Below are positions 1-51,121 of a DNA stretch of 51,121 nt, piece after piece. The notes under the pieces were generated by a model. The model saw only the letters and a list, made by a program, of their open reading frames with translations, ran no database searches and had not been told where the DNA came from. How positions within the stretch are numbered: position 1 is the first letter of the stretch; each line of letters begins with the position of its first letter. Both the position numbers and the translations under genes were made by a program. The stretch is from an uncultured bacterium (GTDB taxonomy: Bacteria > Bacteroidota > Bacteroidia > Bacteroidales > Muribaculaceae): NCBI GenBank assembly GCA_946184715.1, contig CAMHGU010000001.1, forward strand, positions 1 to 51,121. The letters run 5' to 3'.

Positions 1-27
1 CATAGCAGTTGGCGCAGGGCGTGGCGC

Positions 28-2391
28 GTGGCGACCGCGCCGTGGCGGTGGTATGCCGGGCTGTACCGCGGCAAGCCGTGGTGGCGCAAGCTCCTGACGG
101 GCGTGGCCTCCTTCATTGTGTTTGTGGCGCTCTACTTCGGCGCGCTGGTAATCAACCTGTTCGGGCTTTTCGGCGGTATGCCGTCGAGCTACGACATTAT
201 GCACCCGGGCACCCCCGAGGCCTCCTATATATATAGCGCCGATTGCAAGCTGATAGGTAAGTTCTACACCGAGAATCGCACTCCGGTGAGCTACGAGGAG
301 ATCAACCCCGTGTTTTTCCAAGCGCTGATAGCCACTGAGGACGAGCGGTTCTACGAGCACAGCGGCATCGACTTCCGGGGCCTGCTCGCCGCGCTCAAAG
401 ACGCCCTCGGCGGCAAGCCCCGCGGCGCCTCGACCATCTCGCAGCAGCTCGTGAAGAATATGCTGCGCACCCGCAGCTACTCCACCGGCTACCTGGGCAA
501 GATACCCGGAATGCGCATCGTGGTGATGAAGAGCAAAGAGTGGCTCCTCGCGCTCCAGATTGAGTCGCACTACACGAAAAAGGAGATACTCACGATGTAC
601 GCCAACACGGTCGATTTCGGCAGCAATGTGTACGGCATCAAGACGGCTGCCAAGACCTACTTCAGCACCACGCCTGCCGAGCTTACCACCGAGCAGGCCG
701 CCGTGCTCGTGGGCTTGCTCCGCGCCACCACCTACTACAATCCCCGCATCAACCCCCGCAATAGCCTTTCGCGTCGCAATGTGGTGCTCGACAATATGCA
801 GCGGTGCGGCTTTCTGAGCGCCGACGAGTGCCGGCGCTGTCAAGCGCTGCCGCTCGAGCTGCACTTCGCGCCGGAGTCGCCCGTTGACGGCCTCGCCCCC
901 TATTTCAGGCAAGCCGTGGCCGCCTCGCTCCGCGACTGGAGCTCCGCCTCGGGCTACGACCTCTACCGCGACGGCCTCCGCATCTACACCACCATCGACA
1001 CCCGAATGCAGGCGATGGCCGAGCGCGCCGTCACTCAGCAGATGCGCACCCTCCAAGCCAGCTTCAACAGCCACTGGGCCGGACAAGACCCCTGGCGCGA
1101 CGAGCAAGGACACCTCATTCCCCACTTCATTGAGGATATAGTGCTGCGCAGCGACACCTATAAAGCCCTCGAAGCACGCTTCCCCGATGCCCCCGATTCC
1201 GTGGCCTACTATCTCAACCGGCCCCACGAAGTGAAGCTCTTCGACTACGACGGCGGCCACACCGCCGTGATGAGCACCATCGACTCGGTGCGCTATATGG
1301 TGAAGTTTCTCCACGCCGGCCTCGTGGCCGTGGAGCCTTACACCGGCCACGTCAAAGCCTGGGTGGGCGATGTGGACTTCAACGCCTGGAACTACGACAA
1401 GGTGACCGCCCAGCGCCAGCCCGGCTCCACCTTCAAGCTCTTCGTCTATACCACGGCGATGAACTACGGCTACTCGCCCCGCGACTTTATGGTCGATGAA
1501 CCCGTGACCTGGAGCTTCACCGACAAGGAGGGGCACCACACCTGGAACCCTCAGAACGCCTCGGGGCGCTGCACCGGCGACTCCATCACCATACGCGCGG
1601 CCTTCGCCCGGAGCGTCAACACCGTGGCCGTGCGACTGTGCCAGCGCTTCGGCCCCCGCAACGTGGCCAATGTGGCGCGCGATATGGGCATCAAGTCGCC
1701 CCTGAAAGGCTCGCCGCAGATTGCCCTCGGCGCCGAGGACGTCAACCTGCTCGAGCTTGTCGATGGCTACTGCACCGTGGCCAATGGCGGCCGACAAGTG
1801 GACCCTGTGCTCGTCACCCGCATCTACGACCGCCACGGCAACGAGATCTACAGCTCCAAGCTCGTGAGCAACGGCTCCATACCCAAGCGGTCGGCCTTCC
1901 TGATGCAGCAGCTGCTGCTTGCCGGCCTTACCGAGACCGGCGGCACCTCGGGCGCCCTCTGGCAGTATGTGCGCCCCTATAGCGGCGACACCGACTTCGG
2001 CGGCAAGACCGGCACCAGCAGCAACTACAGCGACGCCTGGTTTATGGCCGTCACGCCCAAGCTCGTGGTGGGCGCCTGGGTGGGCGGCGAGTATCGCAGC
2101 ATTCACTTCCGCTCAGGCGCGCTGGGGCAGGGGAGCCGCACCGCCTTGCCTATGTGCGGCCTCTTCCTGCAGCAGCTCCTCGCCGACGCCCATTTCTCGC
2201 GCTACCGCTGCCGATTCCCCTCGCCGCCTATGACAGTCAACGAAGAGGAGTACAAATTCGACAACTACGAGCCGGGCCATCGCCCCGATAGCGACTCATT
2301 GCCCGCATATATCGACTCCCTGCTCCTCGCCGACCCCGCCTACGACGAGTATTTCGCCCCCTACGAGCAGGAACAAGCCCCGGCTCACTGA
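28..2391 (+). CDS. mrcA: Class A penicillin-binding protein (PBP1A-type bifunctional peptidoglycan glycosyltransferase/transpeptidase)
   Basis: 787-aa ORF with an N-terminal TM helix. Glycosyltransferase motifs EDERFYEHSGID and GASTISQQL. Transpeptidase motifs STFK (SxxK), SVN (SxN) and KTGTS. The listed start is GTG and the frame stays open back to nt 1, so the true start may lie upstream of the window. Confidence 0.9.
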   Translation: MATAPWRWYAGLYRGKPWWRKLLTGVASFIVFVALYFGALVINLFGLFGGMPSSYDIMHPGTPEASYIYSADCKLIGKFYTENRTPVSYEEINPVFFQALIATEDERFYEHSGIDFRGLLAALKDALGGKPRGASTISQQLVKNMLRTRSYSTGYLGKIPGMRIVVMKSKEWLLALQIESHYTKKEILTMYANTVDFGSNVYGIKTAAKTYFSTTPAELTTEQAAVLVGLLRATTYYNPRINPRNSLSRRNVVLDNMQRCGFLSADECRRCQALPLELHFAPESPVDGLAPYFRQAVAASLRDWSSASGYDLYRDGLRIYTTIDTRMQAMAERAVTQQMRTLQASFNSHWAGQDPWRDEQGHLIPHFIEDIVLRSDTYKALEARFPDAPDSVAYYLNRPHEVKLFDYDGGHTAVMSTIDSVRYMVKFLHAGLVAVEPYTGHVKAWVGDVDFNAWNYDKVTAQRQPGSTFKLFVYTTAMNYGYSPRDFMVDEPVTWSFTDKEGHHTWNPQNASGRCTGDSITIRAAFARSVNTVAVRLCQRFGPRNVANVARDMGIKSPLKGSPQIALGAEDVNLLELVDGYCTVANGGRQVDPVLVTRIYDRHGNEIYSSKLVSNGSIPKRSAFLMQQLLLAGLTETGGTSGALWQYVRPYSGDTDFGGKTGTSSNYSDAWFMAVTPKLVVGAWVGGEYRSIHFRSGALGQGSRTALPMCGLFLQQLLADAHFSRYRCRFPSPPMTVNEEEYKFDNYEPGHRPDSDSLPAYIDSLLLADPAYDEYFAPYEQEQAPAH

Positions 2392-2408
2392 CCTTGTGGC
2401 TTTCGGGC

Positions 2409-3359
2409 CTATTTTACTAAGTCGTTATAAATAAGATAGATGCCTCCGGCCGCTATGCCCACCACCACAAGCGACGTCACAATAGCGGTGACTATCAGGT
2501 AGCAGAGCATTCGCCAGCCGCCATAGCCCGAGAACTGCTTCAGCGATATAAACAACTGGACAAACGCCAGCAGCCGCAGCACCGAAAAGCCCAAGAAGTT
2601 GCCCGCGATAGAGAAGATACTGAAAGCATTGGCGGTATAGACCAGCGCGATGATAAATTCGGGAAACAGCAATCCCTTGCTATTGGGTGCCTTGCGCAGG
2701 AAAAAGTAGAGCGGAAGGAAGAACAGCACCAGAGCCGTCAGGGCAAAGATGGCCGGATTCTTTGTGCGCAGCTTATTGAGCGACTTCCCCACCTTCACTC
2801 CGGTGTAGTACAACGGCGATTCCACGGTGTGGCCGTTGATGACCAGGTGCTTGCCGGTTCGGTCATTGGTTACTTTCTCCACAACCTCAATCTCGTGCTG
2901 GCTGGATTGCGATATGGTGTTGCGCGCGTCGGGGTCGAGCGTGCAGCCGTGCTCAACCAGCAGAGCCAGCGCCGCCATAATAAAGAACAGCTTGAACGGC
3001 GGGAAATAAGCCGACTGCATACCGCTTATGTAGTCGCGGATCAAAAATCCCGGGCGCAGCACCAAGTCGCGCAAGGTGCGAAACATACTCCGATTGCCGA
3101 AACCCCACACGTCGAGAAACTGCATCACCGCTTTCTTGAATGAGAATCGGCCCACCGAAGCGGCCTGCCCGCAGCGCGGGCAGTAGTTGCCGCCATAGCG
3201 GGTGCCGCACGACGCGCACTCGTGCTTCGCGGCCGACATCGGTGCAAGCCTCGGCCTGCGACGCTGCCACATCCTGAATGTGCGCCACAGCGCTTTGCGC
3301 TTCGAGGCATTGGTAATATATCCCATCGCTTTCATCTCTACCATCGCAAATTTCAGCAA
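2409..3359 (-). CDS. DUF3667-like membrane protein with N-terminal zinc ribbon
   Basis: 316-aa ORF convergent with PBP1A. It has a CxxC-x11-CxxC ribbon ([18 protein letters not shown]) followed by several hydrophobic helices. The family name is from memory of this architecture. The exact start among several N-terminal Met codons is uncertain. Confidence 0.6.
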
Positions 3360-3508
3360 TAATTATGACTTTTGCAATAGGTGCAGAGCTCATATTGAGA
3401 ATTAGGGCGGCGACCGGCGCGCATATTAATAGGTGTTTATGGCACTGTTTTCGCAAAAAATTACTAATTTCGCAAGCTGAAACCGATATAACTATAATAC
3501 TTGACGAT

Positions 3509-6136
3509 ATGAACGAATTAGCCACCAAATACGACCCCTCTGAAGTGGAGGAGAAATGGTACAAATACTGGATGGAGCATAAGCTATTCCGCTCGGTGCC
3601 CGATGAGCGCCAGCCTTACACCATAGTGATACCGCCGCCCAATGTCACCGGCGTGCTCCACATGGGCCATATGCTCAACAACACCATTCAGGATATCCTC
3701 ATACGCCGCGCCCGCATGGAGGGGAAAAACGCCCTCTGGGTGCCCGGGACCGACCACGCCTCGATAGCCACCGAGGCCAAGGTGGTGAATAAGCTCGCTC
3801 AGGAAGGCGTCAAGAAGACCGACCTCACCCGCGAGCAGTTCCTCACCCACGCCTGGGAGTGGACCCACAAGCACGGCGGCATCATTCTCGAGCAGCTCAA
3901 GAAGCTCGGCGCCTCGTGCGACTGGGACCGCACATCGTTCACGATGGACGAGGTGCGCTCCGAGAGCGTCATCAAGGTGTTTGTCGACCTCTACAATAAG
4001 GGCCTCATATATCGCGGCGTGCGTATGGTCAACTGGGACCCCGCCGCCCTCACCGCTCTCAGCGACGAGGAGGTAATATATAAGGAGGAACACAGCAAGC
4101 TGTTCTATCTCCGCTATCGCATCGTGGGCGACGAAGAGAAGTATATCGTGGTGGCCACCACACGCCCCGAGACCATTCTGGGCGATACCGCCGTGTGTGT
4201 CAATCCCCACGACGAGCGCTATCAGTGGCTTAAGGGCAAGAAGGTGACGGTGCCGCTCGTAGGCCGCGAGGTGCCCATCATTATGGACGACTACGTGGAG
4301 ATGGAGTTCGGCACAGGCTGCCTCAAGGTCACTCCCGCCCACGACGTCAACGACTATATGCTCGGTGAGAAGTACAACCTGCCCTCGATCGACATCTTCA
4401 ACGACAACGGCACCATCAGCCCCGCCGGCGGCCTCTACGTGGGTATGGACCGCTTCGAGGTGCGCCGCGTCATCACCGCCGACCTCGAGAAGGCCGGCCT
4501 CCTCGAGAAGGTGGAAGACTACGACAACAAGGTGGGCTACTCCGAGCGCACCAACGTGGTGATAGAGCCTAAGCTCTCGATGCAGTGGTTCCTCAAGATG
4601 GAGCAGCTCGCCAAGCCCGCCCTTCAAGCCGTGATGACCGACGACGTGGCCTTCGTGCCCGCCAAGTTCAAGAACACCTATCGCCACTGGATGGAGAACG
4701 TCAAGGACTGGTGCATCTCGCGCCAGCTCTGGTGGGGACACCGCATTCCCGCCTACTTCCTCCCCGAGGGCGGCTACGTGGTGGCCGAGAACGTGGAGAA
4801 AGCCGTAGAGCTCGCCCGTGCCAAGACCGGCAACGACGCCCTCACCGCAGCCGACCTCCGTCAGGACGAAGACTGCCTCGACACCTGGTTCTCCTCGTGG
4901 CTCTGGCCCATCTCCCTCTTCGACGGTATCCGCAACCCCGACAACGACGAGATACGCTACTACTATCCCACCACCGACCTCGTCACCGCCCCTGATATCA
5001 TCTTCTTCTGGGTGGCTCGTATGATTATCGCCGGCTACGAATATCGCGGCACCTTCCCCTTCAAGAACGTGTACTTCACCGGTATCGTGCGCGACAAGCT
5101 CGGCCGCAAGATGTCGAAGTCGCTCGGCAACTCGCCCGACCCCATCAAGCTGATGGAGCGCTTCGGCGCCGATGGCGTGCGTATGGGACTTATGCTCGCC
5201 GCCCCCGCCGGCAACGATATCCTCTACGACGATTCGCTCTGCGAGCAGGGTCGCAACTTCAACAATAAGATATGGAACGCTTTCCGCCTCGTCAAAGGGT
5301 GGGAGAGTGCCGACATAGAGCAGCCCGAGAGCAGCCGCATCGCCATCGAGTGGTTCCGCTCCGTGCTCAACAAAGCTGCCGCCGAAATGGCCGAGCACTT
5401 CGCCAAGTTCCGCATCAGCGACGCCCTGATGACCGCCTACAAGCTCTTCTGGGACGACTTCTCGTCGCTCTACCTCGAGGCCGTGAAGCCCGCTTATCAG
5501 CAGCCCATCGACAAGGCCACGCTGGCCGCCACCCTCGATTACTTCGACTCGCTGCTGCGCCTGCTCCACCCCTTTATGCCGTTTATCACCGAAGAGCTGT
5601 GGCAGCACATCAGCCAGCGTGCCGAGGGCGAGAGCATTATGTACGCCGCGATGCCGCAAGGCGGGCCCGTCGATGAGAAGCTCCTTGCCGACGTAGCCGC
5701 TGCCTCCGAGATCATCGCCGGAGTGCGCACCGTGCGCCTCCAGAAGAATATCCCCAACCGCGAAGTCCTCACCCTGCAGGTGCTCGGCGAGCCATCGGTG
5801 CCCGCCCTCCCCATCGTGATGAAGCTCGCCAATGTGGACAAGGTGGAGGGTATCGAAGCCGAAGACCCCACAGCCGCCGCATTCCTCGTGGGCACCGTGC
5901 GCTACAGCGTGCCCTTAGGCAACAACGTCAACGTCGAGGCCGAAATCGCCAAGCAAGAGACCGAGCTGGAGTATCTGCAAGGCTTCCTCACCTCAATCGA
6001 GCGCAAGCTCGGCAACCAGAACTTCGTGGCCCGCGCTCCCGAGAAGGTCGTTGAGGCCGAGCGCAAGAAGAAAGCCGACGCCGAAGCCAAGATAGCCTCG
6101 CTCCAAGCCTCCCTCGCCAAGCTCCGCAGCCTGTAA
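3509..6136 (+). CDS. valS: Valine--tRNA ligase
   Basis: Class I aaRS motifs [13 protein letters not shown] (HIGH-type) and KMSKSLGN, plus a C-terminal coiled-coil tail. I place the start at ATG 3509 ([18 protein letters not shown]). The ORF-track start at 3365 adds 48 non-conserved residues across the divergent promoter region. Confidence 0.95.
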
Positions 6137-6151
6137 TCCCCTTACAACCCA

Positions 6152-6742
6152 ATGAGCGACAAAGATCGATACATAATATCAGGTTGCAATGGCGCGGGTA
6201 AAACCACGGCCGCCGGCACTTTGTTGCCGATGTCATACAAGTGTATAGAGTTTGTCAACGCTGATGAGATAGCCAGAGGAATATCGCCATTTAACCCTAC
6301 TGCAGTTGCCATTGAAGCAGGGAAGATAATGCTTAATAGGATTCGTGAACTCTTGTCTGATAATCTTTCTTTTGCTATTGAGACCACTCTTGCCGCAAAA
6401 AGCTATGTAAATCTAATCGAAGAAGCTCAAGTTCACGGATATAAAGTGACGTTGGTGTATTTTTGGCTAAAATCTACGCAATTGGCTTGCCGAAGGGTCG
6501 CAAAAAGGGTTTCTTTAGGAGGTCATGACATCCCCCGGCAAGATATTATAAGGCGCTATTATAGGGGGATTGACAATTTCTTCAATCTGTACAAAGGTAT
6601 TGTCGATTCTTGGATGCTTGTTGATAATAGTGTCTCCCCAAGAGAGCTGATTGCTTATGGCGGTCGCGACAAGGAGGAAGTGATTTTAAACGAGATTAAA
6701 TTTATAATGGTAAAACAAAATGTCGGGCGAAGAATTAGATAG
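6152..6742 (+). CDS. Zeta-toxin-like / COG4185-type P-loop kinase (putative toxin)
   Basis: 196 aa with Walker A GCNGAGKTT at nt 6182-6208. Size and layout fit small zeta-like P-loop kinases. It lies in a 40 % G+C segment (hand count of 6301-6400), against 64 % in the adjacent valS 3' end (6001-6100). Confidence 0.55.
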   Translation: MSDKDRYIISGCNGAGKTTAAGTLLPMSYKCIEFVNADEIARGISPFNPTAVAIEAGKIMLNRIRELLSDNLSFAIETTLAAKSYVNLIEEAQVHGYKVTLVYFWLKSTQLACRRVAKRVSLGGHDIPRQDIIRRYYRGIDNFFNLYKGIVDSWMLVDNSVSPRELIAYGGRDKEEVILNEIKFIMVKQNVGRRIR

Positions 6743-6956
6743 AGTTGTAAAAACCACTATGGAGGGCTTGCAACTGGCCGAGATAGCGATGCTTGAAGAG
6801 AAAGCAAGCCGTGGCGACTACATCATTGTGTCAGGCAAGAGAGGTGGAGTGATGAAGCTCTCCGCTGCCGAGGCGTATAAGAATGCTTATCCCAAAGAGT
6901 ATAAGCGTTTTGTAGCCAAGCGCAAGAAGGTCTTGGAACAGATGGCTAAATTGTGA
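6720..6956 (+). CDS. Small hypothetical protein, possible partner/antitoxin of the zeta-like kinase
   Basis: 78-aa charged helical-looking ORF. It overlaps the upstream gene by 23 nt, and its TGA stop overlaps a GTG (GTGA at 6953-6956) in the kinase frame. It shares the AT-rich composition of 6152-6742. No motif was recognised. Confidence 0.4.
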   Translation: MSGEELDRVVKTTMEGLQLAEIAMLEEKASRGDYIIVSGKRGGVMKLSAAEAYKNAYPKEYKRFVAKRKKVLEQMAKL

Positions 6957-6985
6957 CTTATAACTCCAAAAAAGAACTGCGAATT

Positions 6986-8269
6986 ATGAGCGACGTCAAT
7001 CAGCAATCGATGCTGCCGATAGGCACCGTGGTGGGCGGGCGTTACCGCATCGTCCGCTACCTGTCGAGTGGCGGTTTCGGCAACACCTACGAAGCCGAAC
7101 ACACCGACCTCGGCAACCGCTGCGCCATCAAGGAGTACTTCGTCGACGGGATGACCCATCGCGGCGACAACGGCCTCTCGGTGGAGGTGAGCAACACCCA
7201 GAACCTCAACATCTACAATAGCCAGCTCGATAAGTTTCGCCAAGAGGCGCAGCTGCTCAACAAGATGCAGCACCCCGGCATAGTGCGTGTGCACGACCTC
7301 TTCGTCGATAACCAGACGGCCTACTATGCGATGGACATCATTGAGGGCCAGTCGCTCGCGGCAATCCTCAAGCAGAATGGCCCGCTCTCGGAGCAGCAAG
7401 CGCTGCGCTACATCAGCCAAGTGCTCGACGCACTGGCCTATGTACACTCCCGCGGCTTGCTCCACCTCGACATCAAGCCCGGCAACATAATGATCGACCG
7501 CACCACCGACCGCGCCGTCCTCATCGACTTCGGCGCCACCAAGCAGTTCGACCGCTCCAGCACCGGTTTCAGCTCCACCGCCCCGGCCTTCACCAAAGGC
7601 TACGCCCCTCCGGAGCAGATCAACTATAACAAGGTGAAGATAGGCCCGTGGACCGACCTCTATGCCCTCGGCGCCACCCTCTTCACCCTCACCACCGGTG
7701 AGTTCCCGCCCCTCTCCGACGACATCACCGATTACGAGGACGCCGCATTCCGTTTTGCCGCCGATGCCACCCCCGCCTTCCGCCGGCTCGTAGTGTGGCT
7801 GATGCAGCAACCCACCAAGCGCCGCCCCCAGTCCGTCCCCGAGGTCCTCCAATTGCTCGCTCCCGGAAAAGCCGAGCCGGAAGGCCCTACCCACGAGCCG
7901 AAGTCTCTACGCCAAAGAGCAGAAGAAGGCGACCCCGCAGCGCAAAATCAACTTGGAACTTGTTACTATGATGGCGATGGGGTTGAGCAAGACTATGCAG
8001 AAGCCGTCAAGTGGTTCCGAAAAGCGGCCGAGCAAGGGTTTGCTTGGGGTCAATACAACCTCGGTGAATGTTACTATAAAGGCAAAGGAGTTGAGCAAGA
8101 CTATGCCGAAGCAGTTAAATGGTATCGAAAAGCAGCCGAGCAAGGACATGTAAAGGCTCAAGAACAACTTAAAGAGGTTGAAAATAAGCCCGAAGAGCTG
8201 AATTGGCTTATTGTACTATTAGTATTGTATATAGTGCTCATCGTTATTATCGGTTCTATCATAAGTTAG
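6986..8269 (+). CDS. Hanks-type Ser/Thr protein kinase fused to Sel1 (SLR) repeats and a C-terminal TM anchor
   Basis: Gly-loop-like SSGGFGNTY, catalytic-Lys context AIKEY, catalytic loop HLDIKPGNIMI (7463-7495), DFG, and an APE-like PPE. Two 36-aa Sel1 repeats follow (GVEQDYAEAVKW[FY]RKAAEQG, DNA period 108 nt from about 7979). The terminal hydrophobic stretch is LIVLLVLYIVLIVIIGSII. ATG 6986 is preferred over GTG 6953. Confidence 0.85.
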   Translation: MSDVNQQSMLPIGTVVGGRYRIVRYLSSGGFGNTYEAEHTDLGNRCAIKEYFVDGMTHRGDNGLSVEVSNTQNLNIYNSQLDKFRQEAQLLNKMQHPGIVRVHDLFVDNQTAYYAMDIIEGQSLAAILKQNGPLSEQQALRYISQVLDALAYVHSRGLLHLDIKPGNIMIDRTTDRAVLIDFGATKQFDRSSTGFSSTAPAFTKGYAPPEQINYNKVKIGPWTDLYALGATLFTLTTGEFPPLSDDITDYEDAAFRFAADATPAFRRLVVWLMQQPTKRRPQSVPEVLQLLAPGKAEPEGPTHEPKSLRQRAEEGDPAAQNQLGTCYYDGDGVEQDYAEAVKWFRKAAEQGFAWGQYNLGECYYKGKGVEQDYAEAVKWYRKAAEQGHVKAQEQLKEVENKPEELNWLIVLLVLYIVLIVIIGSIIS

Positions 8270-8435
8270 CTTTTTGAAAGCACCTAATCATTGTGGGTGG
8301 TAATGGAGTGGGCGGGGTTGACACGAAATTAAAGTTTGAAAGGAAAGAGGGGAGGGAAGTTACGGAACAGAAATTTTTTAGGGGCTAAAACCGAAATTTG
8401 TTCAGAAAATTTTAGGTTTTATGCTATAAAACATA

Positions 8436-8443
8436 TAAATTTG
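8436..8443 (+). promoter_or_regulatory. Candidate Bacteroides-type -7 box (TAAATTTG) upstream of susC
   Basis: Exact match to the Bacteroides primary-sigma -7 consensus TAnnTTTG, in an AT-rich 330-nt intergenic region. There is only a TTTA at the -33 position (8411-8414). Confidence 0.3.
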
Positions 8444-8607
8444 CACTCAAATTCGCTCAACGTGAGGGCTGCTTGTGTCCGCATGGGGGCATATCTGTTA
8501 TTAGCGCTTAGCCTATGGCGCTAATTGACAACAATTTAAGGAGGCAGCGAAAGGTCGCTGCCGCGAAGAGAAGAAAATATTTTATTAATAATTATTAGAT
8601 AGTGTTT

Positions 8608-11600
8608 ATGAGAAAAAAGTTACTTCTTTTCTGTGGGGTACTACTGATGGCACTCAATGCGCTGGCCGACGTCACTGTGACGGGCGTAGTGCTTGAGGAA
8701 GGGACCAATGAGCCCGCCATCGGCGCTACAGTGGCGTGCAAGGAGAAGCCTTCGATAGCTACGGCTACCGACCTCGAAGGTAACTTCACGCTGAAAGTGC
8801 CCTCTGCCAATTCTCACTTGCAGGTGACTTACGTAGGCATGCAGACCAAGACCGTGAAGGTCAGCTCCGAGCCTATGACGATCACCCTCGTTTCCGATTC
8901 AAAGGTGCTTACCGAAGTGGTGGTAACCGGTATGGGTACTACCGATAAGCGTCTTTACACCGGTGCCACCACCAAGATTGATGCCTCGAAGACGAAGCTT
9001 GACGGTGTGGCCGACATTACCCGTTCGCTCGAAGGACGCGCCGCCGGTGTGTCGGTGCAGAACGTGTCGGGTACGTTCGGTACGGCTCCGAAGATTCGCG
9101 TGCGCGGTGCCACATCAATCTACGGCACATCAAAGCCCCTTTGGGTGGTTGATGGCGTGGTGATGGAGGACGCCGTTGAAATCTCGGCCGACGACCTGTC
9201 GTCGGGCGATGCCGTGACGCTTATCTCCTCGGCCATCGCCGGCCTCAATGCCGACGATATCGAGAGCTTCCAGATCCTCAAGGACGGCTCGGCTACATCA
9301 ATCTATGGCGCGCGCGCCATGGCCGGTGTGATTGTCGTCACCACCAAGCAGGGTAAGGCTGGCTCCACAAGCATCAACTATACAGGTGAGTTCACTTATC
9401 GCCTTAAGCCCCGCTACTCCGAGTTCAACATCAGCAACTCGCAGGAGCAGATGGGTATATATAAGGAGATGAAAGATAAGGGGTGGCTTGAATTCTCATC
9501 GCTTGTCAACTCCACGAGCTCGGGTGTGTACGGTACGATGTACAAGCTCATCGACCAGTACGACCCCGCTACCGGAAAATATGGCTTGGCCAACACCGAG
9601 CAGGCTATGAACGAATACCTGCGCGGCGCCGAGTTCCGCAACACCGACTGGTTTGACCTGCTGTTCAACAACACCGTGATGCAGAACCACGCTATCAGCA
9701 TCAGCGGCGGTACCGACCGCGGTCGCTACTACACCTCTACCTCTATTATGTACGACCCTGGATGGACCAAGACCAGCTCCGTAAATCGTTACACCTTCAA
9801 CGGTAACGCCTCTTACGACCTGTCGAAGACCCTCCGCGTGAAGATCCTTACGGCCGACTCCTATCGTAAGCAGAAAGCGCCCGGCACTCTGAGCCAGGAC
9901 GTCGATGTGGTGAGCGGTGAGGTGAAGCGTAGCTTCGATATCAACCCTTACTCCTATTCGCTCAACACTTCGCGCACTACCGACCCGAATGCTATCAGCA
10001 CTCGTAACTATGCCGACTTCAACATCTTCAATGAGTTGAAGAACAACTATATCGACATCGACGTGCTCGATGTCAAGTTCCAAGGCGAATTAAACTGGCG
10101 ACCCATCAACGGTCTGGAACTCAACGCCATAGCCGACTACCGCTATAGCAGCTCCAAGCAGAACCACTACGTGAAGAACCAGTCGAATCAAGCTATGGCC
10201 TATCGCGCCGGTATCTTCCCCGAGAACGCTACCATCCGCGATAGCAACCCGTACCTCTACACCGACCCCGATGTGCCCAATGCTCTTCCGCAGACGGTAC
10301 TTCCTAAGGGCGGTATCCTCTACCACACCTTATATAGTATGAGCCAGTTCGACTTCCGTGGCACTGCCCAATATAATAAGGTGTTCAGCTCCGACCACAT
10401 CACCAACTTTATGGTGGGTGCTGAGGCCAGCTCCATCAATCGCCACACTGAGGCGTTCACCGGTTGGGGCATTGACTACGACAACGGTAACCTGCCGTTC
10501 CTCGACTACACGATGTTCAAGCAGATGGACGAGGAGAATGGTGTGTACTACAGCGACAGCTGGACTTATCGCCGCAACGCCGCCTTCTTCGGCACGGCAA
10601 GCTACTCGTGGAAGAGCCGCTACGTGTTCAACGGCGTGCTTCGCTACGAAGGCTCCAACAAGCTCGGCAAGTCCAACCAGAGCCGTTGGCTCCCCACGTG
10701 GAACGTATCGGCAGCGTGGAACGCTCACGAAGAGCCCTGGCTCGCAAGCATCTTCCAGCGCGAAGACGCTTGGTGGAACCACGCTAAGCTCCGTCTCTCT
10801 TACTCGCTTACCGGCGAGAGCGGCCCCGACTATGTGTCCAATGCCACTCCCCAGTTCTATCCCTTCCGCCCGTGGCGTCCTACCACCGAGGCTAAGGAAC
10901 TCGGCCTTGAGCTCTCCGAGCTCGGCAATAGCGAGCTGACCTACGAGAAGAAGCACGAGTTTGACCTCGGTGTTGACCTCGGTTTCCTCCAGAACCGCAT
11001 CAACCTGTCGTTCGACTGGTACATCCGTAACAACTACGACCTTATCGGCCGTATCTACACCGAGGGTGTAGGCGGTGTCACCCAGAAGTATGCCAACGTG
11101 GCCTCGATGCGCTCCCACGGTGTGGAATTCACCCTCACCACCCGCAACTTCGATACCCAGGACTTCGACTGGACCACCGACTTCACCTTCGCCTACGCGA
11201 AGAACAAGATTACCGAGCTGCAATCGCGCTCGCGCGTCATCGACCTTATCCAGGGTACCGGTTTCCCACTTCAGGACTATCCCGTGCGCGCCATCTTCTC
11301 TATCCCCTTCGTAGGCCTCAACAACGAGGGTCTGCCTATGATTATCAACGAGGATGGCGATGTCACCACCTCCAACATCAACTTCCAGGAATTTGAGAAG
11401 CTCGACTTCTTGAAGTACGAAGGTCCGGTTGACCCCATCATCACCGGTGGTCTTAACAACTCGTTCCGCTGGAAGAACTGGAGCGCCAACCTCTTCATCA
11501 CCTATTCGTTCGGCAACAAGCTTCGCCTCTCGCCCGACTTCGCGGCCGCCTACAGCGACCTCGACGCTATGCCCAAGGAGTTCAAGAACCGTTGGGTGAA

Positions 11601-11949
11601 GCCCGGCGACGAAGCCTACACCAACGTGCCCGTCATCGCCTCGCGCCGTCAGTACTACAACGACAGCCAGCTCTCCTACGCCTACAACGCCTACAACTAT
11701 TCTACGGCACGCGTAGCCAGTGGCAGTTTCATTCGTTTGAAGGACATCTCCATCACTTACAACTTGCCCGACCGCGCCCTCAAGGCTCTCCGCCTCAACT
11801 CCGCCTCGGTGAAGCTGCAAGCCACCAACCTCTTCTTGATCTATCGCGACAAGAAGCTCAATGGTCAGGATCCTGAATTCTTCAACAGCGGCGGTGTGGC
11901 TACTCCTATGCCTAAGCAGTTTACGCTCACTCTCCGTTTTGGTCTCTAA
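8608..11949 (+). CDS. SusC/RagA-family TonB-dependent outer-membrane transporter
   Basis: About 1113 aa. Signal peptide, then a carboxypeptidase-regulatory-like N-terminal domain (VTGVVLEEGTNEPAIGATV), a plug region (IRVRGATSIYG), a long barrel and a C-terminal ...FTLTLRFGL. A SusD gene follows immediately. No STN/anti-sigma-contact extension is present. ATG 8608 is preferred over GTG 8602. Confidence 0.92.
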   Translation: MRKKLLLFCGVLLMALNALADVTVTGVVLEEGTNEPAIGATVACKEKPSIATATDLEGNFTLKVPSANSHLQVTYVGMQTKTVKVSSEPMTITLVSDSKVLTEVVVTGMGTTDKRLYTGATTKIDASKTKLDGVADITRSLEGRAAGVSVQNVSGTFGTAPKIRVRGATSIYGTSKPLWVVDGVVMEDAVEISADDLSSGDAVTLISSAIAGLNADDIESFQILKDGSATSIYGARAMAGVIVVTTKQGKAGSTSINYTGEFTYRLKPRYSEFNISNSQEQMGIYKEMKDKGWLEFSSLVNSTSSGVYGTMYKLIDQYDPATGKYGLANTEQAMNEYLRGAEFRNTDWFDLLFNNTVMQNHAISISGGTDRGRYYTSTSIMYDPGWTKTSSVNRYTFNGNASYDLSKTLRVKILTADSYRKQKAPGTLSQDVDVVSGEVKRSFDINPYSYSLNTSRTTDPNAISTRNYADFNIFNELKNNYIDIDVLDVKFQGELNWRPINGLELNAIADYRYSSSKQNHYVKNQSNQAMAYRAGIFPENATIRDSNPYLYTDPDVPNALPQTVLPKGGILYHTLYSMSQFDFRGTAQYNKVFSSDHITNFMVGAEASSINRHTEAFTGWGIDYDNGNLPFLDYTMFKQMDEENGVYYSDSWTYRRNAAFFGTASYSWKSRYVFNGVLRYEGSNKLGKSNQSRWLPTWNVSAAWNAHEEPWLASIFQREDAWWNHAKLRLSYSLTGESGPDYVSNATPQFYPFRPWRPTTEAKELGLELSELGNSELTYEKKHEFDLGVDLGFLQNRINLSFDWYIRNNYDLIGRIYTEGVGGVTQKYANVASMRSHGVEFTLTTRNFDTQDFDWTTDFTFAYAKNKITELQSRSRVIDLIQGTGFPLQDYPVRAIFSIPFVGLNNEGLPMIINEDGDVTTSNINFQEFEKLDFLKYEGPVDPIITGGLNNSFRWKNWSANLFITYSFGNKLRLSPDFAAAYSDLDAMPKEFKNRWVKPGDEAYTNVPVIASRRQYYNDSQLSYAYNAYNYSTARVASGSFIRLKDISITYNLPDRALKALRLNSASVKLQATNLFLIYRDKKLNGQDPEFFNSGGVATPMPKQFTLTLRFGL

Positions 11950-11971
11950 TCGTTAACAGGAACTTACTACT

Positions 11972-13681
11972 ATGAAGATAAATAAGATAACAATGCTGAT
12001 AGGTAGCGCCCTGGTGGTGCTTGGAATGGCGTCGTGCAACGACTTCCTCGACAAGGTGCCCGACACCCGCGTCGACATCAACACCTCGCCTGAGCAAGTG
12101 CGCCTGCTCCTCGTTGACGGATATATGCGCTACAACTATACCATCCCCTGCGAATTCTCTACCGACAACGTGGTGGACAACAACGCCCCCAACCAGAACG
12201 GCCTCCGCTACAACCTCCCGTCGTACGACCGTATGGACGATGAAATTTTCCGCTTCGACGACGTCAAGTCGGGTACCGGCGAAGACTCGCCCTCCTCGAT
12301 ATGGGAAGGCTGCTACCACGCCATCGCCGCTGCCAACCACGCTCTCGAAGCTATCGCTAAATTTGAGGCCGACGGTCGCGGCAGCGAGGTGCAAGCCCTC
12401 AAGGGCGAAGCGCTCGTGATTCGCGCCTTCCACGCCTTCCTGCTCACCCAGGTGTTCTGCATGCCCTATCGCGGCGCTGAGCTCAGCAAGTCGATTCAGG
12501 GTATTCCGTATCCCACTGAGCCTGAGACCAAGGTGCTTGTGCACTACGACCGCGGCAACCTCGCCGACACTTACGACGCCATCGAGCGTGACCTCCTCGA
12601 AGGCCTGCCGCTCATTGATGACCAGATTTACGATGTGCCCAAGTATCACTTCAACCGAGCCGCAGCCAACGCCTTTGCCGCCCGCTTCTATCTCAACAAG
12701 CGCGAATACGACAAGGTGCTCCAGTACTGCAACGCCGCTTTCGGTGGCGAAGCCGTCGATCCGTCGCCCTTTATGAGCAACATCTGGTCGCAGACCAACC
12801 TCTACTATCTGAGCGACTTCGGCCGCTACTTCACCAATGTGCTTCAGCAGCGCAACCTGCTCTGCACCGCTACCTACTCGATTGCGGCTCGTCACTTCAC
12901 CGGCGGTCATCGCTACGCCTGCAACGGCTCGGCCAAGCGTGCCACTATCCAAGGCCCCGGCCCGTCGTGGGAAAAATGCCGCTGGAGCTCCAGCGCCACC
13001 GGCGAGACCTTCGCTATGAACCCCTGCTTCTATGCTTGCTGCTTCATCAACGGCAACCAGGAGTACGGCACATTCTTCGGCGGCCCGCTCGGCGAGCAGT
13101 TTGAATACACCGACAAGGTGGCCGGTATCGGCTATGCCCACATCGTATATCCTGAGTTTACCGGTGAAGAGGTGCTCTTGATGCGTGCCGAAGCCAAGCT
13201 CTTCCTCGGCGACATCGCCGGAGCCGTGGCCGACCTCAAGGTATGGGACGACGCCCACCAGATCAACAGCGCCGGCGACGACCGCACCGTGCCCCTCACC
13301 GCCGAGCTTATCAACGACTTCTACACTCGCTACGAGGACTCGCAGGAGTTTGGCATAGCCAAGAAGATTCACATCGACGAGGTGTGCCCCAGCGACAAGT
13401 ATTCGGCTGCCGGCATTATGCCTTACCTGCAGTGCGTGCAGCACTTCCGCCGCATCGAGTTTATCCACAACGGTAAGCGCTTCTTCGACATCAAGCGCTA
13501 CGGTATCGAGATCACCCACTTCATAGGCAAGACCGACAAGGTCACCCTCCAGGTGCTCGACCCGCGCTGGGCTATGCAGATACCCACCGAGGTGCTCTCG
13601 GCTGGTATGGAACCCAACTTCCGCGCCGCAAGCCCCACTACCGATGAGACAGCTCGCGCTAAATTCTCAATGGCTAACTAA
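11972..13681 (+). CDS. SusD/RagB-family nutrient-binding outer-membrane lipoprotein
   Basis: Lipobox LGMASC followed by NDFLDKVPDTRV, the typical SusD N-terminus. It is TPR-like helical, 569 aa, and sits 22 nt after susC. Confidence 0.9.
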   Translation: MKINKITMLIGSALVVLGMASCNDFLDKVPDTRVDINTSPEQVRLLLVDGYMRYNYTIPCEFSTDNVVDNNAPNQNGLRYNLPSYDRMDDEIFRFDDVKSGTGEDSPSSIWEGCYHAIAAANHALEAIAKFEADGRGSEVQALKGEALVIRAFHAFLLTQVFCMPYRGAELSKSIQGIPYPTEPETKVLVHYDRGNLADTYDAIERDLLEGLPLIDDQIYDVPKYHFNRAAANAFAARFYLNKREYDKVLQYCNAAFGGEAVDPSPFMSNIWSQTNLYYLSDFGRYFTNVLQQRNLLCTATYSIAARHFTGGHRYACNGSAKRATIQGPGPSWEKCRWSSSATGETFAMNPCFYACCFINGNQEYGTFFGGPLGEQFEYTDKVAGIGYAHIVYPEFTGEEVLLMRAEAKLFLGDIAGAVADLKVWDDAHQINSAGDDRTVPLTAELINDFYTRYEDSQEFGIAKKIHIDEVCPSDKYSAAGIMPYLQCVQHFRRIEFIHNGKRFFDIKRYGIEITHFIGKTDKVTLQVLDPRWAMQIPTEVLSAGMEPNFRAASPTTDETARAKFSMAN

Positions 13682-13699
13682 TCCAAAATTGTCACAGTC

Positions 13700-14833
13700 A
13701 TGAAAGCAACCAAACTTATATATTCAGCTTTAGCGCTTGCCGTTGTGGCACTCTCATCGTGCAGCAAGGACAAGTTTACCGACACCATCTTCCCCGATGT
13801 CGATAACGAGCTCGACCCCAACTCCTACACATATAAATTCGACAAGTGGATTCAGCAGAGCTATCTGCTGCCTTACAACCTCGAGTTCCGCTATAAGATG
13901 GAGGACGTGAGCGCCGATATGAACTACAACCTCGTGCCTGCCGAGCTTGATAAAGCTATGGATCTGGCCGTGCTTACGAAGCACCTGTGGTTTGACGTGT
14001 ACAAAGATATCGTCAATGCCGACTTCTGCAAGCAGTATGGTCCCCGCATCATCCACCTCATCGGTTCGCCGGCCTACAACCCCAACTCCGGTACCGAAAT
14101 CCTCGGTTTGGCCGAGGGCGGTGTCAAGGTCACCCTCTTCAAGGTCAATGAGCTTAACGACCCCACTCCGGCCAACATCGAATTCTTGAATGAATACTAC
14201 TTCAAGACGATGCACCACGAGTTCTCCCACATCTTGCACCAGACCAAGTCGTACCCCAACGAGTTTGGCCTCATCAGCACCGGTCTCTACGATGCCAACA
14301 ACTGGCAGGATAAGCCCGAAGGCTATGTGAACTCGCGCGGTTTCGTCACTCCCTACGCCAGTTCGCAGGTGCGTGAAGACTTCGCCGAGACGATTGCCAA
14401 CTACATCGTCAAGACCGATGAGGACTACAAGAAGATCTACGACTACGCCGCAAGCGGCTGGGCTACCGACGATGCCGACGCCCTCACTCCCGTGTACTAT
14501 CGCTGGTACTACTGGAAGAACAACGAGGTAACCCCCGAGCAGCCCGAGAATATGGTGTACGTAAGCGATGCCGAGTGTGTATTCACTTACGACGAGGAAG
14601 GCAACCGTATCGGTGTCAACCTCCGCTCCGATAAGAGCATCATCGTCTATCCCGTGGAGGATACCGACGGCGTGGATGGCGTGGCTGTCATCAAGCAGAA
14701 GATTGAAATCGCCCGCAACTGGTTCAAGTCGGCCTGGAATGCCGACCTCGATGCCCTCCGCAATGAGGTGCAGGTGCGCCAGGTGAGCTACGACATCAAC
14801 GCTCTGCGCAAAGAAATTACTGACATTCAATAA
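13700..14833 (+). CDS. Substrate-import-associated zinc metallohydrolase lipoprotein (HExxH)
   Basis: Lipobox LSSC. HEFSH zinc motif at nt 14216-14230. The position directly after a SusC/SusD pair is typical for this lipoprotein family (family name from memory). Confidence 0.75.
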   Translation: MKATKLIYSALALAVVALSSCSKDKFTDTIFPDVDNELDPNSYTYKFDKWIQQSYLLPYNLEFRYKMEDVSADMNYNLVPAELDKAMDLAVLTKHLWFDVYKDIVNADFCKQYGPRIIHLIGSPAYNPNSGTEILGLAEGGVKVTLFKVNELNDPTPANIEFLNEYYFKTMHHEFSHILHQTKSYPNEFGLISTGLYDANNWQDKPEGYVNSRGFVTPYASSQVREDFAETIANYIVKTDEDYKKIYDYAASGWATDDADALTPVYYRWYYWKNNEVTPEQPENMVYVSDAECVFTYDEEGNRIGVNLRSDKSIIVYPVEDTDGVDGVAVIKQKIEIARNWFKSAWNADLDALRNEVQVRQVSYDINALRKEITDIQ

Positions 14834-14845
14834 TTTTGCACTGAT

Positions 14846-16180
14846 ATGAAACTGAATAAACTTTCCTATATAGCAGCCGCGTTATTGGCACTCACTGCTG
14901 CCACATCGTGCAAAAGCGAAATCGACGACATCTTCGACAAGTCGGCTGCCGAGCGTATTGAAGACGCTATCAGCGACTACACCAAGGTCCTCACTTCGGC
15001 TCCTAACGGCTGGGTGATGCAATACTTCGCCACCGATGAGGAAAAGGGCTATATCTACTATATGAATTTCAAGGCCGATGGCTCCGTAGTCATCGCCAGC
15101 GACAACGAGTGGATAGGCAACACTTATAAAGAGGAGACCAGTGTGTTCCAGGTAATCGGCGACGATGGCCCGGTGCTCACTTTCAATAGCTACAACACGC
15201 TCTTCCATCTCTTTGCCGACCCTAACGACGTGCCCGAATGGGGCGGCGACGTGCTCGGTGAAGGCCACAAGGGTGACTACGAGTTCCGCGTGATGGGCTA
15301 CGATGAGGCCACTCAGACTATGACCCTCCGCGGCAAGAAGCGCAACATCGAGATTCTTCTCACCCAGCTTCCCGCCGGCGTCAATCCTGAGCAGTACTTC
15401 GCCGACCTCAAGGAGAAACGACCCGCCGTGCTCGACGAGCGCGTTACCCTGCTGTATCTCACCACCCCCAAACACGAGTATATTGTGTACGATATGGCTT
15501 CGTGCGAAATAGGCTACTTCCCTGTGGATGGCGATGAGATTGCCGACATTCAGTATGCCACTTGCGTATTCAATGGCGACGGCATCCGCTTCGCCACTCC
15601 TCTCGAGCTCGACGGCGCCACCGTGCAGAACTTCAAGCTCAACTCGGCTGGCATTCTCGAGTGTGTAGATAAGGACCAGACTGCCACCCTCAGCCCCGGT
15701 AAGCTCTACGACGTGTTCACTTCAGTCAACTACGCTTGGCAGATGGATTCACAGTCGCTCACCGGTAGCGTTTCTGATGCATATCAAGCCGTGGTGGACG
15801 AAAGCAAGGCCAAGACCGGCGGTTTCGGACAGAATTTCCGCTACTTCTTGTTCGACATCTTTGTAGATGCCGATGGCGTTGTGCATCCGGCCCTTAGCTT
15901 CCGCAACGGTAACGCAACAGGCCACTTCTACCTCGACAAGAACGAAGCCGGCGACAACGGCGTCAAGTTTGCCTTTACCGGAAGCGGCGATGCTGTAGCG
16001 CTCCGCTACATGGAGCTTGAGAACGGTCCCACCTTCACCACTAAGGCTTATCAGGACTTCATCGCCCTGCTCACAGCCGGCGAGTGGACTATCACTGCCA
16101 ATTCGGCTATGGCTCCCACTGAGCTTACCTTCGTCAATAAGAACAACACTGCCGACACTTTCAAGGTAGTGCTCCAATGA
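14846..16180 (+). CDS. DUF4302-like surface lipoprotein
   Basis: Lipobox ATSC followed by KSEIDD. It is 444 aa. In my recollection, the neighbourhood SusC-SusD-metallohydrolase-DUF4302 is recurrent in Bacteroidota. No catalytic motif was seen. Confidence 0.6.
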   Translation: MKLNKLSYIAAALLALTAATSCKSEIDDIFDKSAAERIEDAISDYTKVLTSAPNGWVMQYFATDEEKGYIYYMNFKADGSVVIASDNEWIGNTYKEETSVFQVIGDDGPVLTFNSYNTLFHLFADPNDVPEWGGDVLGEGHKGDYEFRVMGYDEATQTMTLRGKKRNIEILLTQLPAGVNPEQYFADLKEKRPAVLDERVTLLYLTTPKHEYIVYDMASCEIGYFPVDGDEIADIQYATCVFNGDGIRFATPLELDGATVQNFKLNSAGILECVDKDQTATLSPGKLYDVFTSVNYAWQMDSQSLTGSVSDAYQAVVDESKAKTGGFGQNFRYFLFDIFVDADGVVHPALSFRNGNATGHFYLDKNEAGDNGVKFAFTGSGDAVALRYMELENGPTFTTKAYQDFIALLTAGEWTITANSAMAPTELTFVNKNNTADTFKVVLQ

Positions 16181-16228
16181 TAGAATTTTCAATTTAACCT
16201 ATTTATTAATCCCTAACTACTTAGTACG

Positions 16229-18796
16229 ATGAAGAAATTTTTACTTCTTTCGCTCGTAGCTCTCACAGCAGTGGGTGCTTCGGCAACTAAGCACTTCAGC
16301 CGCGTAAGCCGTCAGGCCGACGAGATGAAGGCTGTGGTGATGCAGAAGGTGGTCAGCGACCGCTCTGATGTCCTCCGTCAGGCCGCTCAGGCTAAGGTGG
16401 TGAAATCGGTAGTCGCTAAAAACGGCACTAAGGTTCTTCTTATGGAGAACAACGGCGTGGCAAGCAAGCACCTCATCGGTGCCGCCGACGCTAAGGTGGC
16501 CGCCAAGAAGCCCCGCGTAGCCCTTAAGGACGCCGCTGAAGGAGCTTCCTTCTACGAAGACTTCGAAGAGTACGACGGCACCTCTTGGGCCTGGCTCCCC
16601 GAAGGCTGGAAGCGTGAATCGAAAGCCGGCTACGAACCCGGTGCCACTAAAGAAGAAACCGCCGGTTACAACTTCTCGTGGGCTGTATCGGCAGGCGCTT
16701 TCACCGCTATGCCGCAGGGCAAATACGGCGCTCGCGTGCAGTTTGCTCACCCCGTAAACACCACCGGTGACGAAGAGGCTGAGCCTAACTACGGTCTTGA
16801 CCCCCAAGACGAGTGGCTCTACACTCCCGTATTCACTCCCGGTCGCCAGGAGAAGATCACTGCCATCGTGCAGTACTCGCCCTTCTGGTATCGCATCAAC
16901 AACGACATCCTCTTCGAATCGTTCGAATTCGTGTTCGACGCTGAGAACTGCAACCTCGAGGTGCTCCTCTCCGAAGATGGTGGTAAGACGTTCGAAACTA
17001 AGGTATTCGACGCTATCGAATACTCGAAGCAGAAATACACCGACGAAGAGCTTGCCGAGGCGTTAGGCGAAGACATTCAGGCAAAGGTGTCGATCGACGC
17101 TACCGACTATGTAGGCAAGGAAGTGGTTCTCGCTTTCCACTACTACGGTTATGATGGCGAATCGGCAGTTGTTGACGTTGTGAAGTCGGCAATTCCGCAG
17201 CCCGAAGCTTACTACTACAACCCCACCGGTACGCTCTACTCCGGTCTCGACATTGACTGGTACAGCCTTACCGACACTTGGACAGTGCTCCCCGCTTACA
17301 CCGACGTGACTTGGCTCAACGCCTCCAACGACGATAGCGAAGAGTTCCTTTGGAGCTATGTAGATCCTGAAGGCACTCCCACAGAGGAAGGTTTCCTCTC
17401 CGATATGATTGAAACCGATGATGTTGACCTCACCGCGCAGTACGGCTTCTACGATTCGCTTGATCAGAATCCTATCCTTGCTGCTTCGGCAGGCGACTTC
17501 GGTGCTGAATACCAGGCCGATTACTCGCCCTACATCCAGTTTGGTGGCGACTTCGACCTTACCGACTACACCGCAGCCCGCAACTTCGGTCTTACCAACT
17601 GGCGCGACGTCCCTGATGCTGATGGCAACTCCATCGGCAACTGGGGCTTCGGTATCGGTTACGACGACACTTGGAATCGTATCTTTGGCACCGAGACTTC
17701 GGAGGCTCGCATGTCGGCTGTAGCTCAGTACTTCCCCAGCGCAGGTCACCCCATCCTTCTTAAGGGTGCTTGGGCTCTCGCAGGCTGGCAATCCACAAGC
17801 GACTTTGAGGTTACTGCCAATGTAATCGCTGTTAACCCCGACGGTACCCTTGGTGAAACCGTAGCTTCCGCTACCACCACTGTTCCCGCTCAGGCTGAGT
17901 TCGGCGCAGGTACTATCGAGTTCAAGTTCGAGACTATCGACCCCATCACTCAGCTCCCCGTTGATGGTGAGATTACTGTCGACAATGGTTTCCTCCTCGT
18001 ATTCGACTGGGATAAGGAAGCTGTGGATGCCGCAGGCGTTGAAGCCCTGACATTCCTTGCCAACAGTGACCCCATTGCTGATGGCGACACCTATGGCTAC
18101 TTCTTCATCGAAAGCACCGACCTCGAGACCGGTGAGGCTAAGCAGTCGCTCTATCCGACCGATGCTCTCTCAATCTCGACAGGCCCGTGCTACCTCTCGT
18201 TGTGTGTAATGATTGATGGTAGCTACACCGCTCTTGAGCCCCTCTTCGATGAAAGCGAAGCTATCATCGATGCCGACGTAGCCGGTGAAACCCGCGTATT
18301 CCCCGTGGTTACTTCCGAAGACACCGAGAGCATCTTCGTACAAGAGGATGAGGAAGGCACTCTCCCCGAGTGGGTATCCTATACTCTCGAGGACGTTTAC
18401 GGCGAAGAGACCGAAGGCCGTCGCAAGGCTGAAACTTATCAGTACACCGCCTTCACCGTTACTATCGACGCTCTCCCCGAAGGCACCGACTATCGTGAGA
18501 CCGAACTCACCCTCCGCGTGCCCGGTGATAAGATTGACTTCATTATTACTCAAGGCGAATACACAGGTGTCAACGTCGTTCGCAAGGACAATGGCATCAA
18601 GGTTTCGACCGTAGGTGACAACTTCGTAATCACCGCTCCCGCCGACGTGAAGTACGTACGCGTATTCAACGGCGCCGGTCAGCTCGTGAAGACTGCTGCC
18701 CTCAACGGCACCACCAACGTCAACAACGCCGACCTTGCTAACGGTATCTACATCCTCCGCTTCAGCAACAAGGCCGTTGTGAAAGCTGTGAAATAA
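16229..18796 (+). CDS. Large secreted protein with T9SS type-A C-terminal sorting domain
   Basis: SPI signal peptide, then a K/A-rich linker, then an FYEDFEE..W.WLPEGW segment (choice-of-anchor-J-like). The C-terminal about 75 aa (VRVFNGAGQLVKTAAL..ADLANGIYILRFSNKAVVKAVK) match the T9SS CTD pattern. Confidence 0.75.
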   Translation: MKKFLLLSLVALTAVGASATKHFSRVSRQADEMKAVVMQKVVSDRSDVLRQAAQAKVVKSVVAKNGTKVLLMENNGVASKHLIGAADAKVAAKKPRVALKDAAEGASFYEDFEEYDGTSWAWLPEGWKRESKAGYEPGATKEETAGYNFSWAVSAGAFTAMPQGKYGARVQFAHPVNTTGDEEAEPNYGLDPQDEWLYTPVFTPGRQEKITAIVQYSPFWYRINNDILFESFEFVFDAENCNLEVLLSEDGGKTFETKVFDAIEYSKQKYTDEELAEALGEDIQAKVSIDATDYVGKEVVLAFHYYGYDGESAVVDVVKSAIPQPEAYYYNPTGTLYSGLDIDWYSLTDTWTVLPAYTDVTWLNASNDDSEEFLWSYVDPEGTPTEEGFLSDMIETDDVDLTAQYGFYDSLDQNPILAASAGDFGAEYQADYSPYIQFGGDFDLTDYTAARNFGLTNWRDVPDADGNSIGNWGFGIGYDDTWNRIFGTETSEARMSAVAQYFPSAGHPILLKGAWALAGWQSTSDFEVTANVIAVNPDGTLGETVASATTTVPAQAEFGAGTIEFKFETIDPITQLPVDGEITVDNGFLLVFDWDKEAVDAAGVEALTFLANSDPIADGDTYGYFFIESTDLETGEAKQSLYPTDALSISTGPCYLSLCVMIDGSYTALEPLFDESEAIIDADVAGETRVFPVVTSEDTESIFVQEDEEGTLPEWVSYTLEDVYGEETEGRRKAETYQYTAFTVTIDALPEGTDYRETELTLRVPGDKIDFIITQGEYTGVNVVRKDNGIKVSTVGDNFVITAPADVKYVRVFNGAGQLVKTAALNGTTNVNNADLANGIYILRFSNKAVVKAVK

Positions 18797-18829
18797 ACTT
18801 TCGCACTATATAACACTATCTATCTGAGG

Positions 18830-18866
18830 AATCGGGGTTGCCGCGACTGGCAATCCCGATTTTTTA
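18830..18866 (+). terminator. Rho-independent terminator after the SusC/D operon
   Basis: Stem ATCGGGGTTGCC / GGCAATCCCGAT with one G-U pair and loop GCGACT, followed by TTTTTT. Confidence 0.7.
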
Positions 18867-18895
18867 CTGCCCCGGCGGTGCAGATGTTCCGGCGG

Positions 18896-18931
18896 TTCTA
18901 GATCTTCTAGAAATTCTAGATGTTCTAGATG
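18896..18931. repeat. 4 x 9-bp tandem repeat TTCTAGA-NN (palindromic TCTAGA core)
   Basis: Units are ttctagatc / ttctagaaa / ttctagatg / ttctagatg, read directly. The last unit contains the TAG stop (minus strand, 18925-18927) of the acyltransferase. Confidence 0.9.
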
Positions 18932-19935
18932 GGCTTGTGGGCCTTGGGGGTGAAGCGCTTGAGGAGGGCGTTCCAGAGAGGCTGAAAGGTGAATTTGTCG
19001 AAGAGGAGGGAGCCGAAGAACACTGCGGCTATGAAGCCGCCGAGGGCGAGACTGAACATGAGGCTATCGGGGAATCGATTGGCGAGGTAGCGCACCATCT
19101 CGCGGTAGTGGACCCAGAGGGCGGGCGACATATGGGTGAGATACACGGCAAAGGCCGAGCCGGCAAGCCAGTTGACCGCGCGGCTCCGGAACTTCAGTGA
19201 GGCGAAGAATGTGAAGAGCCCCATCGAGGCGATAAGCACGAACGGCGAGTTCATAGCGTAGGCCACCTTATATTCCCACCACGTGACGCTGAGCATCACC
19301 AGCCCGGTAAATGCCACATAGATGCCGAGGCTGAGCCACTTGGGCATACGCTCCGGCAGGCGGTAGTGGCGGATAGTACGCCCCAGTAGGTAGATGATGA
19401 CCAGATGGGTGACGTCGTAGCCATAGCGGCCTATCACTTTCCATTCCACCATCGCCATCGCGAAAGCCGCGAGTCCCACCAGCCCCCATCGCTGCTCTCC
19501 CACCTTGCTCAGGAACAGGTTGATGAGTGGCGACAGAGTGAGCAGCAGGGCGTAGGCGAGGATAAACCAGCGTATATAGGGCGAGAATATCACTATCGAC
19601 TGCGTGAATAGCTTGGCGGTGCAGCCTTCGGGCCACCATATCCAGGAGACGGCGAAGGTGAGCAGCGAGTAGGCCAGCGCCATAGCGATGAAGGTGAGCA
19701 GCGAGCGCCACTTGAAGCGCATCCCGAAGTAGCCCGAGATGAGGATAAAGAGGTCGGTAGCGCCCACAGTGGCCGCTTCCACGAGGTGGCGCGAGAACAT
19801 CGACCAAGAGCCCAGCAGCTCGGCCAGCGAGGTGTGCTGCGGCAGGCCTATGCACGCGGCATCGCTGTGGAGCATAAGAATGCCGGCCATGCTGACCAGC
19901 CGGAGCAGCTCCACTCCTGATTGTCGCTCTTTCAT
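18925..19935 (-). CDS. Acyltransferase family 3 (OafA-like) integral membrane O-acyltransferase
   Basis: 336 aa with about 10 hydrophobic helices. The N-terminal ELLRLVSMAGILMLHS fits the conserved R/H-containing first helix of acyltransferase_3 proteins. Confidence 0.75.
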   Translation of the reverse strand: MKERQSGVELLRLVSMAGILMLHSDAACIGLPQHTSLAELLGSWSMFSRHLVEAATVGATDLFILISGYFGMRFKWRSLLTFIAMALAYSLLTFAVSWIWWPEGCTAKLFTQSIVIFSPYIRWFILAYALLLTLSPLINLFLSKVGEQRWGLVGLAAFAMAMVEWKVIGRYGYDVTHLVIIYLLGRTIRHYRLPERMPKWLSLGIYVAFTGLVMLSVTWWEYKVAYAMNSPFVLIASMGLFTFFASLKFRSRAVNWLAGSAFAVYLTHMSPALWVHYREMVRYLANRFPDSLMFSLALGGFIAAVFFGSLLFDKFTFQPLWNALLKRFTPKAHKPI

Positions 19936-19964
19936 AGCTCGGGGAGGAGGGAAGGGAGGGTGGA

Positions 19965-21947
19965 TTACTTGTTTTGAGCTATCTCGGCGTCGATGGCGTT
20001 GAATTGCGAGTTCATGCTCTTATATTCAGGCACGAAGCGCTTCATCTCTTTCACCATCGAGTGGATGTCGCCTGCTTGGGCGAAGCGTATGATGGCCATC
20101 AGGTAGCGGTTCACTTGCTCGTAGTCGTAGCGTTGCACCTTGGCGATCATAATCTTGTGGTTGACGGTGGAGGTGGTTTTCTCCTTGTCGTTGAGCAGCT
20201 CCTCGTAGAGCTTCTCGCCGGGGCGCAGGCCGGTCTCTACTATCTGGATATCCTTGCCGGGCCGCAGGCCGGCCAGGGAGATCATGCGGCAGGCGAGGTC
20301 GTAGATCTTCACCGGCTTGCCCATATCGAAGATGTAGATTTCGCCGCCGTTGCCCATGCATCCGGCCTCAAGCACGAGCGAGCAGGCCTCTTGGATGGTC
20401 ATAAAGTAGCGTATTATCTCCTTGTGGGTGACGGTGACGGGGCCGCCGCGCTCTATCTGGCTGCGGAAGAGCGGAATCACCGAGCCGTTGGAGCCGAGCA
20501 CATTGCCGAAGCGCGTGGTGATGAACTGCGTCACGGGCTGCCCGTATTTGGTCTCGGCTTGTGCTTTGAAGAATAGCGACTGCACGTAAATCTCGGCGAT
20601 GCGCTTGGTGGCACCCATAATGTTGGAGGGGTTGACGGCCTTGTCGGTCGAGATCATCACAAACTTCTTCACCTTATTATTGAGGGCGAGGTCGGCGAGG
20701 TTCATCGTGCCCTGCACATTGGTGATGATGGCCTCGGTGGGGTTGATTTCCATCATCGGCACGTGCTTATAGGCAGCGGCGTGGTACACGATGGCGGGGT
20801 GATACTGGTCGAATGCTCGAGCCATACGAGCGCGATTCACCACGTCGGCTATGTAGAGGACGATGTCGGTGCCGGGGAAGCGCTCTTTCATCTCGAGCTG
20901 CATATTGTGCATCGGCGTCTCGGCCTGGTCCACGAGGATAATCTTCTTGGCGCCGAAGGCGGCCACTTGCCTTACTATTTCGGAGCCTATTGAGCCGGCG
21001 GCGCCGGTGATGAGCACGGTCTGGCCGGCGATGTTGTCCTTCACCAGCGGGTTGTCGGTCTTGATGGGGTCGCGGCCCAAGAGGTCTTCAATTTGGATAT
21101 TGTTGATGTGGGCCGAGAGCTGAGTGGGCGTGCCGGCTTTGCCTTCGGTCTCTTCGGAGAACTCTTCCACCTGGTTGAGACGCAGGAGGGTGATGCCGTT
21201 CTGGAGCAGCACGTCGCCGTAGGTGGAGCGGATGGTATCAATCTGCGAGGCGAGGAAGAGTAGGGTGGTGGAGTGGTGCCGGGCGAAGATGTCGGCGATG
21301 CGGTCGGCATCGAAGCGCTCCACGGTGAGCCCGTTGATACTCTGGGAGGTGGAGCCTTCGGCCGTGTGGAGCAAGGCCACCGGCTCGTATTTGCTGGAGG
21401 TCTCGTGCTTAAGAGCATTGGCGAGAATCACCGAGTTGATGGAGGTGCCGAGCACGATGACCGGAATGCGGTCGCTCTTGGGCGAGTTGATGCGGATGAA
21501 GATGTACTTGATGAGCAGCCGCATCGTCATCAGCAGCGAGAATCCCACCACGCCTATGAGCAGAAGGTCGAAGTAGCGGAATATCTGGTAGCCCAGAATC
21601 TTATCGACGCCCACGTTGATGATGATGAGCACCGCCGTGGCATACACCACGAGCATAAACACGCGGTAGCCGTCCTCAATCACCGAGAGGCGAATGATGC
21701 GCTGGTAGCTTTTCACGGTGATGTCGGTCACGGCGTACACTATGGCGAGCACTATGGGCTGGAGCCACAGCGGAGCGTTGGCCTCGGGCACCGGGCCGCC
21801 ACCGAATATATTGTACAGGCATAGGAATCCCCAAGCGGCGAGGATCACTAAAATATCAAGTGCGAGCACCATCCACTGAGGTAACGGGACCTTCAGCAGG
21901 AGGCGGTAGAGCCGCGATTGGCCAAACGATTTGAATATCCAGTCCAT
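19965..21947 (-). CDS. CapD/WbpM/PglF-type membrane-anchored NDP-sugar 4,6-dehydratase (polysaccharide biosynthesis protein)
   Basis: 660 aa. There are four N-terminal TM helices, then Rossmann folds including VLITGAAGSIGSEI, then the catalytic region AAAYKHVP (YxxxK). Confidence 0.88.
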   Translation of the reverse strand: MDWIFKSFGQSRLYRLLLKVPLPQWMVLALDILVILAAWGFLCLYNIFGGGPVPEANAPLWLQPIVLAIVYAVTDITVKSYQRIIRLSVIEDGYRVFMLVVYATAVLIIINVGVDKILGYQIFRYFDLLLIGVVGFSLLMTMRLLIKYIFIRINSPKSDRIPVIVLGTSINSVILANALKHETSSKYEPVALLHTAEGSTSQSINGLTVERFDADRIADIFARHHSTTLLFLASQIDTIRSTYGDVLLQNGITLLRLNQVEEFSEETEGKAGTPTQLSAHINNIQIEDLLGRDPIKTDNPLVKDNIAGQTVLITGAAGSIGSEIVRQVAAFGAKKIILVDQAETPMHNMQLEMKERFPGTDIVLYIADVVNRARMARAFDQYHPAIVYHAAAYKHVPMMEINPTEAIITNVQGTMNLADLALNNKVKKFVMISTDKAVNPSNIMGATKRIAEIYVQSLFFKAQAETKYGQPVTQFITTRFGNVLGSNGSVIPLFRSQIERGGPVTVTHKEIIRYFMTIQEACSLVLEAGCMGNGGEIYIFDMGKPVKIYDLACRMISLAGLRPGKDIQIVETGLRPGEKLYEELLNDKEKTTSTVNHKIMIAKVQRYDYEQVNRYLMAIIRFAQAGDIHSMVKEMKRFVPEYKSMNSQFNAIDAEIAQNK

Positions 21948-22023
21948 TCAGGAGTCGTAATTCAGTTTTATGGTAATCGGGAAAGTGCTCTGCCACAGAG
22001 CCGGTTGCTTTCCGTTTATCCGT

Positions 22024-22031
22024 GCAAAGTT
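22024..22031 (-). promoter_or_regulatory. Candidate -7 box (TAACTTTG on minus strand) for the capD-like operon
   Basis: The plus strand reads CAAAGTTA, the reverse complement of TAnnTTTG, about 77 nt upstream of the minus-strand start codon at 21947. Confidence 0.3.
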
Positions 22032-22102
22032 AAGTGTTTGGCGGCGATGTTGCAAGCAAAAGCCCGAAAATCTGCTTCGGGTGGTCGCGAGCGAGCGGGG
22101 AG

Positions 22103-22190
22103 GCGAGGATTCGAGTAATCGACTATTCGAGCAATCGAGCAATCGAGCAATCGAGTGGTCGAGTGGTCGAGGATTCGAGGGGTCGAGGAC
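22103..22190. repeat. 11-unit 8-bp tandem array (TCGAG-NNN)
   Basis: Read directly: gcgaggat tcgagtaa tcgactat tcgagcaa tcgagcaa tcgagcaa tcgagtgg tcgagtgg tcgaggat tcgagggg tcgaggac. It lies in the 569-nt divergent intergenic region. Confidence 0.9.
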
Positions 22191-22336
22191 GGCGGTGTAA
22201 AAATTTATTTGTAATAGGTGCAAATGTTTAGAATTGCCGGTGTTCAAATTTTGCTTATTAATGTTTAAATTTATCGAAATGCACCACAAAACGCAAAATT
22301 TTCATATATTTTTACCCCATAACGGAATTTTTTACA

Positions 22337-22344
22337 TAAATTTG
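22337..22344 (+). promoter_or_regulatory. Candidate -7 box (TAAATTTG) for the lipoprotein locus
   Basis: Exact TAnnTTTG match with TTTA 22 nt upstream, about 180 nt before ATG 22523. Confidence 0.3.
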
Positions 22345-22522
22345 CAATCGTTTTGAGGGTGAAAAAGCTGGTTTTTTCACTCCGACTAAATTGAAAATGT
22401 GACCCGAAATTTAGGCCCTACAGCCTCAAATTATTCTACCGAGCTTCCCGGGCAAAACCGAGGGAGCCGCTACGTGAGATAGAAAACTATTAATTCAAAT
22501 ACGACGTACAAATTAAATGTGT

Positions 22523-24943
22523 ATGAAACTTAAATTTTTAGGATTGCTTCCTGCACTGGTGCTTGCATTGGCATCGTGCAGCGACGACAGCCCGTACTCC
22601 GGCAACGGATTCGGCCGCATTGAGGCAACAGTCAACGCCGACGCGACGGTGACTCCCTCATCGGCACTGAGCCGCAGCGGTGAGACTACGGCAATGTCGG
22701 CTGATGTAAGCGCGTTTAAGGTTGAGATCGCCAAGAAAGACGGCACTTTCTCCAAGACGTGGGAGAGTGTGGCAGCGATGGACCCCGAGACGCAGTACCC
22801 CACCGGTGCTTACACTATCAACGTAAGCTACGGTGACGAGAACGCCGAAGGCTTCGAGAGGCCTTACTACTTCGGCTCCACTGAATTTGTTGTTGTTGAT
22901 GAAGAGACCGCACAGCCGGCAGTGACTGCCACCCTGTGCAACACGATGCTCTCTATCGACTACACCGATGCTTTCAAGAAGTATTTCTCCGATTACAGCG
23001 CCACCATCCACTCGGCCGGAGGTGCTTATATCGAATATGAGAAAGACGAGTTCCGCCCCGTGTATGTGCAGCCCGGCGACATAGCTCTCGAGCTTAATGT
23101 CACTAAGGCTGAGGACGGCAAGTCGTTCAAGTTCAACCCAGCCGACATCACCGGCGCCAAGCCTCGCACTCACTACAGTGTGAAATTCGACGTCAACGGC
23201 GGTGAGGTGGGCGACGCTGTCCTCACAGTAAGCTTCGACAGCACTACCGAGACCGAGCCTATTGAAGTGGTCCTCAGCGAAGAGCTCGTCAACGCTCCCG
23301 CGCCCACTATCAAGCCCCTCGGCTTCGCCAGCGGCGACGTGTTCAACATCATCGAAGGCGAGACCTTCTCCGAGTCGCCCCGCGTCAATATCCTTGCTCA
23401 TGCAGGAATCGAGAGCGTGACACTCACTGTCAACAGCGCTTACCTGGCAAGCCAGGGCTGGCCTACCGAGATCGACCTGCTTCAGGCTACCGCCGCTCAG
23501 CAGTCGATGATGACCGCCGCAGGCCTTAAGGTGACCGGCCTCTGGAAGAACCCCGACAAGATGGCACAAATCGACTTCGGCGGCCTCATTGCAAGCCTTA
23601 GGGACTACAACGGCAACCAGAATCACGAATTCTCCATCCAGGTGAAGGATAAATTCACCAAGCTCAGCGACGTGGTTACCTTCAAGGCCACGACCGAACC
23701 GCTGCAGCTCGTGCTCAGCAATCCCGGCACCCTCGCCCTCGGTCAGAACACCGCTACCGCCACTCTCGACTATAACGGCGGTAACGTTAACGACAATGTT
23801 AAGATTCAGATTATCAACGAGTATGGCGTTTGGGCCGATGCCAACGTGACCGGTATCACCTCCGCCGGCGACCGCAAATATACCGTGGCAATCTCAATCC
23901 CCGCATCCAACGACAATGTCACCATTCGCGCCATCTACAAAGGTGAAACTACCAGCAACACCCTGAAGATACTTCGCGACTGCCCGGCCTACACGATCAC
24001 GGTCGATGCTCTCGATGTATTTGCCAAGCGTGCCACTATCAAGGTAGTGCCCGAAGACGCTTCGCGCCTCGCCGACATTATGAACTACCTTACCATAGAG
24101 ACTAAGCAAGGCTCAGGCGTATTTGCCGAAGTGGCAGCCGCCAACGTCACCCGCAACGCCACTGCAGGTACGATTCTGCTCAAGAACCTGACTCCCTCCA
24201 CCGCCTATAGCGTACGCACCGCTCTGGCCGACTATAGCAACACGGTGACATTCACCACCGAGGCCGACCAGCAGCTCGCCAACTCCAATATGGACAGCTG
24301 GTACGTGAAGAGTAAGGGTAACTACTGGACCAACTATGTGTGTGGCGTCAATGGGCAGACACTCGTGTGGGGCACGCTCAATGACCTCACCACCGGTAGC
24401 GGCGTTGATGCTTACTACACTCGCCCGTGGAGTACATCCTCCACTACCGATGCCCACACCGGCACAGCAGCTCTCATCCGCACCGTAGGTTACGGTAGCG
24501 GTACTACCGGTGCAGGTTCCATTAGTATTGTTCCCAATACGACACAAGGTGAGCTTTACACCGGAACCTATTCAGGTGGCCCGCAATACGGCGTGGCATT
24601 CCCCTCGCGCCCCGATGCTCTTACCTTCTGGTACAAATACACTGCCCAGACTAAGGTGAGCGGCGACTATGGTGTGGCCTATGTGAAGGTGTACAACGCT
24701 GCAGGTACAGTAATCGCTACCAACAGCTTCAACATCACCTCCACCGGCTCTTACACCAAGAAGACCCTCGACCTCAACTACACCGTTAGGGCAAAGGCCG
24801 CCAAGATTGAAGTAGTATTCAAGAGCTCAGGCAACAGCGACTGCATCAAGCGCGCAGGCCTTAATCTTGTAGGCGCCAGCAACTCCACCGGTCACCAGGG
24901 CAGCCAGCTCTATATTGATGATGTAACCCTTGATTATAAATGA
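22523..24943 (+). CDS. Surface lipoprotein A: DUF4493-like N-terminal module, Ig-like repeats, Fn3-like module, PCMD-like C-terminal domain
   Basis: Lipobox LASC followed by SDDSP. The N-terminal module has GAYTINVSYG..RPYYFGSTEFVV..TATLCNTMLSIDY. Fn3-like segment LTPSTAYSVRTAL. C-terminal motifs NSNMDSWY, WGTLND, GELYTGTY, RPDALTFWYKY and LYIDDVTLDY. Alternative start at ATG 22517. Confidence 0.8.
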   Translation: MKLKFLGLLPALVLALASCSDDSPYSGNGFGRIEATVNADATVTPSSALSRSGETTAMSADVSAFKVEIAKKDGTFSKTWESVAAMDPETQYPTGAYTINVSYGDENAEGFERPYYFGSTEFVVVDEETAQPAVTATLCNTMLSIDYTDAFKKYFSDYSATIHSAGGAYIEYEKDEFRPVYVQPGDIALELNVTKAEDGKSFKFNPADITGAKPRTHYSVKFDVNGGEVGDAVLTVSFDSTTETEPIEVVLSEELVNAPAPTIKPLGFASGDVFNIIEGETFSESPRVNILAHAGIESVTLTVNSAYLASQGWPTEIDLLQATAAQQSMMTAAGLKVTGLWKNPDKMAQIDFGGLIASLRDYNGNQNHEFSIQVKDKFTKLSDVVTFKATTEPLQLVLSNPGTLALGQNTATATLDYNGGNVNDNVKIQIINEYGVWADANVTGITSAGDRKYTVAISIPASNDNVTIRAIYKGETTSNTLKILRDCPAYTITVDALDVFAKRATIKVVPEDASRLADIMNYLTIETKQGSGVFAEVAAANVTRNATAGTILLKNLTPSTAYSVRTALADYSNTVTFTTEADQQLANSNMDSWYVKSKGNYWTNYVCGVNGQTLVWGTLNDLTTGSGVDAYYTRPWSTSSTTDAHTGTAALIRTVGYGSGTTGAGSISIVPNTTQGELYTGTYSGGPQYGVAFPSRPDALTFWYKYTAQTKVSGDYGVAYVKVYNAAGTVIATNSFNITSTGSYTKKTLDLNYTVRAKAAKIEVVFKSSGNSDCIKRAGLNLVGASNSTGHQGSQLYIDDVTLDYK

Positions 24944-26412
24944 TTATGAAACGGATATATAACTTTCTCTTAATCGGCTTTGTAGCCCTCGTGGGGCTTA
25001 CATCATGCGACAAAGGCATCGACCCCATCGGCGACGGCGAAGGCCAGCTCCGCACCAAGTCGATAGCTATCGACGTGGTCAACTCCGAAGAGGTGGTAAG
25101 CCGTAGCTCCGTCGATGTGAGCACCTTCACCATCACCATCCGCAAAGCCGCTTCCGACGAGGTAGTTTACTCGTGGAAGTACAGCGAAATGCCTGAAATT
25201 ATCACCCTCGACGTGGGCGACTACAAGGTGGAAGCCTTCAACGCAGCTCCTCAAGACGCCGCATTTGAAGCTCCTTACTACTACGCTTCGAAAGAGTTCA
25301 CTATCGTGAAGGACGAGATCACCGAGATTGGTACTCTCGTGTGCAAGCTTGCCAACGTCAAGGTGTCAATCCGCTATAGCGATGAGCTGGCAGCCCTCAT
25401 CGGCAACGGCGACGACGTGAATGTAAATGTGGTAGTGGGCGAGCTCGGCAGCCTCGACTTCGCCTTCAGCGAGACCCGTGCCGGTTACTTCCGCTACGTG
25501 GAATCGAGTACCACTCTCGTGGCCACATTCTCAGGCACTGTCGACGGATTCTTCCTTAATGAATATAAGGTGTACAGCGATGTGGCCCCCGGCCAGCACC
25601 GCATCATCACCTTCTCGCTCAAGAGCAACCCGCTCAACCCCGACGAGTACGGCTCAATCGGCACCAGCGGTCTCTCTATCGACGCTACCGTGACCAACGT
25701 TGACCTCACCATCGATGTCCCCGTCACCGAAGAGCCCGTTGACCCCGACGATATGCTCAGCCTCTCCACCGCATCGCTCCGTATGGGTGCCGATGGCAGC
25801 ACTGCCAACGTCAAGGTAACCGCCACCGGCGACTGGACCGTGGAAAGCAACCAGACTTGGCTCACCACCTCGCAGGCTTCAGGCGCTAAGGGCGAAACCA
25901 CAATCACCGTGACCGCCACAGCCAACGAGACCACTGCCGAGCGCAACGCTACGCTGACATTCCGCATGGGCAACCAGACCAAGACCATCGCCGTGACACA
26001 AGCTGTGAAGGGCGACGACACCGCTCCTACAATCACCAGTACGTCGATTGACGTGGATGGCGTCAACATCGTTTCGGCCGGTATGACCGCTGCCGTTACC
26101 ATCAAAGCTCCTAAGGGCATCGCTCACCTCAACGTGACCATCGACTCGCCCTCTCTCACTCCGGCCGACCTCGAAGACGTAGGCCTCGGTGCCAACTTCG
26201 ACCTCGCTTATCCCGGTGAACTCGAAGGCGGCCTCTCCGGCCTCGGATTCCCCACCGGAAGCAACGTAATCGGCAAGAATGAGCTCGTATTCGATATCTC
26301 CTCGTTCATGGGTCTTCTCCAGGCTTTCGCCGGCGAGCACCACTTCATCTTGAACGTCGTAGATGCCAACGGGCAAGAAATCACCAAGACTCTCAAATTC
26401 TTAGTGCAGTAA
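24940..26412 (+). CDS. Surface lipoprotein B: DUF4493-like module plus BACON domain
   Basis: ATGA start/stop overlap with gene A. Lipobox LTSC followed by DKGID. GDYKVEAFNA..APYYYASKEFTI..LVCKLANVKVSIRY parallels genes A and C. A BACON-like segment at nt 25756-26004 reads GDWTVESNQTWLTTS..GETTITVTATANETTAERNATLTF..IAVTQ. Confidence 0.75.
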   Translation: MIMKRIYNFLLIGFVALVGLTSCDKGIDPIGDGEGQLRTKSIAIDVVNSEEVVSRSSVDVSTFTITIRKAASDEVVYSWKYSEMPEIITLDVGDYKVEAFNAAPQDAAFEAPYYYASKEFTIVKDEITEIGTLVCKLANVKVSIRYSDELAALIGNGDDVNVNVVVGELGSLDFAFSETRAGYFRYVESSTTLVATFSGTVDGFFLNEYKVYSDVAPGQHRIITFSLKSNPLNPDEYGSIGTSGLSIDATVTNVDLTIDVPVTEEPVDPDDMLSLSTASLRMGADGSTANVKVTATGDWTVESNQTWLTTSQASGAKGETTITVTATANETTAERNATLTFRMGNQTKTIAVTQAVKGDDTAPTITSTSIDVDGVNIVSAGMTAAVTIKAPKGIAHLNVTIDSPSLTPADLEDVGLGANFDLAYPGELEGGLSGLGFPTGSNVIGKNELVFDISSFMGLLQAFAGEHHFILNVVDANGQEITKTLKFLVQ

Positions 26413-26416
26413 CATC

Positions 26417-28555
26417 ATGAAGAAGATAGTTTATACCATATTAGCCACAATCTTCGGCGCGACGCTCATGGTGAGCTGCTCCAACGATGAGCCGATGGTT
26501 GGTGAGGGTAAAGTTTCCCTCAAGGTGGCTCTTAACAGCGATGTGAAGGTCATTGGCCGTGCCGAGGAAGACGACCTCGCAGCCAACTGCACCATCTACG
26601 TATACAACTCGGAGAACCTGATTCGCAAGTATCACGGCATAGCCGAAGTGCCCGAAGAGATTATCCTCGTGAGCGGCGACTACACGGCTGTGGCTTGGGC
26701 CGGCGACAGTGTCCCCGCTTCCTACACCGCCAAGTACTACAAAGGCTCCTCGCCTTTCACCATCTCGGCCGGTAGCGACGTGCGCACCACTATCGAGTGC
26801 AAAATCGCCAACACCGTAGCCTCCGTCATCTTTGAGCCTGAGGTGGACAATGTACTTACCGACTATAAGATTAACATAGGCAACACGGCCGGCTCGCTCG
26901 ACTTCGACAAGACCAACTCGGCCGACGCCAAAGGTTACTATATGATGCCCGATGGCGACAAGGACCTCACGTGGACCATCACCGGTACGCAAGTCAATGG
27001 CCAGCCGTTCACCCAGACCGGCGTCATCGAGAACGTGAAGCCCGCCACCGAGTATGCGCTCACCGTGCGCTACAACGAGAAGGCCTTCGAAGTGGGTGGC
27101 GCTATGCTGACCGTCGAGGTTGACGAAACTACCATCGACGTCAACGACGAGTTCATCCTCAAGACCGCTCCCCGCATCACCGGTCAAGGCTTCGACATCG
27201 ACAACCCCGTCTATATCGAAGAGGGCGCTGCCAGCAAGAAGAGCGTTTACATCGCTTCGGCTACCGAAGTTACCGGTATCGAAATCTCTTGCGAGCGCTA
27301 CACCGAGATGGGTCTTCCCGCCGCCACATTCGACTTCCTGACGATGAGCGCTACCGCTCGCGACGCCGTGCAGGCCGCAGGTATCACTTACTCCTACTCC
27401 TACGACGCCACTAAGGACGAGACCCTCGCCAAGCTCACCTTCGCTAAGGAGCTTCTCGACAAGGTCACCGGCCGCGTAGAGTTCGTCATCAAGGCCACCG
27501 ATAAGGACGGCCGCGTCACCACCAAGCCCTTAGTGGTAGAGGTTAGCGACGCTAAGGTCATCACGTCGGCACAGCAATCGGGCGACGTCACTTGCTACAC
27601 CGCCACTCTCCGCGGCGCCATCGCCAAGCCCGATGCCACCAACCCCGGCTTCAAGTACCGCAAGGTGGGCACCAGCGAGTGGACTAAGGTGGCAGGTACC
27701 GTCAGCGGTTCCAACTTCACCGCCAAGGTTACCGGCCTCACCTCCAACACCGCTTATGAGTACATCGCTGTGAGCGACGACTTCGACTCGTCAGTGGCCG
27801 TAGAGTTCACTACCTTCAACGACCCGCAGCTTACTAATGCCGGCTTCGAAGACTGGTTTACCGACAGCGACAACGCTCTCGTGCCCGCTTCATCGGCAAG
27901 CAACCTCTTCTGGGATTGCGGTAACCACGGTTCCATCACGCTGAACATAAATATCACGACTCCCGAATCGAGCATTAAGCACAGTGGTAACTACTCGATT
28001 AAACTGAAGAGCGACTTCCCGTCGCTGGCAGGTATCGGTAAGTTTGCCGCAGGCAACGTGTTCATCGGCAAGTACCTCCGCACAGACGGTACTAACGGTG
28101 TGCTTGGCTTCGGTCGCCCGATGGCATCGCGCCCCGTGGCACTCCGCGGCTGGGTGAAGTACACTCCGGGTACTATCGACAAGACCACCAGCTCGGCTCC
28201 CTCGGAGTGCAAGAAGGGTGACCCCGATAAGGGTATCATCTATGTGGCTATGGTCGATGGCACCACCAAGAGCGACAATGGCTCCGCTTGGCCGGTTATC
28301 ATCAAGACCAAGAGCAGCGATCTTAGCTTGTTCAGCAAGGACGATGCCAACGTGATAGGCTACGGTGAGCTTACTTGGCGCACCGCCACCGCAGGCAGCG
28401 GCCTCATCGAGTTCGAAATCCCGATCGAATACAAGAGTGACGCTATGCCCGCCAATATCCTCATCACCTGCTCGGCCAGCGCCTGGGGCGACTACTTCTC
28501 AGGCTCCACCTCCAGCGTGATGTACGTTGACGACCTCGAGCTCGTTTACGAGTAA
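26417..28555 (+). CDS. Surface lipoprotein C: DUF4493-like module, Fn3-like module, PCMD-like C-terminal domain
   Basis: Starts 4 nt after gene B. Lipobox MVSC followed by SNDEP. SGDYTAVAWAG..KYYKGSSPFTI..IECKIANTVASVIF. Fn3-like FKYRKVGTSEWTKV..GLTSNTAYEYIA. C-terminal motifs NAGFEDWF, FWDCGNHG, GNVFIGKY, RPVALRGWVKYT and MYVDDLELVYE. Confidence 0.8.
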   Translation: MKKIVYTILATIFGATLMVSCSNDEPMVGEGKVSLKVALNSDVKVIGRAEEDDLAANCTIYVYNSENLIRKYHGIAEVPEEIILVSGDYTAVAWAGDSVPASYTAKYYKGSSPFTISAGSDVRTTIECKIANTVASVIFEPEVDNVLTDYKINIGNTAGSLDFDKTNSADAKGYYMMPDGDKDLTWTITGTQVNGQPFTQTGVIENVKPATEYALTVRYNEKAFEVGGAMLTVEVDETTIDVNDEFILKTAPRITGQGFDIDNPVYIEEGAASKKSVYIASATEVTGIEISCERYTEMGLPAATFDFLTMSATARDAVQAAGITYSYSYDATKDETLAKLTFAKELLDKVTGRVEFVIKATDKDGRVTTKPLVVEVSDAKVITSAQQSGDVTCYTATLRGAIAKPDATNPGFKYRKVGTSEWTKVAGTVSGSNFTAKVTGLTSNTAYEYIAVSDDFDSSVAVEFTTFNDPQLTNAGFEDWFTDSDNALVPASSASNLFWDCGNHGSITLNINITTPESSIKHSGNYSIKLKSDFPSLAGIGKFAAGNVFIGKYLRTDGTNGVLGFGRPMASRPVALRGWVKYTPGTIDKTTSSAPSECKKGDPDKGIIYVAMVDGTTKSDNGSAWPVIIKTKSSDLSLFSKDDANVIGYGELTWRTATAGSGLIEFEIPIEYKSDAMPANILITCSASAWGDYFSGSTSSVMYVDDLELVYE

Positions 28556-28603
28556 TCCCGATCCTGAACTTTGATGACCGCTTGAAGTGTCATTAAATAA
28601 TCG

Positions 28604-28660
28604 ATATCATTGAGTTGTAAGGGCACGGCAAGGGCCGTGTCCTTACCTCGTCAATGATAT
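28604..28660 (+). terminator. Long compound hairpin between sub-operons (terminator-like, no clean U-tract)
   Basis: The inner 13-bp stem pairs 28617-28629 with 28634-28646 (one G-U, loop AAGG). The outer 10-bp stem pairs 28604-28613 with 28651-28660. Confidence 0.45.
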
Positions 28661-28675
28661 GTCATAAACTTTTGC

Positions 28676-28683
28676 TAACTTTG
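28676..28683 (+). promoter_or_regulatory. Candidate -7 box (TAACTTTG) for the beta-barrel/PCMD sub-operon
   Basis: Exact TAnnTTTG match 42 nt upstream of ATG 28725. No clear -33 TTTG. Confidence 0.3.
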
Positions 28684-28724
28684 TGGCCGCAAAACCAAGT
28701 AAATCAATATCCAGCCATCGAGAG

Positions 28725-29555
28725 ATGAAAATACTACATTATATATATAGGGTCGCGCTGTGGAGTCTCGCGCTTCTGCCGCTTTCGGCCCGGGCGCAGG
28801 AAGCCGCGCAGCTTATATCGCCATTGCCCGTCGATAGCGTGGCGCTCGCTGCCGATACCCTTGCCGCCGCTCCGGCCAAGGAGCTGCCCAAGTTCAATCG
28901 TGGCATTAAGCCCAGGGTGTTTGTGCCCAAAGGACAGATTGTGGCCGGCTTCAATGCCAACTTCAGCCAGTCCAATCAGAACAACTATCAGTTTTTCATC
29001 ATCGAAAGCGTGAACGGCAACACCGGCTCTATGAAAATCTCGCCATGGTGCATATATATGTTCCGCGACAATCTCGGTGCCGGCGGCCGTGTGGCCTACA
29101 CCCGCTCGCGCACTAAGATGGATAAAGCCAATGTGATATTCGACACCGAGACCAAGTACAGCGTCGACGACCTCTACAGCATCTCGCAGTCGCTATCCAC
29201 GATGGCGGTGATGCGCGCCTACATCAACTTGGGCAACAGCACCCGCTTCGGCATCGTGGCCGATGTGCAGCTCGAGTACTCCCACAGCACCGCCAAGATG
29301 ACCAACGGTCAGGGCATGGACTTCACCGGCTCCTATGCCACTACCAACGCCTTCAACCTCGGCGTTGCCCCCGGCCTCGTGATGTTTCTCAACAACTACT
29401 CGGCCATCGAGGTCAACGTCGGGATGCTCGGCCTCGGCTTCAAGAAGACCAATCAGCTCACCAATCAGGTGCGCGTGCAAGATATGCGCTCCACGGTGGC
29501 CAATTTCAGTATTAACCTCTTCTCCATCTCTATCGGGATGTCGTTCTATCTGTAA
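28725..29555 (+). CDS. Putative outer-membrane beta-barrel protein D (paralog of E)
   Basis: SPI signal peptide (LPLSARA|QEA). Alternating hydrophobic/polar pattern throughout. The C-terminal strand is ANFSINLFSISIGMSFYL. ATG 28725 is preferred over the GTG at 28683. Confidence 0.6.
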   Translation: MKILHYIYRVALWSLALLPLSARAQEAAQLISPLPVDSVALAADTLAAAPAKELPKFNRGIKPRVFVPKGQIVAGFNANFSQSNQNNYQFFIIESVNGNTGSMKISPWCIYMFRDNLGAGGRVAYTRSRTKMDKANVIFDTETKYSVDDLYSISQSLSTMAVMRAYINLGNSTRFGIVADVQLEYSHSTAKMTNGQGMDFTGSYATTNAFNLGVAPGLVMFLNNYSAIEVNVGMLGLGFKKTNQLTNQVRVQDMRSTVANFSINLFSISIGMSFYL

Positions 29556-30475
29556 TGTCTATGAAACGAATAGCCAATATCCTGATAATGATGCTTATAG
29601 CAGCTATGGGTGCTGCCCTGGCAGCTCCGGCCGAGAGCGACAGCATCACCCGCGTGCGCGATAAGATTGTGATGCCGTGGTTCCCTTCCAAGGCTAAGGT
29701 GATACGGACTGAGGACGATGTGGAGCAGGTGCTCGTGGGTAACGACACCGTCGATATGGTGCTCCCCGTGTTCAACTACGGCCGCTACGACCGCCATCTC
29801 TCCAACTATCTGTATATCCCCAAAGGCTCCTGGTCGTTCGGCCTTATGGCCTCCTACGGCAGCCTCAACAGCAACGATATGTCGCTGCTCAATATGGTGG
29901 GCGAGTTCAACTTCGGCGGCAACGCCTTCTCTATCCGCCCTTACGGCAGCTACTTCTTCCGCAGCAACCAGTGTATCGGTATGCGCTTCAACTACACCAA
30001 TTGGCATGCCGACCTCAAGTCGCTCAAGATCGACTTCATCGACGACCTCAACCTCGACATCCACAATGTGCTCTACGACAGCAAGGGCTACTCGATGTCG
30101 GTGTTCTACCGCAACTATATCGGTCTCGACCACGGCAAGCGCTTCGCCATCTTCAACGAGGTGGACCTCTCCATAGGCGGCGGCAACGGCAAGTTTGTGC
30201 GCTACTATAGCGACCTGCCGCGCGACACCCGCACCTCCACCTTCGACCTCCGCCTCAACTTCTCGCCCGGCGTGTCGGTGTTCTTCCACGAGAATGTGGC
30301 GTTCAACGTGTCGTTTGGCGTGTTCGGTATCTACTACACCCACGGCCGTCAAACCACCTACAAGACTCTCAGCGACGGCACCATAGAAGAGGAAACGGGC
30401 ACCCGCAACGCCAGCGGCGCCAATTTCAAGTTCAATCTCTTCAACATCAACTTCGGCATCGCAGTTCATATATGA
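29555..30475 (+). CDS. Putative outer-membrane beta-barrel protein E (paralog of D)
   Basis: TAATG stop/start overlap with D. Signal peptide (GAALA|AP). Motifs collinear with D: PKG.., I.P...Y.FR.N.G, and the C-terminal ANFKFNLFNINFGIAVHI. Confidence 0.6.
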   Translation: MSMKRIANILIMMLIAAMGAALAAPAESDSITRVRDKIVMPWFPSKAKVIRTEDDVEQVLVGNDTVDMVLPVFNYGRYDRHLSNYLYIPKGSWSFGLMASYGSLNSNDMSLLNMVGEFNFGGNAFSIRPYGSYFFRSNQCIGMRFNYTNWHADLKSLKIDFIDDLNLDIHNVLYDSKGYSMSVFYRNYIGLDHGKRFAIFNEVDLSIGGGNGKFVRYYSDLPRDTRTSTFDLRLNFSPGVSVFFHENVAFNVSFGVFGIYYTHGRQTTYKTLSDGTIEEETGTRNASGANFKFNLFNINFGIAVHI

Positions 30476-30497
30476 TAAGCCTTTTCAGCTCAATGTT

Positions 30498-32078
30498 ATG
30501 AATAAACGTATCCTATATATATATATGGTCATCGCCGCGGCGGCTATCGCGGCCCTGAGCGGTTGTATCAAGAACGATATCCCGTATCCCCGCGATCAGC
30601 TCAACTTCCTGGAGTTTGAAGCCGAAGGACAATCGTCATCAGCCGAAATCGACACCAAGAACTGCATTGTCACCGTCAATCTGCCGGAGCAGTCCAATCT
30701 GCGCCGCGTGGCCGTGGCTTCCTATAAACTCAGCGAGGGTGCCGAGGTGGTAAGCCCCGACCTCTCGTCGCCGCTCGACCTGCGTGAGAACGTCAAGGTG
30801 CTCCTGCATCGCTACTACGACACCGAGTGGATCATCAGGGCCAACCAGCCCATCGCGCGCTGCTTCGTGCTGCCCAATCAGGTGGGTACCTCCGTCATCG
30901 ACGTGCCCGGCAAGCGCGTGGTGGCCTATGTGCCCAAGACTGCCGACCTTAGGGCCCTCGAAGTGGACACCATCAAGCTCGGCCCCGCCGACGTCACCAC
31001 CGTGTCGCGCAATCTGAACCATCAGATTGTCGATTTCTCCTTGCCGCTGCGCCTTACCGTCAGCTACCACGACGAAGTGGAAATCTGGACTATCTACGTG
31101 CAGACCACCGACGTCAACGTATCCACCAGCCGCGTCGATGCCTGGAGCCGCGTAATCTGGGCCTATGGCGAGGGTAAAGCCGGTGCCGACAATGGTATCC
31201 GCTATCGCGAGCAGGGCCAGGAAGAGTGGATTACCGTCGATGCCGCTTCGATTACTCACAGCGGCGGTTCCTTCACCGCCCGCATCAATAGCGTCAAGCC
31301 CGAAACCGCCTATGAGGTGCAAGCCTACTCGGGCGAGGAGCTCGGCGAGATAGTCACTGTGACCACACAAGGCCTCTTCACCATTCCCAATATGGACTTC
31401 GACGACTGGAGTCTCAACGGCAAGATCTACCAGCCGTGGGCCGAAGGCGCCGAGGCGTTCTGGGACACCGGCAACCGCGGTGCCACCACGCTCGGCGACA
31501 GCAACACTATCCCCGGCAACATCACTTGGGACGGCGCAAGCGGCCGCAGTGCGATGCTGCAAACCAAATTCGTGGGCATCGGGGTGGTAGGTAAGCTCGC
31601 CACCGGCAATATCTACACCGGCGAATTCGTGCGCATCGATGGCTCCAACGGCGTGCTCAACTTCGGCCGCCCCTTCACCGGCCGCCCCACGCGCCTCAAC
31701 GGCTATATGAAGTACACCACGGCGCCCATCTCCTCTACCAATTCCGACCTCGCATATATGAAAGGCCAGCCCGACACGGCCCATATCTACATCGCCCTGA
31801 CCGACTGGGAAGCGCCCTTCGAGATACGTACCAACCCCAAGAATCAGCACCTCTTCGACATCAAAGACGAGCATATCATTGCCTACGGCAACATGCAGTG
31901 GGGCTCCAACGTGGATGAGTTCACACAATTCACCATCCCGCTCGAGTATCGCGCCACCAATCGCGTGCCACGCTATATCCTCATCGTGGCCGCCGCGTCG
32001 AAGTACGGCGACTTCTTCACCGGTGCCGACGGCGCCTGCCTCTGGGTGGACCATTTCTGGTTCGATTGGGACTACTGA
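30498..32078 (+). CDS. Surface lipoprotein F: Ig-like N-terminus, Fn3-like module, PCMD-like C-terminal domain
   Basis: Lipobox LSGC followed by IKNDIP. Fn3-like IRYREQGQEEWITV..VKPETAYEVQAY. C-terminal motifs PNMDFDDW, FWDTGNRG, GNIYTGEF, RPTRLNGYMKYT and LWVDHFWFDWDY, collinear with A and C. Confidence 0.8.
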   Translation: MNKRILYIYMVIAAAAIAALSGCIKNDIPYPRDQLNFLEFEAEGQSSSAEIDTKNCIVTVNLPEQSNLRRVAVASYKLSEGAEVVSPDLSSPLDLRENVKVLLHRYYDTEWIIRANQPIARCFVLPNQVGTSVIDVPGKRVVAYVPKTADLRALEVDTIKLGPADVTTVSRNLNHQIVDFSLPLRLTVSYHDEVEIWTIYVQTTDVNVSTSRVDAWSRVIWAYGEGKAGADNGIRYREQGQEEWITVDAASITHSGGSFTARINSVKPETAYEVQAYSGEELGEIVTVTTQGLFTIPNMDFDDWSLNGKIYQPWAEGAEAFWDTGNRGATTLGDSNTIPGNITWDGASGRSAMLQTKFVGIGVVGKLATGNIYTGEFVRIDGSNGVLNFGRPFTGRPTRLNGYMKYTTAPISSTNSDLAYMKGQPDTAHIYIALTDWEAPFEIRTNPKNQHLFDIKDEHIIAYGNMQWGSNVDEFTQFTIPLEYRATNRVPRYILIVAAASKYGDFFTGADGACLWVDHFWFDWDY

Positions 32079-32108
32079 CGTGCATAGCCCTTTCTTGACA
32101 ATACCCGA

Positions 32109-32140
32109 GCCAGCCCCGCCGCATCCACGGTGGGGCTGGC
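32109..32140 (+). terminator. Terminator-like GC hairpin after gene F
   Basis: GCCAGCCCCGCCG / CGGTGGGGCTGGC, 13 bp with one G-U pair and loop CATCCA. No U-tract follows. Confidence 0.45.
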
Positions 32141-32254
32141 CGGTTAATAGGCTCACAGCATCAGCCTGTTGCGCTCAGCGAAGGGCGGTAGAGCTGAAAA
32201 TTGGGCTATTTTTCGGAAAAATTGGCAAAAGGGCGAACTTTTTTGGCAAAATTC

Positions 32255-32285
32255 TTTGGTATATCAGATTGATGTTGTACTTTTG
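32255..32285 (+). promoter_or_regulatory. Candidate promoter with both -33 (TTTG) and -7 (TACTTTTG) elements
   Basis: TTTG at 32255-32258 and TACTTTTG at 32278-32285 are separated by 19 nt. This fits the Bacteroides TTTG/TAnnTTTG consensus geometry and lies about 115 nt upstream of ATG 32399. Confidence 0.5.
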
Positions 32286-32398
32286 TGCCGTAAACCTATG
32301 TTTTACAGCAAGAATTTGTTGTTGTGCCCCGGAAGCCTCAATTGGGGGAGGCGCCGTCAAGTACAGCAGCTATGTTTAATATGTTATAGTAAAAGCCT

Positions 32399-34156
32399 AT
32401 GAAGAAATTTACTTTATTTGCTGCAGCAGCTATCGTAGCTCTCACGGCTTCGGCCAAAGGCGATGCTTTGAGCATCAAGAGCGCGGTTGCTATGAACGGC
32501 GAAGCATCGGTGAAGAAGATTGAAGCCGGAGCTACGCTTAAAGCTACAACGAAATCCGACTTCAACATCACTCGCGAAGGTCGCAAAGCCACCAAGGCCA
32601 TCACTCCCAAAGCTGATGATGCCACTCCCACAGTCATCACCGAGCAGCCCGAAGGCGAACTCGTGCAATATGAGCGCGATGGATTCAATTGGGTTTATTC
32701 TAATGGTATTTCGCGCTACCTCCAAGCGGGAATCACCGATGTAGTTTATTCAGAGGATGATAATAGAGTATGGCTGAAAGACCCCCTTTCGTTTATCTCA
32801 AACGGTGCTTGGATTGAAGGTGAAGCAGTAGATGGCGGTTCTACGCTGAAATTCCGTACCGGGCAATTTTTGTCGTGGAACGAAAGCGAACAGTATGGTA
32901 TTTGTGTTGGATTCTATGTCCCGAATCAGAGCCCTACTACTGTTGCTTCCATTGCTGCCCTTGACACCGAAGAGGAATATATTACATTTACAATCGATGG
33001 TAATGTGATAAAGCCGAGTGGAGCCTTAGCCGCAAAGGATGCTGCGACTAATAATTATGGTATGCCAACTGAAGGAAAAATGCTCGGAGGATACTGGAAC
33101 GACGATCTTTCACCGGTTGGTTATTATTTTGATTGGGGTACGACACTTACAGAGTATGTAGCTCCCACCGATCCGATTGTCGTTCTGCCCGATGGACTTG
33201 AGACTGAAGAGTTTAACCTTACAGGTAATACCGATAGCGGTGCACTCTCGCAGAAGATCAATGTGGCTTTTGACGGCAGTGATGTCTATATCCAGGATTT
33301 CTCCGGTTTCTTCCCGGAGGGTTGGATTAAGGGTACTATCGGCGAAGATGGAACTACAGTGAAGTTTGGGCCTCAGTATCTCGGTTTATACATGGATAAG
33401 CATGTTATGTATCTTGTGGGTGCAACCTACGATCAGAGCGCTGGTAGTTTATTGCTCACCGAGGATAGCGGCTTCGAGTTTGAATACGATGCCGAGGCCC
33501 GCACTCTCAGCCAGACTACCGGCTATATTCTCGTCAATGGAAGCAAGGATGATTTAGGCTACTATGCTTACGCCTATGATCTCTTCATCTCCAATGAAGG
33601 CCCGGCCACTCCGGCAGCTCCCACCATCCTCAGCTGGACGGCCTACGATGAGGCTACCGGTAGCGGCTCGATGACTGTGCAGATGCCCATCATCGACACC
33701 GAGGGCAACGCCCTGCTTATACAGAAACTGCAGTACAAGCTGTATTCGGATATCGAGCGCGACACCACCGCCGTAACCGCAGGCTTCACGCTCTCCAACG
33801 TTGAGCAGTTTGACAACACGAGCCTCAAGCTTACCTTCACCACCGATGCCACTACCGTTGATTTCAACAATGTGGGCTTCAGCGCCATCTACAACGGTGG
33901 TCTCGAATCGCACGAATCGGAAATCGCTTGGTATCACATCAAGGACTACGCTCCCACGGCCACTGTCGGTGACCTGAACAACGACGGCTCGATCGATGGT
34001 AACGACGTGTCGGCTCTCCTCGAGATGGTTCTCGCCGGCGGCGTGAGCGATGAGCAGATGGGCGCGGCCGATGTCACCGGCGATGGAAGTGTCGATGGTA
34101 ACGACGTGTCGGCTCTCCTCGAGGTAGTTCTCGCCGGCGGCGGCTCTGGCGAATAA
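32399..34156 (+). CDS. Secreted protein G with C-terminal dockerin-like (double EF-hand) module; paralog of H
   Basis: SPI signal peptide and K/A-rich linker. The shared core motif is FPEGWIKGTIGEDGTTVKFGPQYLG. The C-terminus GDLNNDGSIDGNDVSALLEMVLAGG...ADVTGDGSVDGNDVSALLEVVLAGG has two dockerin-type Ca-binding segments. Confidence 0.8.
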   Translation: MKKFTLFAAAAIVALTASAKGDALSIKSAVAMNGEASVKKIEAGATLKATTKSDFNITREGRKATKAITPKADDATPTVITEQPEGELVQYERDGFNWVYSNGISRYLQAGITDVVYSEDDNRVWLKDPLSFISNGAWIEGEAVDGGSTLKFRTGQFLSWNESEQYGICVGFYVPNQSPTTVASIAALDTEEEYITFTIDGNVIKPSGALAAKDAATNNYGMPTEGKMLGGYWNDDLSPVGYYFDWGTTLTEYVAPTDPIVVLPDGLETEEFNLTGNTDSGALSQKINVAFDGSDVYIQDFSGFFPEGWIKGTIGEDGTTVKFGPQYLGLYMDKHVMYLVGATYDQSAGSLLLTEDSGFEFEYDAEARTLSQTTGYILVNGSKDDLGYYAYAYDLFISNEGPATPAAPTILSWTAYDEATGSGSMTVQMPIIDTEGNALLIQKLQYKLYSDIERDTTAVTAGFTLSNVEQFDNTSLKLTFTTDATTVDFNNVGFSAIYNGGLESHESEIAWYHIKDYAPTATVGDLNNDGSIDGNDVSALLEMVLAGGVSDEQMGAADVTGDGSVDGNDVSALLEVVLAGGGSGE

Positions 34157-34191
34157 CCAAGCCTACGGCCTTAACCGTACACTATATCGAA

Positions 34192-34232
34192 GGCAGCCGC
34201 TATCTATCCCGAAAGGCGGCTGCCTTTCATTT
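34192..34232 (+). terminator. Rho-independent terminator after gene G
   Basis: GGCAGCCGC (34192-34200) pairs with GCGGCTGCC (34216-34224), followed by TTTCATTT. Confidence 0.65.
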
Positions 34233-34277
34233 GCAAAGAAAAATGCCGAAAAATATTGTTAATCGAAATGTTTTTGC

Positions 34278-34285
34278 TATATTTG
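34278..34285 (+). promoter_or_regulatory. Candidate -7 box (TATATTTG) upstream of gene H
   Basis: Exact TAnnTTTG match. A partial -33 (ATTG ending at 34257) lies 20 nt upstream. Confidence 0.35.
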
Positions 34286-34380
34286 CGGCATAAATTGTAA
34301 TCAACGCTGCTCGTCGGCATATCTTATAGGCTATAGGTGCCGCGGCAGTAATTCTATTAATCCCAAACATAACCAAGCCT

Positions 34381-36093
34381 ATGAAAAAACTTTTACTCTC
34401 TCTCGTAGCTGTAGCCCTCGTGGCAATGTCAGCATCGGCCGCAAAGGTCAGCTTCAAGCCGACCCACAACGCCGGCCAGGCCACCACAGCCGTTAAGAAG
34501 GCTCCCAAGATGAATGTGGAGAAAGCTCGCTCGCTCAAGAAAGCCGGCCTCAAAGCCGCTGAGGATTTCCCTATCATCACCGAAGCTCCCGAAGGCACCA
34601 CAGAGTACATCTTTAAGCGTACAGGTAGTGCCACCCTCGTTTATTTCATTTGGTCGATGGAGACCGTACAGGACAATATGGCACTTCGCGCCTACGTTGA
34701 CCTCGCCAATATGAAGGTGTATATCAAAGACCCCGTGTCCAATTACGCTACCGGCGCTTTAGTAGAGGGCAACATCTTGGTTAAAGATGGCCAGTATTTC
34801 CTCGAAGTGCCCCTCGGCCAGAATCTTCTCTATAGCGAGGACTATGACGCCGCCACTCAGCTTTGGTTCCTCAATGGTGTGGAAGTGGAGGAAGACGGCG
34901 AAACTTATATTTCGTATGAAGTGGACCGCACCACAGTCAGCGCCGTATATTCGCTTGACCTGACTACTATGACGGTGGAGCTGCTCGGTGGCAGCAATGC
35001 TGAAGGTGAGGTCAAAATGCAGAGCGAGATGTTCGTGCTCGGCTCCGTATGGAGCGACGACGACTCCTGGACCGGCTACAGCGACTGGGATTCGGAGTAC
35101 ACTCTCTTCAACGACAAGCCGGTGGAAGGCCCCGCCGAGACTCTCGAGCCTGAAACTTGGTACGTAAGCGGCACAAGCTACTCCGGCGATGCTGTTACCT
35201 ATCCTTGCAATGTGGTAATCGATGGTGCCGACATCTACGTCCAGGGCGTGATGGCCGACCTTCCCGAAGGCTGGATTAAGGGTACTATCGAAGACGGCGT
35301 TGCCACATTCGCAGGTCCCCAGTATATGGGTATCACCGAGGGCAACTGGTTTATCTACGCCACCGGCGCTACCGATGGTGAGGAAGACGACTTCGAATTA
35401 GCCAATCCTATCACCTTCGCCTACGATGCCGAGGCCAAGTGCCTGACGCTCGAGAACGACTACCTGCTCTTCAACTGCTCCGATACCGACATCGATGGTT
35501 ACGACCTCCTTGCCAACGGCACCACCATCTCCTTTATCGAAGATAAGGAAGCCATGCCCGCCGCTCCCGAGTTCTCTTACGTAGGTGACTATGATCCCGA
35601 CTACGGTTATGGCTACGCAAGCATCTATCAAGAAGCTGTGGATGAAGATGGCAACCTGATTCTGCCTGACAAGCTCTACTATCAGTTCTGGAAAGAGGAA
35701 GGCAACGAGAAGAGCATCGTTGAGTTTAACCCCGACGAATATATGTATCTTATCGATCCTATGACCGAGATCCCCTACGCCTTCAGCGACGATTATGACT
35801 TCAACAACTTTGGTAATGACAAGACCATCTACCTCAACTTCGACTACAGCAGCTGGGACGGCATCGGTGTTCAGGCTATCTACTACGGTGGCGACGTGCG
35901 CACCGAGAGCAAGATCACTTGGTACGAGCTCTCCGGCGTTGAGGATGTCACCGCGGCTAAGAGTGTCGCTTCGGCTATTTACTACGACCTTACCGGTCGC
36001 CGCGTGGCTAAGCCCGCTCAGGGTGGTGTGTACGTGAAGAGCGTGAAGTACACCGACGGTACTGCTAAGAACTTCAAAGTGCTTGTGAAGTAA
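34381..36093 (+). CDS. Secreted protein H with T9SS type-A C-terminal sorting domain; paralog of G
   Basis: SPI signal peptide and K/A-rich linker. Core motif LPEGWIKGTIEDGVATFAGPQYMG (19 nt identical to G: tggattaagggtactatcg). The C-terminus AIYYDLTGRRVAKPAQGGVYVKSVKYTDGTAKNFKVLVK matches the T9SS CTD pattern. Confidence 0.8.
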   Translation: MKKLLLSLVAVALVAMSASAAKVSFKPTHNAGQATTAVKKAPKMNVEKARSLKKAGLKAAEDFPIITEAPEGTTEYIFKRTGSATLVYFIWSMETVQDNMALRAYVDLANMKVYIKDPVSNYATGALVEGNILVKDGQYFLEVPLGQNLLYSEDYDAATQLWFLNGVEVEEDGETYISYEVDRTTVSAVYSLDLTTMTVELLGGSNAEGEVKMQSEMFVLGSVWSDDDSWTGYSDWDSEYTLFNDKPVEGPAETLEPETWYVSGTSYSGDAVTYPCNVVIDGADIYVQGVMADLPEGWIKGTIEDGVATFAGPQYMGITEGNWFIYATGATDGEEDDFELANPITFAYDAEAKCLTLENDYLLFNCSDTDIDGYDLLANGTTISFIEDKEAMPAAPEFSYVGDYDPDYGYGYASIYQEAVDEDGNLILPDKLYYQFWKEEGNEKSIVEFNPDEYMYLIDPMTEIPYAFSDDYDFNNFGNDKTIYLNFDYSSWDGIGVQAIYYGGDVRTESKITWYELSGVEDVTAAKSVASAIYYDLTGRRVAKPAQGGVYVKSVKYTDGTAKNFKVLVK

Positions 36094-36125
36094 TTCACTC
36101 CACTCAGTCACTACACTAATAGAAT

Positions 36126-36160
36126 GGTGGCGCTCCCGCATCGGGGCGCCACCTTTTTTT
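36126..36160 (+). terminator. Rho-independent terminator after gene H
   Basis: GGTGGCGC / GCGCCACC stem with a 12-nt loop, followed by TTTTTTT (36154-36160). Confidence 0.8.
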
Positions 36161-36444
36161 CCTGACCTCGCCGATGGGATACCCGAGCACCCTCATCGCG
36201 CGAAGCGCGTGGCCTTCCATTAACCCCGCCCTATGCGAGCGCAGCGAGTCAGGGCGGGGATTACGGTTGTGTTGCGAGGATGAAAAAACCTCGCAGAGGT
36301 TTAAGATTGTTAGCCCCGCATTGACGCGCAGCGGCTATGTGGGGTCACGGTGGTCACCCACATCGGCAACGGCTTGGTGGCGATAATTCGGGCTCTGTGA
36401 TGGTTATGCCGGCGTCACCTCTTTTTTGGTTGACGAAAATGTAG

Positions 36445-36452
36445 TAACTTTG
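36445..36452 (+). promoter_or_regulatory. Candidate -7 box (TAACTTTG) immediately upstream of the Ca-ATPase
   Basis: Exact TAnnTTTG match, with TTTG at 36425-36428 (16-nt spacer). ATG 36461 is only 9 nt downstream, which would imply a very short or absent leader. Confidence 0.3.
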
Positions 36453-36460
36453 TGCCTGTA

Positions 36461-39187
36461 ATGGCGTTGCCCTACATAGGATTGACCTTGGAGCAGGTGG
36501 CTGAGAGCCGCCGGCTTCACGGGGCTAATGTGCTTACGCAGCGCAGCCGCAAGTCGCTGTGGGAGCGATATGTGGAGAAGCTTTTCGGCGACAAGCTCAT
36601 AGTGATTCTCGAAGTGGCAGCGGTGCTGTCGGTGGTCATCGCGTTTGCCGAGTATTACGGCTGGGCGGGGCTGACCCCGCAAGGGCTGCGGGTCTTTGCC
36701 GAGCCGTGCGGTATTCTGCTGGCCATTCTGCTTGCCACGGGCATAGCTTTCTACTTTGAGGTTAAGGCCGATAAGGAGTTCTCGCTGCTGAGCCAAGCGC
36801 GCGACGACGAGAGCGTGAAGGCCGTGCGCGCCGGCCGCGTCACCACGATAGCGCGCCGCGAGGTGGTGGTGGGCGACATTGTGATCCTCGCCCCGGGCGA
36901 TGAGATACCGGCCGATGGCCACATCCTTCGCTCGTCGCAGCTGCTGGTTGATGAATCCACCCTCACCGGCGAGCTTCAGAGCCACAAAGGGCTCGACCTG
37001 CCCCACGAGCGCGAATCGACCTATCCACCTGACCACCTGCTGCGTGGCACCACGGTGATGGAGGGTAGGGCGACCTACGAAGTGACGGCCGTGGGCGATG
37101 CCACCGAAGACGGCAAGCTGATGCACGCTGCGGCTATCGATACCACGGTGGTGACACCCCTTAATAGCCAGCTCGACCGGCTCGGTAAGCGCATTGCCAA
37201 GTACAGCTATCTGCTTGCCGCTCTGATTTTCGTAGGCCGGCTTTTGACCTACTTGTTGCAAGCCGGAAGCGACATTGCCTCTGTTGACTTTGTCGATTAT
37301 ATGCTGCAATCGGTGATGATTGTGGTCACCTTCATCGTGATGGCAGTGCCTGAAGGGCTGCCCATGGCGGTGTCGCTGAGCCTTGCCTACTCAATGCGGC
37401 GGATGCTGAAACAGGGAAGCCTGATGCGCCGGCTCCACGCCTGCGAGACTATGGGCGCTGCCTCGGTGATTTGCACCGATAAGACCGGCACGCTCACCCA
37501 GAACCGTATGCAGGTGGCTGAGGCCGTCTTTTTCAATCGCGAAGTTACTGATGCCGATGGCATCATCGCCGAGAGTATGGCCGTCAACTCCACGGCCCAC
37601 CTGAGCGACCGCGTGGTGGGCAATCCCACCGAGGGAGCCTTGCTGCTGTGGCTGCGCGATGCCGGTGTAGATTATATGGCGGTGCGCGAGTCGGTCGTCA
37701 TTGAGGCCGAACTCCCGTTCTCCACCGAGCGCAAGATGATGGCAATGGCAGTGAAACGCCGCGACGGCACCCGCCGGCTCTACCTCAAGGGCGCGCCTGA
37801 GATAGTGCTCGACCTCTGCGCTGCCATAGATGGCAATGTGCCTAAACAGGAGGTGCTTATCGGCCTTGATAAGTGGCAGCGAAGCGGAATGCGCACCCTC
37901 GGTTTTGCCGTGGCTGAGCTTGCCGACGATGAGCAGCCTATCCGCGACAAGCAGCTGCAGGCCAAGCATCTGCACTTCGTAGGGTATGTGGCCATTAGCG
38001 ACCCCGTGCGCAGTGATGTGCCGGCCGCCGTGGCCGAATGTCGCGAAGCGGGAATCGACATAAAGATAATCACCGGCGACACCGTGGGCACCGCCACCGA
38101 GGTGGGCCGCTCTATCGGCATCATCGCTGCCGCCCCCGCCGCCGGACAGGTGGCTACCGGGCCCGACATTGCCGCGATGAGCGACGAAGAGCTGCAGCAA
38201 GCCGTCGCCGACCTGAAAATCATAGCCCGCGCGCGCCCGCTCGACAAACAGCGTGTGGTGGAAGCCTTGCAGCGACGTGGCGAGGTGGTGGCCGTCACCG
38301 GCGACGGTACCAACGACGCTCCCGCGCTTCGCGCCGCCCACGTGGGCCTCTCAATGGGCGACGGCACCGCCGTGGCCAAAGAAGCCTCTGATATCACCAT
38401 CCTCGACAACTCCTTCGCCAGCATCGCCACCGCCGTGATGTGGGGTCGCTCGCTCTATCGTAACATACAGCGCTTCCTCATTTTCCAGCTTACGGTCAAC
38501 GCCACCGCCTGCCTGGTGCTGCTCGCCGGTGCCGCGATGGGTATGCAGTCGCCGCTGACGGTGACGCAGATGCTCTGGATCAACCTGATAATGGATTCCT
38601 TTGCCGCCGTGGCGATGGCATCGCTGCCGCCGCAACGCTCCGTGATGAAGGAGAAGCCCCGCAGCCCGAAGGCCTCAATCGTTAATCGCTCGCTCGTCAA
38701 TGAGATTGTGCTCACTTCGGTAATTTTCCTTGCTGCTCTCTTGTCGCTGCAATTAGTGCTTGAGCATGGCACTGCGGTTACCTCATTTACGGGTGTGTTA
38801 AATATAGGTGTGATTAAATCGGCGTTGTCGATGGAATATCACATAATGGAACCGGTCGAACTCTCCATCTTCTTTACCTTCTTCGTGATGCTCCACTGGT
38901 GGAATATGCTGGCCGTAGGGCACTACGCTACCGCCAAAGGCGAGATGCCAATTAAGGAGTGGCGCTCCGTTAGAACCTTTATGATTATCTGGGGTATTAT
39001 CTTGATAGGGCAGCTGGTGATAGTGGAGCTGGGCGTTGACTTGTTTAATGTGAAGGATTTAGCTTTATGGAATGACTGGCTGCCCATCTTCGTCGTCACG
39101 GGAATCGTGGTGGCGCTGTCCTACCTTTTGCGCCGCCGGTTATGGAAAAAACAGCGCAAAGGCGATGCCCATCAGCCAAATAATTAG
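36461..39187 (+). CDS. P-type (type IIA/IIB-like) calcium-translocating ATPase
   Basis: Phosphorylation motif DKTGTLT (Asp codon at 37478). Also PEGLP in TM4, TGDGTNDAPAL, and 10 predicted TM helices. Length is about 908 aa from ATG 36461. Confidence 0.9.
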   Translation: MALPYIGLTLEQVAESRRLHGANVLTQRSRKSLWERYVEKLFGDKLIVILEVAAVLSVVIAFAEYYGWAGLTPQGLRVFAEPCGILLAILLATGIAFYFEVKADKEFSLLSQARDDESVKAVRAGRVTTIARREVVVGDIVILAPGDEIPADGHILRSSQLLVDESTLTGELQSHKGLDLPHERESTYPPDHLLRGTTVMEGRATYEVTAVGDATEDGKLMHAAAIDTTVVTPLNSQLDRLGKRIAKYSYLLAALIFVGRLLTYLLQAGSDIASVDFVDYMLQSVMIVVTFIVMAVPEGLPMAVSLSLAYSMRRMLKQGSLMRRLHACETMGAASVICTDKTGTLTQNRMQVAEAVFFNREVTDADGIIAESMAVNSTAHLSDRVVGNPTEGALLLWLRDAGVDYMAVRESVVIEAELPFSTERKMMAMAVKRRDGTRRLYLKGAPEIVLDLCAAIDGNVPKQEVLIGLDKWQRSGMRTLGFAVAELADDEQPIRDKQLQAKHLHFVGYVAISDPVRSDVPAAVAECREAGIDIKIITGDTVGTATEVGRSIGIIAAAPAAGQVATGPDIAAMSDEELQQAVADLKIIARARPLDKQRVVEALQRRGEVVAVTGDGTNDAPALRAAHVGLSMGDGTAVAKEASDITILDNSFASIATAVMWGRSLYRNIQRFLIFQLTVNATACLVLLAGAAMGMQSPLTVTQMLWINLIMDSFAAVAMASLPPQRSVMKEKPRSPKASIVNRSLVNEIVLTSVIFLAALLSLQLVLEHGTAVTSFTGVLNIGVIKSALSMEYHIMEPVELSIFFTFFVMLHWWNMLAVGHYATAKGEMPIKEWRSVRTFMIIWGIILIGQLVIVELGVDLFNVKDLALWNDWLPIFVVTGIVVALSYLLRRRLWKKQRKGDAHQPNN

Positions 39188-39254
39188 TAAATTAGCGGTT
39201 CGGAACAAACCGAAACCGGACCGAATAATGTAATACGCTTATTATCAAAGATAT

Positions 39255-40361
39255 ATGAGTAACAATAGAAAGATACGAGTGGGAATCACCCACGGCGACA
39301 TCAACGGCATAGGCTACGAGGTGATACTGCGCACTCTCGTTGCTCCGATTTGCGAGCTTTGCACCCCGGTGGTGTACGGCTCTTCGACTGTAGCCACTTA
39401 CTATCGCAAGGGAATGGAGCTTGAGCCGGTGAATTTCAAGCTGATAGCCAACGCCGCGCAAATCGTTGACGGTGCCAACAACCTTATCGAAGTGCTGCCG
39501 CCCACTGTCAAAGTGGAGCCGGGCGTGGAGAGCAGCGCTGCCGGCGAGGCCGCCTTTATCGCCCTCGAGCGCGCCGTGGCCGACCTCAAAGCCGGCTACA
39601 TCGACGTGCTCGTCACCGCGCCTATCAACAAGAAGACAATCCAGAGCGAGCAGTTCCGTTTCCCTGGCCACACCGAGTATCTGGCCGCCTCGCTCGGCGA
39701 GGGCGAGCAGCCGCTGATGATTCTTTTCAACGACGTGGTGCGTGTGGCTCTCGTCACCACTCATCTGCCGCTGGCCAAAGTGGCCGAGGCGATTACCAAA
39801 GAGGAGATAGTGGCCAAGCTCGAGCTTCTCGACCGCTCGCTGCGCTACGACTTCGGGCTTGAGCGCCCGCGCATCGCGGTGCTCTCGCTCAATCCGCACT
39901 CCGGCGACGGCGGCCTCCTCGGCCGCGAGGAGCAGGAGATTATCATTCCGGCTATCAACGAGGCGTGCGATGCCAAGCATCTGCTATGCTTCGGCCCCTA
40001 TGCCGCCGACGGCTTCTTCGGCAACCACCTCTACCGGAGCTTCGATGCCGTGCTCGCTATGTATCACGACCAAGGGCTCGCCCCGTTTAAGGCTATCGCG
40101 GGCGGCTCGGGCGTCAACTTCACCGCCGGACTGCCTTTCGTGCGCACCTCGCCCGACCACGGCACCGGATTCGACATTGCCAATAAAGGCCTCGCCGACC
40201 CCTCCTCGCTCCGCGAAGCCATCTACAAGGCTATCGACATCTACCGCAATCGCAAAGCCTACGAGGCCGACCACCGCAATCCGCTCACCAAGCAGTATGT
40301 GGATAAGGGTAAGGACAACGTGGTGCTCGACCTCACCAAGGTGGAGGAACCCGACCTGTAA
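39255..40361 (+). CDS. pdxA: 4-hydroxythreonine-4-phosphate dehydrogenase
   Basis: Motifs GDINGIGYEV, PGHTEYLA and RTSPDHGTGFDIA. Length is 368 aa. Confidence 0.85.
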   Translation: MSNNRKIRVGITHGDINGIGYEVILRTLVAPICELCTPVVYGSSTVATYYRKGMELEPVNFKLIANAAQIVDGANNLIEVLPPTVKVEPGVESSAAGEAAFIALERAVADLKAGYIDVLVTAPINKKTIQSEQFRFPGHTEYLAASLGEGEQPLMILFNDVVRVALVTTHLPLAKVAEAITKEEIVAKLELLDRSLRYDFGLERPRIAVLSLNPHSGDGGLLGREEQEIIIPAINEACDAKHLLCFGPYAADGFFGNHLYRSFDAVLAMYHDQGLAPFKAIAGGSGVNFTAGLPFVRTSPDHGTGFDIANKGLADPSSLREAIYKAIDIYRNRKAYEADHRNPLTKQYVDKGKDNVVLDLTKVEEPDL

Positions 40362-40397
40362 CGTCCCTGTAGTCACCCCTGTAACCTTCAATCTATT

Positions 40398-41099
40398 ATG
40401 AATTACGCTATCATAGCCGCCGGCGAGGGCTCGCGCCTCGCTCAAGAGGGAGTGGCGCTCCCTAAGCCGCTGGTTCGTCTCAATGGCGAGCCGATGATTC
40501 AGCGCCTGATGAATATATTTATGCGCTGCAATGCCGAGAGCATCAGCCTTATCGTCAATGAGCAGATGACCGAGGTGCAGCAGTTTGTGGAACAGGTCAA
40601 AGCCGACTATCCGCTCCGCGTGGTGGTTAAATCCACCCCGAGTAGTATGCACAGCTTCTTCGAGCTGAGCAAGATAATGCCCGAGGGAAAATTCTGCCTT
40701 ACCACCGTCGATACCATATTCCGTGAGCCCGACTTCGCAGCTTACATCAAAGCCTTTGAAGAGGCCGGCGACGATTGCGATGGCCTTATGGCCGTGACCC
40801 CCTTCATCGACGATGAGAAACCGCTCTACGTGGCCACTGATGACCATCTCAACATCACCGCCTTCTGCGACACGGCTTTCGAGGGTGTGAAGTATATCTC
40901 GGGTGGCATCTATGCCCTCAATCAGCGGGCCGTGGCGGTGCTCCGCGACTGTATGGAGCAGGGCGTGGCGCGAATGCGCAATTTCCAGCGCGCCCTCGTG
41001 GCTGCCGGCCTCAACCTTCGCGCTTACCCCATCGAGAAGATTATCGACGTGGACCATGCCGCCGATATCGAAACGGCGCAGCGCTTTATCAATGAGTGA
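40398..41099 (+). CDS. NTP-transferase-domain protein (candidate inositol-phosphate cytidylyltransferase)
   Basis: Nucleotidyltransferase signature AIIAAGEGSRL..PKPLV. Length is 233 aa. The functional guess rests on context with the CDP-alcohol transferase and MIPS genes. Confidence 0.7.
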   Translation: MNYAIIAAGEGSRLAQEGVALPKPLVRLNGEPMIQRLMNIFMRCNAESISLIVNEQMTEVQQFVEQVKADYPLRVVVKSTPSSMHSFFELSKIMPEGKFCLTTVDTIFREPDFAAYIKAFEEAGDDCDGLMAVTPFIDDEKPLYVATDDHLNITAFCDTAFEGVKYISGGIYALNQRAVAVLRDCMEQGVARMRNFQRALVAAGLNLRAYPIEKIIDVDHAADIETAQRFINE

Positions 41100-41123
41100 A
41101 ATATTTAATCAAATCAATCCGAT

Positions 41124-41993
41124 ATGTCAGATATAGTAATAGCAGGCGTGATGAGGGCCGGAGCCTTCTCGCCCAATCACATAGGTAACGACGCCGCTAT
41201 CTTCAACGCCACCGCCGAGCAGCTCCGCAAGCGTGGCTGCGAAGTGAATGTATATAGCGAGGAACAGCTCGCCCGCGGCGAGGTGACCGAGCCGATAATC
41301 CTGAATATGTGTCGCGAGCAGAGCAGCATCCACCTCTTGCAAAAGTATGAGGACGAGGGCCGCCTGGTCATCAACTCGGGCTACGGCATCGAGAACTGCA
41401 CGCGCGAGCGAATGACGCGTATCCTCATCGGCAACGGTATCCCGTACCCCGAGAGCCTGATGGTCAACACCAACGAGGCCGTAAAACCCGCCCTTAAGAA
41501 GGCCGGCATCGCCTCCTGCTGGATCAAGCGCGGCGACTTCCACGCCCAGCACCGCGAGGACGTGACCTACTGCCGCAATATCGACGAGGCGCAAGAGACC
41601 CTCCAAGAGTTCTTCTATCGCGGCATCAAGCGCGCCGTCATCAATCGTCACCTCGTGGGCGACCTTGTCAAGTTCTACGGAGTGGTGGGCCAGCCCTATT
41701 TCTTCTGGTTCTATCCCTTCGATGAGGGCCACAGCAAATACGGCTACGAGGCCATCAACGGCAAGAGCCAGGGTCTGGAGTTCGACCCGAAGCGCCTCAA
41801 GGCCATCTGCGCCGACGCGGCCGACGCACTCGACATCAAGATTTACGGCGGCGACTGCATCATCGACGACCAAGGCAATATCAGCATCATCGACTTCAAC
41901 GACTGGCCCAGCTTCGCCCCCTGCCGCAACGAGGCCGCTCCTTACATCGCTAAAGGGGTGCTGGCGCTCATCAAGCAGTTCAAAGACCTTTAA
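41124..41993 (+). CDS. ATP-grasp-like protein (possible inositol-phosphate-kinase-like fold)
   Basis: 289 aa. The C-terminal IIDFNDWPSF resembles the Mg-binding D-x-N..P segment of ATP-grasp enzymes. The Asp form recalls the IDINxFPGY motif of ITPK-type kinases (from memory). Confidence 0.5.
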   Translation: MSDIVIAGVMRAGAFSPNHIGNDAAIFNATAEQLRKRGCEVNVYSEEQLARGEVTEPIILNMCREQSSIHLLQKYEDEGRLVINSGYGIENCTRERMTRILIGNGIPYPESLMVNTNEAVKPALKKAGIASCWIKRGDFHAQHREDVTYCRNIDEAQETLQEFFYRGIKRAVINRHLVGDLVKFYGVVGQPYFFWFYPFDEGHSKYGYEAINGKSQGLEFDPKRLKAICADAADALDIKIYGGDCIIDDQGNISIIDFNDWPSFAPCRNEAAPYIAKGVLALIKQFKDL

Positions 41994-42014
41994 CCTCAAT
42001 AACCATCCCCCGCA

Positions 42015-42971
42015 ATGAGTCTGAAATCTTTGCGCGACGAATATCGCGCCACTCTCAAATCGAAAGATACCGAGGAGACCATCGACCTCCTCTTTTACCG
42101 CCCCATAGGTTTCGCGTGGGCCAAGCTCTGCGCTGCCGTGGGCATCACTCCTAATGTCATCACCATTGCCTCTATATTTATAGGTGTGGCAGCCGGCGTG
42201 ATGTTCTACTTCGACAACCTGTGGTACAACGTCATCGGTATGCTACTGCTGATATGGGCCAACTCGTTCGACAGCGCCGACGGCCAGCTCGCGCGTATGA
42301 CCAAGCAGTATTCGCGCCTCGGGCGTATCCTCGACGGCGTCAGCGGCGACCTATGGTTTGTCACCATCTACTTCGCCATCTGCTTCCGTATGATTCAGTG
42401 TGTCAACGACCCGCTCGTTGGCGACCTCTTCGTGCAGCACCACTGGATTATCTGGACCATCGCCATCGTAGCCGGAATATGCCACGCCAAGCAAGCCGCT
42501 ATGGCCGACTACTATCGCCAGTTCCATCTCTACTTCCTCAAGGGGAAAGAGGGTAGCGAGCTTGAGCGCGTGGAGCTGCTCGACGCCAAGCTGAGCCGTA
42601 TGAGCTGGCGTAAGGAGTTCGGCGCCAAGTTGGTGCTCTTCTTCTACCGTAACTACACTGCCAATCAGGAGAGTATGACCCCCGCAATGCAGACCTTCCG
42701 CCGTGAGCTCCGCGAGCGCTACGGCGAAGAACTGCCCCAAGAGCTTCGCGACGACTTCCGCCGCGCAAGCCTCCCGCTGATGAAGTACACCAACTGGCTG
42801 TCGTTCAATATGCGCACCATCACGCTCTTCATCGCCCTCTTCTGCCGCGTGCCCTGGTGCTACTTCGTGGCCGAAATCGTAATTTTCAACGCTCTCCTTA
42901 TATATATGTGGCGGCGCCACGAGGCTATCTGCCGTCGGTTTATCAACTCTATTAAGCAGCAAGCAGTATGA
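42015..42971 (+). CDS. CDP-alcohol phosphatidyltransferase family membrane protein
   Basis: Signature DSADGQLAR-x8-GRILDGVSGD starts at nt 42270. It matches D-x2-DG-x2-AR-x8-G-x3-D but has a one-residue shift before the last Asp. Multiple TM helices. Confidence 0.85.
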   Translation: MSLKSLRDEYRATLKSKDTEETIDLLFYRPIGFAWAKLCAAVGITPNVITIASIFIGVAAGVMFYFDNLWYNVIGMLLLIWANSFDSADGQLARMTKQYSRLGRILDGVSGDLWFVTIYFAICFRMIQCVNDPLVGDLFVQHHWIIWTIAIVAGICHAKQAAMADYYRQFHLYFLKGKEGSELERVELLDAKLSRMSWRKEFGAKLVLFFYRNYTANQESMTPAMQTFRRELRERYGEELPQELRDDFRRASLPLMKYTNWLSFNMRTITLFIALFCRVPWCYFVAEIVIFNALLIYMWRRHEAICRRFINSIKQQAV

Positions 42972-43678
42972 TCAAAGGGCTTATCTTCGACTACGGCGGC
43001 ACACTCGACAGCCGCGGTATCCACTGGAGCGAGGTGATTTGGGACGGATACCGCGAGGCCGCGGTGCCGGTCACCAAGGAGCAATTTCGCGAGGCGTATG
43101 TATATGGCGAGCGTGAACTGGCGCGCACTCGCCACATCTTGCCTCACCACACCTTCCGCGACCTCCTCGACATCAAGATGCGCATCGAATTGCGCTACCT
43201 TGCCGAGCAGGGGCTGTTCACCGTTCGTCAAGCCGACCAGTGGGTACCCGTCATTGCCGGATATTGCTACCGCTTCGCCAAGAACTGCGTGGAAGAGGCG
43301 CGTATGGTCCTCGCCTTATTATATAATGAGTACCCGATAGTGCTCGTCAGCAATTTCTACGGCAACATCGAAGCCGTGCTCAACGATTTCGGCATCGCCA
43401 AGTACTTCGATAAGATTGTGGAGAGCGCCGTGGTGGGCGTGCGCAAGCCCGACCCGCAGATTTTCACCCTCGGCGTCGAGGCCCTCGGCCTTAAGCCCGA
43501 CGAGGTGCTCGTGGTGGGCGACAGCTACACCAAGGACATCGAGCCGGCCCTCAAAGCCGGGTGCCACGCCGTGTGGCTAAAGGGCAAAGGCTGGACCGAT
43601 AAGGAGGACGCAATAGAGTATCCTCACACTATCCGAAAATTGGGCGAATTGCTCGATAGCAGCATTTTGAAAAATTAA
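42968..43678 (+). CDS. HAD-superfamily hydrolase (subfamily IA-like)
   Basis: ATGA overlap with the upstream gene. Motif I is FDYGGTLD, motif II LVSNF, motif III the Lys in VRKPD, and motif IV VGDSYTKDI. Confidence 0.8.
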   Translation: MIKGLIFDYGGTLDSRGIHWSEVIWDGYREAAVPVTKEQFREAYVYGERELARTRHILPHHTFRDLLDIKMRIELRYLAEQGLFTVRQADQWVPVIAGYCYRFAKNCVEEARMVLALLYNEYPIVLVSNFYGNIEAVLNDFGIAKYFDKIVESAVVGVRKPDPQIFTLGVEALGLKPDEVLVVGDSYTKDIEPALKAGCHAVWLKGKGWTDKEDAIEYPHTIRKLGELLDSSILKN

Positions 43679-43724
43679 CAAAATTGCGCTGAAATCGGTC
43701 AAATTTAACGGCAATTAACTAAAA

Positions 43725-43769
43725 CGGCTCGAATTTTACAATAAATAACTATTCGAGCCGCATTTTTTT
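43725..43769 (+). terminator. Rho-independent terminator after the HAD gene
   Basis: CGGCTCGAAT (43725-43734) pairs with ATTCGAGCCG (43751-43760), followed by CATTTTTTT. Confidence 0.8.
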
Positions 43770-43780
43770 CCTCTTTTAAT

Positions 43781-43810
43781 TTTGTATGTGAAAAAATGGC
43801 AGTACTTTTA
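43781..43810 (+). promoter_or_regulatory. Candidate promoter for the MIPS gene (TTTG-18 nt-TACTTTTA)
   Basis: -33 TTTG at 43781-43784. The -7-like TACTTTTA at 43803-43810 has A instead of G in the last position. Confidence 0.35.
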
Positions 43811-43914
43811 CACCGTTTTTCGCAAAGCCACCCGGTTGGGCCGCTAAATGGAGCGAAAAGCACAACAAACCGAACGTGAAACAATAGAATTGTAAATAAC
43901 CTTTAATTAAAATT

Positions 43915-45204
<1,290 letters not shown>

Positions 45205-45247
45205 TCGCGCTACCGCGACTCCATAAGTCTAAGAATAGCATTTCCTC

Positions 45248-45290
45248 AAGCGGGTGGGCTACCGATAAGTGGCTCCCCCGCTTGCTTTTT
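45248..45290 (+). terminator. Terminator after MIPS
   Basis: Imperfect GC hairpin AGCGGGTGGGC...GCTCCCCCGCT followed by TGCTTTTT. Confidence 0.55.
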
Positions 45291-45337
45291 CGCAAGTGAT
45301 GGCCTGCCGCCCTATTGCCCGCCTGCAAATAATTGGC

Positions 45338-45345
45338 TATCTTTG
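45338..45345 (+). promoter_or_regulatory. Candidate -7 box (TATCTTTG)
   Basis: Exact TAnnTTTG match. A partial -33 (ATTG ending at 45317) lies 20 nt upstream. ATG 45366 is 20 nt downstream. Confidence 0.35.
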
Positions 45346-45365
45346 CCATATATTGACGATAAGAT

Positions 45366-46097
45366 ATGAAGCACTACAATCTGTTTCTCGCCATTCTGGC
45401 CGCGCTCTTTGTGGCTATGGTGTGCAGCGCCGGCCGGCCTGCCGGCGCCACGGTGGCCTCAGCTCCGGCGGTTGATACCTTTACTTACAACCTGCCGTGC
45501 CAGGTTATCAATATCCATTCGGAGCTGCCGGGCAAGGCGATTTTGCTGCTCTGGCTGCACGGCGGGGTGCGCCACCGCGCCATTCACAGCTATTTCACTC
45601 ATCCCAACCATTGGGACAACTGCGCGGCCGACGACTCTATCGTCAACTACCTCAACTCTCACAATATCAAGGCCGTGGCTCTGTTGCCTATGTGCCACCG
45701 CGCCGATGCCGAAGGGTGCATCGCTTGGCGCGACTGCTATGCCGATGTGAAGGTGATGATTGATGAGTACGTCAGCCGTGGGCTCGTCGATCCCGCGCGC
45801 ATCTACCTCGCCGGCTCCTCCGACGGCGGCCGCGGTGCCTGGGACTATGCCGCGGAGCACCCTGAGATGTTTGCCGCCGCTATTTCAATGTCGTGCGAAG
45901 AGCCACGCATGGTGTCGATTCCGGTCTATTTCTTTAGCACTGCCGCCGAGGGCGATTGCTCCGGGCAGGTGGCCGTGCTTCAAGCTCAAGGCGCCACTAT
46001 CGTGGAGTACGAATACTGCCGGGAGATGGGTCACGGCGGCGATGCCGCACGTTGCACCCCACAGTTGCTCGACCGCTTCTTCGCCCACCGCAAGTGA
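45366..46097 (+). CDS. Secreted alpha/beta-hydrolase-fold esterase
   Basis: Signal peptide, LLLWLHGG oxyanion-type segment, nucleophile elbow GSSDG (YLAGSSDGG), and a late GHGG His. Length is 243 aa. Confidence 0.65.
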   Translation: MKHYNLFLAILAALFVAMVCSAGRPAGATVASAPAVDTFTYNLPCQVINIHSELPGKAILLLWLHGGVRHRAIHSYFTHPNHWDNCAADDSIVNYLNSHNIKAVALLPMCHRADAEGCIAWRDCYADVKVMIDEYVSRGLVDPARIYLAGSSDGGRGAWDYAAEHPEMFAAAISMSCEEPRMVSIPVYFFSTAAEGDCSGQVAVLQAQGATIVEYEYCREMGHGGDAARCTPQLLDRFFAHRK

Positions 46098-46118
46098 GGT
46101 GATATTCGGCTGCCACAT

Positions 46119-47120
46119 TTGCAAGTGCCGCTGCTGTGTGCTACCTTTGCGGTTGTGAACGACATCGACAGAAAATACGGCGCTATCGACGTGGCGAAGT
46201 TTCTCCTCGCCGCCACTGTGGCTATCGAGCATTGCAACCCCGATTTCCCCAACCCTTTCGGGAAATGGGTGCAGTGGACGGTGTTCACGCTTGCCGTGCC
46301 TTTCTTCTTCGTGGCTGTAGGGTTCTTCCTGCAGAGGTCGCTCGCGGCTGAAGGGGCCGACGCGCAGGCGGTGCTGCGCCGTCGTTTTGTCCGTGCGGCC
46401 CGGATGATGCTCACCTGGCTCGCGGTGTATCTGCCACTGGCCGTCGTTGACGCTTGGCTCAACGACGTTCCGTGGACTCGCGACCTCACTTCCTATATAT
46501 TTAATGTGGTAATCCACGGTGAGCCCACCTGGGGCTGGCCGCTGTGGTTTGTATATGCTATGATGATAGGCGTAGGGCTGGTGTGGCTGTGGCACACGCG
46601 CCGATGGCCTATGATTTGGCTTTGGCTCCTTGGCATCACGACCGCTCTATATGCCGGTTGCTATGTACCATTACGGCTCTCCGACCTCTTTGGCGAAAGG
46701 ATGGGGTACTACCTACTGCTGGTCAGCGGCCACACTCTCTATGGCCTGCTGCCTATCCTCCTCGGTATGTGGCTGTTCGGGCAACAGGAGCGAAATGTGC
46801 CGGCGTGGGTGCCGGCTTTGGCGCTTGTGGCTCTGGCGCCGCTGGCCTTCAAGCGCATTCCGCTTGCCGCTGTGGCTGAGAGTGTAGCGCTGTTCTATTG
46901 CGCACTTCGTCTTCGCCTGCCCAATTCGCGCGTGACCGACCTGCTGCGCCGCCTGAGCCGATGGGTGTACTTCGTCCACATCATCTTTGTGTTCATCGCC
47001 GCGCAGCTCGCCGTGGCCGGATTGATGCCCGCGCTGAGCAATACCCTCACGATGCTCGCCATCGTGACGGCTACGCTGGTGGCCGCAATCGCGCTCGATG
47101 TCATCACCGCAAGAAGGTGA
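46119..47120 (+). CDS. Acyltransferase-family integral membrane protein
   Basis: About 10 TM helices. The N-terminal DVAKFLLAATVAIEH resembles the first conserved helix of acyltransferase_3 proteins. There is no ATG near the 5' end: the listed start is TTG, and GTG 46155 is an alternative. Confidence 0.6.
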   Translation: MQVPLLCATFAVVNDIDRKYGAIDVAKFLLAATVAIEHCNPDFPNPFGKWVQWTVFTLAVPFFFVAVGFFLQRSLAAEGADAQAVLRRRFVRAARMMLTWLAVYLPLAVVDAWLNDVPWTRDLTSYIFNVVIHGEPTWGWPLWFVYAMMIGVGLVWLWHTRRWPMIWLWLLGITTALYAGCYVPLRLSDLFGERMGYYLLLVSGHTLYGLLPILLGMWLFGQQERNVPAWVPALALVALAPLAFKRIPLAAVAESVALFYCALRLRLPNSRVTDLLRRLSRWVYFVHIIFVFIAAQLAVAGLMPALSNTLTMLAIVTATLVAAIALDVITARR

Positions 47121-47222
47121 CCGCGCGGTCGAGCCCATGGCTCTTCAGCCGTGATTATCACTCGATTATTGTCATTAATCTATAATTTTCAAGCCGAGGT
47201 TGCTTGATTGACGGAAAATAAG

Positions 47223-47230
47223 TATCTTTG
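47223..47230 (+). promoter_or_regulatory. Candidate -7 box (TATCTTTG) upstream of wzc-like gene
   Basis: Exact TAnnTTTG match. A partial -33 (GTTG ending at 47202) lies 20 nt upstream. Confidence 0.35.
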
Positions 47231-47307
47231 CAAGTTGGAATGTAATATGTCAACAGTCCGTATATAGAATAAACCGTTTAGATATAAAACTGTCAAGATA
47301 AGTCGCT

Positions 47308-49773
47308 ATGCAAGAGCAAGATATAGCCCTCGTCGAGCCGCAGCGTGAAGAGGCCGAAAACCCGAGTGCGTTTTCTATTAAAGAGTTCCTCCTCGCCTGT
47401 AAGCATTATTGGTATTGGTTTGTAATCACCGCGGTGCTGGGCGGTGTGCTGATGTTTATTTATTCGCGCACGCAGCCTATGCGCTACGTCTCCTTTGCCT
47501 ATATCCTCGTCAAGAACGACAAAACCTCGGGCAACATCTCCGAGAATTCGCTCTTTACCGACCTCGGCATCATCGACCGCTCCCAGACGGTGCAAAACGA
47601 AATCTACGTAATCCGCTCCACACAGCTGCTCGAGCAGGTGGTGAACCGTCTCAATATCGACGTATCGTACTACGTGGAGCCGCATCTGCGCCGCATCAAC
47701 ATCTACAAGTCATCGCCCATTGAGGTTAAATTCCTCAAGGAGATTCCTCGCTCGGGAATTACGGTTTATGTCAACCTCGTCGACGACACACAGTGTCAAT
47801 ATCGCTTCTCCACCGAAGACGACTGGGCTACCGCCAAGTACGGCCAGAGCATCGAGTCGCCCAAAGGCCCGATGCTGATCACGCGCTCACCGGCCTACCG
47901 CTCCGATACTGAATACGAGGAGATTATCGCTGTGGCCGAGAACCCGCGCCGCAAAGCCGAGCACATGTGGGACCGCCTCACGGTCAAGAAAGCTTCGCAG
48001 GAGACGAGCGTAATCTCGCTCCAATATGATGGCGACAACTATCAAGAGTGCTGCGACATCCTCAATGCCCTCATCGATGTGTACAATCAGGATGGCATCA
48101 ACGATAAGAACCGCGTGGCGCAAAACACCGAGAACTTCATCATCGAGCGTATCGCCTCTCTCGGCAAGTCGCTCGGCGGCATTGACTCGGAGATAGCGCA
48201 AATCAAGATTCGCAACAATGTGCCCGACATCGGCTCGGCCGCCGGCAGTTACCTCAGCAGCAGCGAACGCTACTACGACGATGCCGCCCAGCTCGAGACC
48301 CAGCTCTCGCTCGTCCGCTACATTCGCGACTACCTGCGCGACGACCGTAACAAGAATGCGCTTATCCCCTCCAATACCGGCATCAACGACCTCGGCATCG
48401 AAGGTCTAATCTCTACCTACAACGAAGAGGCCGTCAAGTATAACAAACTCGCTGCCGGCTCCAGTGCCGACAACCCCTGGACTCTCGAGCAGGAAAAGAC
48501 GCTCGCCACGCTTCACGCCAATATCGTGCGCTCAGTCGATAACCTCTACAGCACTCTCTCTATCAAGCTTCGCCAAGCGCAGGCCCAAGAGAGCATAGCT
48601 CGGGCTAAAGTGTCGTCGGTACCGGCACAAGAGCAGCAGATTACCGATGTGCTTCGCCAGCAGAAAATCAAGGAGGACCTCTATCTCTACCTCCTCAACA
48701 AGCGCGAGGAGAATGCGCTCCGCCTCGCTATCGCCGAGCCTAACGCCAAAATCCTCGAATACGCCGGCGGCGATGAAACGCCTTATGGCGCGGCCGACCG
48801 CCGCAACGTGATGATGGGCATCATCATCGGCCTTATTATCCCGGCCATCATCATCTATCTGATAATGTGGATCCGCTCCCTCGACACCAAAATTCACGGC
48901 GCCAGCGACATCGAGACAGGCTCCTCAATTCCGTTCCTCGGCGAAGTGCCTCTCAAAGAGAAGGAGTACGAGGACAAAGAGCTTGTCGTCTCGGAAAACG
49001 GCACCGACCGTGTCTCGGAGGCTATGCGCATCATCTACAACAACTTCGAGTATGTCACCGACAAGAATCGCGAGGGTGGGGCGGTTGTTCAAGTCACCTC
49101 CACTATCCCCGGCGAAGGCAAGAGCTTCATCACTGCCAATCTCGCTATGTCGCTCGCTCTGGCCGGAAACCGCGTCATCTTGCTCGACCTCGACTTGCGC
49201 AAAGGCAACATCTCCAAGACCCTGGGTATCAAGGGCCGCCACGGCCTCAGCGGTTATCTGTCAGGGCGTAACACCGACCTCGACCAAATCATTATCCACG
49301 GCATTGCCGACGGCAAGGGTAAGATTTGCGAGAATCTCGACGCTATCAGCATAGGCACCGTGCCGCCCAACCCTGTCGCCTTGATTATGAGTGAGCGATT
49401 CGACGACCTCATCGCCACGCTCCGCGCCCGCTACGACTATGTGGTATTCGATACCGTTCCTTACAACATCATCGCCGATGCAGCTATCATCAACAAGCAG
49501 GCCGATGTCACAATATATGTAATCCGCGCCGAGATGATCGACCGCCGATTCCTCACCGACCTCGACCGTATGTATCGCGAGCATAAGATTAATAATATGT
49601 GTACGCTCCTCACCGGCGTCGATGTCGAGAAGTCTTATTATGGCTATGGCTCGCCCTATGGCTACAAGTATGGCGGCCGATACGGCTCTTATGGCTACCG
49701 CTACGGCTACGGCCGCGAAGGCGAGCGTAAGTCGAAAAAGAAGAAGTTCAACATCTTCGGCATATTTTCCTGA
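47308..49773 (+). CDS. Polysaccharide co-polymerase / tyrosine autokinase (Wzc/GumC-type)
   Basis: Wzz-like N-terminal half with two TM segments and coiled coils. The cytoplasmic P-loop domain carries TSTIPGEGKSF. The C-terminal Tyr cluster is YYGYGSPYGYKYGGRYGSYGYRYGYG. Confidence 0.88.
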   Translation: MQEQDIALVEPQREEAENPSAFSIKEFLLACKHYWYWFVITAVLGGVLMFIYSRTQPMRYVSFAYILVKNDKTSGNISENSLFTDLGIIDRSQTVQNEIYVIRSTQLLEQVVNRLNIDVSYYVEPHLRRINIYKSSPIEVKFLKEIPRSGITVYVNLVDDTQCQYRFSTEDDWATAKYGQSIESPKGPMLITRSPAYRSDTEYEEIIAVAENPRRKAEHMWDRLTVKKASQETSVISLQYDGDNYQECCDILNALIDVYNQDGINDKNRVAQNTENFIIERIASLGKSLGGIDSEIAQIKIRNNVPDIGSAAGSYLSSSERYYDDAAQLETQLSLVRYIRDYLRDDRNKNALIPSNTGINDLGIEGLISTYNEEAVKYNKLAAGSSADNPWTLEQEKTLATLHANIVRSVDNLYSTLSIKLRQAQAQESIARAKVSSVPAQEQQITDVLRQQKIKEDLYLYLLNKREENALRLAIAEPNAKILEYAGGDETPYGAADRRNVMMGIIIGLIIPAIIIYLIMWIRSLDTKIHGASDIETGSSIPFLGEVPLKEKEYEDKELVVSENGTDRVSEAMRIIYNNFEYVTDKNREGGAVVQVTSTIPGEGKSFITANLAMSLALAGNRVILLDLDLRKGNISKTLGIKGRHGLSGYLSGRNTDLDQIIIHGIADGKGKICENLDAISIGTVPPNPVALIMSERFDDLIATLRARYDYVVFDTVPYNIIADAAIINKQADVTIYVIRAEMIDRRFLTDLDRMYREHKINNMCTLLTGVDVEKSYYGYGSPYGYKYGGRYGSYGYRYGYGREGERKSKKKKFNIFGIFS

Positions 49774-49786
49774 TTCCCGCTAAGCT

Positions 49787-51106
49787 ATGAAGATTGCTAT
49801 TGTAGGAACCGGCTACGTGGGCCTCGTCACCGGTACTTGCTTCGCCGAGACGGGCGTCGATGTCACTTGTGTCGACATTGACAGCCGCAAAGTCGAGATG
49901 CTGCGCCGTGGCGAGATGCCTATCTACGAGCCGGGCCTCGCCGAGATGGCGCAGCGTAATATGAAGCTGCGACGCCTCCATTTCGAAACCGACCTCACCA
50001 CCGTGCTCCCCGATGTCGATATCGTCTTTATCGCCGTAGGCACTCCTCCCAATCCGGTCACAGGCGCCGCCGATATGCGATATGTTCACGAAGTGGCAAC
50101 CACTATCGGTAGCGCGCTCGATCATTATGTGGTGGTAGTCACCAAAAGCACTGTCCCGGTGGGCACTTCGCGTGAGATTACCGCGATTATACGCCGACAG
50201 CTGCAGCTGCGTGGCGCTGAGGTGGAGTTCGACGTCGCTTCCAATCCCGAGTTCCTTAAGGAAGGAGCGGCAATCAAAGACTTTATGAGCCCCGACCGCG
50301 TGGTCATCGGCTGCGACAGCGACCGCGCAAAGCGTATGATGACTAAGCTGTATAAGCCTTTTATGCTCAATAGCTTCCGTGTCATTTTTATGGACGTGGC
50401 TTCGGCCGAGATGACCAAATATGCTGCCAATGCTATGCTCGCCACTCGCATCAGCTTCATCAACGACATCGCCAACCTTTGCGAGCGCGTCGGTGCCGAC
50501 GTCAATATGGTGCGCAAAGGTATCACAAGTGATGCCCGCATAGGCTCCAAATTCCTCTATCCCGGCTGTGGCTATGGCGGCTCTTGCTTCCCTAAGGATG
50601 TCAAAGCGCTTATCCGCACTGCCGCCGAAAATGGTATGTCACTCAAGCTGATCGAAGCCGTTGAAGATGTCAACGAGCGCCAGAAGCATATCCTTTTTGC
50701 CAAAGCGTCGGCTCACACCGACTTGCGGGGCAAACGCATTGCCATCTGGGGCCTGTCGTTCAAGCCCGAGACCGACGACATTCGTGAGGCTCCGGCTTTA
50801 GTCCTCATCGACGAGCTGCTCGCCGCCGGGGCCGTGCCACGCGTCTACGACCCAATCGCGATGCCCGAGGTGCAACGGCGCTATGCCGACCGCCTGGAGT
50901 ATGCCTGCGATATGTACGATGCCGTCCTTGATGCCGATATGCTCATCGTCGTCACCGAGTGGAAAGAATTCCGCGTTCCCTCCTGGCAAGTAGTGGCAAA
51001 AGCTATGCGCGCACCGGTAGTCATCGACGGACGCAACATCTACGACCCCGATGAGATGCGCGACCTCGGCTTCACCTATTATATGATAGGCCGAGCCACC
51101 ACCTGA
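49787..51106 (+). CDS. ugd: UDP-glucose 6-dehydrogenase
   Basis: N-terminal Rossmann motif IAIVGTGYVGLVTG and catalytic Cys context GYGGSCFPKD. Length is 439 aa. Confidence 0.92.
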   Translation: MKIAIVGTGYVGLVTGTCFAETGVDVTCVDIDSRKVEMLRRGEMPIYEPGLAEMAQRNMKLRRLHFETDLTTVLPDVDIVFIAVGTPPNPVTGAADMRYVHEVATTIGSALDHYVVVVTKSTVPVGTSREITAIIRRQLQLRGAEVEFDVASNPEFLKEGAAIKDFMSPDRVVIGCDSDRAKRMMTKLYKPFMLNSFRVIFMDVASAEMTKYAANAMLATRISFINDIANLCERVGADVNMVRKGITSDARIGSKFLYPGCGYGGSCFPKDVKALIRTAAENGMSLKLIEAVEDVNERQKHILFAKASAHTDLRGKRIAIWGLSFKPETDDIREAPALVLIDELLAAGAVPRVYDPIAMPEVQRRYADRLEYACDMYDAVLDADMLIVVTEWKEFRVPSWQVVAKAMRAPVVIDGRNIYDPDEMRDLGFTYYMIGRATT

Positions 51107-51121
51107 CACCCGCCAATCCCC

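Follow-up and report, generated by a model that had tools for sequence, protein, structure and literature searches.

The question raised by this locus is what six genes set on one strand could together do at the cell surface, when their products comprise four lipoproteins and two paralogous barrels. It lies at 22517-32078 of the window, the 51,121-nt stretch of DNA analysed here, and is a genuine gene set for the outer membrane in gut Bacteroidales, as yet uncharacterised. Gene A (22517 or 22523 to 24943, 808 or 806 aa), B (24940-26412, 490 aa), C (26417-28555, 712 aa), D (28725-29555, 276 aa counted from the first ATG, the ORF as listed beginning at a GTG at 28683), E (29555-30475, 306 aa) and F (30498-32078, 526 aa) are all read from the + strand. 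The four close junctions given in a preliminary description of this DNA follow from these coordinates, namely an ATGA overlap at 24940-24943, a 4-nt gap at 26413-26416, a TAATG overlap at 29553-29557 and a 22-nt gap before 30498, but the packing is not uniformly tight in that a spacer of 169 nt (28556-28724) lies between C and D. The D/E overlap also hinges on the choice of the E start, which gene callers in close relatives place 11 codons later.

All six products are envelope proteins. The four lipoboxes are as had been claimed (LASCSDDSP in A, LTSCDKGID in B, MVSCSNDEP in C and LSGCIKNDIP in F), the Pfam and NCBIfam matches of the six products include no enzyme, transporter or regulator, and none of the six matches SusC or SusD, in agreement with the earlier view that this is not a SusC/D PUL; the NCBIfam search itself returned nothing for any of them. 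The domains named in that description (DUF4493, PCMD and BACON) were all right by Pfam. The assertion that no module has a demonstrated function stands for DUF4493 and for the locus, on which no functional work was found in the literature, and does not quite stand for PCMD, which is not wholly uncharacterised given the crystal structure of BT2081 with its proposed carbohydrate-binding pocket (PMC2954218).

Lipoproteins A, B and C have in common an N-terminal DUF4493 module, scoring 168.9, 162.2 and 165.7 bits respectively against a Pfam cut-off of 27, and also a module of ~130 aa, here termed module X and missed in the preliminary description, which comes after DUF4493 and in B after BACON. 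An Fn3-like segment is common to A, C and F (HHalign probabilities of 94.6-98.9%), as is a C-terminal PCMD (29.7, 130.5 and 147.5 bits respectively, cut-off 28), and BACON in B scores 50.1 and 51.7 bits against a cut-off of 25. On the + strand A runs from its lipobox Cys (22577-22579, CSDDSP) through the DUF4493 pilin-fold module (22607-23278), module X (about 23291-23692) and the Fn3-like segment (about 23909-24286) to a divergent PCMD (24293-24931), which is barely above the cut-off and has partly degenerate pocket residues. The lipoprotein B (CDKGID) consists of DUF4493 (25036-25722), BACON (25756-26007) and a C-terminal module X (about 26014-26409), and the lipoprotein C (CSNDEP) of DUF4493 (26501-27163), module X (about 27164-27544), an Fn3-like segment (about 27545-27844) and PCMD (27845-28546).

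The six-gene block had been put forward as a unit, and this did not survive comparison across genomes. An E profile was used to retrieve 80 related genome loci, and wherever the contig permits every one of them has D, E and an F-type gene in that order, the genes overlapping or lying a short distance apart. The full six-gene order is found in 6 of the 61 informative loci (those with at least 7.5 kb upstream of the core) and in close relatives, two of which (L163 and L164) have the complete set of six. The core is preceded by three DUF4493 genes in 6/61, two in 3/61, one in 30/61 and none in 18/61, and 4/61 have an A-like protein in which DUF4493 was undetected. The conserved unit is D-E-F, with A, B and C as a variable supplement. 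Housekeeping genes surround the core at two loci (L015, L010), at another (L081) three short DUF4493 proteins that have no PCMD lie ahead of it, and Bacteroides ovatus-type contigs carry a D-like, two E-like and one F-like gene, the product of the last beginning SSCVKNDLPYP. The neighbours of the module differ across genomes.

Two transcription units, A-B-C and D-E-F, the latter with its own promoter, are predicted because TAnnTTTG motifs occur at 22337 and 28676 and a conserved hairpin lies between C and D. Both motifs lie on the + strand, are of the Bacteroidetes -7 promoter type and came from a pattern scan. That upstream of A, TAAATTTG (22337-22344), sits within a conserved block of ~170 nt (about 22190-22370), motif and block both being kept in L163 and L164, and that upstream of D, TAACTTTG (28676-28683), lies 42 nt from the start codon and has a counterpart in the same two relatives reading TATCTTTG. 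Across the window the TAnnTTTG scan gave 25 matches against 13.9 expected, the majority of them intergenic. The C-D spacer folds with an energy of -55.4 kcal/mol (z-score -5.7) and holds a perfect 13-bp GC-rich hairpin with no T tail (28617-28646, + strand), which is identical across L162, L163 and L164, its flanks having diverged, and may mark the end of a transcript, or a processing site, between the two units.

D and E, the first two proteins of the core, are small outer-membrane barrels of about 8-10 strands, and their suspected paralogy is borne out (23% identity and E 3e-18 by BLASTP, 100% probability by HHalign), the AlphaFold model of E being a beta-barrel. Neither belongs to a Pfam or NCBIfam family, and the E family amounts to 845 clusters at 50% identity. 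D has a signal-peptidase-I type signal (SARA/QE), starts F-x-R-G...F-V-P-K-G-Q and ends ANF.INLFSI..G..FYL. E bears the near-invariant motif NYGRYDRxLxNYLxIPKGxW in an N-terminal extension; in its model (mean pLDDT 72.3) the barrel spans residues 93-305, and residues 24-82 with the motif are of low confidence. N-terminal extensions across the barrel family are of low complexity and contain neither a TPR nor a POTRA-like domain. Foldseek matches of the E model are OmpA, OmpW, OprG, OmpT and EspP, with COG4313 channels also among them, and weak matches to Phenol_MetA_deg (COG4313) were seen in 6/25 E-family members, the best at E 0.002.

F, the lipoprotein of the core, has its lipobox Cys at 30564-30566 (+ strand) at the head of a near-invariant N-terminus, C-I-K-N-D-I-P-Y-P, in which only one residue behind the lipidated Cys is acidic. 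Two Ig-like SGBP-type domains (about 30567-31097, residues ~24-200), an Fn3-like segment (about 31104-31394) and PCMD (31395-32057) follow. The Ig-like pair, an addition to the Fn3 already described for F, is akin to the N-terminal part of BT1761, a levan SGBP; the F-family profile aligned F residues 7-203 with BT1761 (8a9y_T) residues 9-203 (E 2e-6), a region spanning signal, lipobox and both Ig-like domains, and found PCMD structures at E 2e-19. The PCMD family (PF13201; PDB 3hbz, 3s30, 4jrl, 4het) includes BT2081, the pocket of which is ~23 Å deep and lined by conserved aromatic residues, with D259 and D338 proposed as catalytic (PMC2954218). The F and C families retain BT2081 W145, N149, N200, F202, F206, F221, K237, Y261, F280, D338 and F340 and the Ca ligand D351 (residue roles: PMC2954218), and D259 is replaced by I, V or H. 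At the polar pocket positions T155, T185 and T219 the F family has L, V and L, a change that would suit a sugar no better than an apolar ligand. We know of no ligand for any PCMD domain.

As in that family the lipoproteins here have Ig-like spacers before a jelly-roll, though they differ in their far longer stalks (two Ig and Fn3 in F; in A and C pilin fold, module X and Fn3), in a more apolar pocket and in the absence of the proposed catalytic Asp259. The crystallised PCMD protein 4jrl is encoded in B. ovatus by a gene likewise paired with a small barrel gene, an OMP_b-brl_2 gene 13 nt beyond it, whereas D and E are from a different barrel family which has no Pfam model.

For DUF4493 the earlier hunch of a type V pilin holds at the level of fold and not as the pilus-like polymer proposed. 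An AlphaFold model of C residues 18-260 (mean pLDDT 81.9) is a predicted double beta-sandwich, the top ten Foldseek matches of which are all of the type V pilin superfamily and include 3ufi, 4gpv, 3up6, 5cag and 3pay, at E-values of 1e-7 to 1e-5 and TM-scores mostly of 0.4-0.5, the best structural matches being Mfa2 (5nfi), DUF1812 (3gf8), BDI_3522 (3r4r) and Bacteroides 'cell adhesion' pilins. The DUF4493 sequence profile found no pilin in the PDB, and the predicted likeness is one of fold only. Like A-C, the type V pilus subunits of Bacteroidia (in Porphyromonas gingivalis FimA-E and Mfa1-5, and the JCSG Bacteroides pilins) are lipoprotein precursors, and the extra binding domains of A-C are C-terminal as in tip pilins. 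A further shared feature is an Arg in the loop after the first, or anchor, strand. The Arg behind the first strand, which had been described for A, B and C alike, is a feature of B- and C-type proteins (VVSRSS in B, VIGRAE in C) and is absent from A-type proteins occurring alone. In three-gene loci 8/8 B-type, 7/7 C-type and 6/8 A-type proteins have [SG]-R-[AST] after strand 1, and it is missing from ~22 lone A-type and five short DUF4493 proteins; this link to locus complexity may be one of common descent of the three-gene loci. A canonical pilus was rejected, in that no gene of the locus has a Pfam family match to a stalk or anchor pilin, the pilin module offers no free C-terminal donor strand because it is N-terminal and other domains follow, and lone A-type proteins lack the Arg. 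Canonical fim/mfa operons for their part do not have the conserved core, that is two dedicated barrels and the non-pilin lipoprotein F.

The function that we infer as the most likely, with slightly less than even confidence, is that of a barrel-based surface ligand-binding complex, modular and made from two transcription units. D and E would be embedded in the outer membrane as a base, probably heteromeric, on which a surface-exposed F would be seated via its near-invariant N-terminal peptide, a physical association suggested by the conserved adjacency of the three genes. The stalk of F, two Ig-like domains and one Fn3, would carry the PCMD head at its tip, and ligand would be bound in the deep, conserved aromatic pocket. 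A, B and C would supply three extra surface lipoproteins, each with a pilin-fold module and the common module X, and with them extra heads (Fn3-PCMD on A and C, BACON on B). Cutting of the DUF4493 proteins of multi-subunit loci by an Arg-specific protease is proposed because of the conserved Arg after the first strand, and the cut subunits would be retained by strand complementation, like type V pilus tip subunits, and not via their own lipid. The role would be surface ligand capture for adhesion or retention, the ligand most likely a glycan or other extended, partly apolar molecule, and the complex is proposed to be neither a glycoside hydrolase nor a SusCD-type importer. As a counterpoint to a barrel base, the lipoproteins already own a membrane anchor.

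Such a complex would share with the SGBPs of SusCD utilisomes (BT1761, levan utilisome, PDB 8a9y) the logic of a lipid-anchored stalk and binding head beside an outer-membrane barrel. In contrast to those systems there is here no SusC, a TonB-dependent barrel of 22 strands as against ~8-10 in D and E, no SusD and no linked glycoside hydrolase or regulator. Small or medium-sized outer-membrane barrels also hold surface proteins in the T9SS pairs of Bacteroidota (PorV/PorU and PorQ/PorZ, and PorP/SprF with SprB), their genes adjoining those of their partners; however none of the six proteins matches a T9SS C-terminal domain or PorP/SprF, and the partners here are lipoproteins with a lipoprotein export route.

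Other readings have been weighed against the ligand-binding complex. It is possible, if unlikely, that the locus serves small-molecule uptake, the PCMD pockets of F, A and C catching an apolar or amphipathic ligand (a lipid, quinone, sterol or bile-acid-like molecule) and passing it to D and E, which would be narrow channels like OmpW, OprG or COG4313. Surface lipoproteins that feed BtuB or HmuR would be the analogue. The deep aromatic pocket and its still more apolar form in the F family, the adjacency of PCMD lipoprotein and small barrel genes in two independent arrangements, the occurrence of D-E-F alone with no further partners, the channel proteins matched by the E model and the weak Phenol_MetA_deg matches all favour uptake. 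However the matches of the barrel are unspecific, with OmpA, Ail and OmpT scoring equal to channel proteins, such channel families do not normally need two conserved paralogues, and pilin-fold, BACON and Fn3 modules suit display or adhesion more than transport; nor is there a linked regulator, riboswitch or metabolic gene, or any component of an uptake route in the periplasm or inner membrane. Distinctly unlikely is a true variant of the type V pilus, in which protease-mediated strand exchange would link A, B and C as a polymer, a short lectin-tipped fibre, and D and E would stand in for an Mfa2/FimB-type anchor. The missing stalk and anchor pilins and the lack of a pilin match by sequence profile count against this, as do the 230-550 residues beyond the pilin module, which leave no free donor strand; tip pilins lack donor strands too, yet three tips would be unable to polymerise, and D-E-F does without any DUF4493 gene at 18/61 loci. 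In its favour are the fold, the lipoprotein signals of A, B and C, and the Arg of B- and C-type and most A-type proteins of multi-gene loci, its absence from lone A-type proteins being in line with the logic of an uncleaved anchor pilin (mechanism: PMC13655056).

The strict coupling of the barrel genes with a lipoprotein gene, and the single acidic residue of the near-invariant F peptide where export signals usually have several, might alternatively mean that D and E bring or flip F and A-C to the outer leaflet, like Slam for neisserial surface lipoproteins or barrels that thread a lipoprotein linker. This is improbable, as barrels of ~8-10 strands are too narrow for folded domains, the family has low-complexity N-terminal extensions and no TPR or POTRA-like domain, and A, B and C have ordinary acidic export-type lipoboxes. 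Many Bacteroidota surface lipoproteins are moreover exported without barrel partners of this kind. Least credible, and very improbable, is that the PCMD proteins are enzymes serving the SusC/SusD pair 10 kb upstream (8602-13681), even though PDB entries of the family are titled 'putative glycoside hydrolase' and D259 and D338 were proposed as catalytic: D259 is replaced, no CAZyme family is matched, the pair forms part of another unit, which also has a peptidase and DUF4302 and from which oppositely oriented genes divide the locus, and module neighbours are not conserved between genomes.

Upstream of A, Tandem Repeats Finder identified an intergenic 8-bp tandem repeat array of ~10 copies (TCGAGNAA, 22104-22189, + strand). 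It is missing from L163 and L164, whose upstream region is otherwise conserved, and may be foreign to the system.

With high confidence, the locus at 22517-32078 is a modular outer-membrane set in which a core of two barrels and a PCMD lipoprotein is accompanied by variable pilin-fold lipoproteins that carry PCMD or BACON heads. In the ORF list its six forward-strand genes comprise the lipoprotein genes A (22517-24943 or 22523-24943, for 808 or 806 aa), B (24940-26412, 490 aa) and C (26417-28555, 712 aa), the paralogous barrel genes D (28725-29555, 276 aa counted from the first ATG) and E (29555-30475, 306 aa), and a last lipoprotein gene F (30498-32078, 526 aa). The lipoboxes of A, B, C and F are as the preliminary description gave them, and the four gene junctions it claimed, two overlaps (ATGA and TAATG) and two gaps of 4 and 22 nt, agree with the ORF coordinates. 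The domain families that it named are borne out by Pfam. DUF4493 (PF14900, gathering cut-off 27 bits) scores 168.9 in A, 162.2 in B and 165.7 in C, over model positions 1-225 of 226 in each; PCMD (PF13201, cut-off 28) scores 147.5 in F and 130.5 in C and is marginal in A at 29.7; and BACON (PF13004 and PF19190, cut-off 25) is found at residues 273-356 of B with 50.1 and 51.7 bits. What that domain picture missed was the weakness of the PCMD in A, the 169-nt spacer between C and D, two Ig-like domains in F, and a module of about 130 aa common to A, B and C (module X) that comes after DUF4493 in A and C, and in B after BACON (HHalign 92.5-98.6%). No NCBIfam model matched any of the six proteins, and no Por_Secre_tail match indicative of a T9SS sorting domain was found in A-F with Pfam. 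The start of E is ambiguous (29555 or 29588), since the longest ORF overlaps the D stop and has a normal signal peptide, and the gene callers of close relatives place the start 11 codons further on. Minus-strand ORFs of up to 505 aa overlap A-F (22658-32156), as GC-rich coding sequence typically shows, and there is no sign that they are real genes.

The conserved part of this arrangement became clear from other genomes. Around 1,900 word-indexed homologues of E, all unnamed or "hypothetical", come from Muribaculaceae-type genomes; a word-index search for DUF4493 homologues gave 14 proteins only, and a profile search was used instead. An E profile run against a single genome from each GTDB species confirmed at least 244 relatives, and an exhaustive profile search brings the D/E family to 845 clusters (50% identity), 193 of them at E 1e-30 or better, and so the D-E-F module is widespread. 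Eighty loci were retained with 10-kb flanks, and their ORFs scanned with HMMs made from domains of the window itself. The order D, E and then an F-type gene (N-terminal module plus PCMD) holds in every one of the 80 not cut by a contig end, with these genes overlapping or separated by few bases. The upstream side is variable. Of the 61 loci whose upstream sequence extends for 7.5 kb or more, 18 have nothing detectable ahead of D-E-F, 30 have one DUF4493 protein (usually A-like of about 840 aa, or short at about 230 aa), four have an A-like protein whose DUF4493 was missed by the crude HMM, three have two DUF4493 proteins, and six have three in the A-like, B-like, C-like order of the window. 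One locus (L015) has phosphofructokinase upstream of D and an alpha/beta hydrolase with Mur and Ddl ligases downstream of F, and in another (L081) D-E-F is preceded by three DUF4493 proteins that are short and have no PCMD. The conserved unit is therefore D-E-F, and A-B-C is an accessory unit to it. The six-gene order, which the preliminary description took as a self-contained apparatus, does recur outside this genome, in those six loci and in close relatives (C 92% identical) in which the six genes are all retained along with the divergent CapD-like and acyltransferase genes, but it is not what is conserved as a unit. The upstream CapD-like gene was rejected as a part of the system, being present in only four of the 80 loci besides L081 and the close relatives.

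The D-E-F module also extends beyond Muribaculaceae. The sequence of the protein of PDB entry 4jrl was read from the alignment to the F profile and used to fetch Bacteroides ovatus-type metagenome contigs, where a 260-aa OMP_b-brl_2 barrel gene starts 13 nt after the 4jrl gene, and a cluster about 4 kb away comprises one D-like gene, truncated where the locus ends, a pair of E-like genes for 281 and 417 aa, and an F-like gene for a 530-aa product with the N-terminus SSCVKNDLPYP. Some strains carry this set and others lack it. One such contig (L082, 7530-16645) has a cluster of PCMD genes, including 4jrl with its OMP_b-brl_2 barrel, together with a Calycin_like-DUF5018-PCMD protein, an AraC-type regulator and the D, E, E' and F-like set with its three barrels.

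D and E are clearly paralogous (BLASTP E 3e-18, HHalign probability 100%), and neither matches a Pfam or NCBIfam model at E 0.01 or better. Twenty-five E homologues gave only sub-threshold matches, to Phenol_MetA_deg (six members) and OMP_b-brl (three members), and an exact-sequence look-up of E returned no record. An AlphaFold model of E (mean pLDDT 72.3) has a long-stranded barrel at residues 93-305, matching in structure OmpA, OmpW, OprG, Ail, OmpT and autotransporter barrels at E of about 1e-4 to 1e-3; these matches imply a predicted barrel of roughly 8-10 strands with a narrow lumen. Residues 24-82 are poorly modelled, yet they hold the best-conserved motif of the family, NYGRYDRGLxNYLFIPKGQW, a shorter version of which is at the N-terminus of D. 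Many members of the family have low-complexity N-terminal extensions of 100-300 aa, in which Pfam found no domain among ten long E-family members.

To our knowledge the PCMD domain, for which there are four crystal structures, has no known ligand. A profile of 28 F orthologues matches all four at E 2e-19 to 2e-15, and its residues 7-203 match residues 9-203 of BT1761 at E 2e-6. BT1761 is a levan surface glycan-binding protein seen in the utilisome structures 8a9y and 8aa0. From these matches F is therefore composed of a lipobox, two Ig-like domains, Fn3 and PCMD, and the stretch that follows the lipidated Cys (C-I-K-N-D-I-P-Y-P) hardly varies, Bacteroides included. A GlfB_C match in F was dismissed as noise (E 0.0021, 18 bits against a cut-off of 27, in one of the 28 orthologues). 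The crystallised PCMD protein BT2081 has an Ig-like domain and a jelly-roll domain with a Ca site, and a pocket about 23 Å deep with a conserved aromatic lining for which carbohydrate binding was proposed, with Asp259 and Asp338 as possible catalytic residues (PMC2954218). When BT2081 residues were mapped onto 72 PCMD domains of the locus's family, W145, N149, N200, F202, F206, F221, K237, Y261, F280, D338, F340 and the Ca ligand D351 proved to be kept in the C and F families, and therefore the pocket is kept; in A, positions 200, 280 and 340 of the PCMD are degenerate.

The preliminary description had also seen a resemblance to type V pilin prosequences at the N-termini of A, B and C, and at the level of the predicted fold this finds some support. 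The DUF4493 of C (residues 18-260) was modelled with AlphaFold from 56 sequences (mean pLDDT 81.9), its first strand lying at fragment residues 13-24, directly after the Cys of a lipobox such as A, B and C all have. The model's ten highest-ranking Foldseek matches among PDB entries are without exception members of the type V pilin superfamily, which has two beta-sandwich domains of transthyretin type. They score at probability 1.00 and E 1e-7 to 1e-5 though with TM-scores of only 0.32-0.51, and include the Bacteroides "cell adhesion" pilins 3ufi, 4gpv, 3up6, 3pay and 5cag, fimbrial BDI_3522 (3r4r), 3gf8, a DUF1812 protein, and Mfa2 (5nfi), the P. gingivalis anchor. Sequence searches of the PDB with A alone and with a DUF4493 profile found no pilin, and their only match, a designed beta-barrel (6czj), was judged compositional. 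Since the profile misses the pilins, the modelled relationship is one of fold only. Type V pilins are lipoproteins in which an Arg-specific protease cuts the loop after the anchor strand and so frees that strand, the groove being filled by the C-terminal donor strand of the next subunit; anchor pilins have no cleavage site and tip pilins no donor strand (PMC13655056). DUF4493 proteins of the 80 loci were grouped by type and by how many DUF4493 genes each locus has, and an [SG]-R-[AST] site about 25-35 residues after the Cys was tallied. In three-gene loci it is present in 8/8 B-type, 7/7 C-type and 6/8 A-type proteins, about 22 solitary A-type proteins do not have it at the aligned position, and five short DUF4493 proteins lack it as well. 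This pattern would fit processing in multi-subunit complexes and lipid anchoring of solitary proteins, although the three-gene loci may be one clade.

What did not stand is a kinship with pili in the full sense. The pilin-fold module is not C-terminal, module X, BACON, Fn3 or PCMD domains coming after it, and so in contrast to stalk, anchor and adaptor pilins it has no C-terminal donor strand in A-C, resembling only the tip pilins. Pfam found no FimA, Mfa1, Mfa2 or fimbrillin match among A-F, and HHalign found no likeness of D, E or F to the pilin-like module. The N-terminus of F is unrelated to DUF4493, so F was ruled out as a fourth pilin-fold protein. With no stalk or anchor pilin encoded, and a pilin module without a free C-terminus, membership of a canonical pilus therefore fails on two defining features, and a true pilus is one of the less likely readings.

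With moderate to low confidence the set is read as a complex that uses the barrels as its base and binds a ligand at the cell surface, B and C possibly being processed in a type V-like way. The main rival is that an apolar small ligand is captured and taken up through the barrels: the polar pocket residues T155, T185 and T219 of BT2081 are replaced by L, V and L and the PCMD ligand may be partly apolar. A glycoside-hydrolase set is less likely. D338 is kept in the pocket, and in place of D259 A has V, C has I and F has H, most of the family having I or V there; a two-Asp hydrolase is unlikely for the PCMD heads from these alignments. Also less likely is that the barrels help in lipoprotein export. 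Pfam detects no SusC/SusD pair within 22517-32078, and the nearest (8602-13681) is a separate unit beyond oppositely oriented genes. Beside the binding complex we would mention a more speculative scheme, to which we give little credence: the D/E pair, and not a lipidated anchor pilin of the Mfa2 type, would nucleate and hold the pilin-fold lipoproteins, which would be cut at the Arg and locked by strand complementation from D/E or F, making a stalk-less, barrel-anchored relative of type V pili that shows PCMD and BACON heads. If true, Bacteroidales would have in the D/E pair a new mode of surface-structure assembly.

Muribaculaceae and Bacteroides dominate the gut, and what they bind and eat is set by their surface proteins. 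The domains here are already catalogued, one of them with structures, and the D/E barrel family is without a curated model. Searchable literature on DUF4493, PF14900, PF13201, GlfB and PCMD amounts to the BT2081 structure paper and incidental mentions, and the D-E-F module and its coupling to pilin-fold lipoproteins were not found there. As a unit with pilin-fold add-ons D-E-F offers a compact three-gene experimental target, and could help answer what PCMD domains bind, explain the pairing of small barrels with surface lipoproteins in Bacteroidota, and show whether type V-like strand exchange operates outside classical pili.

For expression of the locus, the window contains 25 copies of TAnnTTTG, the Bacteroidetes −7 motif, where 13.9 would be expected. 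Most lie between genes; one copy, at 22337, is upstream of A, and another, at 28676, precedes the D start by 42 nt. The 169 nt between C and D have an unusually stable fold (z = −5.7), centred on a GC-rich hairpin at 28617-28646 whose 13 bp are perfectly paired and which lacks a T tail. The hairpin is identical in three related contigs despite differing flanks, and the −7 motif of the spacer is also kept in relatives where the flanks have diverged; the hairpin may be a terminator, a processing site or a stabiliser. Scans with sigma-70 and terminator consensus sequences gave matches at chance level, and Rfam found no riboswitch or other family across the locus. An invertible promoter or terminator was dismissed, there being weak AT-rich inverted repeats only. 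A highly conserved block at about 22190-22370, upstream of the −7 motif of A, has a direct repeat GGTGT-(A/T-rich)-TTTG at about 22194 and 22240, and may be a putative operator for some regulator. Between the divergent CapD-like gene and A there are also about ten intergenic copies of an 8-bp repeat (TCGAGNAA) at 22104-22189, an insertion relative to the close relatives L163 and L164, in which the flanking sequence is conserved; the array could vary in length from strain to strain.

Downstream of F, at 32399-36093, the window encodes two paralogous secreted proteins of 585 and 570 aa (29% identical, E 6e-38), each with an upstream TAnnTTTG motif and with no Pfam family except that the first ends in a type I dockerin; they have no linkage to D-E-F in other genomes and were rejected as parts of the system, being present in none of the 80 loci. 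The separate outer-membrane unit at 8602-18796, with SusC-like, SusD-like, Peptidase_Mx1 lipoprotein and DUF4302 genes, the last followed by a gene for an 855-aa protein with a weak T9SS sorting-tail match, looks like a protein- or peptide-directed Sus-like locus.

Follow-up and report, generated by a model that had tools for sequence, protein, structure and literature searches.

Two adjacent genes of an uncultured Muribaculaceae bacterium, here G and H, raise the question of why one secreted protein body should end in a dockerin-like module in one gene and in a T9SS sorting tail in the next, and whether these endings amount to two ways of deploying it at the cell surface. The window, which is the whole stretch of DNA analysed, spans 51,121 nucleotides, and both open reading frames lie in it exactly as the first-pass annotation had drawn them:

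32399–34156, + strand: gene G, 585 aa, comprising SPI signal (residues 1–19), disordered K/A-rich linker (to ~72), module A (~73–260), module B (~264–403), module C (~405–518) and type I dockerin (524–578)
34381–36093, + strand: gene H, 570 aa, comprising SPI signal (residues 1–20), disordered linker (to 57), module A (58–250), module B (251–392), module C (393–517) and short CTD-like tail (518–570)

Pairwise alignment by BLASTP gave 29% identity across 511 residues (E=6e-38), because of which the similarity between G and H far exceeds short motifs and, at the level of sequence, the two are real tandem paralogues. The common build that had been proposed for them holds, as both carry an SPI-type signal peptide with no lipobox Cys, a linker and the motifs ITE[QA]PEG, PEGWIKGT and I[AT]WY, and the 19-nt DNA identity claimed between them is real (TGGATTAAGGGTACTATCG at 33323–33341 and 35272–35290), sitting inside a 28-nt G/H match of 89%. 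The predicted models show an all-beta body common to both, made of three beta domains (A, B and C) of which A and B are related repeats, with an alike strand layout (H pLDDT 84.8, pTM 0.75; G pLDDT 79.5), while the K/A-rich segment after the signal was left disordered (H residues 1–57, G residues 1–72). Module C of G carries a deletion relative to H and to other family members. No Pfam, NCBIfam or PDB relative of the body was found by profile and structure searches.

Each gene also has its own promoter-like box and a hairpin that is a terminator or probable terminator, as the same annotation had proposed. With TAnnTTTG as the consensus of the Bacteroidetes-type -7 box, the following were located:

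32255–32285, + strand: promoter-like region of G, with TTTG at 32255–32258 and a Bacteroidetes -7 box TACTTTTG at 32278–32285, ~114 nt before the ATG
34192–34233, + strand: hairpin 3' of G, a probable terminator, with GGCAGCCGC, a 15-nt loop, GCGGCTGCC and then TTTCATTTG; the GC hairpin covers 34192–34224
34255–34285, + strand: promoter-like region of H, with TTG at 34256–34258 and a -7 box TATATTTG at 34278–34285, 96 nt before the ATG
36126–36160, + strand: intrinsic terminator 3' of H, hairpin 36126–36153 with an 11-bp stem, 9 GC pairs and a T7 run
30498–32078, + strand: PCMD-domain lipoprotein gene directly upstream of G (Pfam PCMD, 7e-43)

The H promoter site was also called by a promoter scan (34256–34283), and the hairpin of G was missed by a simple terminator scan because its loop exceeds 8 nt. 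The upstream regions of both genes are kept in the related locus L001, where the proteins are 50–60% identical; at the G promoter the block TAcTTTTGTGCCGTAAAyCTATGTTTTACA is kept there with a G orthologue just 50% identical in protein. The G hairpin is near-identical in L002–L004, and a different GC hairpin stands at that place in L001. A DUF4493/PCMD lipoprotein cluster lies directly upstream of G–H, which agrees with the position described for the pair, and the PCMD gene is the sole neighbour kept, upstream of G, in all orthologous G–H loci (L001–L005). The tie to the upstream lipoprotein/barrel locus is a trait of the G–H lineage and not of the whole family.

The ending of G was then resolved to the following module:

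33968–34132, + strand: dockerin module of G, two Ca-loop/helix segments, DLNNDGSIDGNDVSALLEMVLA and DVTGDGSVDGNDVSALLEVVLA (Pfam PF00404)

By both profile and structure model, the C-terminus of G is a genuine type I dockerin, and the earlier description of it as dockerin-like can be sharpened. Residues 524–573 pass Pfam Dockerin_1 (PF00404) with 34.2 bits against a gathering cutoff of 22.9, both segments have canonical Ca-loops (DLNNDGSIDGND... and DVTGDGSVDGND...) that meet the Ca2+-loop pattern D-x-[DN]-x-D-G-x-[IV]-x-x-x-D followed by a helix, and this pattern is also kept in the orthologues P0002 and P0003. A three-helix dockerin fold was predicted (helices 534–545, 551–557 and 567–578; pLDDT about 83–90), and the modelled module matched the dockerin of 6kge_B in Foldseek (probability 1.00, TM 0.82, RMSD 2.9 A, 34% identity). 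The two segments are visible as a DNA repeat as well (33993–34043 vs 34092–34142, 51 nt, 96% identity). As the NCBIfam GC-type dockerin model scored 15.7, below its cutoff of 29, the module is not of that subtype. G-type dockerins, 70–82% identical, are present on other ORFs of related contigs, and a shared receptor specificity is therefore implied. A cellulosome-like cohesin–dockerin enzyme complex was considered for G and rejected, as the Pfam search detected no CAZyme or other Pfam domain in its body and no cohesin was found.

G and H belong to a family of at least 2,190 clusters (E<=1e-30) for which neither Pfam nor NCBIfam has a model. In Bacteroidales of the gut and rumen its members appear to be secreted, modular and all-beta: a Sec (SPI) signal and a linker that is basic and disordered precede at least one beta repeat of ~130–190 aa, of type A or B, which is followed by a C module, and their default C-terminal module would be a shortened type-A-like T9SS sorting tail. 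Among the best 150 representatives, 133 end in a CTD-like tail (~89%), 12 in a dockerin (8%) and 5 in other ways, with the dockerins placed at the same junction as the tail, a census that bears out the idea of a single body able to carry either of two C-terminal address modules. Dockerin-ended members fall into at least four (4–5) separate body lineages whose nearest neighbours are CTD-ended, as in the pair P0118 and P0090 (66% identity), and the dockerin subtypes differ among lineages. Sequence comparison thus indicates that the change from CTD to dockerin recurred independently in at least four lineages: in that of G the tail would have been replaced by a Ca2+-binding type I dockerin just after '..S.I.WY..', and similar replacements would have occurred independently in at least three others. 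One member (P0092) has an internal dockerin together with a terminal CTD, and dockerins therefore travel with T9SS cargo. The G–H tandem itself is kept in three lineages, down to 50–60% identity. Apart from these, the head of G is mosaic:

32620–33230, + strand: mosaic block in module A of G, ~47–58% DNA identity to the L002 lineage, flanks 97–100%

Module A, the N-terminal and distal domain of G, thus reads as replaced cassette-like between strains that are otherwise 97–100% identical, as one would expect of a surface domain that is exposed.

On balance, we consider it fairly likely that, of these two tandem paralogues, H is displayed on the surface by its T9SS tail and G is held there non-covalently on a putative cohesin-like receptor. 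H would most likely be exported by Sec, recognised through its tail by the T9SS, carried across the outer membrane and retained C-terminally on the surface, with module A facing out. G would most likely be held by the receptor and not through the T9SS, because its two segments are near-identical, as in dual-binding-mode dockerins. The host organisms are uncultured, and we infer all localisation steps for G and H, among them the T9SS dependence and surface anchoring of H and the surface location of G, and likewise the receptor and an adhesin- or coat-like function.

Two deployment modes for one body, as the first-pass annotation had read the locus, are accordingly plausible and half supported: the tag swap is real, but no cohesin was found and no signal for outer-membrane export could be recognised in G. 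As it carries an SPI signal with neither CTD nor lipobox, G is without a known route across the outer membrane. For its docking to a partner nothing came to light beyond the dockerin itself, since no cohesin (PF00963) or other candidate receptor is annotated in the 8 dockerin-gene neighbourhoods examined, and Foldseek searches of the G and H bodies returned no cohesin match. Many dockerins outside cellulosome producers are without a known partner (PMC6118326; PMC6487960). These observations, together with the deletion that sets module C of G apart from H and the remaining family, would also suit a protein that is not surface-displayed and stays periplasmic, or is released by vesicles or lysis. 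Its dockerin would have a Ca2+-dependent role in stabilisation or oligomerisation, or a ligand other than a cohesin, and G would be a paralogue whose function has diverged, not a second way to deploy one and the same function. We regard this as unlikely, as the N-terminal domain is hypervariable in a cassette-like manner among near-identical strains, which is typical of exposed proteins, the near-identical dockerin segments retain intact Ca ligands in all orthologues, and in P0092 the dockerin sits in a family member that is exported, given its CTD.

G might instead bind, through its dockerin, a CTD-bearing carrier in the periplasm and be co-exported with it via the T9SS, the carrier being H or a different T9SS cargo that contains a cryptic module of the cohesin-like kind and the dockerin an indirect export tag and anchor. 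The T9SS transports folded cargo, G lacks its own export signal, the dockerin repeatedly takes the place of the CTD at exactly the same junction, and the tandem has been kept in three lineages, all of which fit such co-export; however, no cohesin-like module was detected in H, other dockerin-ended members are without a CTD-ended paralogue beside them (L033 has two dockerin genes in tandem, L028 a dockerin neighbour), and no description of piggy-back T9SS export was found in the literature searched, which makes it distinctly improbable. A long shot of much the same order is a cohesin–dockerin-like surface assembly in gut and rumen Bacteroidales that works alongside or through the T9SS, possibly with piggy-back export. 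In that case G and other paralogues with a dockerin ending would attach to a putative receptor module carried by a protein that the T9SS anchors, perhaps while still in the periplasm, and the dockerin would be a functional substitute for the CTD, as export tag and anchor in one, which would explain the at least four tag exchanges at one junction.

The favoured account, with H on the surface by its tail and G on a receptor, depends for H on the nature of that tail and on a T9SS in the genome, for which two features are relevant:

35932–36090, + strand: short T9SS type-A-like C-terminal tail of H (SGVEDV...IYYDLTGRRVAKPAQGGVYVKSVKYTDGTAKNFKVLVK), with a family-tail profile match to the RgpB CTD
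16229–18796, + strand: 855-aa ORF with a canonical full-length T9SS type A CTD (TIGR04183, 30.1 bits vs cutoff 23)

H had been assigned a typical T9SS CTD, of which the homology to gingipain CTDs stands at profile level but the typical form does not. The tail has ~50 aa after module C and 3–4 predicted strands in the structure model, without the Ig-like beta-sandwich dimensions of a type A CTD (about 7 strands, 70–80 residues), and alone it fails the curated models PF18962 and TIGR04183, with no Pfam or NCBIfam match at E<=1. At the same threshold PF18962 matched 0/39 family tails and TIGR04183 3/39 (best E=0.019). Against the contig's own canonical CTD it shows a ~13-residue gap and a weak hhalign match (E=0.007, probability 5.6%). 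The family-tail profile, in turn, matches the RgpB CTD structures (5hfs, E=5.8e-5; 7pq4, 9.3e-5; 5ag8/5ag9, about 3e-3) in register and through the C-terminal Lys, which is the last residue, besides the extreme C-termini of other Bacteroidota enzymes, and a local family CTD HMM detects the tail of H with E=1.7e-20. As the 855-aa ORF on the same contig passes TIGR04183, the genome probably carries a T9SS. None of the core genes porK/L/M/N, sov and porU/V was found in ~57.6 kb of contig (the window and ~6.5 kb upstream). The contig L008, which comes from the same sample and is probably a sister contig (tetranucleotide r=0.94), encodes GldH, a GH53 enzyme that carries the H-type short tail there and in L007, and, adjoining it, an S8 peptidase that matches the family-tail model and passes TIGR04183. 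The status of H as T9SS cargo is thus supported indirectly, by the gingipain-like tail, the TIGR04183 ORF on the contig and the genes of the probable sister contig but with no core gene in ~57.6 kb, and its covalent attachment to the cell surface, which had also been proposed, is purely conjectural. Least probable of all is that the tail is an unrelated small beta module, such as a surface-binding or oligomerisation hairpin that merely has the 'G[RQ].V...G.Y.' pattern in common, with another export or retention route for the family: the failed curated models, the short build, the weak hhalign match and the missing core genes would allow it, but the in-register matches to four RgpB CTD entries and to Bacteroidota enzyme C-termini, the always terminal position (176/199 family proteins) and the same tail on GH53 beside an S8 peptidase passing TIGR04183 argue against it.

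When compared with known systems, H resembles T9SS type A cargo such as RgpB of P. gingivalis (5hfs, 5ag8) in its Sec signal, multidomain beta body and C-terminal beta tail, in the tail motifs '...G[RQ].V...' and 'G.Y....K..K' that stand in register, and in its Bacteroidota host. It differs in that the tail, at ~50 aa against the 70–80 aa of a canonical CTD, is without the first strands and without ~13 residues between the two motifs and stays below curated HMM cutoffs, and in that its body has no known relative. G resembles the clostridial cellulosome dockerins of type I, for example Doc0917 of C. acetobutylicum (6kge; PF00404), in its two near-symmetric 22-residue Ca-loop/helix segments, predicted three-helix fold and C-terminal position. 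In contrast to cellulosomes, G comes from a diderm member of the Bacteroidales, whose cells have an outer membrane, and its dockerin is attached to a non-enzymatic body; neither a cohesin nor a scaffoldin was found, and the dockerin alternates with a T9SS tail in one family. Type-I-like dockerins without a known partner, possibly of lateral origin from Firmicutes, have been described on Prevotella- and Bacteroides-affiliated rumen proteins (Bensoussan et al. 2016; PMC6487960), a dockerin catalogue only, with no link to a CTD-default family, tandem CTD/dockerin paralogues or repeated tag swaps.

What is novel on present comparison is one large unnamed Bacteroidales family in which CTD and dockerin tags have been exchanged repeatedly at one junction, a recurrence that hints at an undescribed docking system on gut and rumen Bacteroidales. 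If the dockerin forms are really displayed, diderm hosts would need both a new receptor and a new outer-membrane route for dockerin proteins, and either of these, if true, would be new to work on the T9SS and on how bacteria colonise the gut and rumen. With its at least 2,190 clusters and strain-variable head, the family is a candidate for a major group of adhesins or coat proteins in uncultured bacteria of Muribaculaceae- and Prevotellaceae-like type. In Tannerella forsythia, TfsA and TfsB are large tandem paralogous S-layer proteins that are exported by the T9SS via their CTDs and form the outermost coat. G and H are comparable to them, by description, as tandem paralogues and putative surface proteins in Bacteroidales, but both Tfs proteins have a CTD whereas G has a dockerin, and coat formation by G and H is hypothetical. 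T9SS sorting and cohesin–dockerin assembly have so far been treated as separate worlds, the one of Bacteroidota and the other of Firmicutes cellulosomes, and here one lineage keeps a CTD-ended and a dockerin-ended gene side by side.

The tandem genes G and H encode secreted all-beta proteins. They had been described in the first-pass annotation as one body carrying two different C-terminal address modules, a description that proved both right and general. In the ORF listing they stand precisely at the positions given there:

32399..34156, same strand as H: gene G, 585 aa
34381..36093, same strand as G: gene H, 570 aa

BLASTP aligned the two proteins at 29% identity over 511 residues (E=6e-38), so that the similarity extends outside the short motifs, and by this comparison of sequences G and H are full-length paralogues and not merely motif-sharing proteins. 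The 19-nt stretch of identical DNA was recovered as TGGATTAAGGGTACTATCG at 33323-33341 and 35272-35290, and both products carry SPI-type signal peptides lacking a lipobox Cys. The K/A-rich stretch after the signal peptide is disordered in the AlphaFold models (H residues 1-57, G residues 1-72), and the body closes in both with 'ES[EK]I[AT]WY[HE][IL]', beyond which, in a five-sequence alignment, G and H diverge completely. Each gene has its own promoter-like box, a Bacteroidetes-type -7 box TAnnTTTG situated about 100 nt 5' of the ATG (32278-32285 for G and 34278-34285 for H), and the upstream regions of both genes are kept in a locus that shares just 50-60% identity at the protein level. Downstream of H stands a textbook terminator hairpin with a T-run (36126-36153), and downstream of G a GC hairpin of 9 bp whose loop is long (34192-34224). 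The 5' leader of G holds a further hairpin at 32335-32352, GCCTC-AATTGGGG-GAGGC, which reads GTCTC-AATTGGGG-GAGAC in the orthologue of the divergent contig L001; with one compensatory base-pair change, an identical loop and conservation of the rest of the ~110-nt leader, this hairpin is a possible regulatory RNA element.

Structure prediction was confident over the body of both proteins (mean pLDDT 84.8 and pTM 0.75 for H, 79.5 and 0.67 for G) and gave the same all-beta strand layout. Local HMMs divided the body into modules A (the distal one), B and C, and as A and B match each other, they are divergent copies of one repeat with the motif 'D..V[YW][IL][KQ]D...W[IV].G...G...F..GQ[YF]L'. No relatives of the body were detected in Pfam, NCBIfam or PDB sequences, a whole-family sequence profile matched PDB sequences via the tail only, and the folds of PDB and BFVD returned only generic Ig/FnIII sandwiches. 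Foldseek was discarded as a source of functional leads, as the full-length models of G and H against PDB, and of H against BFVD, matched only strings of Ig/FnIII domains at TM <= 0.19. The modelled build, an elongated chain of beta domains that varies in its number of repeats and is anchored at the C-terminus, would fit an adhesin or coat protein.

The C-terminal module of G is a genuine dockerin of type I. Residues 524-573 clear the Pfam Dockerin_1 gathering cutoff (34.2 vs 22.9 bits), the two segments DLNNDGSIDGNDVSALLEMVLA and DVTGDGSVDGNDVSALLEVVLA show the canonical spacing of Ca2+ ligands, and the module is modelled as three helices (pLDDT about 83-90) which superpose on the dockerin of C. 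acetobutylicum in a cohesin-dockerin complex (6kge_B; probability 1.00, TM 0.82, RMSD 2.9 A, 34% identity). At the DNA level the segments share 51 nt at 96% identity (33993-34043 vs 34092-34142, 99 nt apart), and this near-identity suggests a recent duplication, or gene conversion that would keep both binding faces identical. Used alone as a query, the G dockerin retrieved no more than 9 ORFs, all tiny and probably pieces or relics of genes, and in metagenomes G-type dockerins brought up nothing beyond generic dockerins (36-45% identity across most of the query). On related contigs G-type dockerins that are 70-82% identical occur on small ORFs resembling remnants or fragments of other proteins, and their resemblance suggests a specificity shared within the lineage. 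One orphan dockerin-only ORF of 87 aa, at 10001-10264 in both L007 and L008, has no signal peptide, is 80% identical to the G dockerin and is probably the remnant of a larger dockerin protein. Downstream of it comes a gene cluster for an S8 peptidase and a GH53 enzyme, both CTD-tailed (CTD, T9SS C-terminal sorting domain), and a HicA/HicB pair, absent from L008, is inserted just ahead of the dockerin ORF in L007.

One word of the otherwise confirmed observation did not hold: the tail of H had been called a typical T9SS CTD, yet neither Pfam nor NCBIfam gave a match at E<=1. When 39 family tails were scanned singly with the curated CTD models, PF18962 matched none and TIGR04183 matched three, weakly. 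An HMM of the family tails nevertheless matched four gingipain RgpB CTD entries (5hfs at 5.8e-5, 7pq4 at 9.3e-5, 5ag9/5ag8 at about 3e-3), with alignments in register to the terminal Lys, as well as the extreme C-termini of three further Bacteroidota-type enzymes (4kca, 7jvi, 8bbl). Set against a canonical CTD, the 53-aa H tail is missing the initial strands and is ~13 residues shorter from motif 'G[RQ].V' to motif 'G.Y.'; on these alignments we call it a shortened type-A-like CTD.

The family had seemed rare, with 28-29 matches in word-indexed searches, and this proved an artefact of the search tool: clustered at 50% identity, the representatives retrieved by an exhaustive profile search number 6,117 at E<=1e-3 and 2,190 at E<=1e-30. 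Lengths of 900-2,100 aa are frequent among them, with as many as 8 A/B repeats in a protein, and all named members and genome matches come from MAGs of uncultured Bacteroidales of the gut or rumen (labelled Muribaculaceae, Prevotellaceae, Sodaliphilus and others). No lipobox was present in any of 198 family proteins. Among the best 150 representatives, the C-terminus was a CTD-like tail in 133, a two-segment dockerin in 12 and a variant in 5. Three of the variants (P0041, P0046, P0103) share a third tail type, '...NGQLVIEKNGAKFNVLGVDIK', which takes the place of CTD or dockerin at this junction and matches neither local HMM. Sorted by how similar their bodies are, the members with a dockerin end make up at least 4-5 groups:

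Group 1: the G clade
Group 2: a large A(x5-6)-C clade
Group 3: P0118, nearest neighbour CTD-ended (66% identity)
Group 4: P0169, nearest neighbours CTD-ended (43%)
Group 5: P0117

As the dockerin-ended members are spread over these groups and their dockerin subtypes vary from one group to another, the exchange of CTD for dockerin is a recurrent evolutionary move in the family, always at the same junction. P0092 carries an internal dockerin (residues 1057-1114) plus a terminal CTD-like tail and would be well suited to test what a dockerin does on a T9SS cargo.

The window lies within ENA ERZ12202942 NODE_195 (78,395 nt), and a further 6.5 kb upstream could be read from the ValRS anchor; the right end lies ~0.5 kb from the contig end. 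No T9SS core genes were found within the window and these 6.5 kb. A T9SS in this genome is nonetheless likely, as indicated by a CTD-bearing ORF of the window, by genes of contig L008 and by a 2026 preprint in which Muribaculaceae proteins bearing a CTD count as T9SS-anchored (PMC13404670). The 855-aa product of the ORF at 16229-18796 terminates in a canonical CTD of full length, which clears the curated cutoff (TIGR04183, 30.1 vs cutoff 23 bits). Contig L008, from the same sample and of similar coverage, correlates with the window in tetranucleotides at r=0.94 (window half vs half 0.95; other Bacteroidales MAG loci <=0.72), and encodes a GldH lipoprotein, a GH53 enzyme with the short tail and an S8 peptidase which clears TIGR04183, as scored on the near-identical locus L007. 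A GTDB genome scan with a narrow family alignment found relatives at <=33% identity only, the species of the window being absent among the representatives.

Elsewhere in the window, a SusC/SusD pair followed by Peptidase_Mx1, DUF4302 and the 855-aa protein with its type A CTD (8602-18796) reads as a PUL-like locus whose last gene encodes a T9SS cargo. At 6953-8269 a Ser/Thr protein kinase of eukaryote-like type, with fused Sel1 repeats, adjoins a zeta-toxin/AAA_33-like gene (6152-6742), and a cluster of CDP-alcohol phosphatidyltransferase, HAD phosphatase and myo-inositol-1-phosphate synthase with adjoining nucleotidyltransferase genes (41124-45204) looks like an inositol-lipid synthesis cluster.

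The G-then-H tandem is present in the window, in four sister-lineage metagenome contigs (L002-L005) and in the divergent lineage L001 (50% identity for G, 60% for H). A PCMD lipoprotein gene (30498-32078 in the window) lies upstream in every tandem locus, and the downstream genes vary. The proposed link to the lipoprotein/barrel locus thus stood for the G-H orthologous loci; as a general link of the family to DUF4493/PCMD loci it was rejected, PCMD genes being near just 2 of 17 distant loci, and it is lineage-specific. Flanked by the DUF4493 lipoprotein genes on one side and the PCMD gene on the other, adjacent paralogous genes at 28683-29555 and 29555-30475 (290 and 306 aa, with signal peptides) are kept in L002 and L003; they had no match in Pfam or NCBIfam, cross-match each other's L002/L003 orthologues in phmmer at about 1e-16 to 1e-17, and probably encode outer-membrane beta-barrels. 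A phage or mobile-element origin of the locus was dismissed, as housekeeping genes of the chromosome flank it and no viral fold was matched.

In DNA the window and L002 are 97-100% identical over the PCMD gene, the spacer, all of H and G outside ~32620-33230, the exception being these ~610 nt, module A of G, at only about 50%. This amounts to a cassette-like replacement of the distal domain between near-identical lineages, as would be expected where diversifying selection acts on a domain exposed at the surface. Divergence also shows in smaller patches, at 30498-30587 and 30948-31037 in the PCMD gene and at 33468-33557.

The two modes of deployment proposed for the shared body are supported in part, export of H by the T9SS being likely and the docking of G plausible. 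No cohesin (PF00963) was annotated in the retrieved neighbourhoods of dockerin-bearing genes. Such genes tend to lie near one another (two in tandem in L033; in L028 the neighbour encodes an fn3-dockerin protein). As G has an SPI signal only, nothing is known to carry it across the outer membrane, which is the main gap in a model of G docked on the surface, and on the same ground rests a less likely alternative, that G hitch-hikes across this membrane. We hold it likely that H is a T9SS cargo, and give G as a docked surface protein roughly even chances. Rumen Bacteroidetes proteins with dockerins were reported in 2016, with neither partners nor role given (PMC6487960), and we found no description in the literature of CTD/dockerin alternation or of dockerins linked to T9SS tails. 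Compared with known systems, all the components, T9SS CTD cargo and type I dockerin, are of known kinds; what is new is the unnamed family, its repeated alternation of tags, the mixed tandem with its conservation, and the mosaic head of G.
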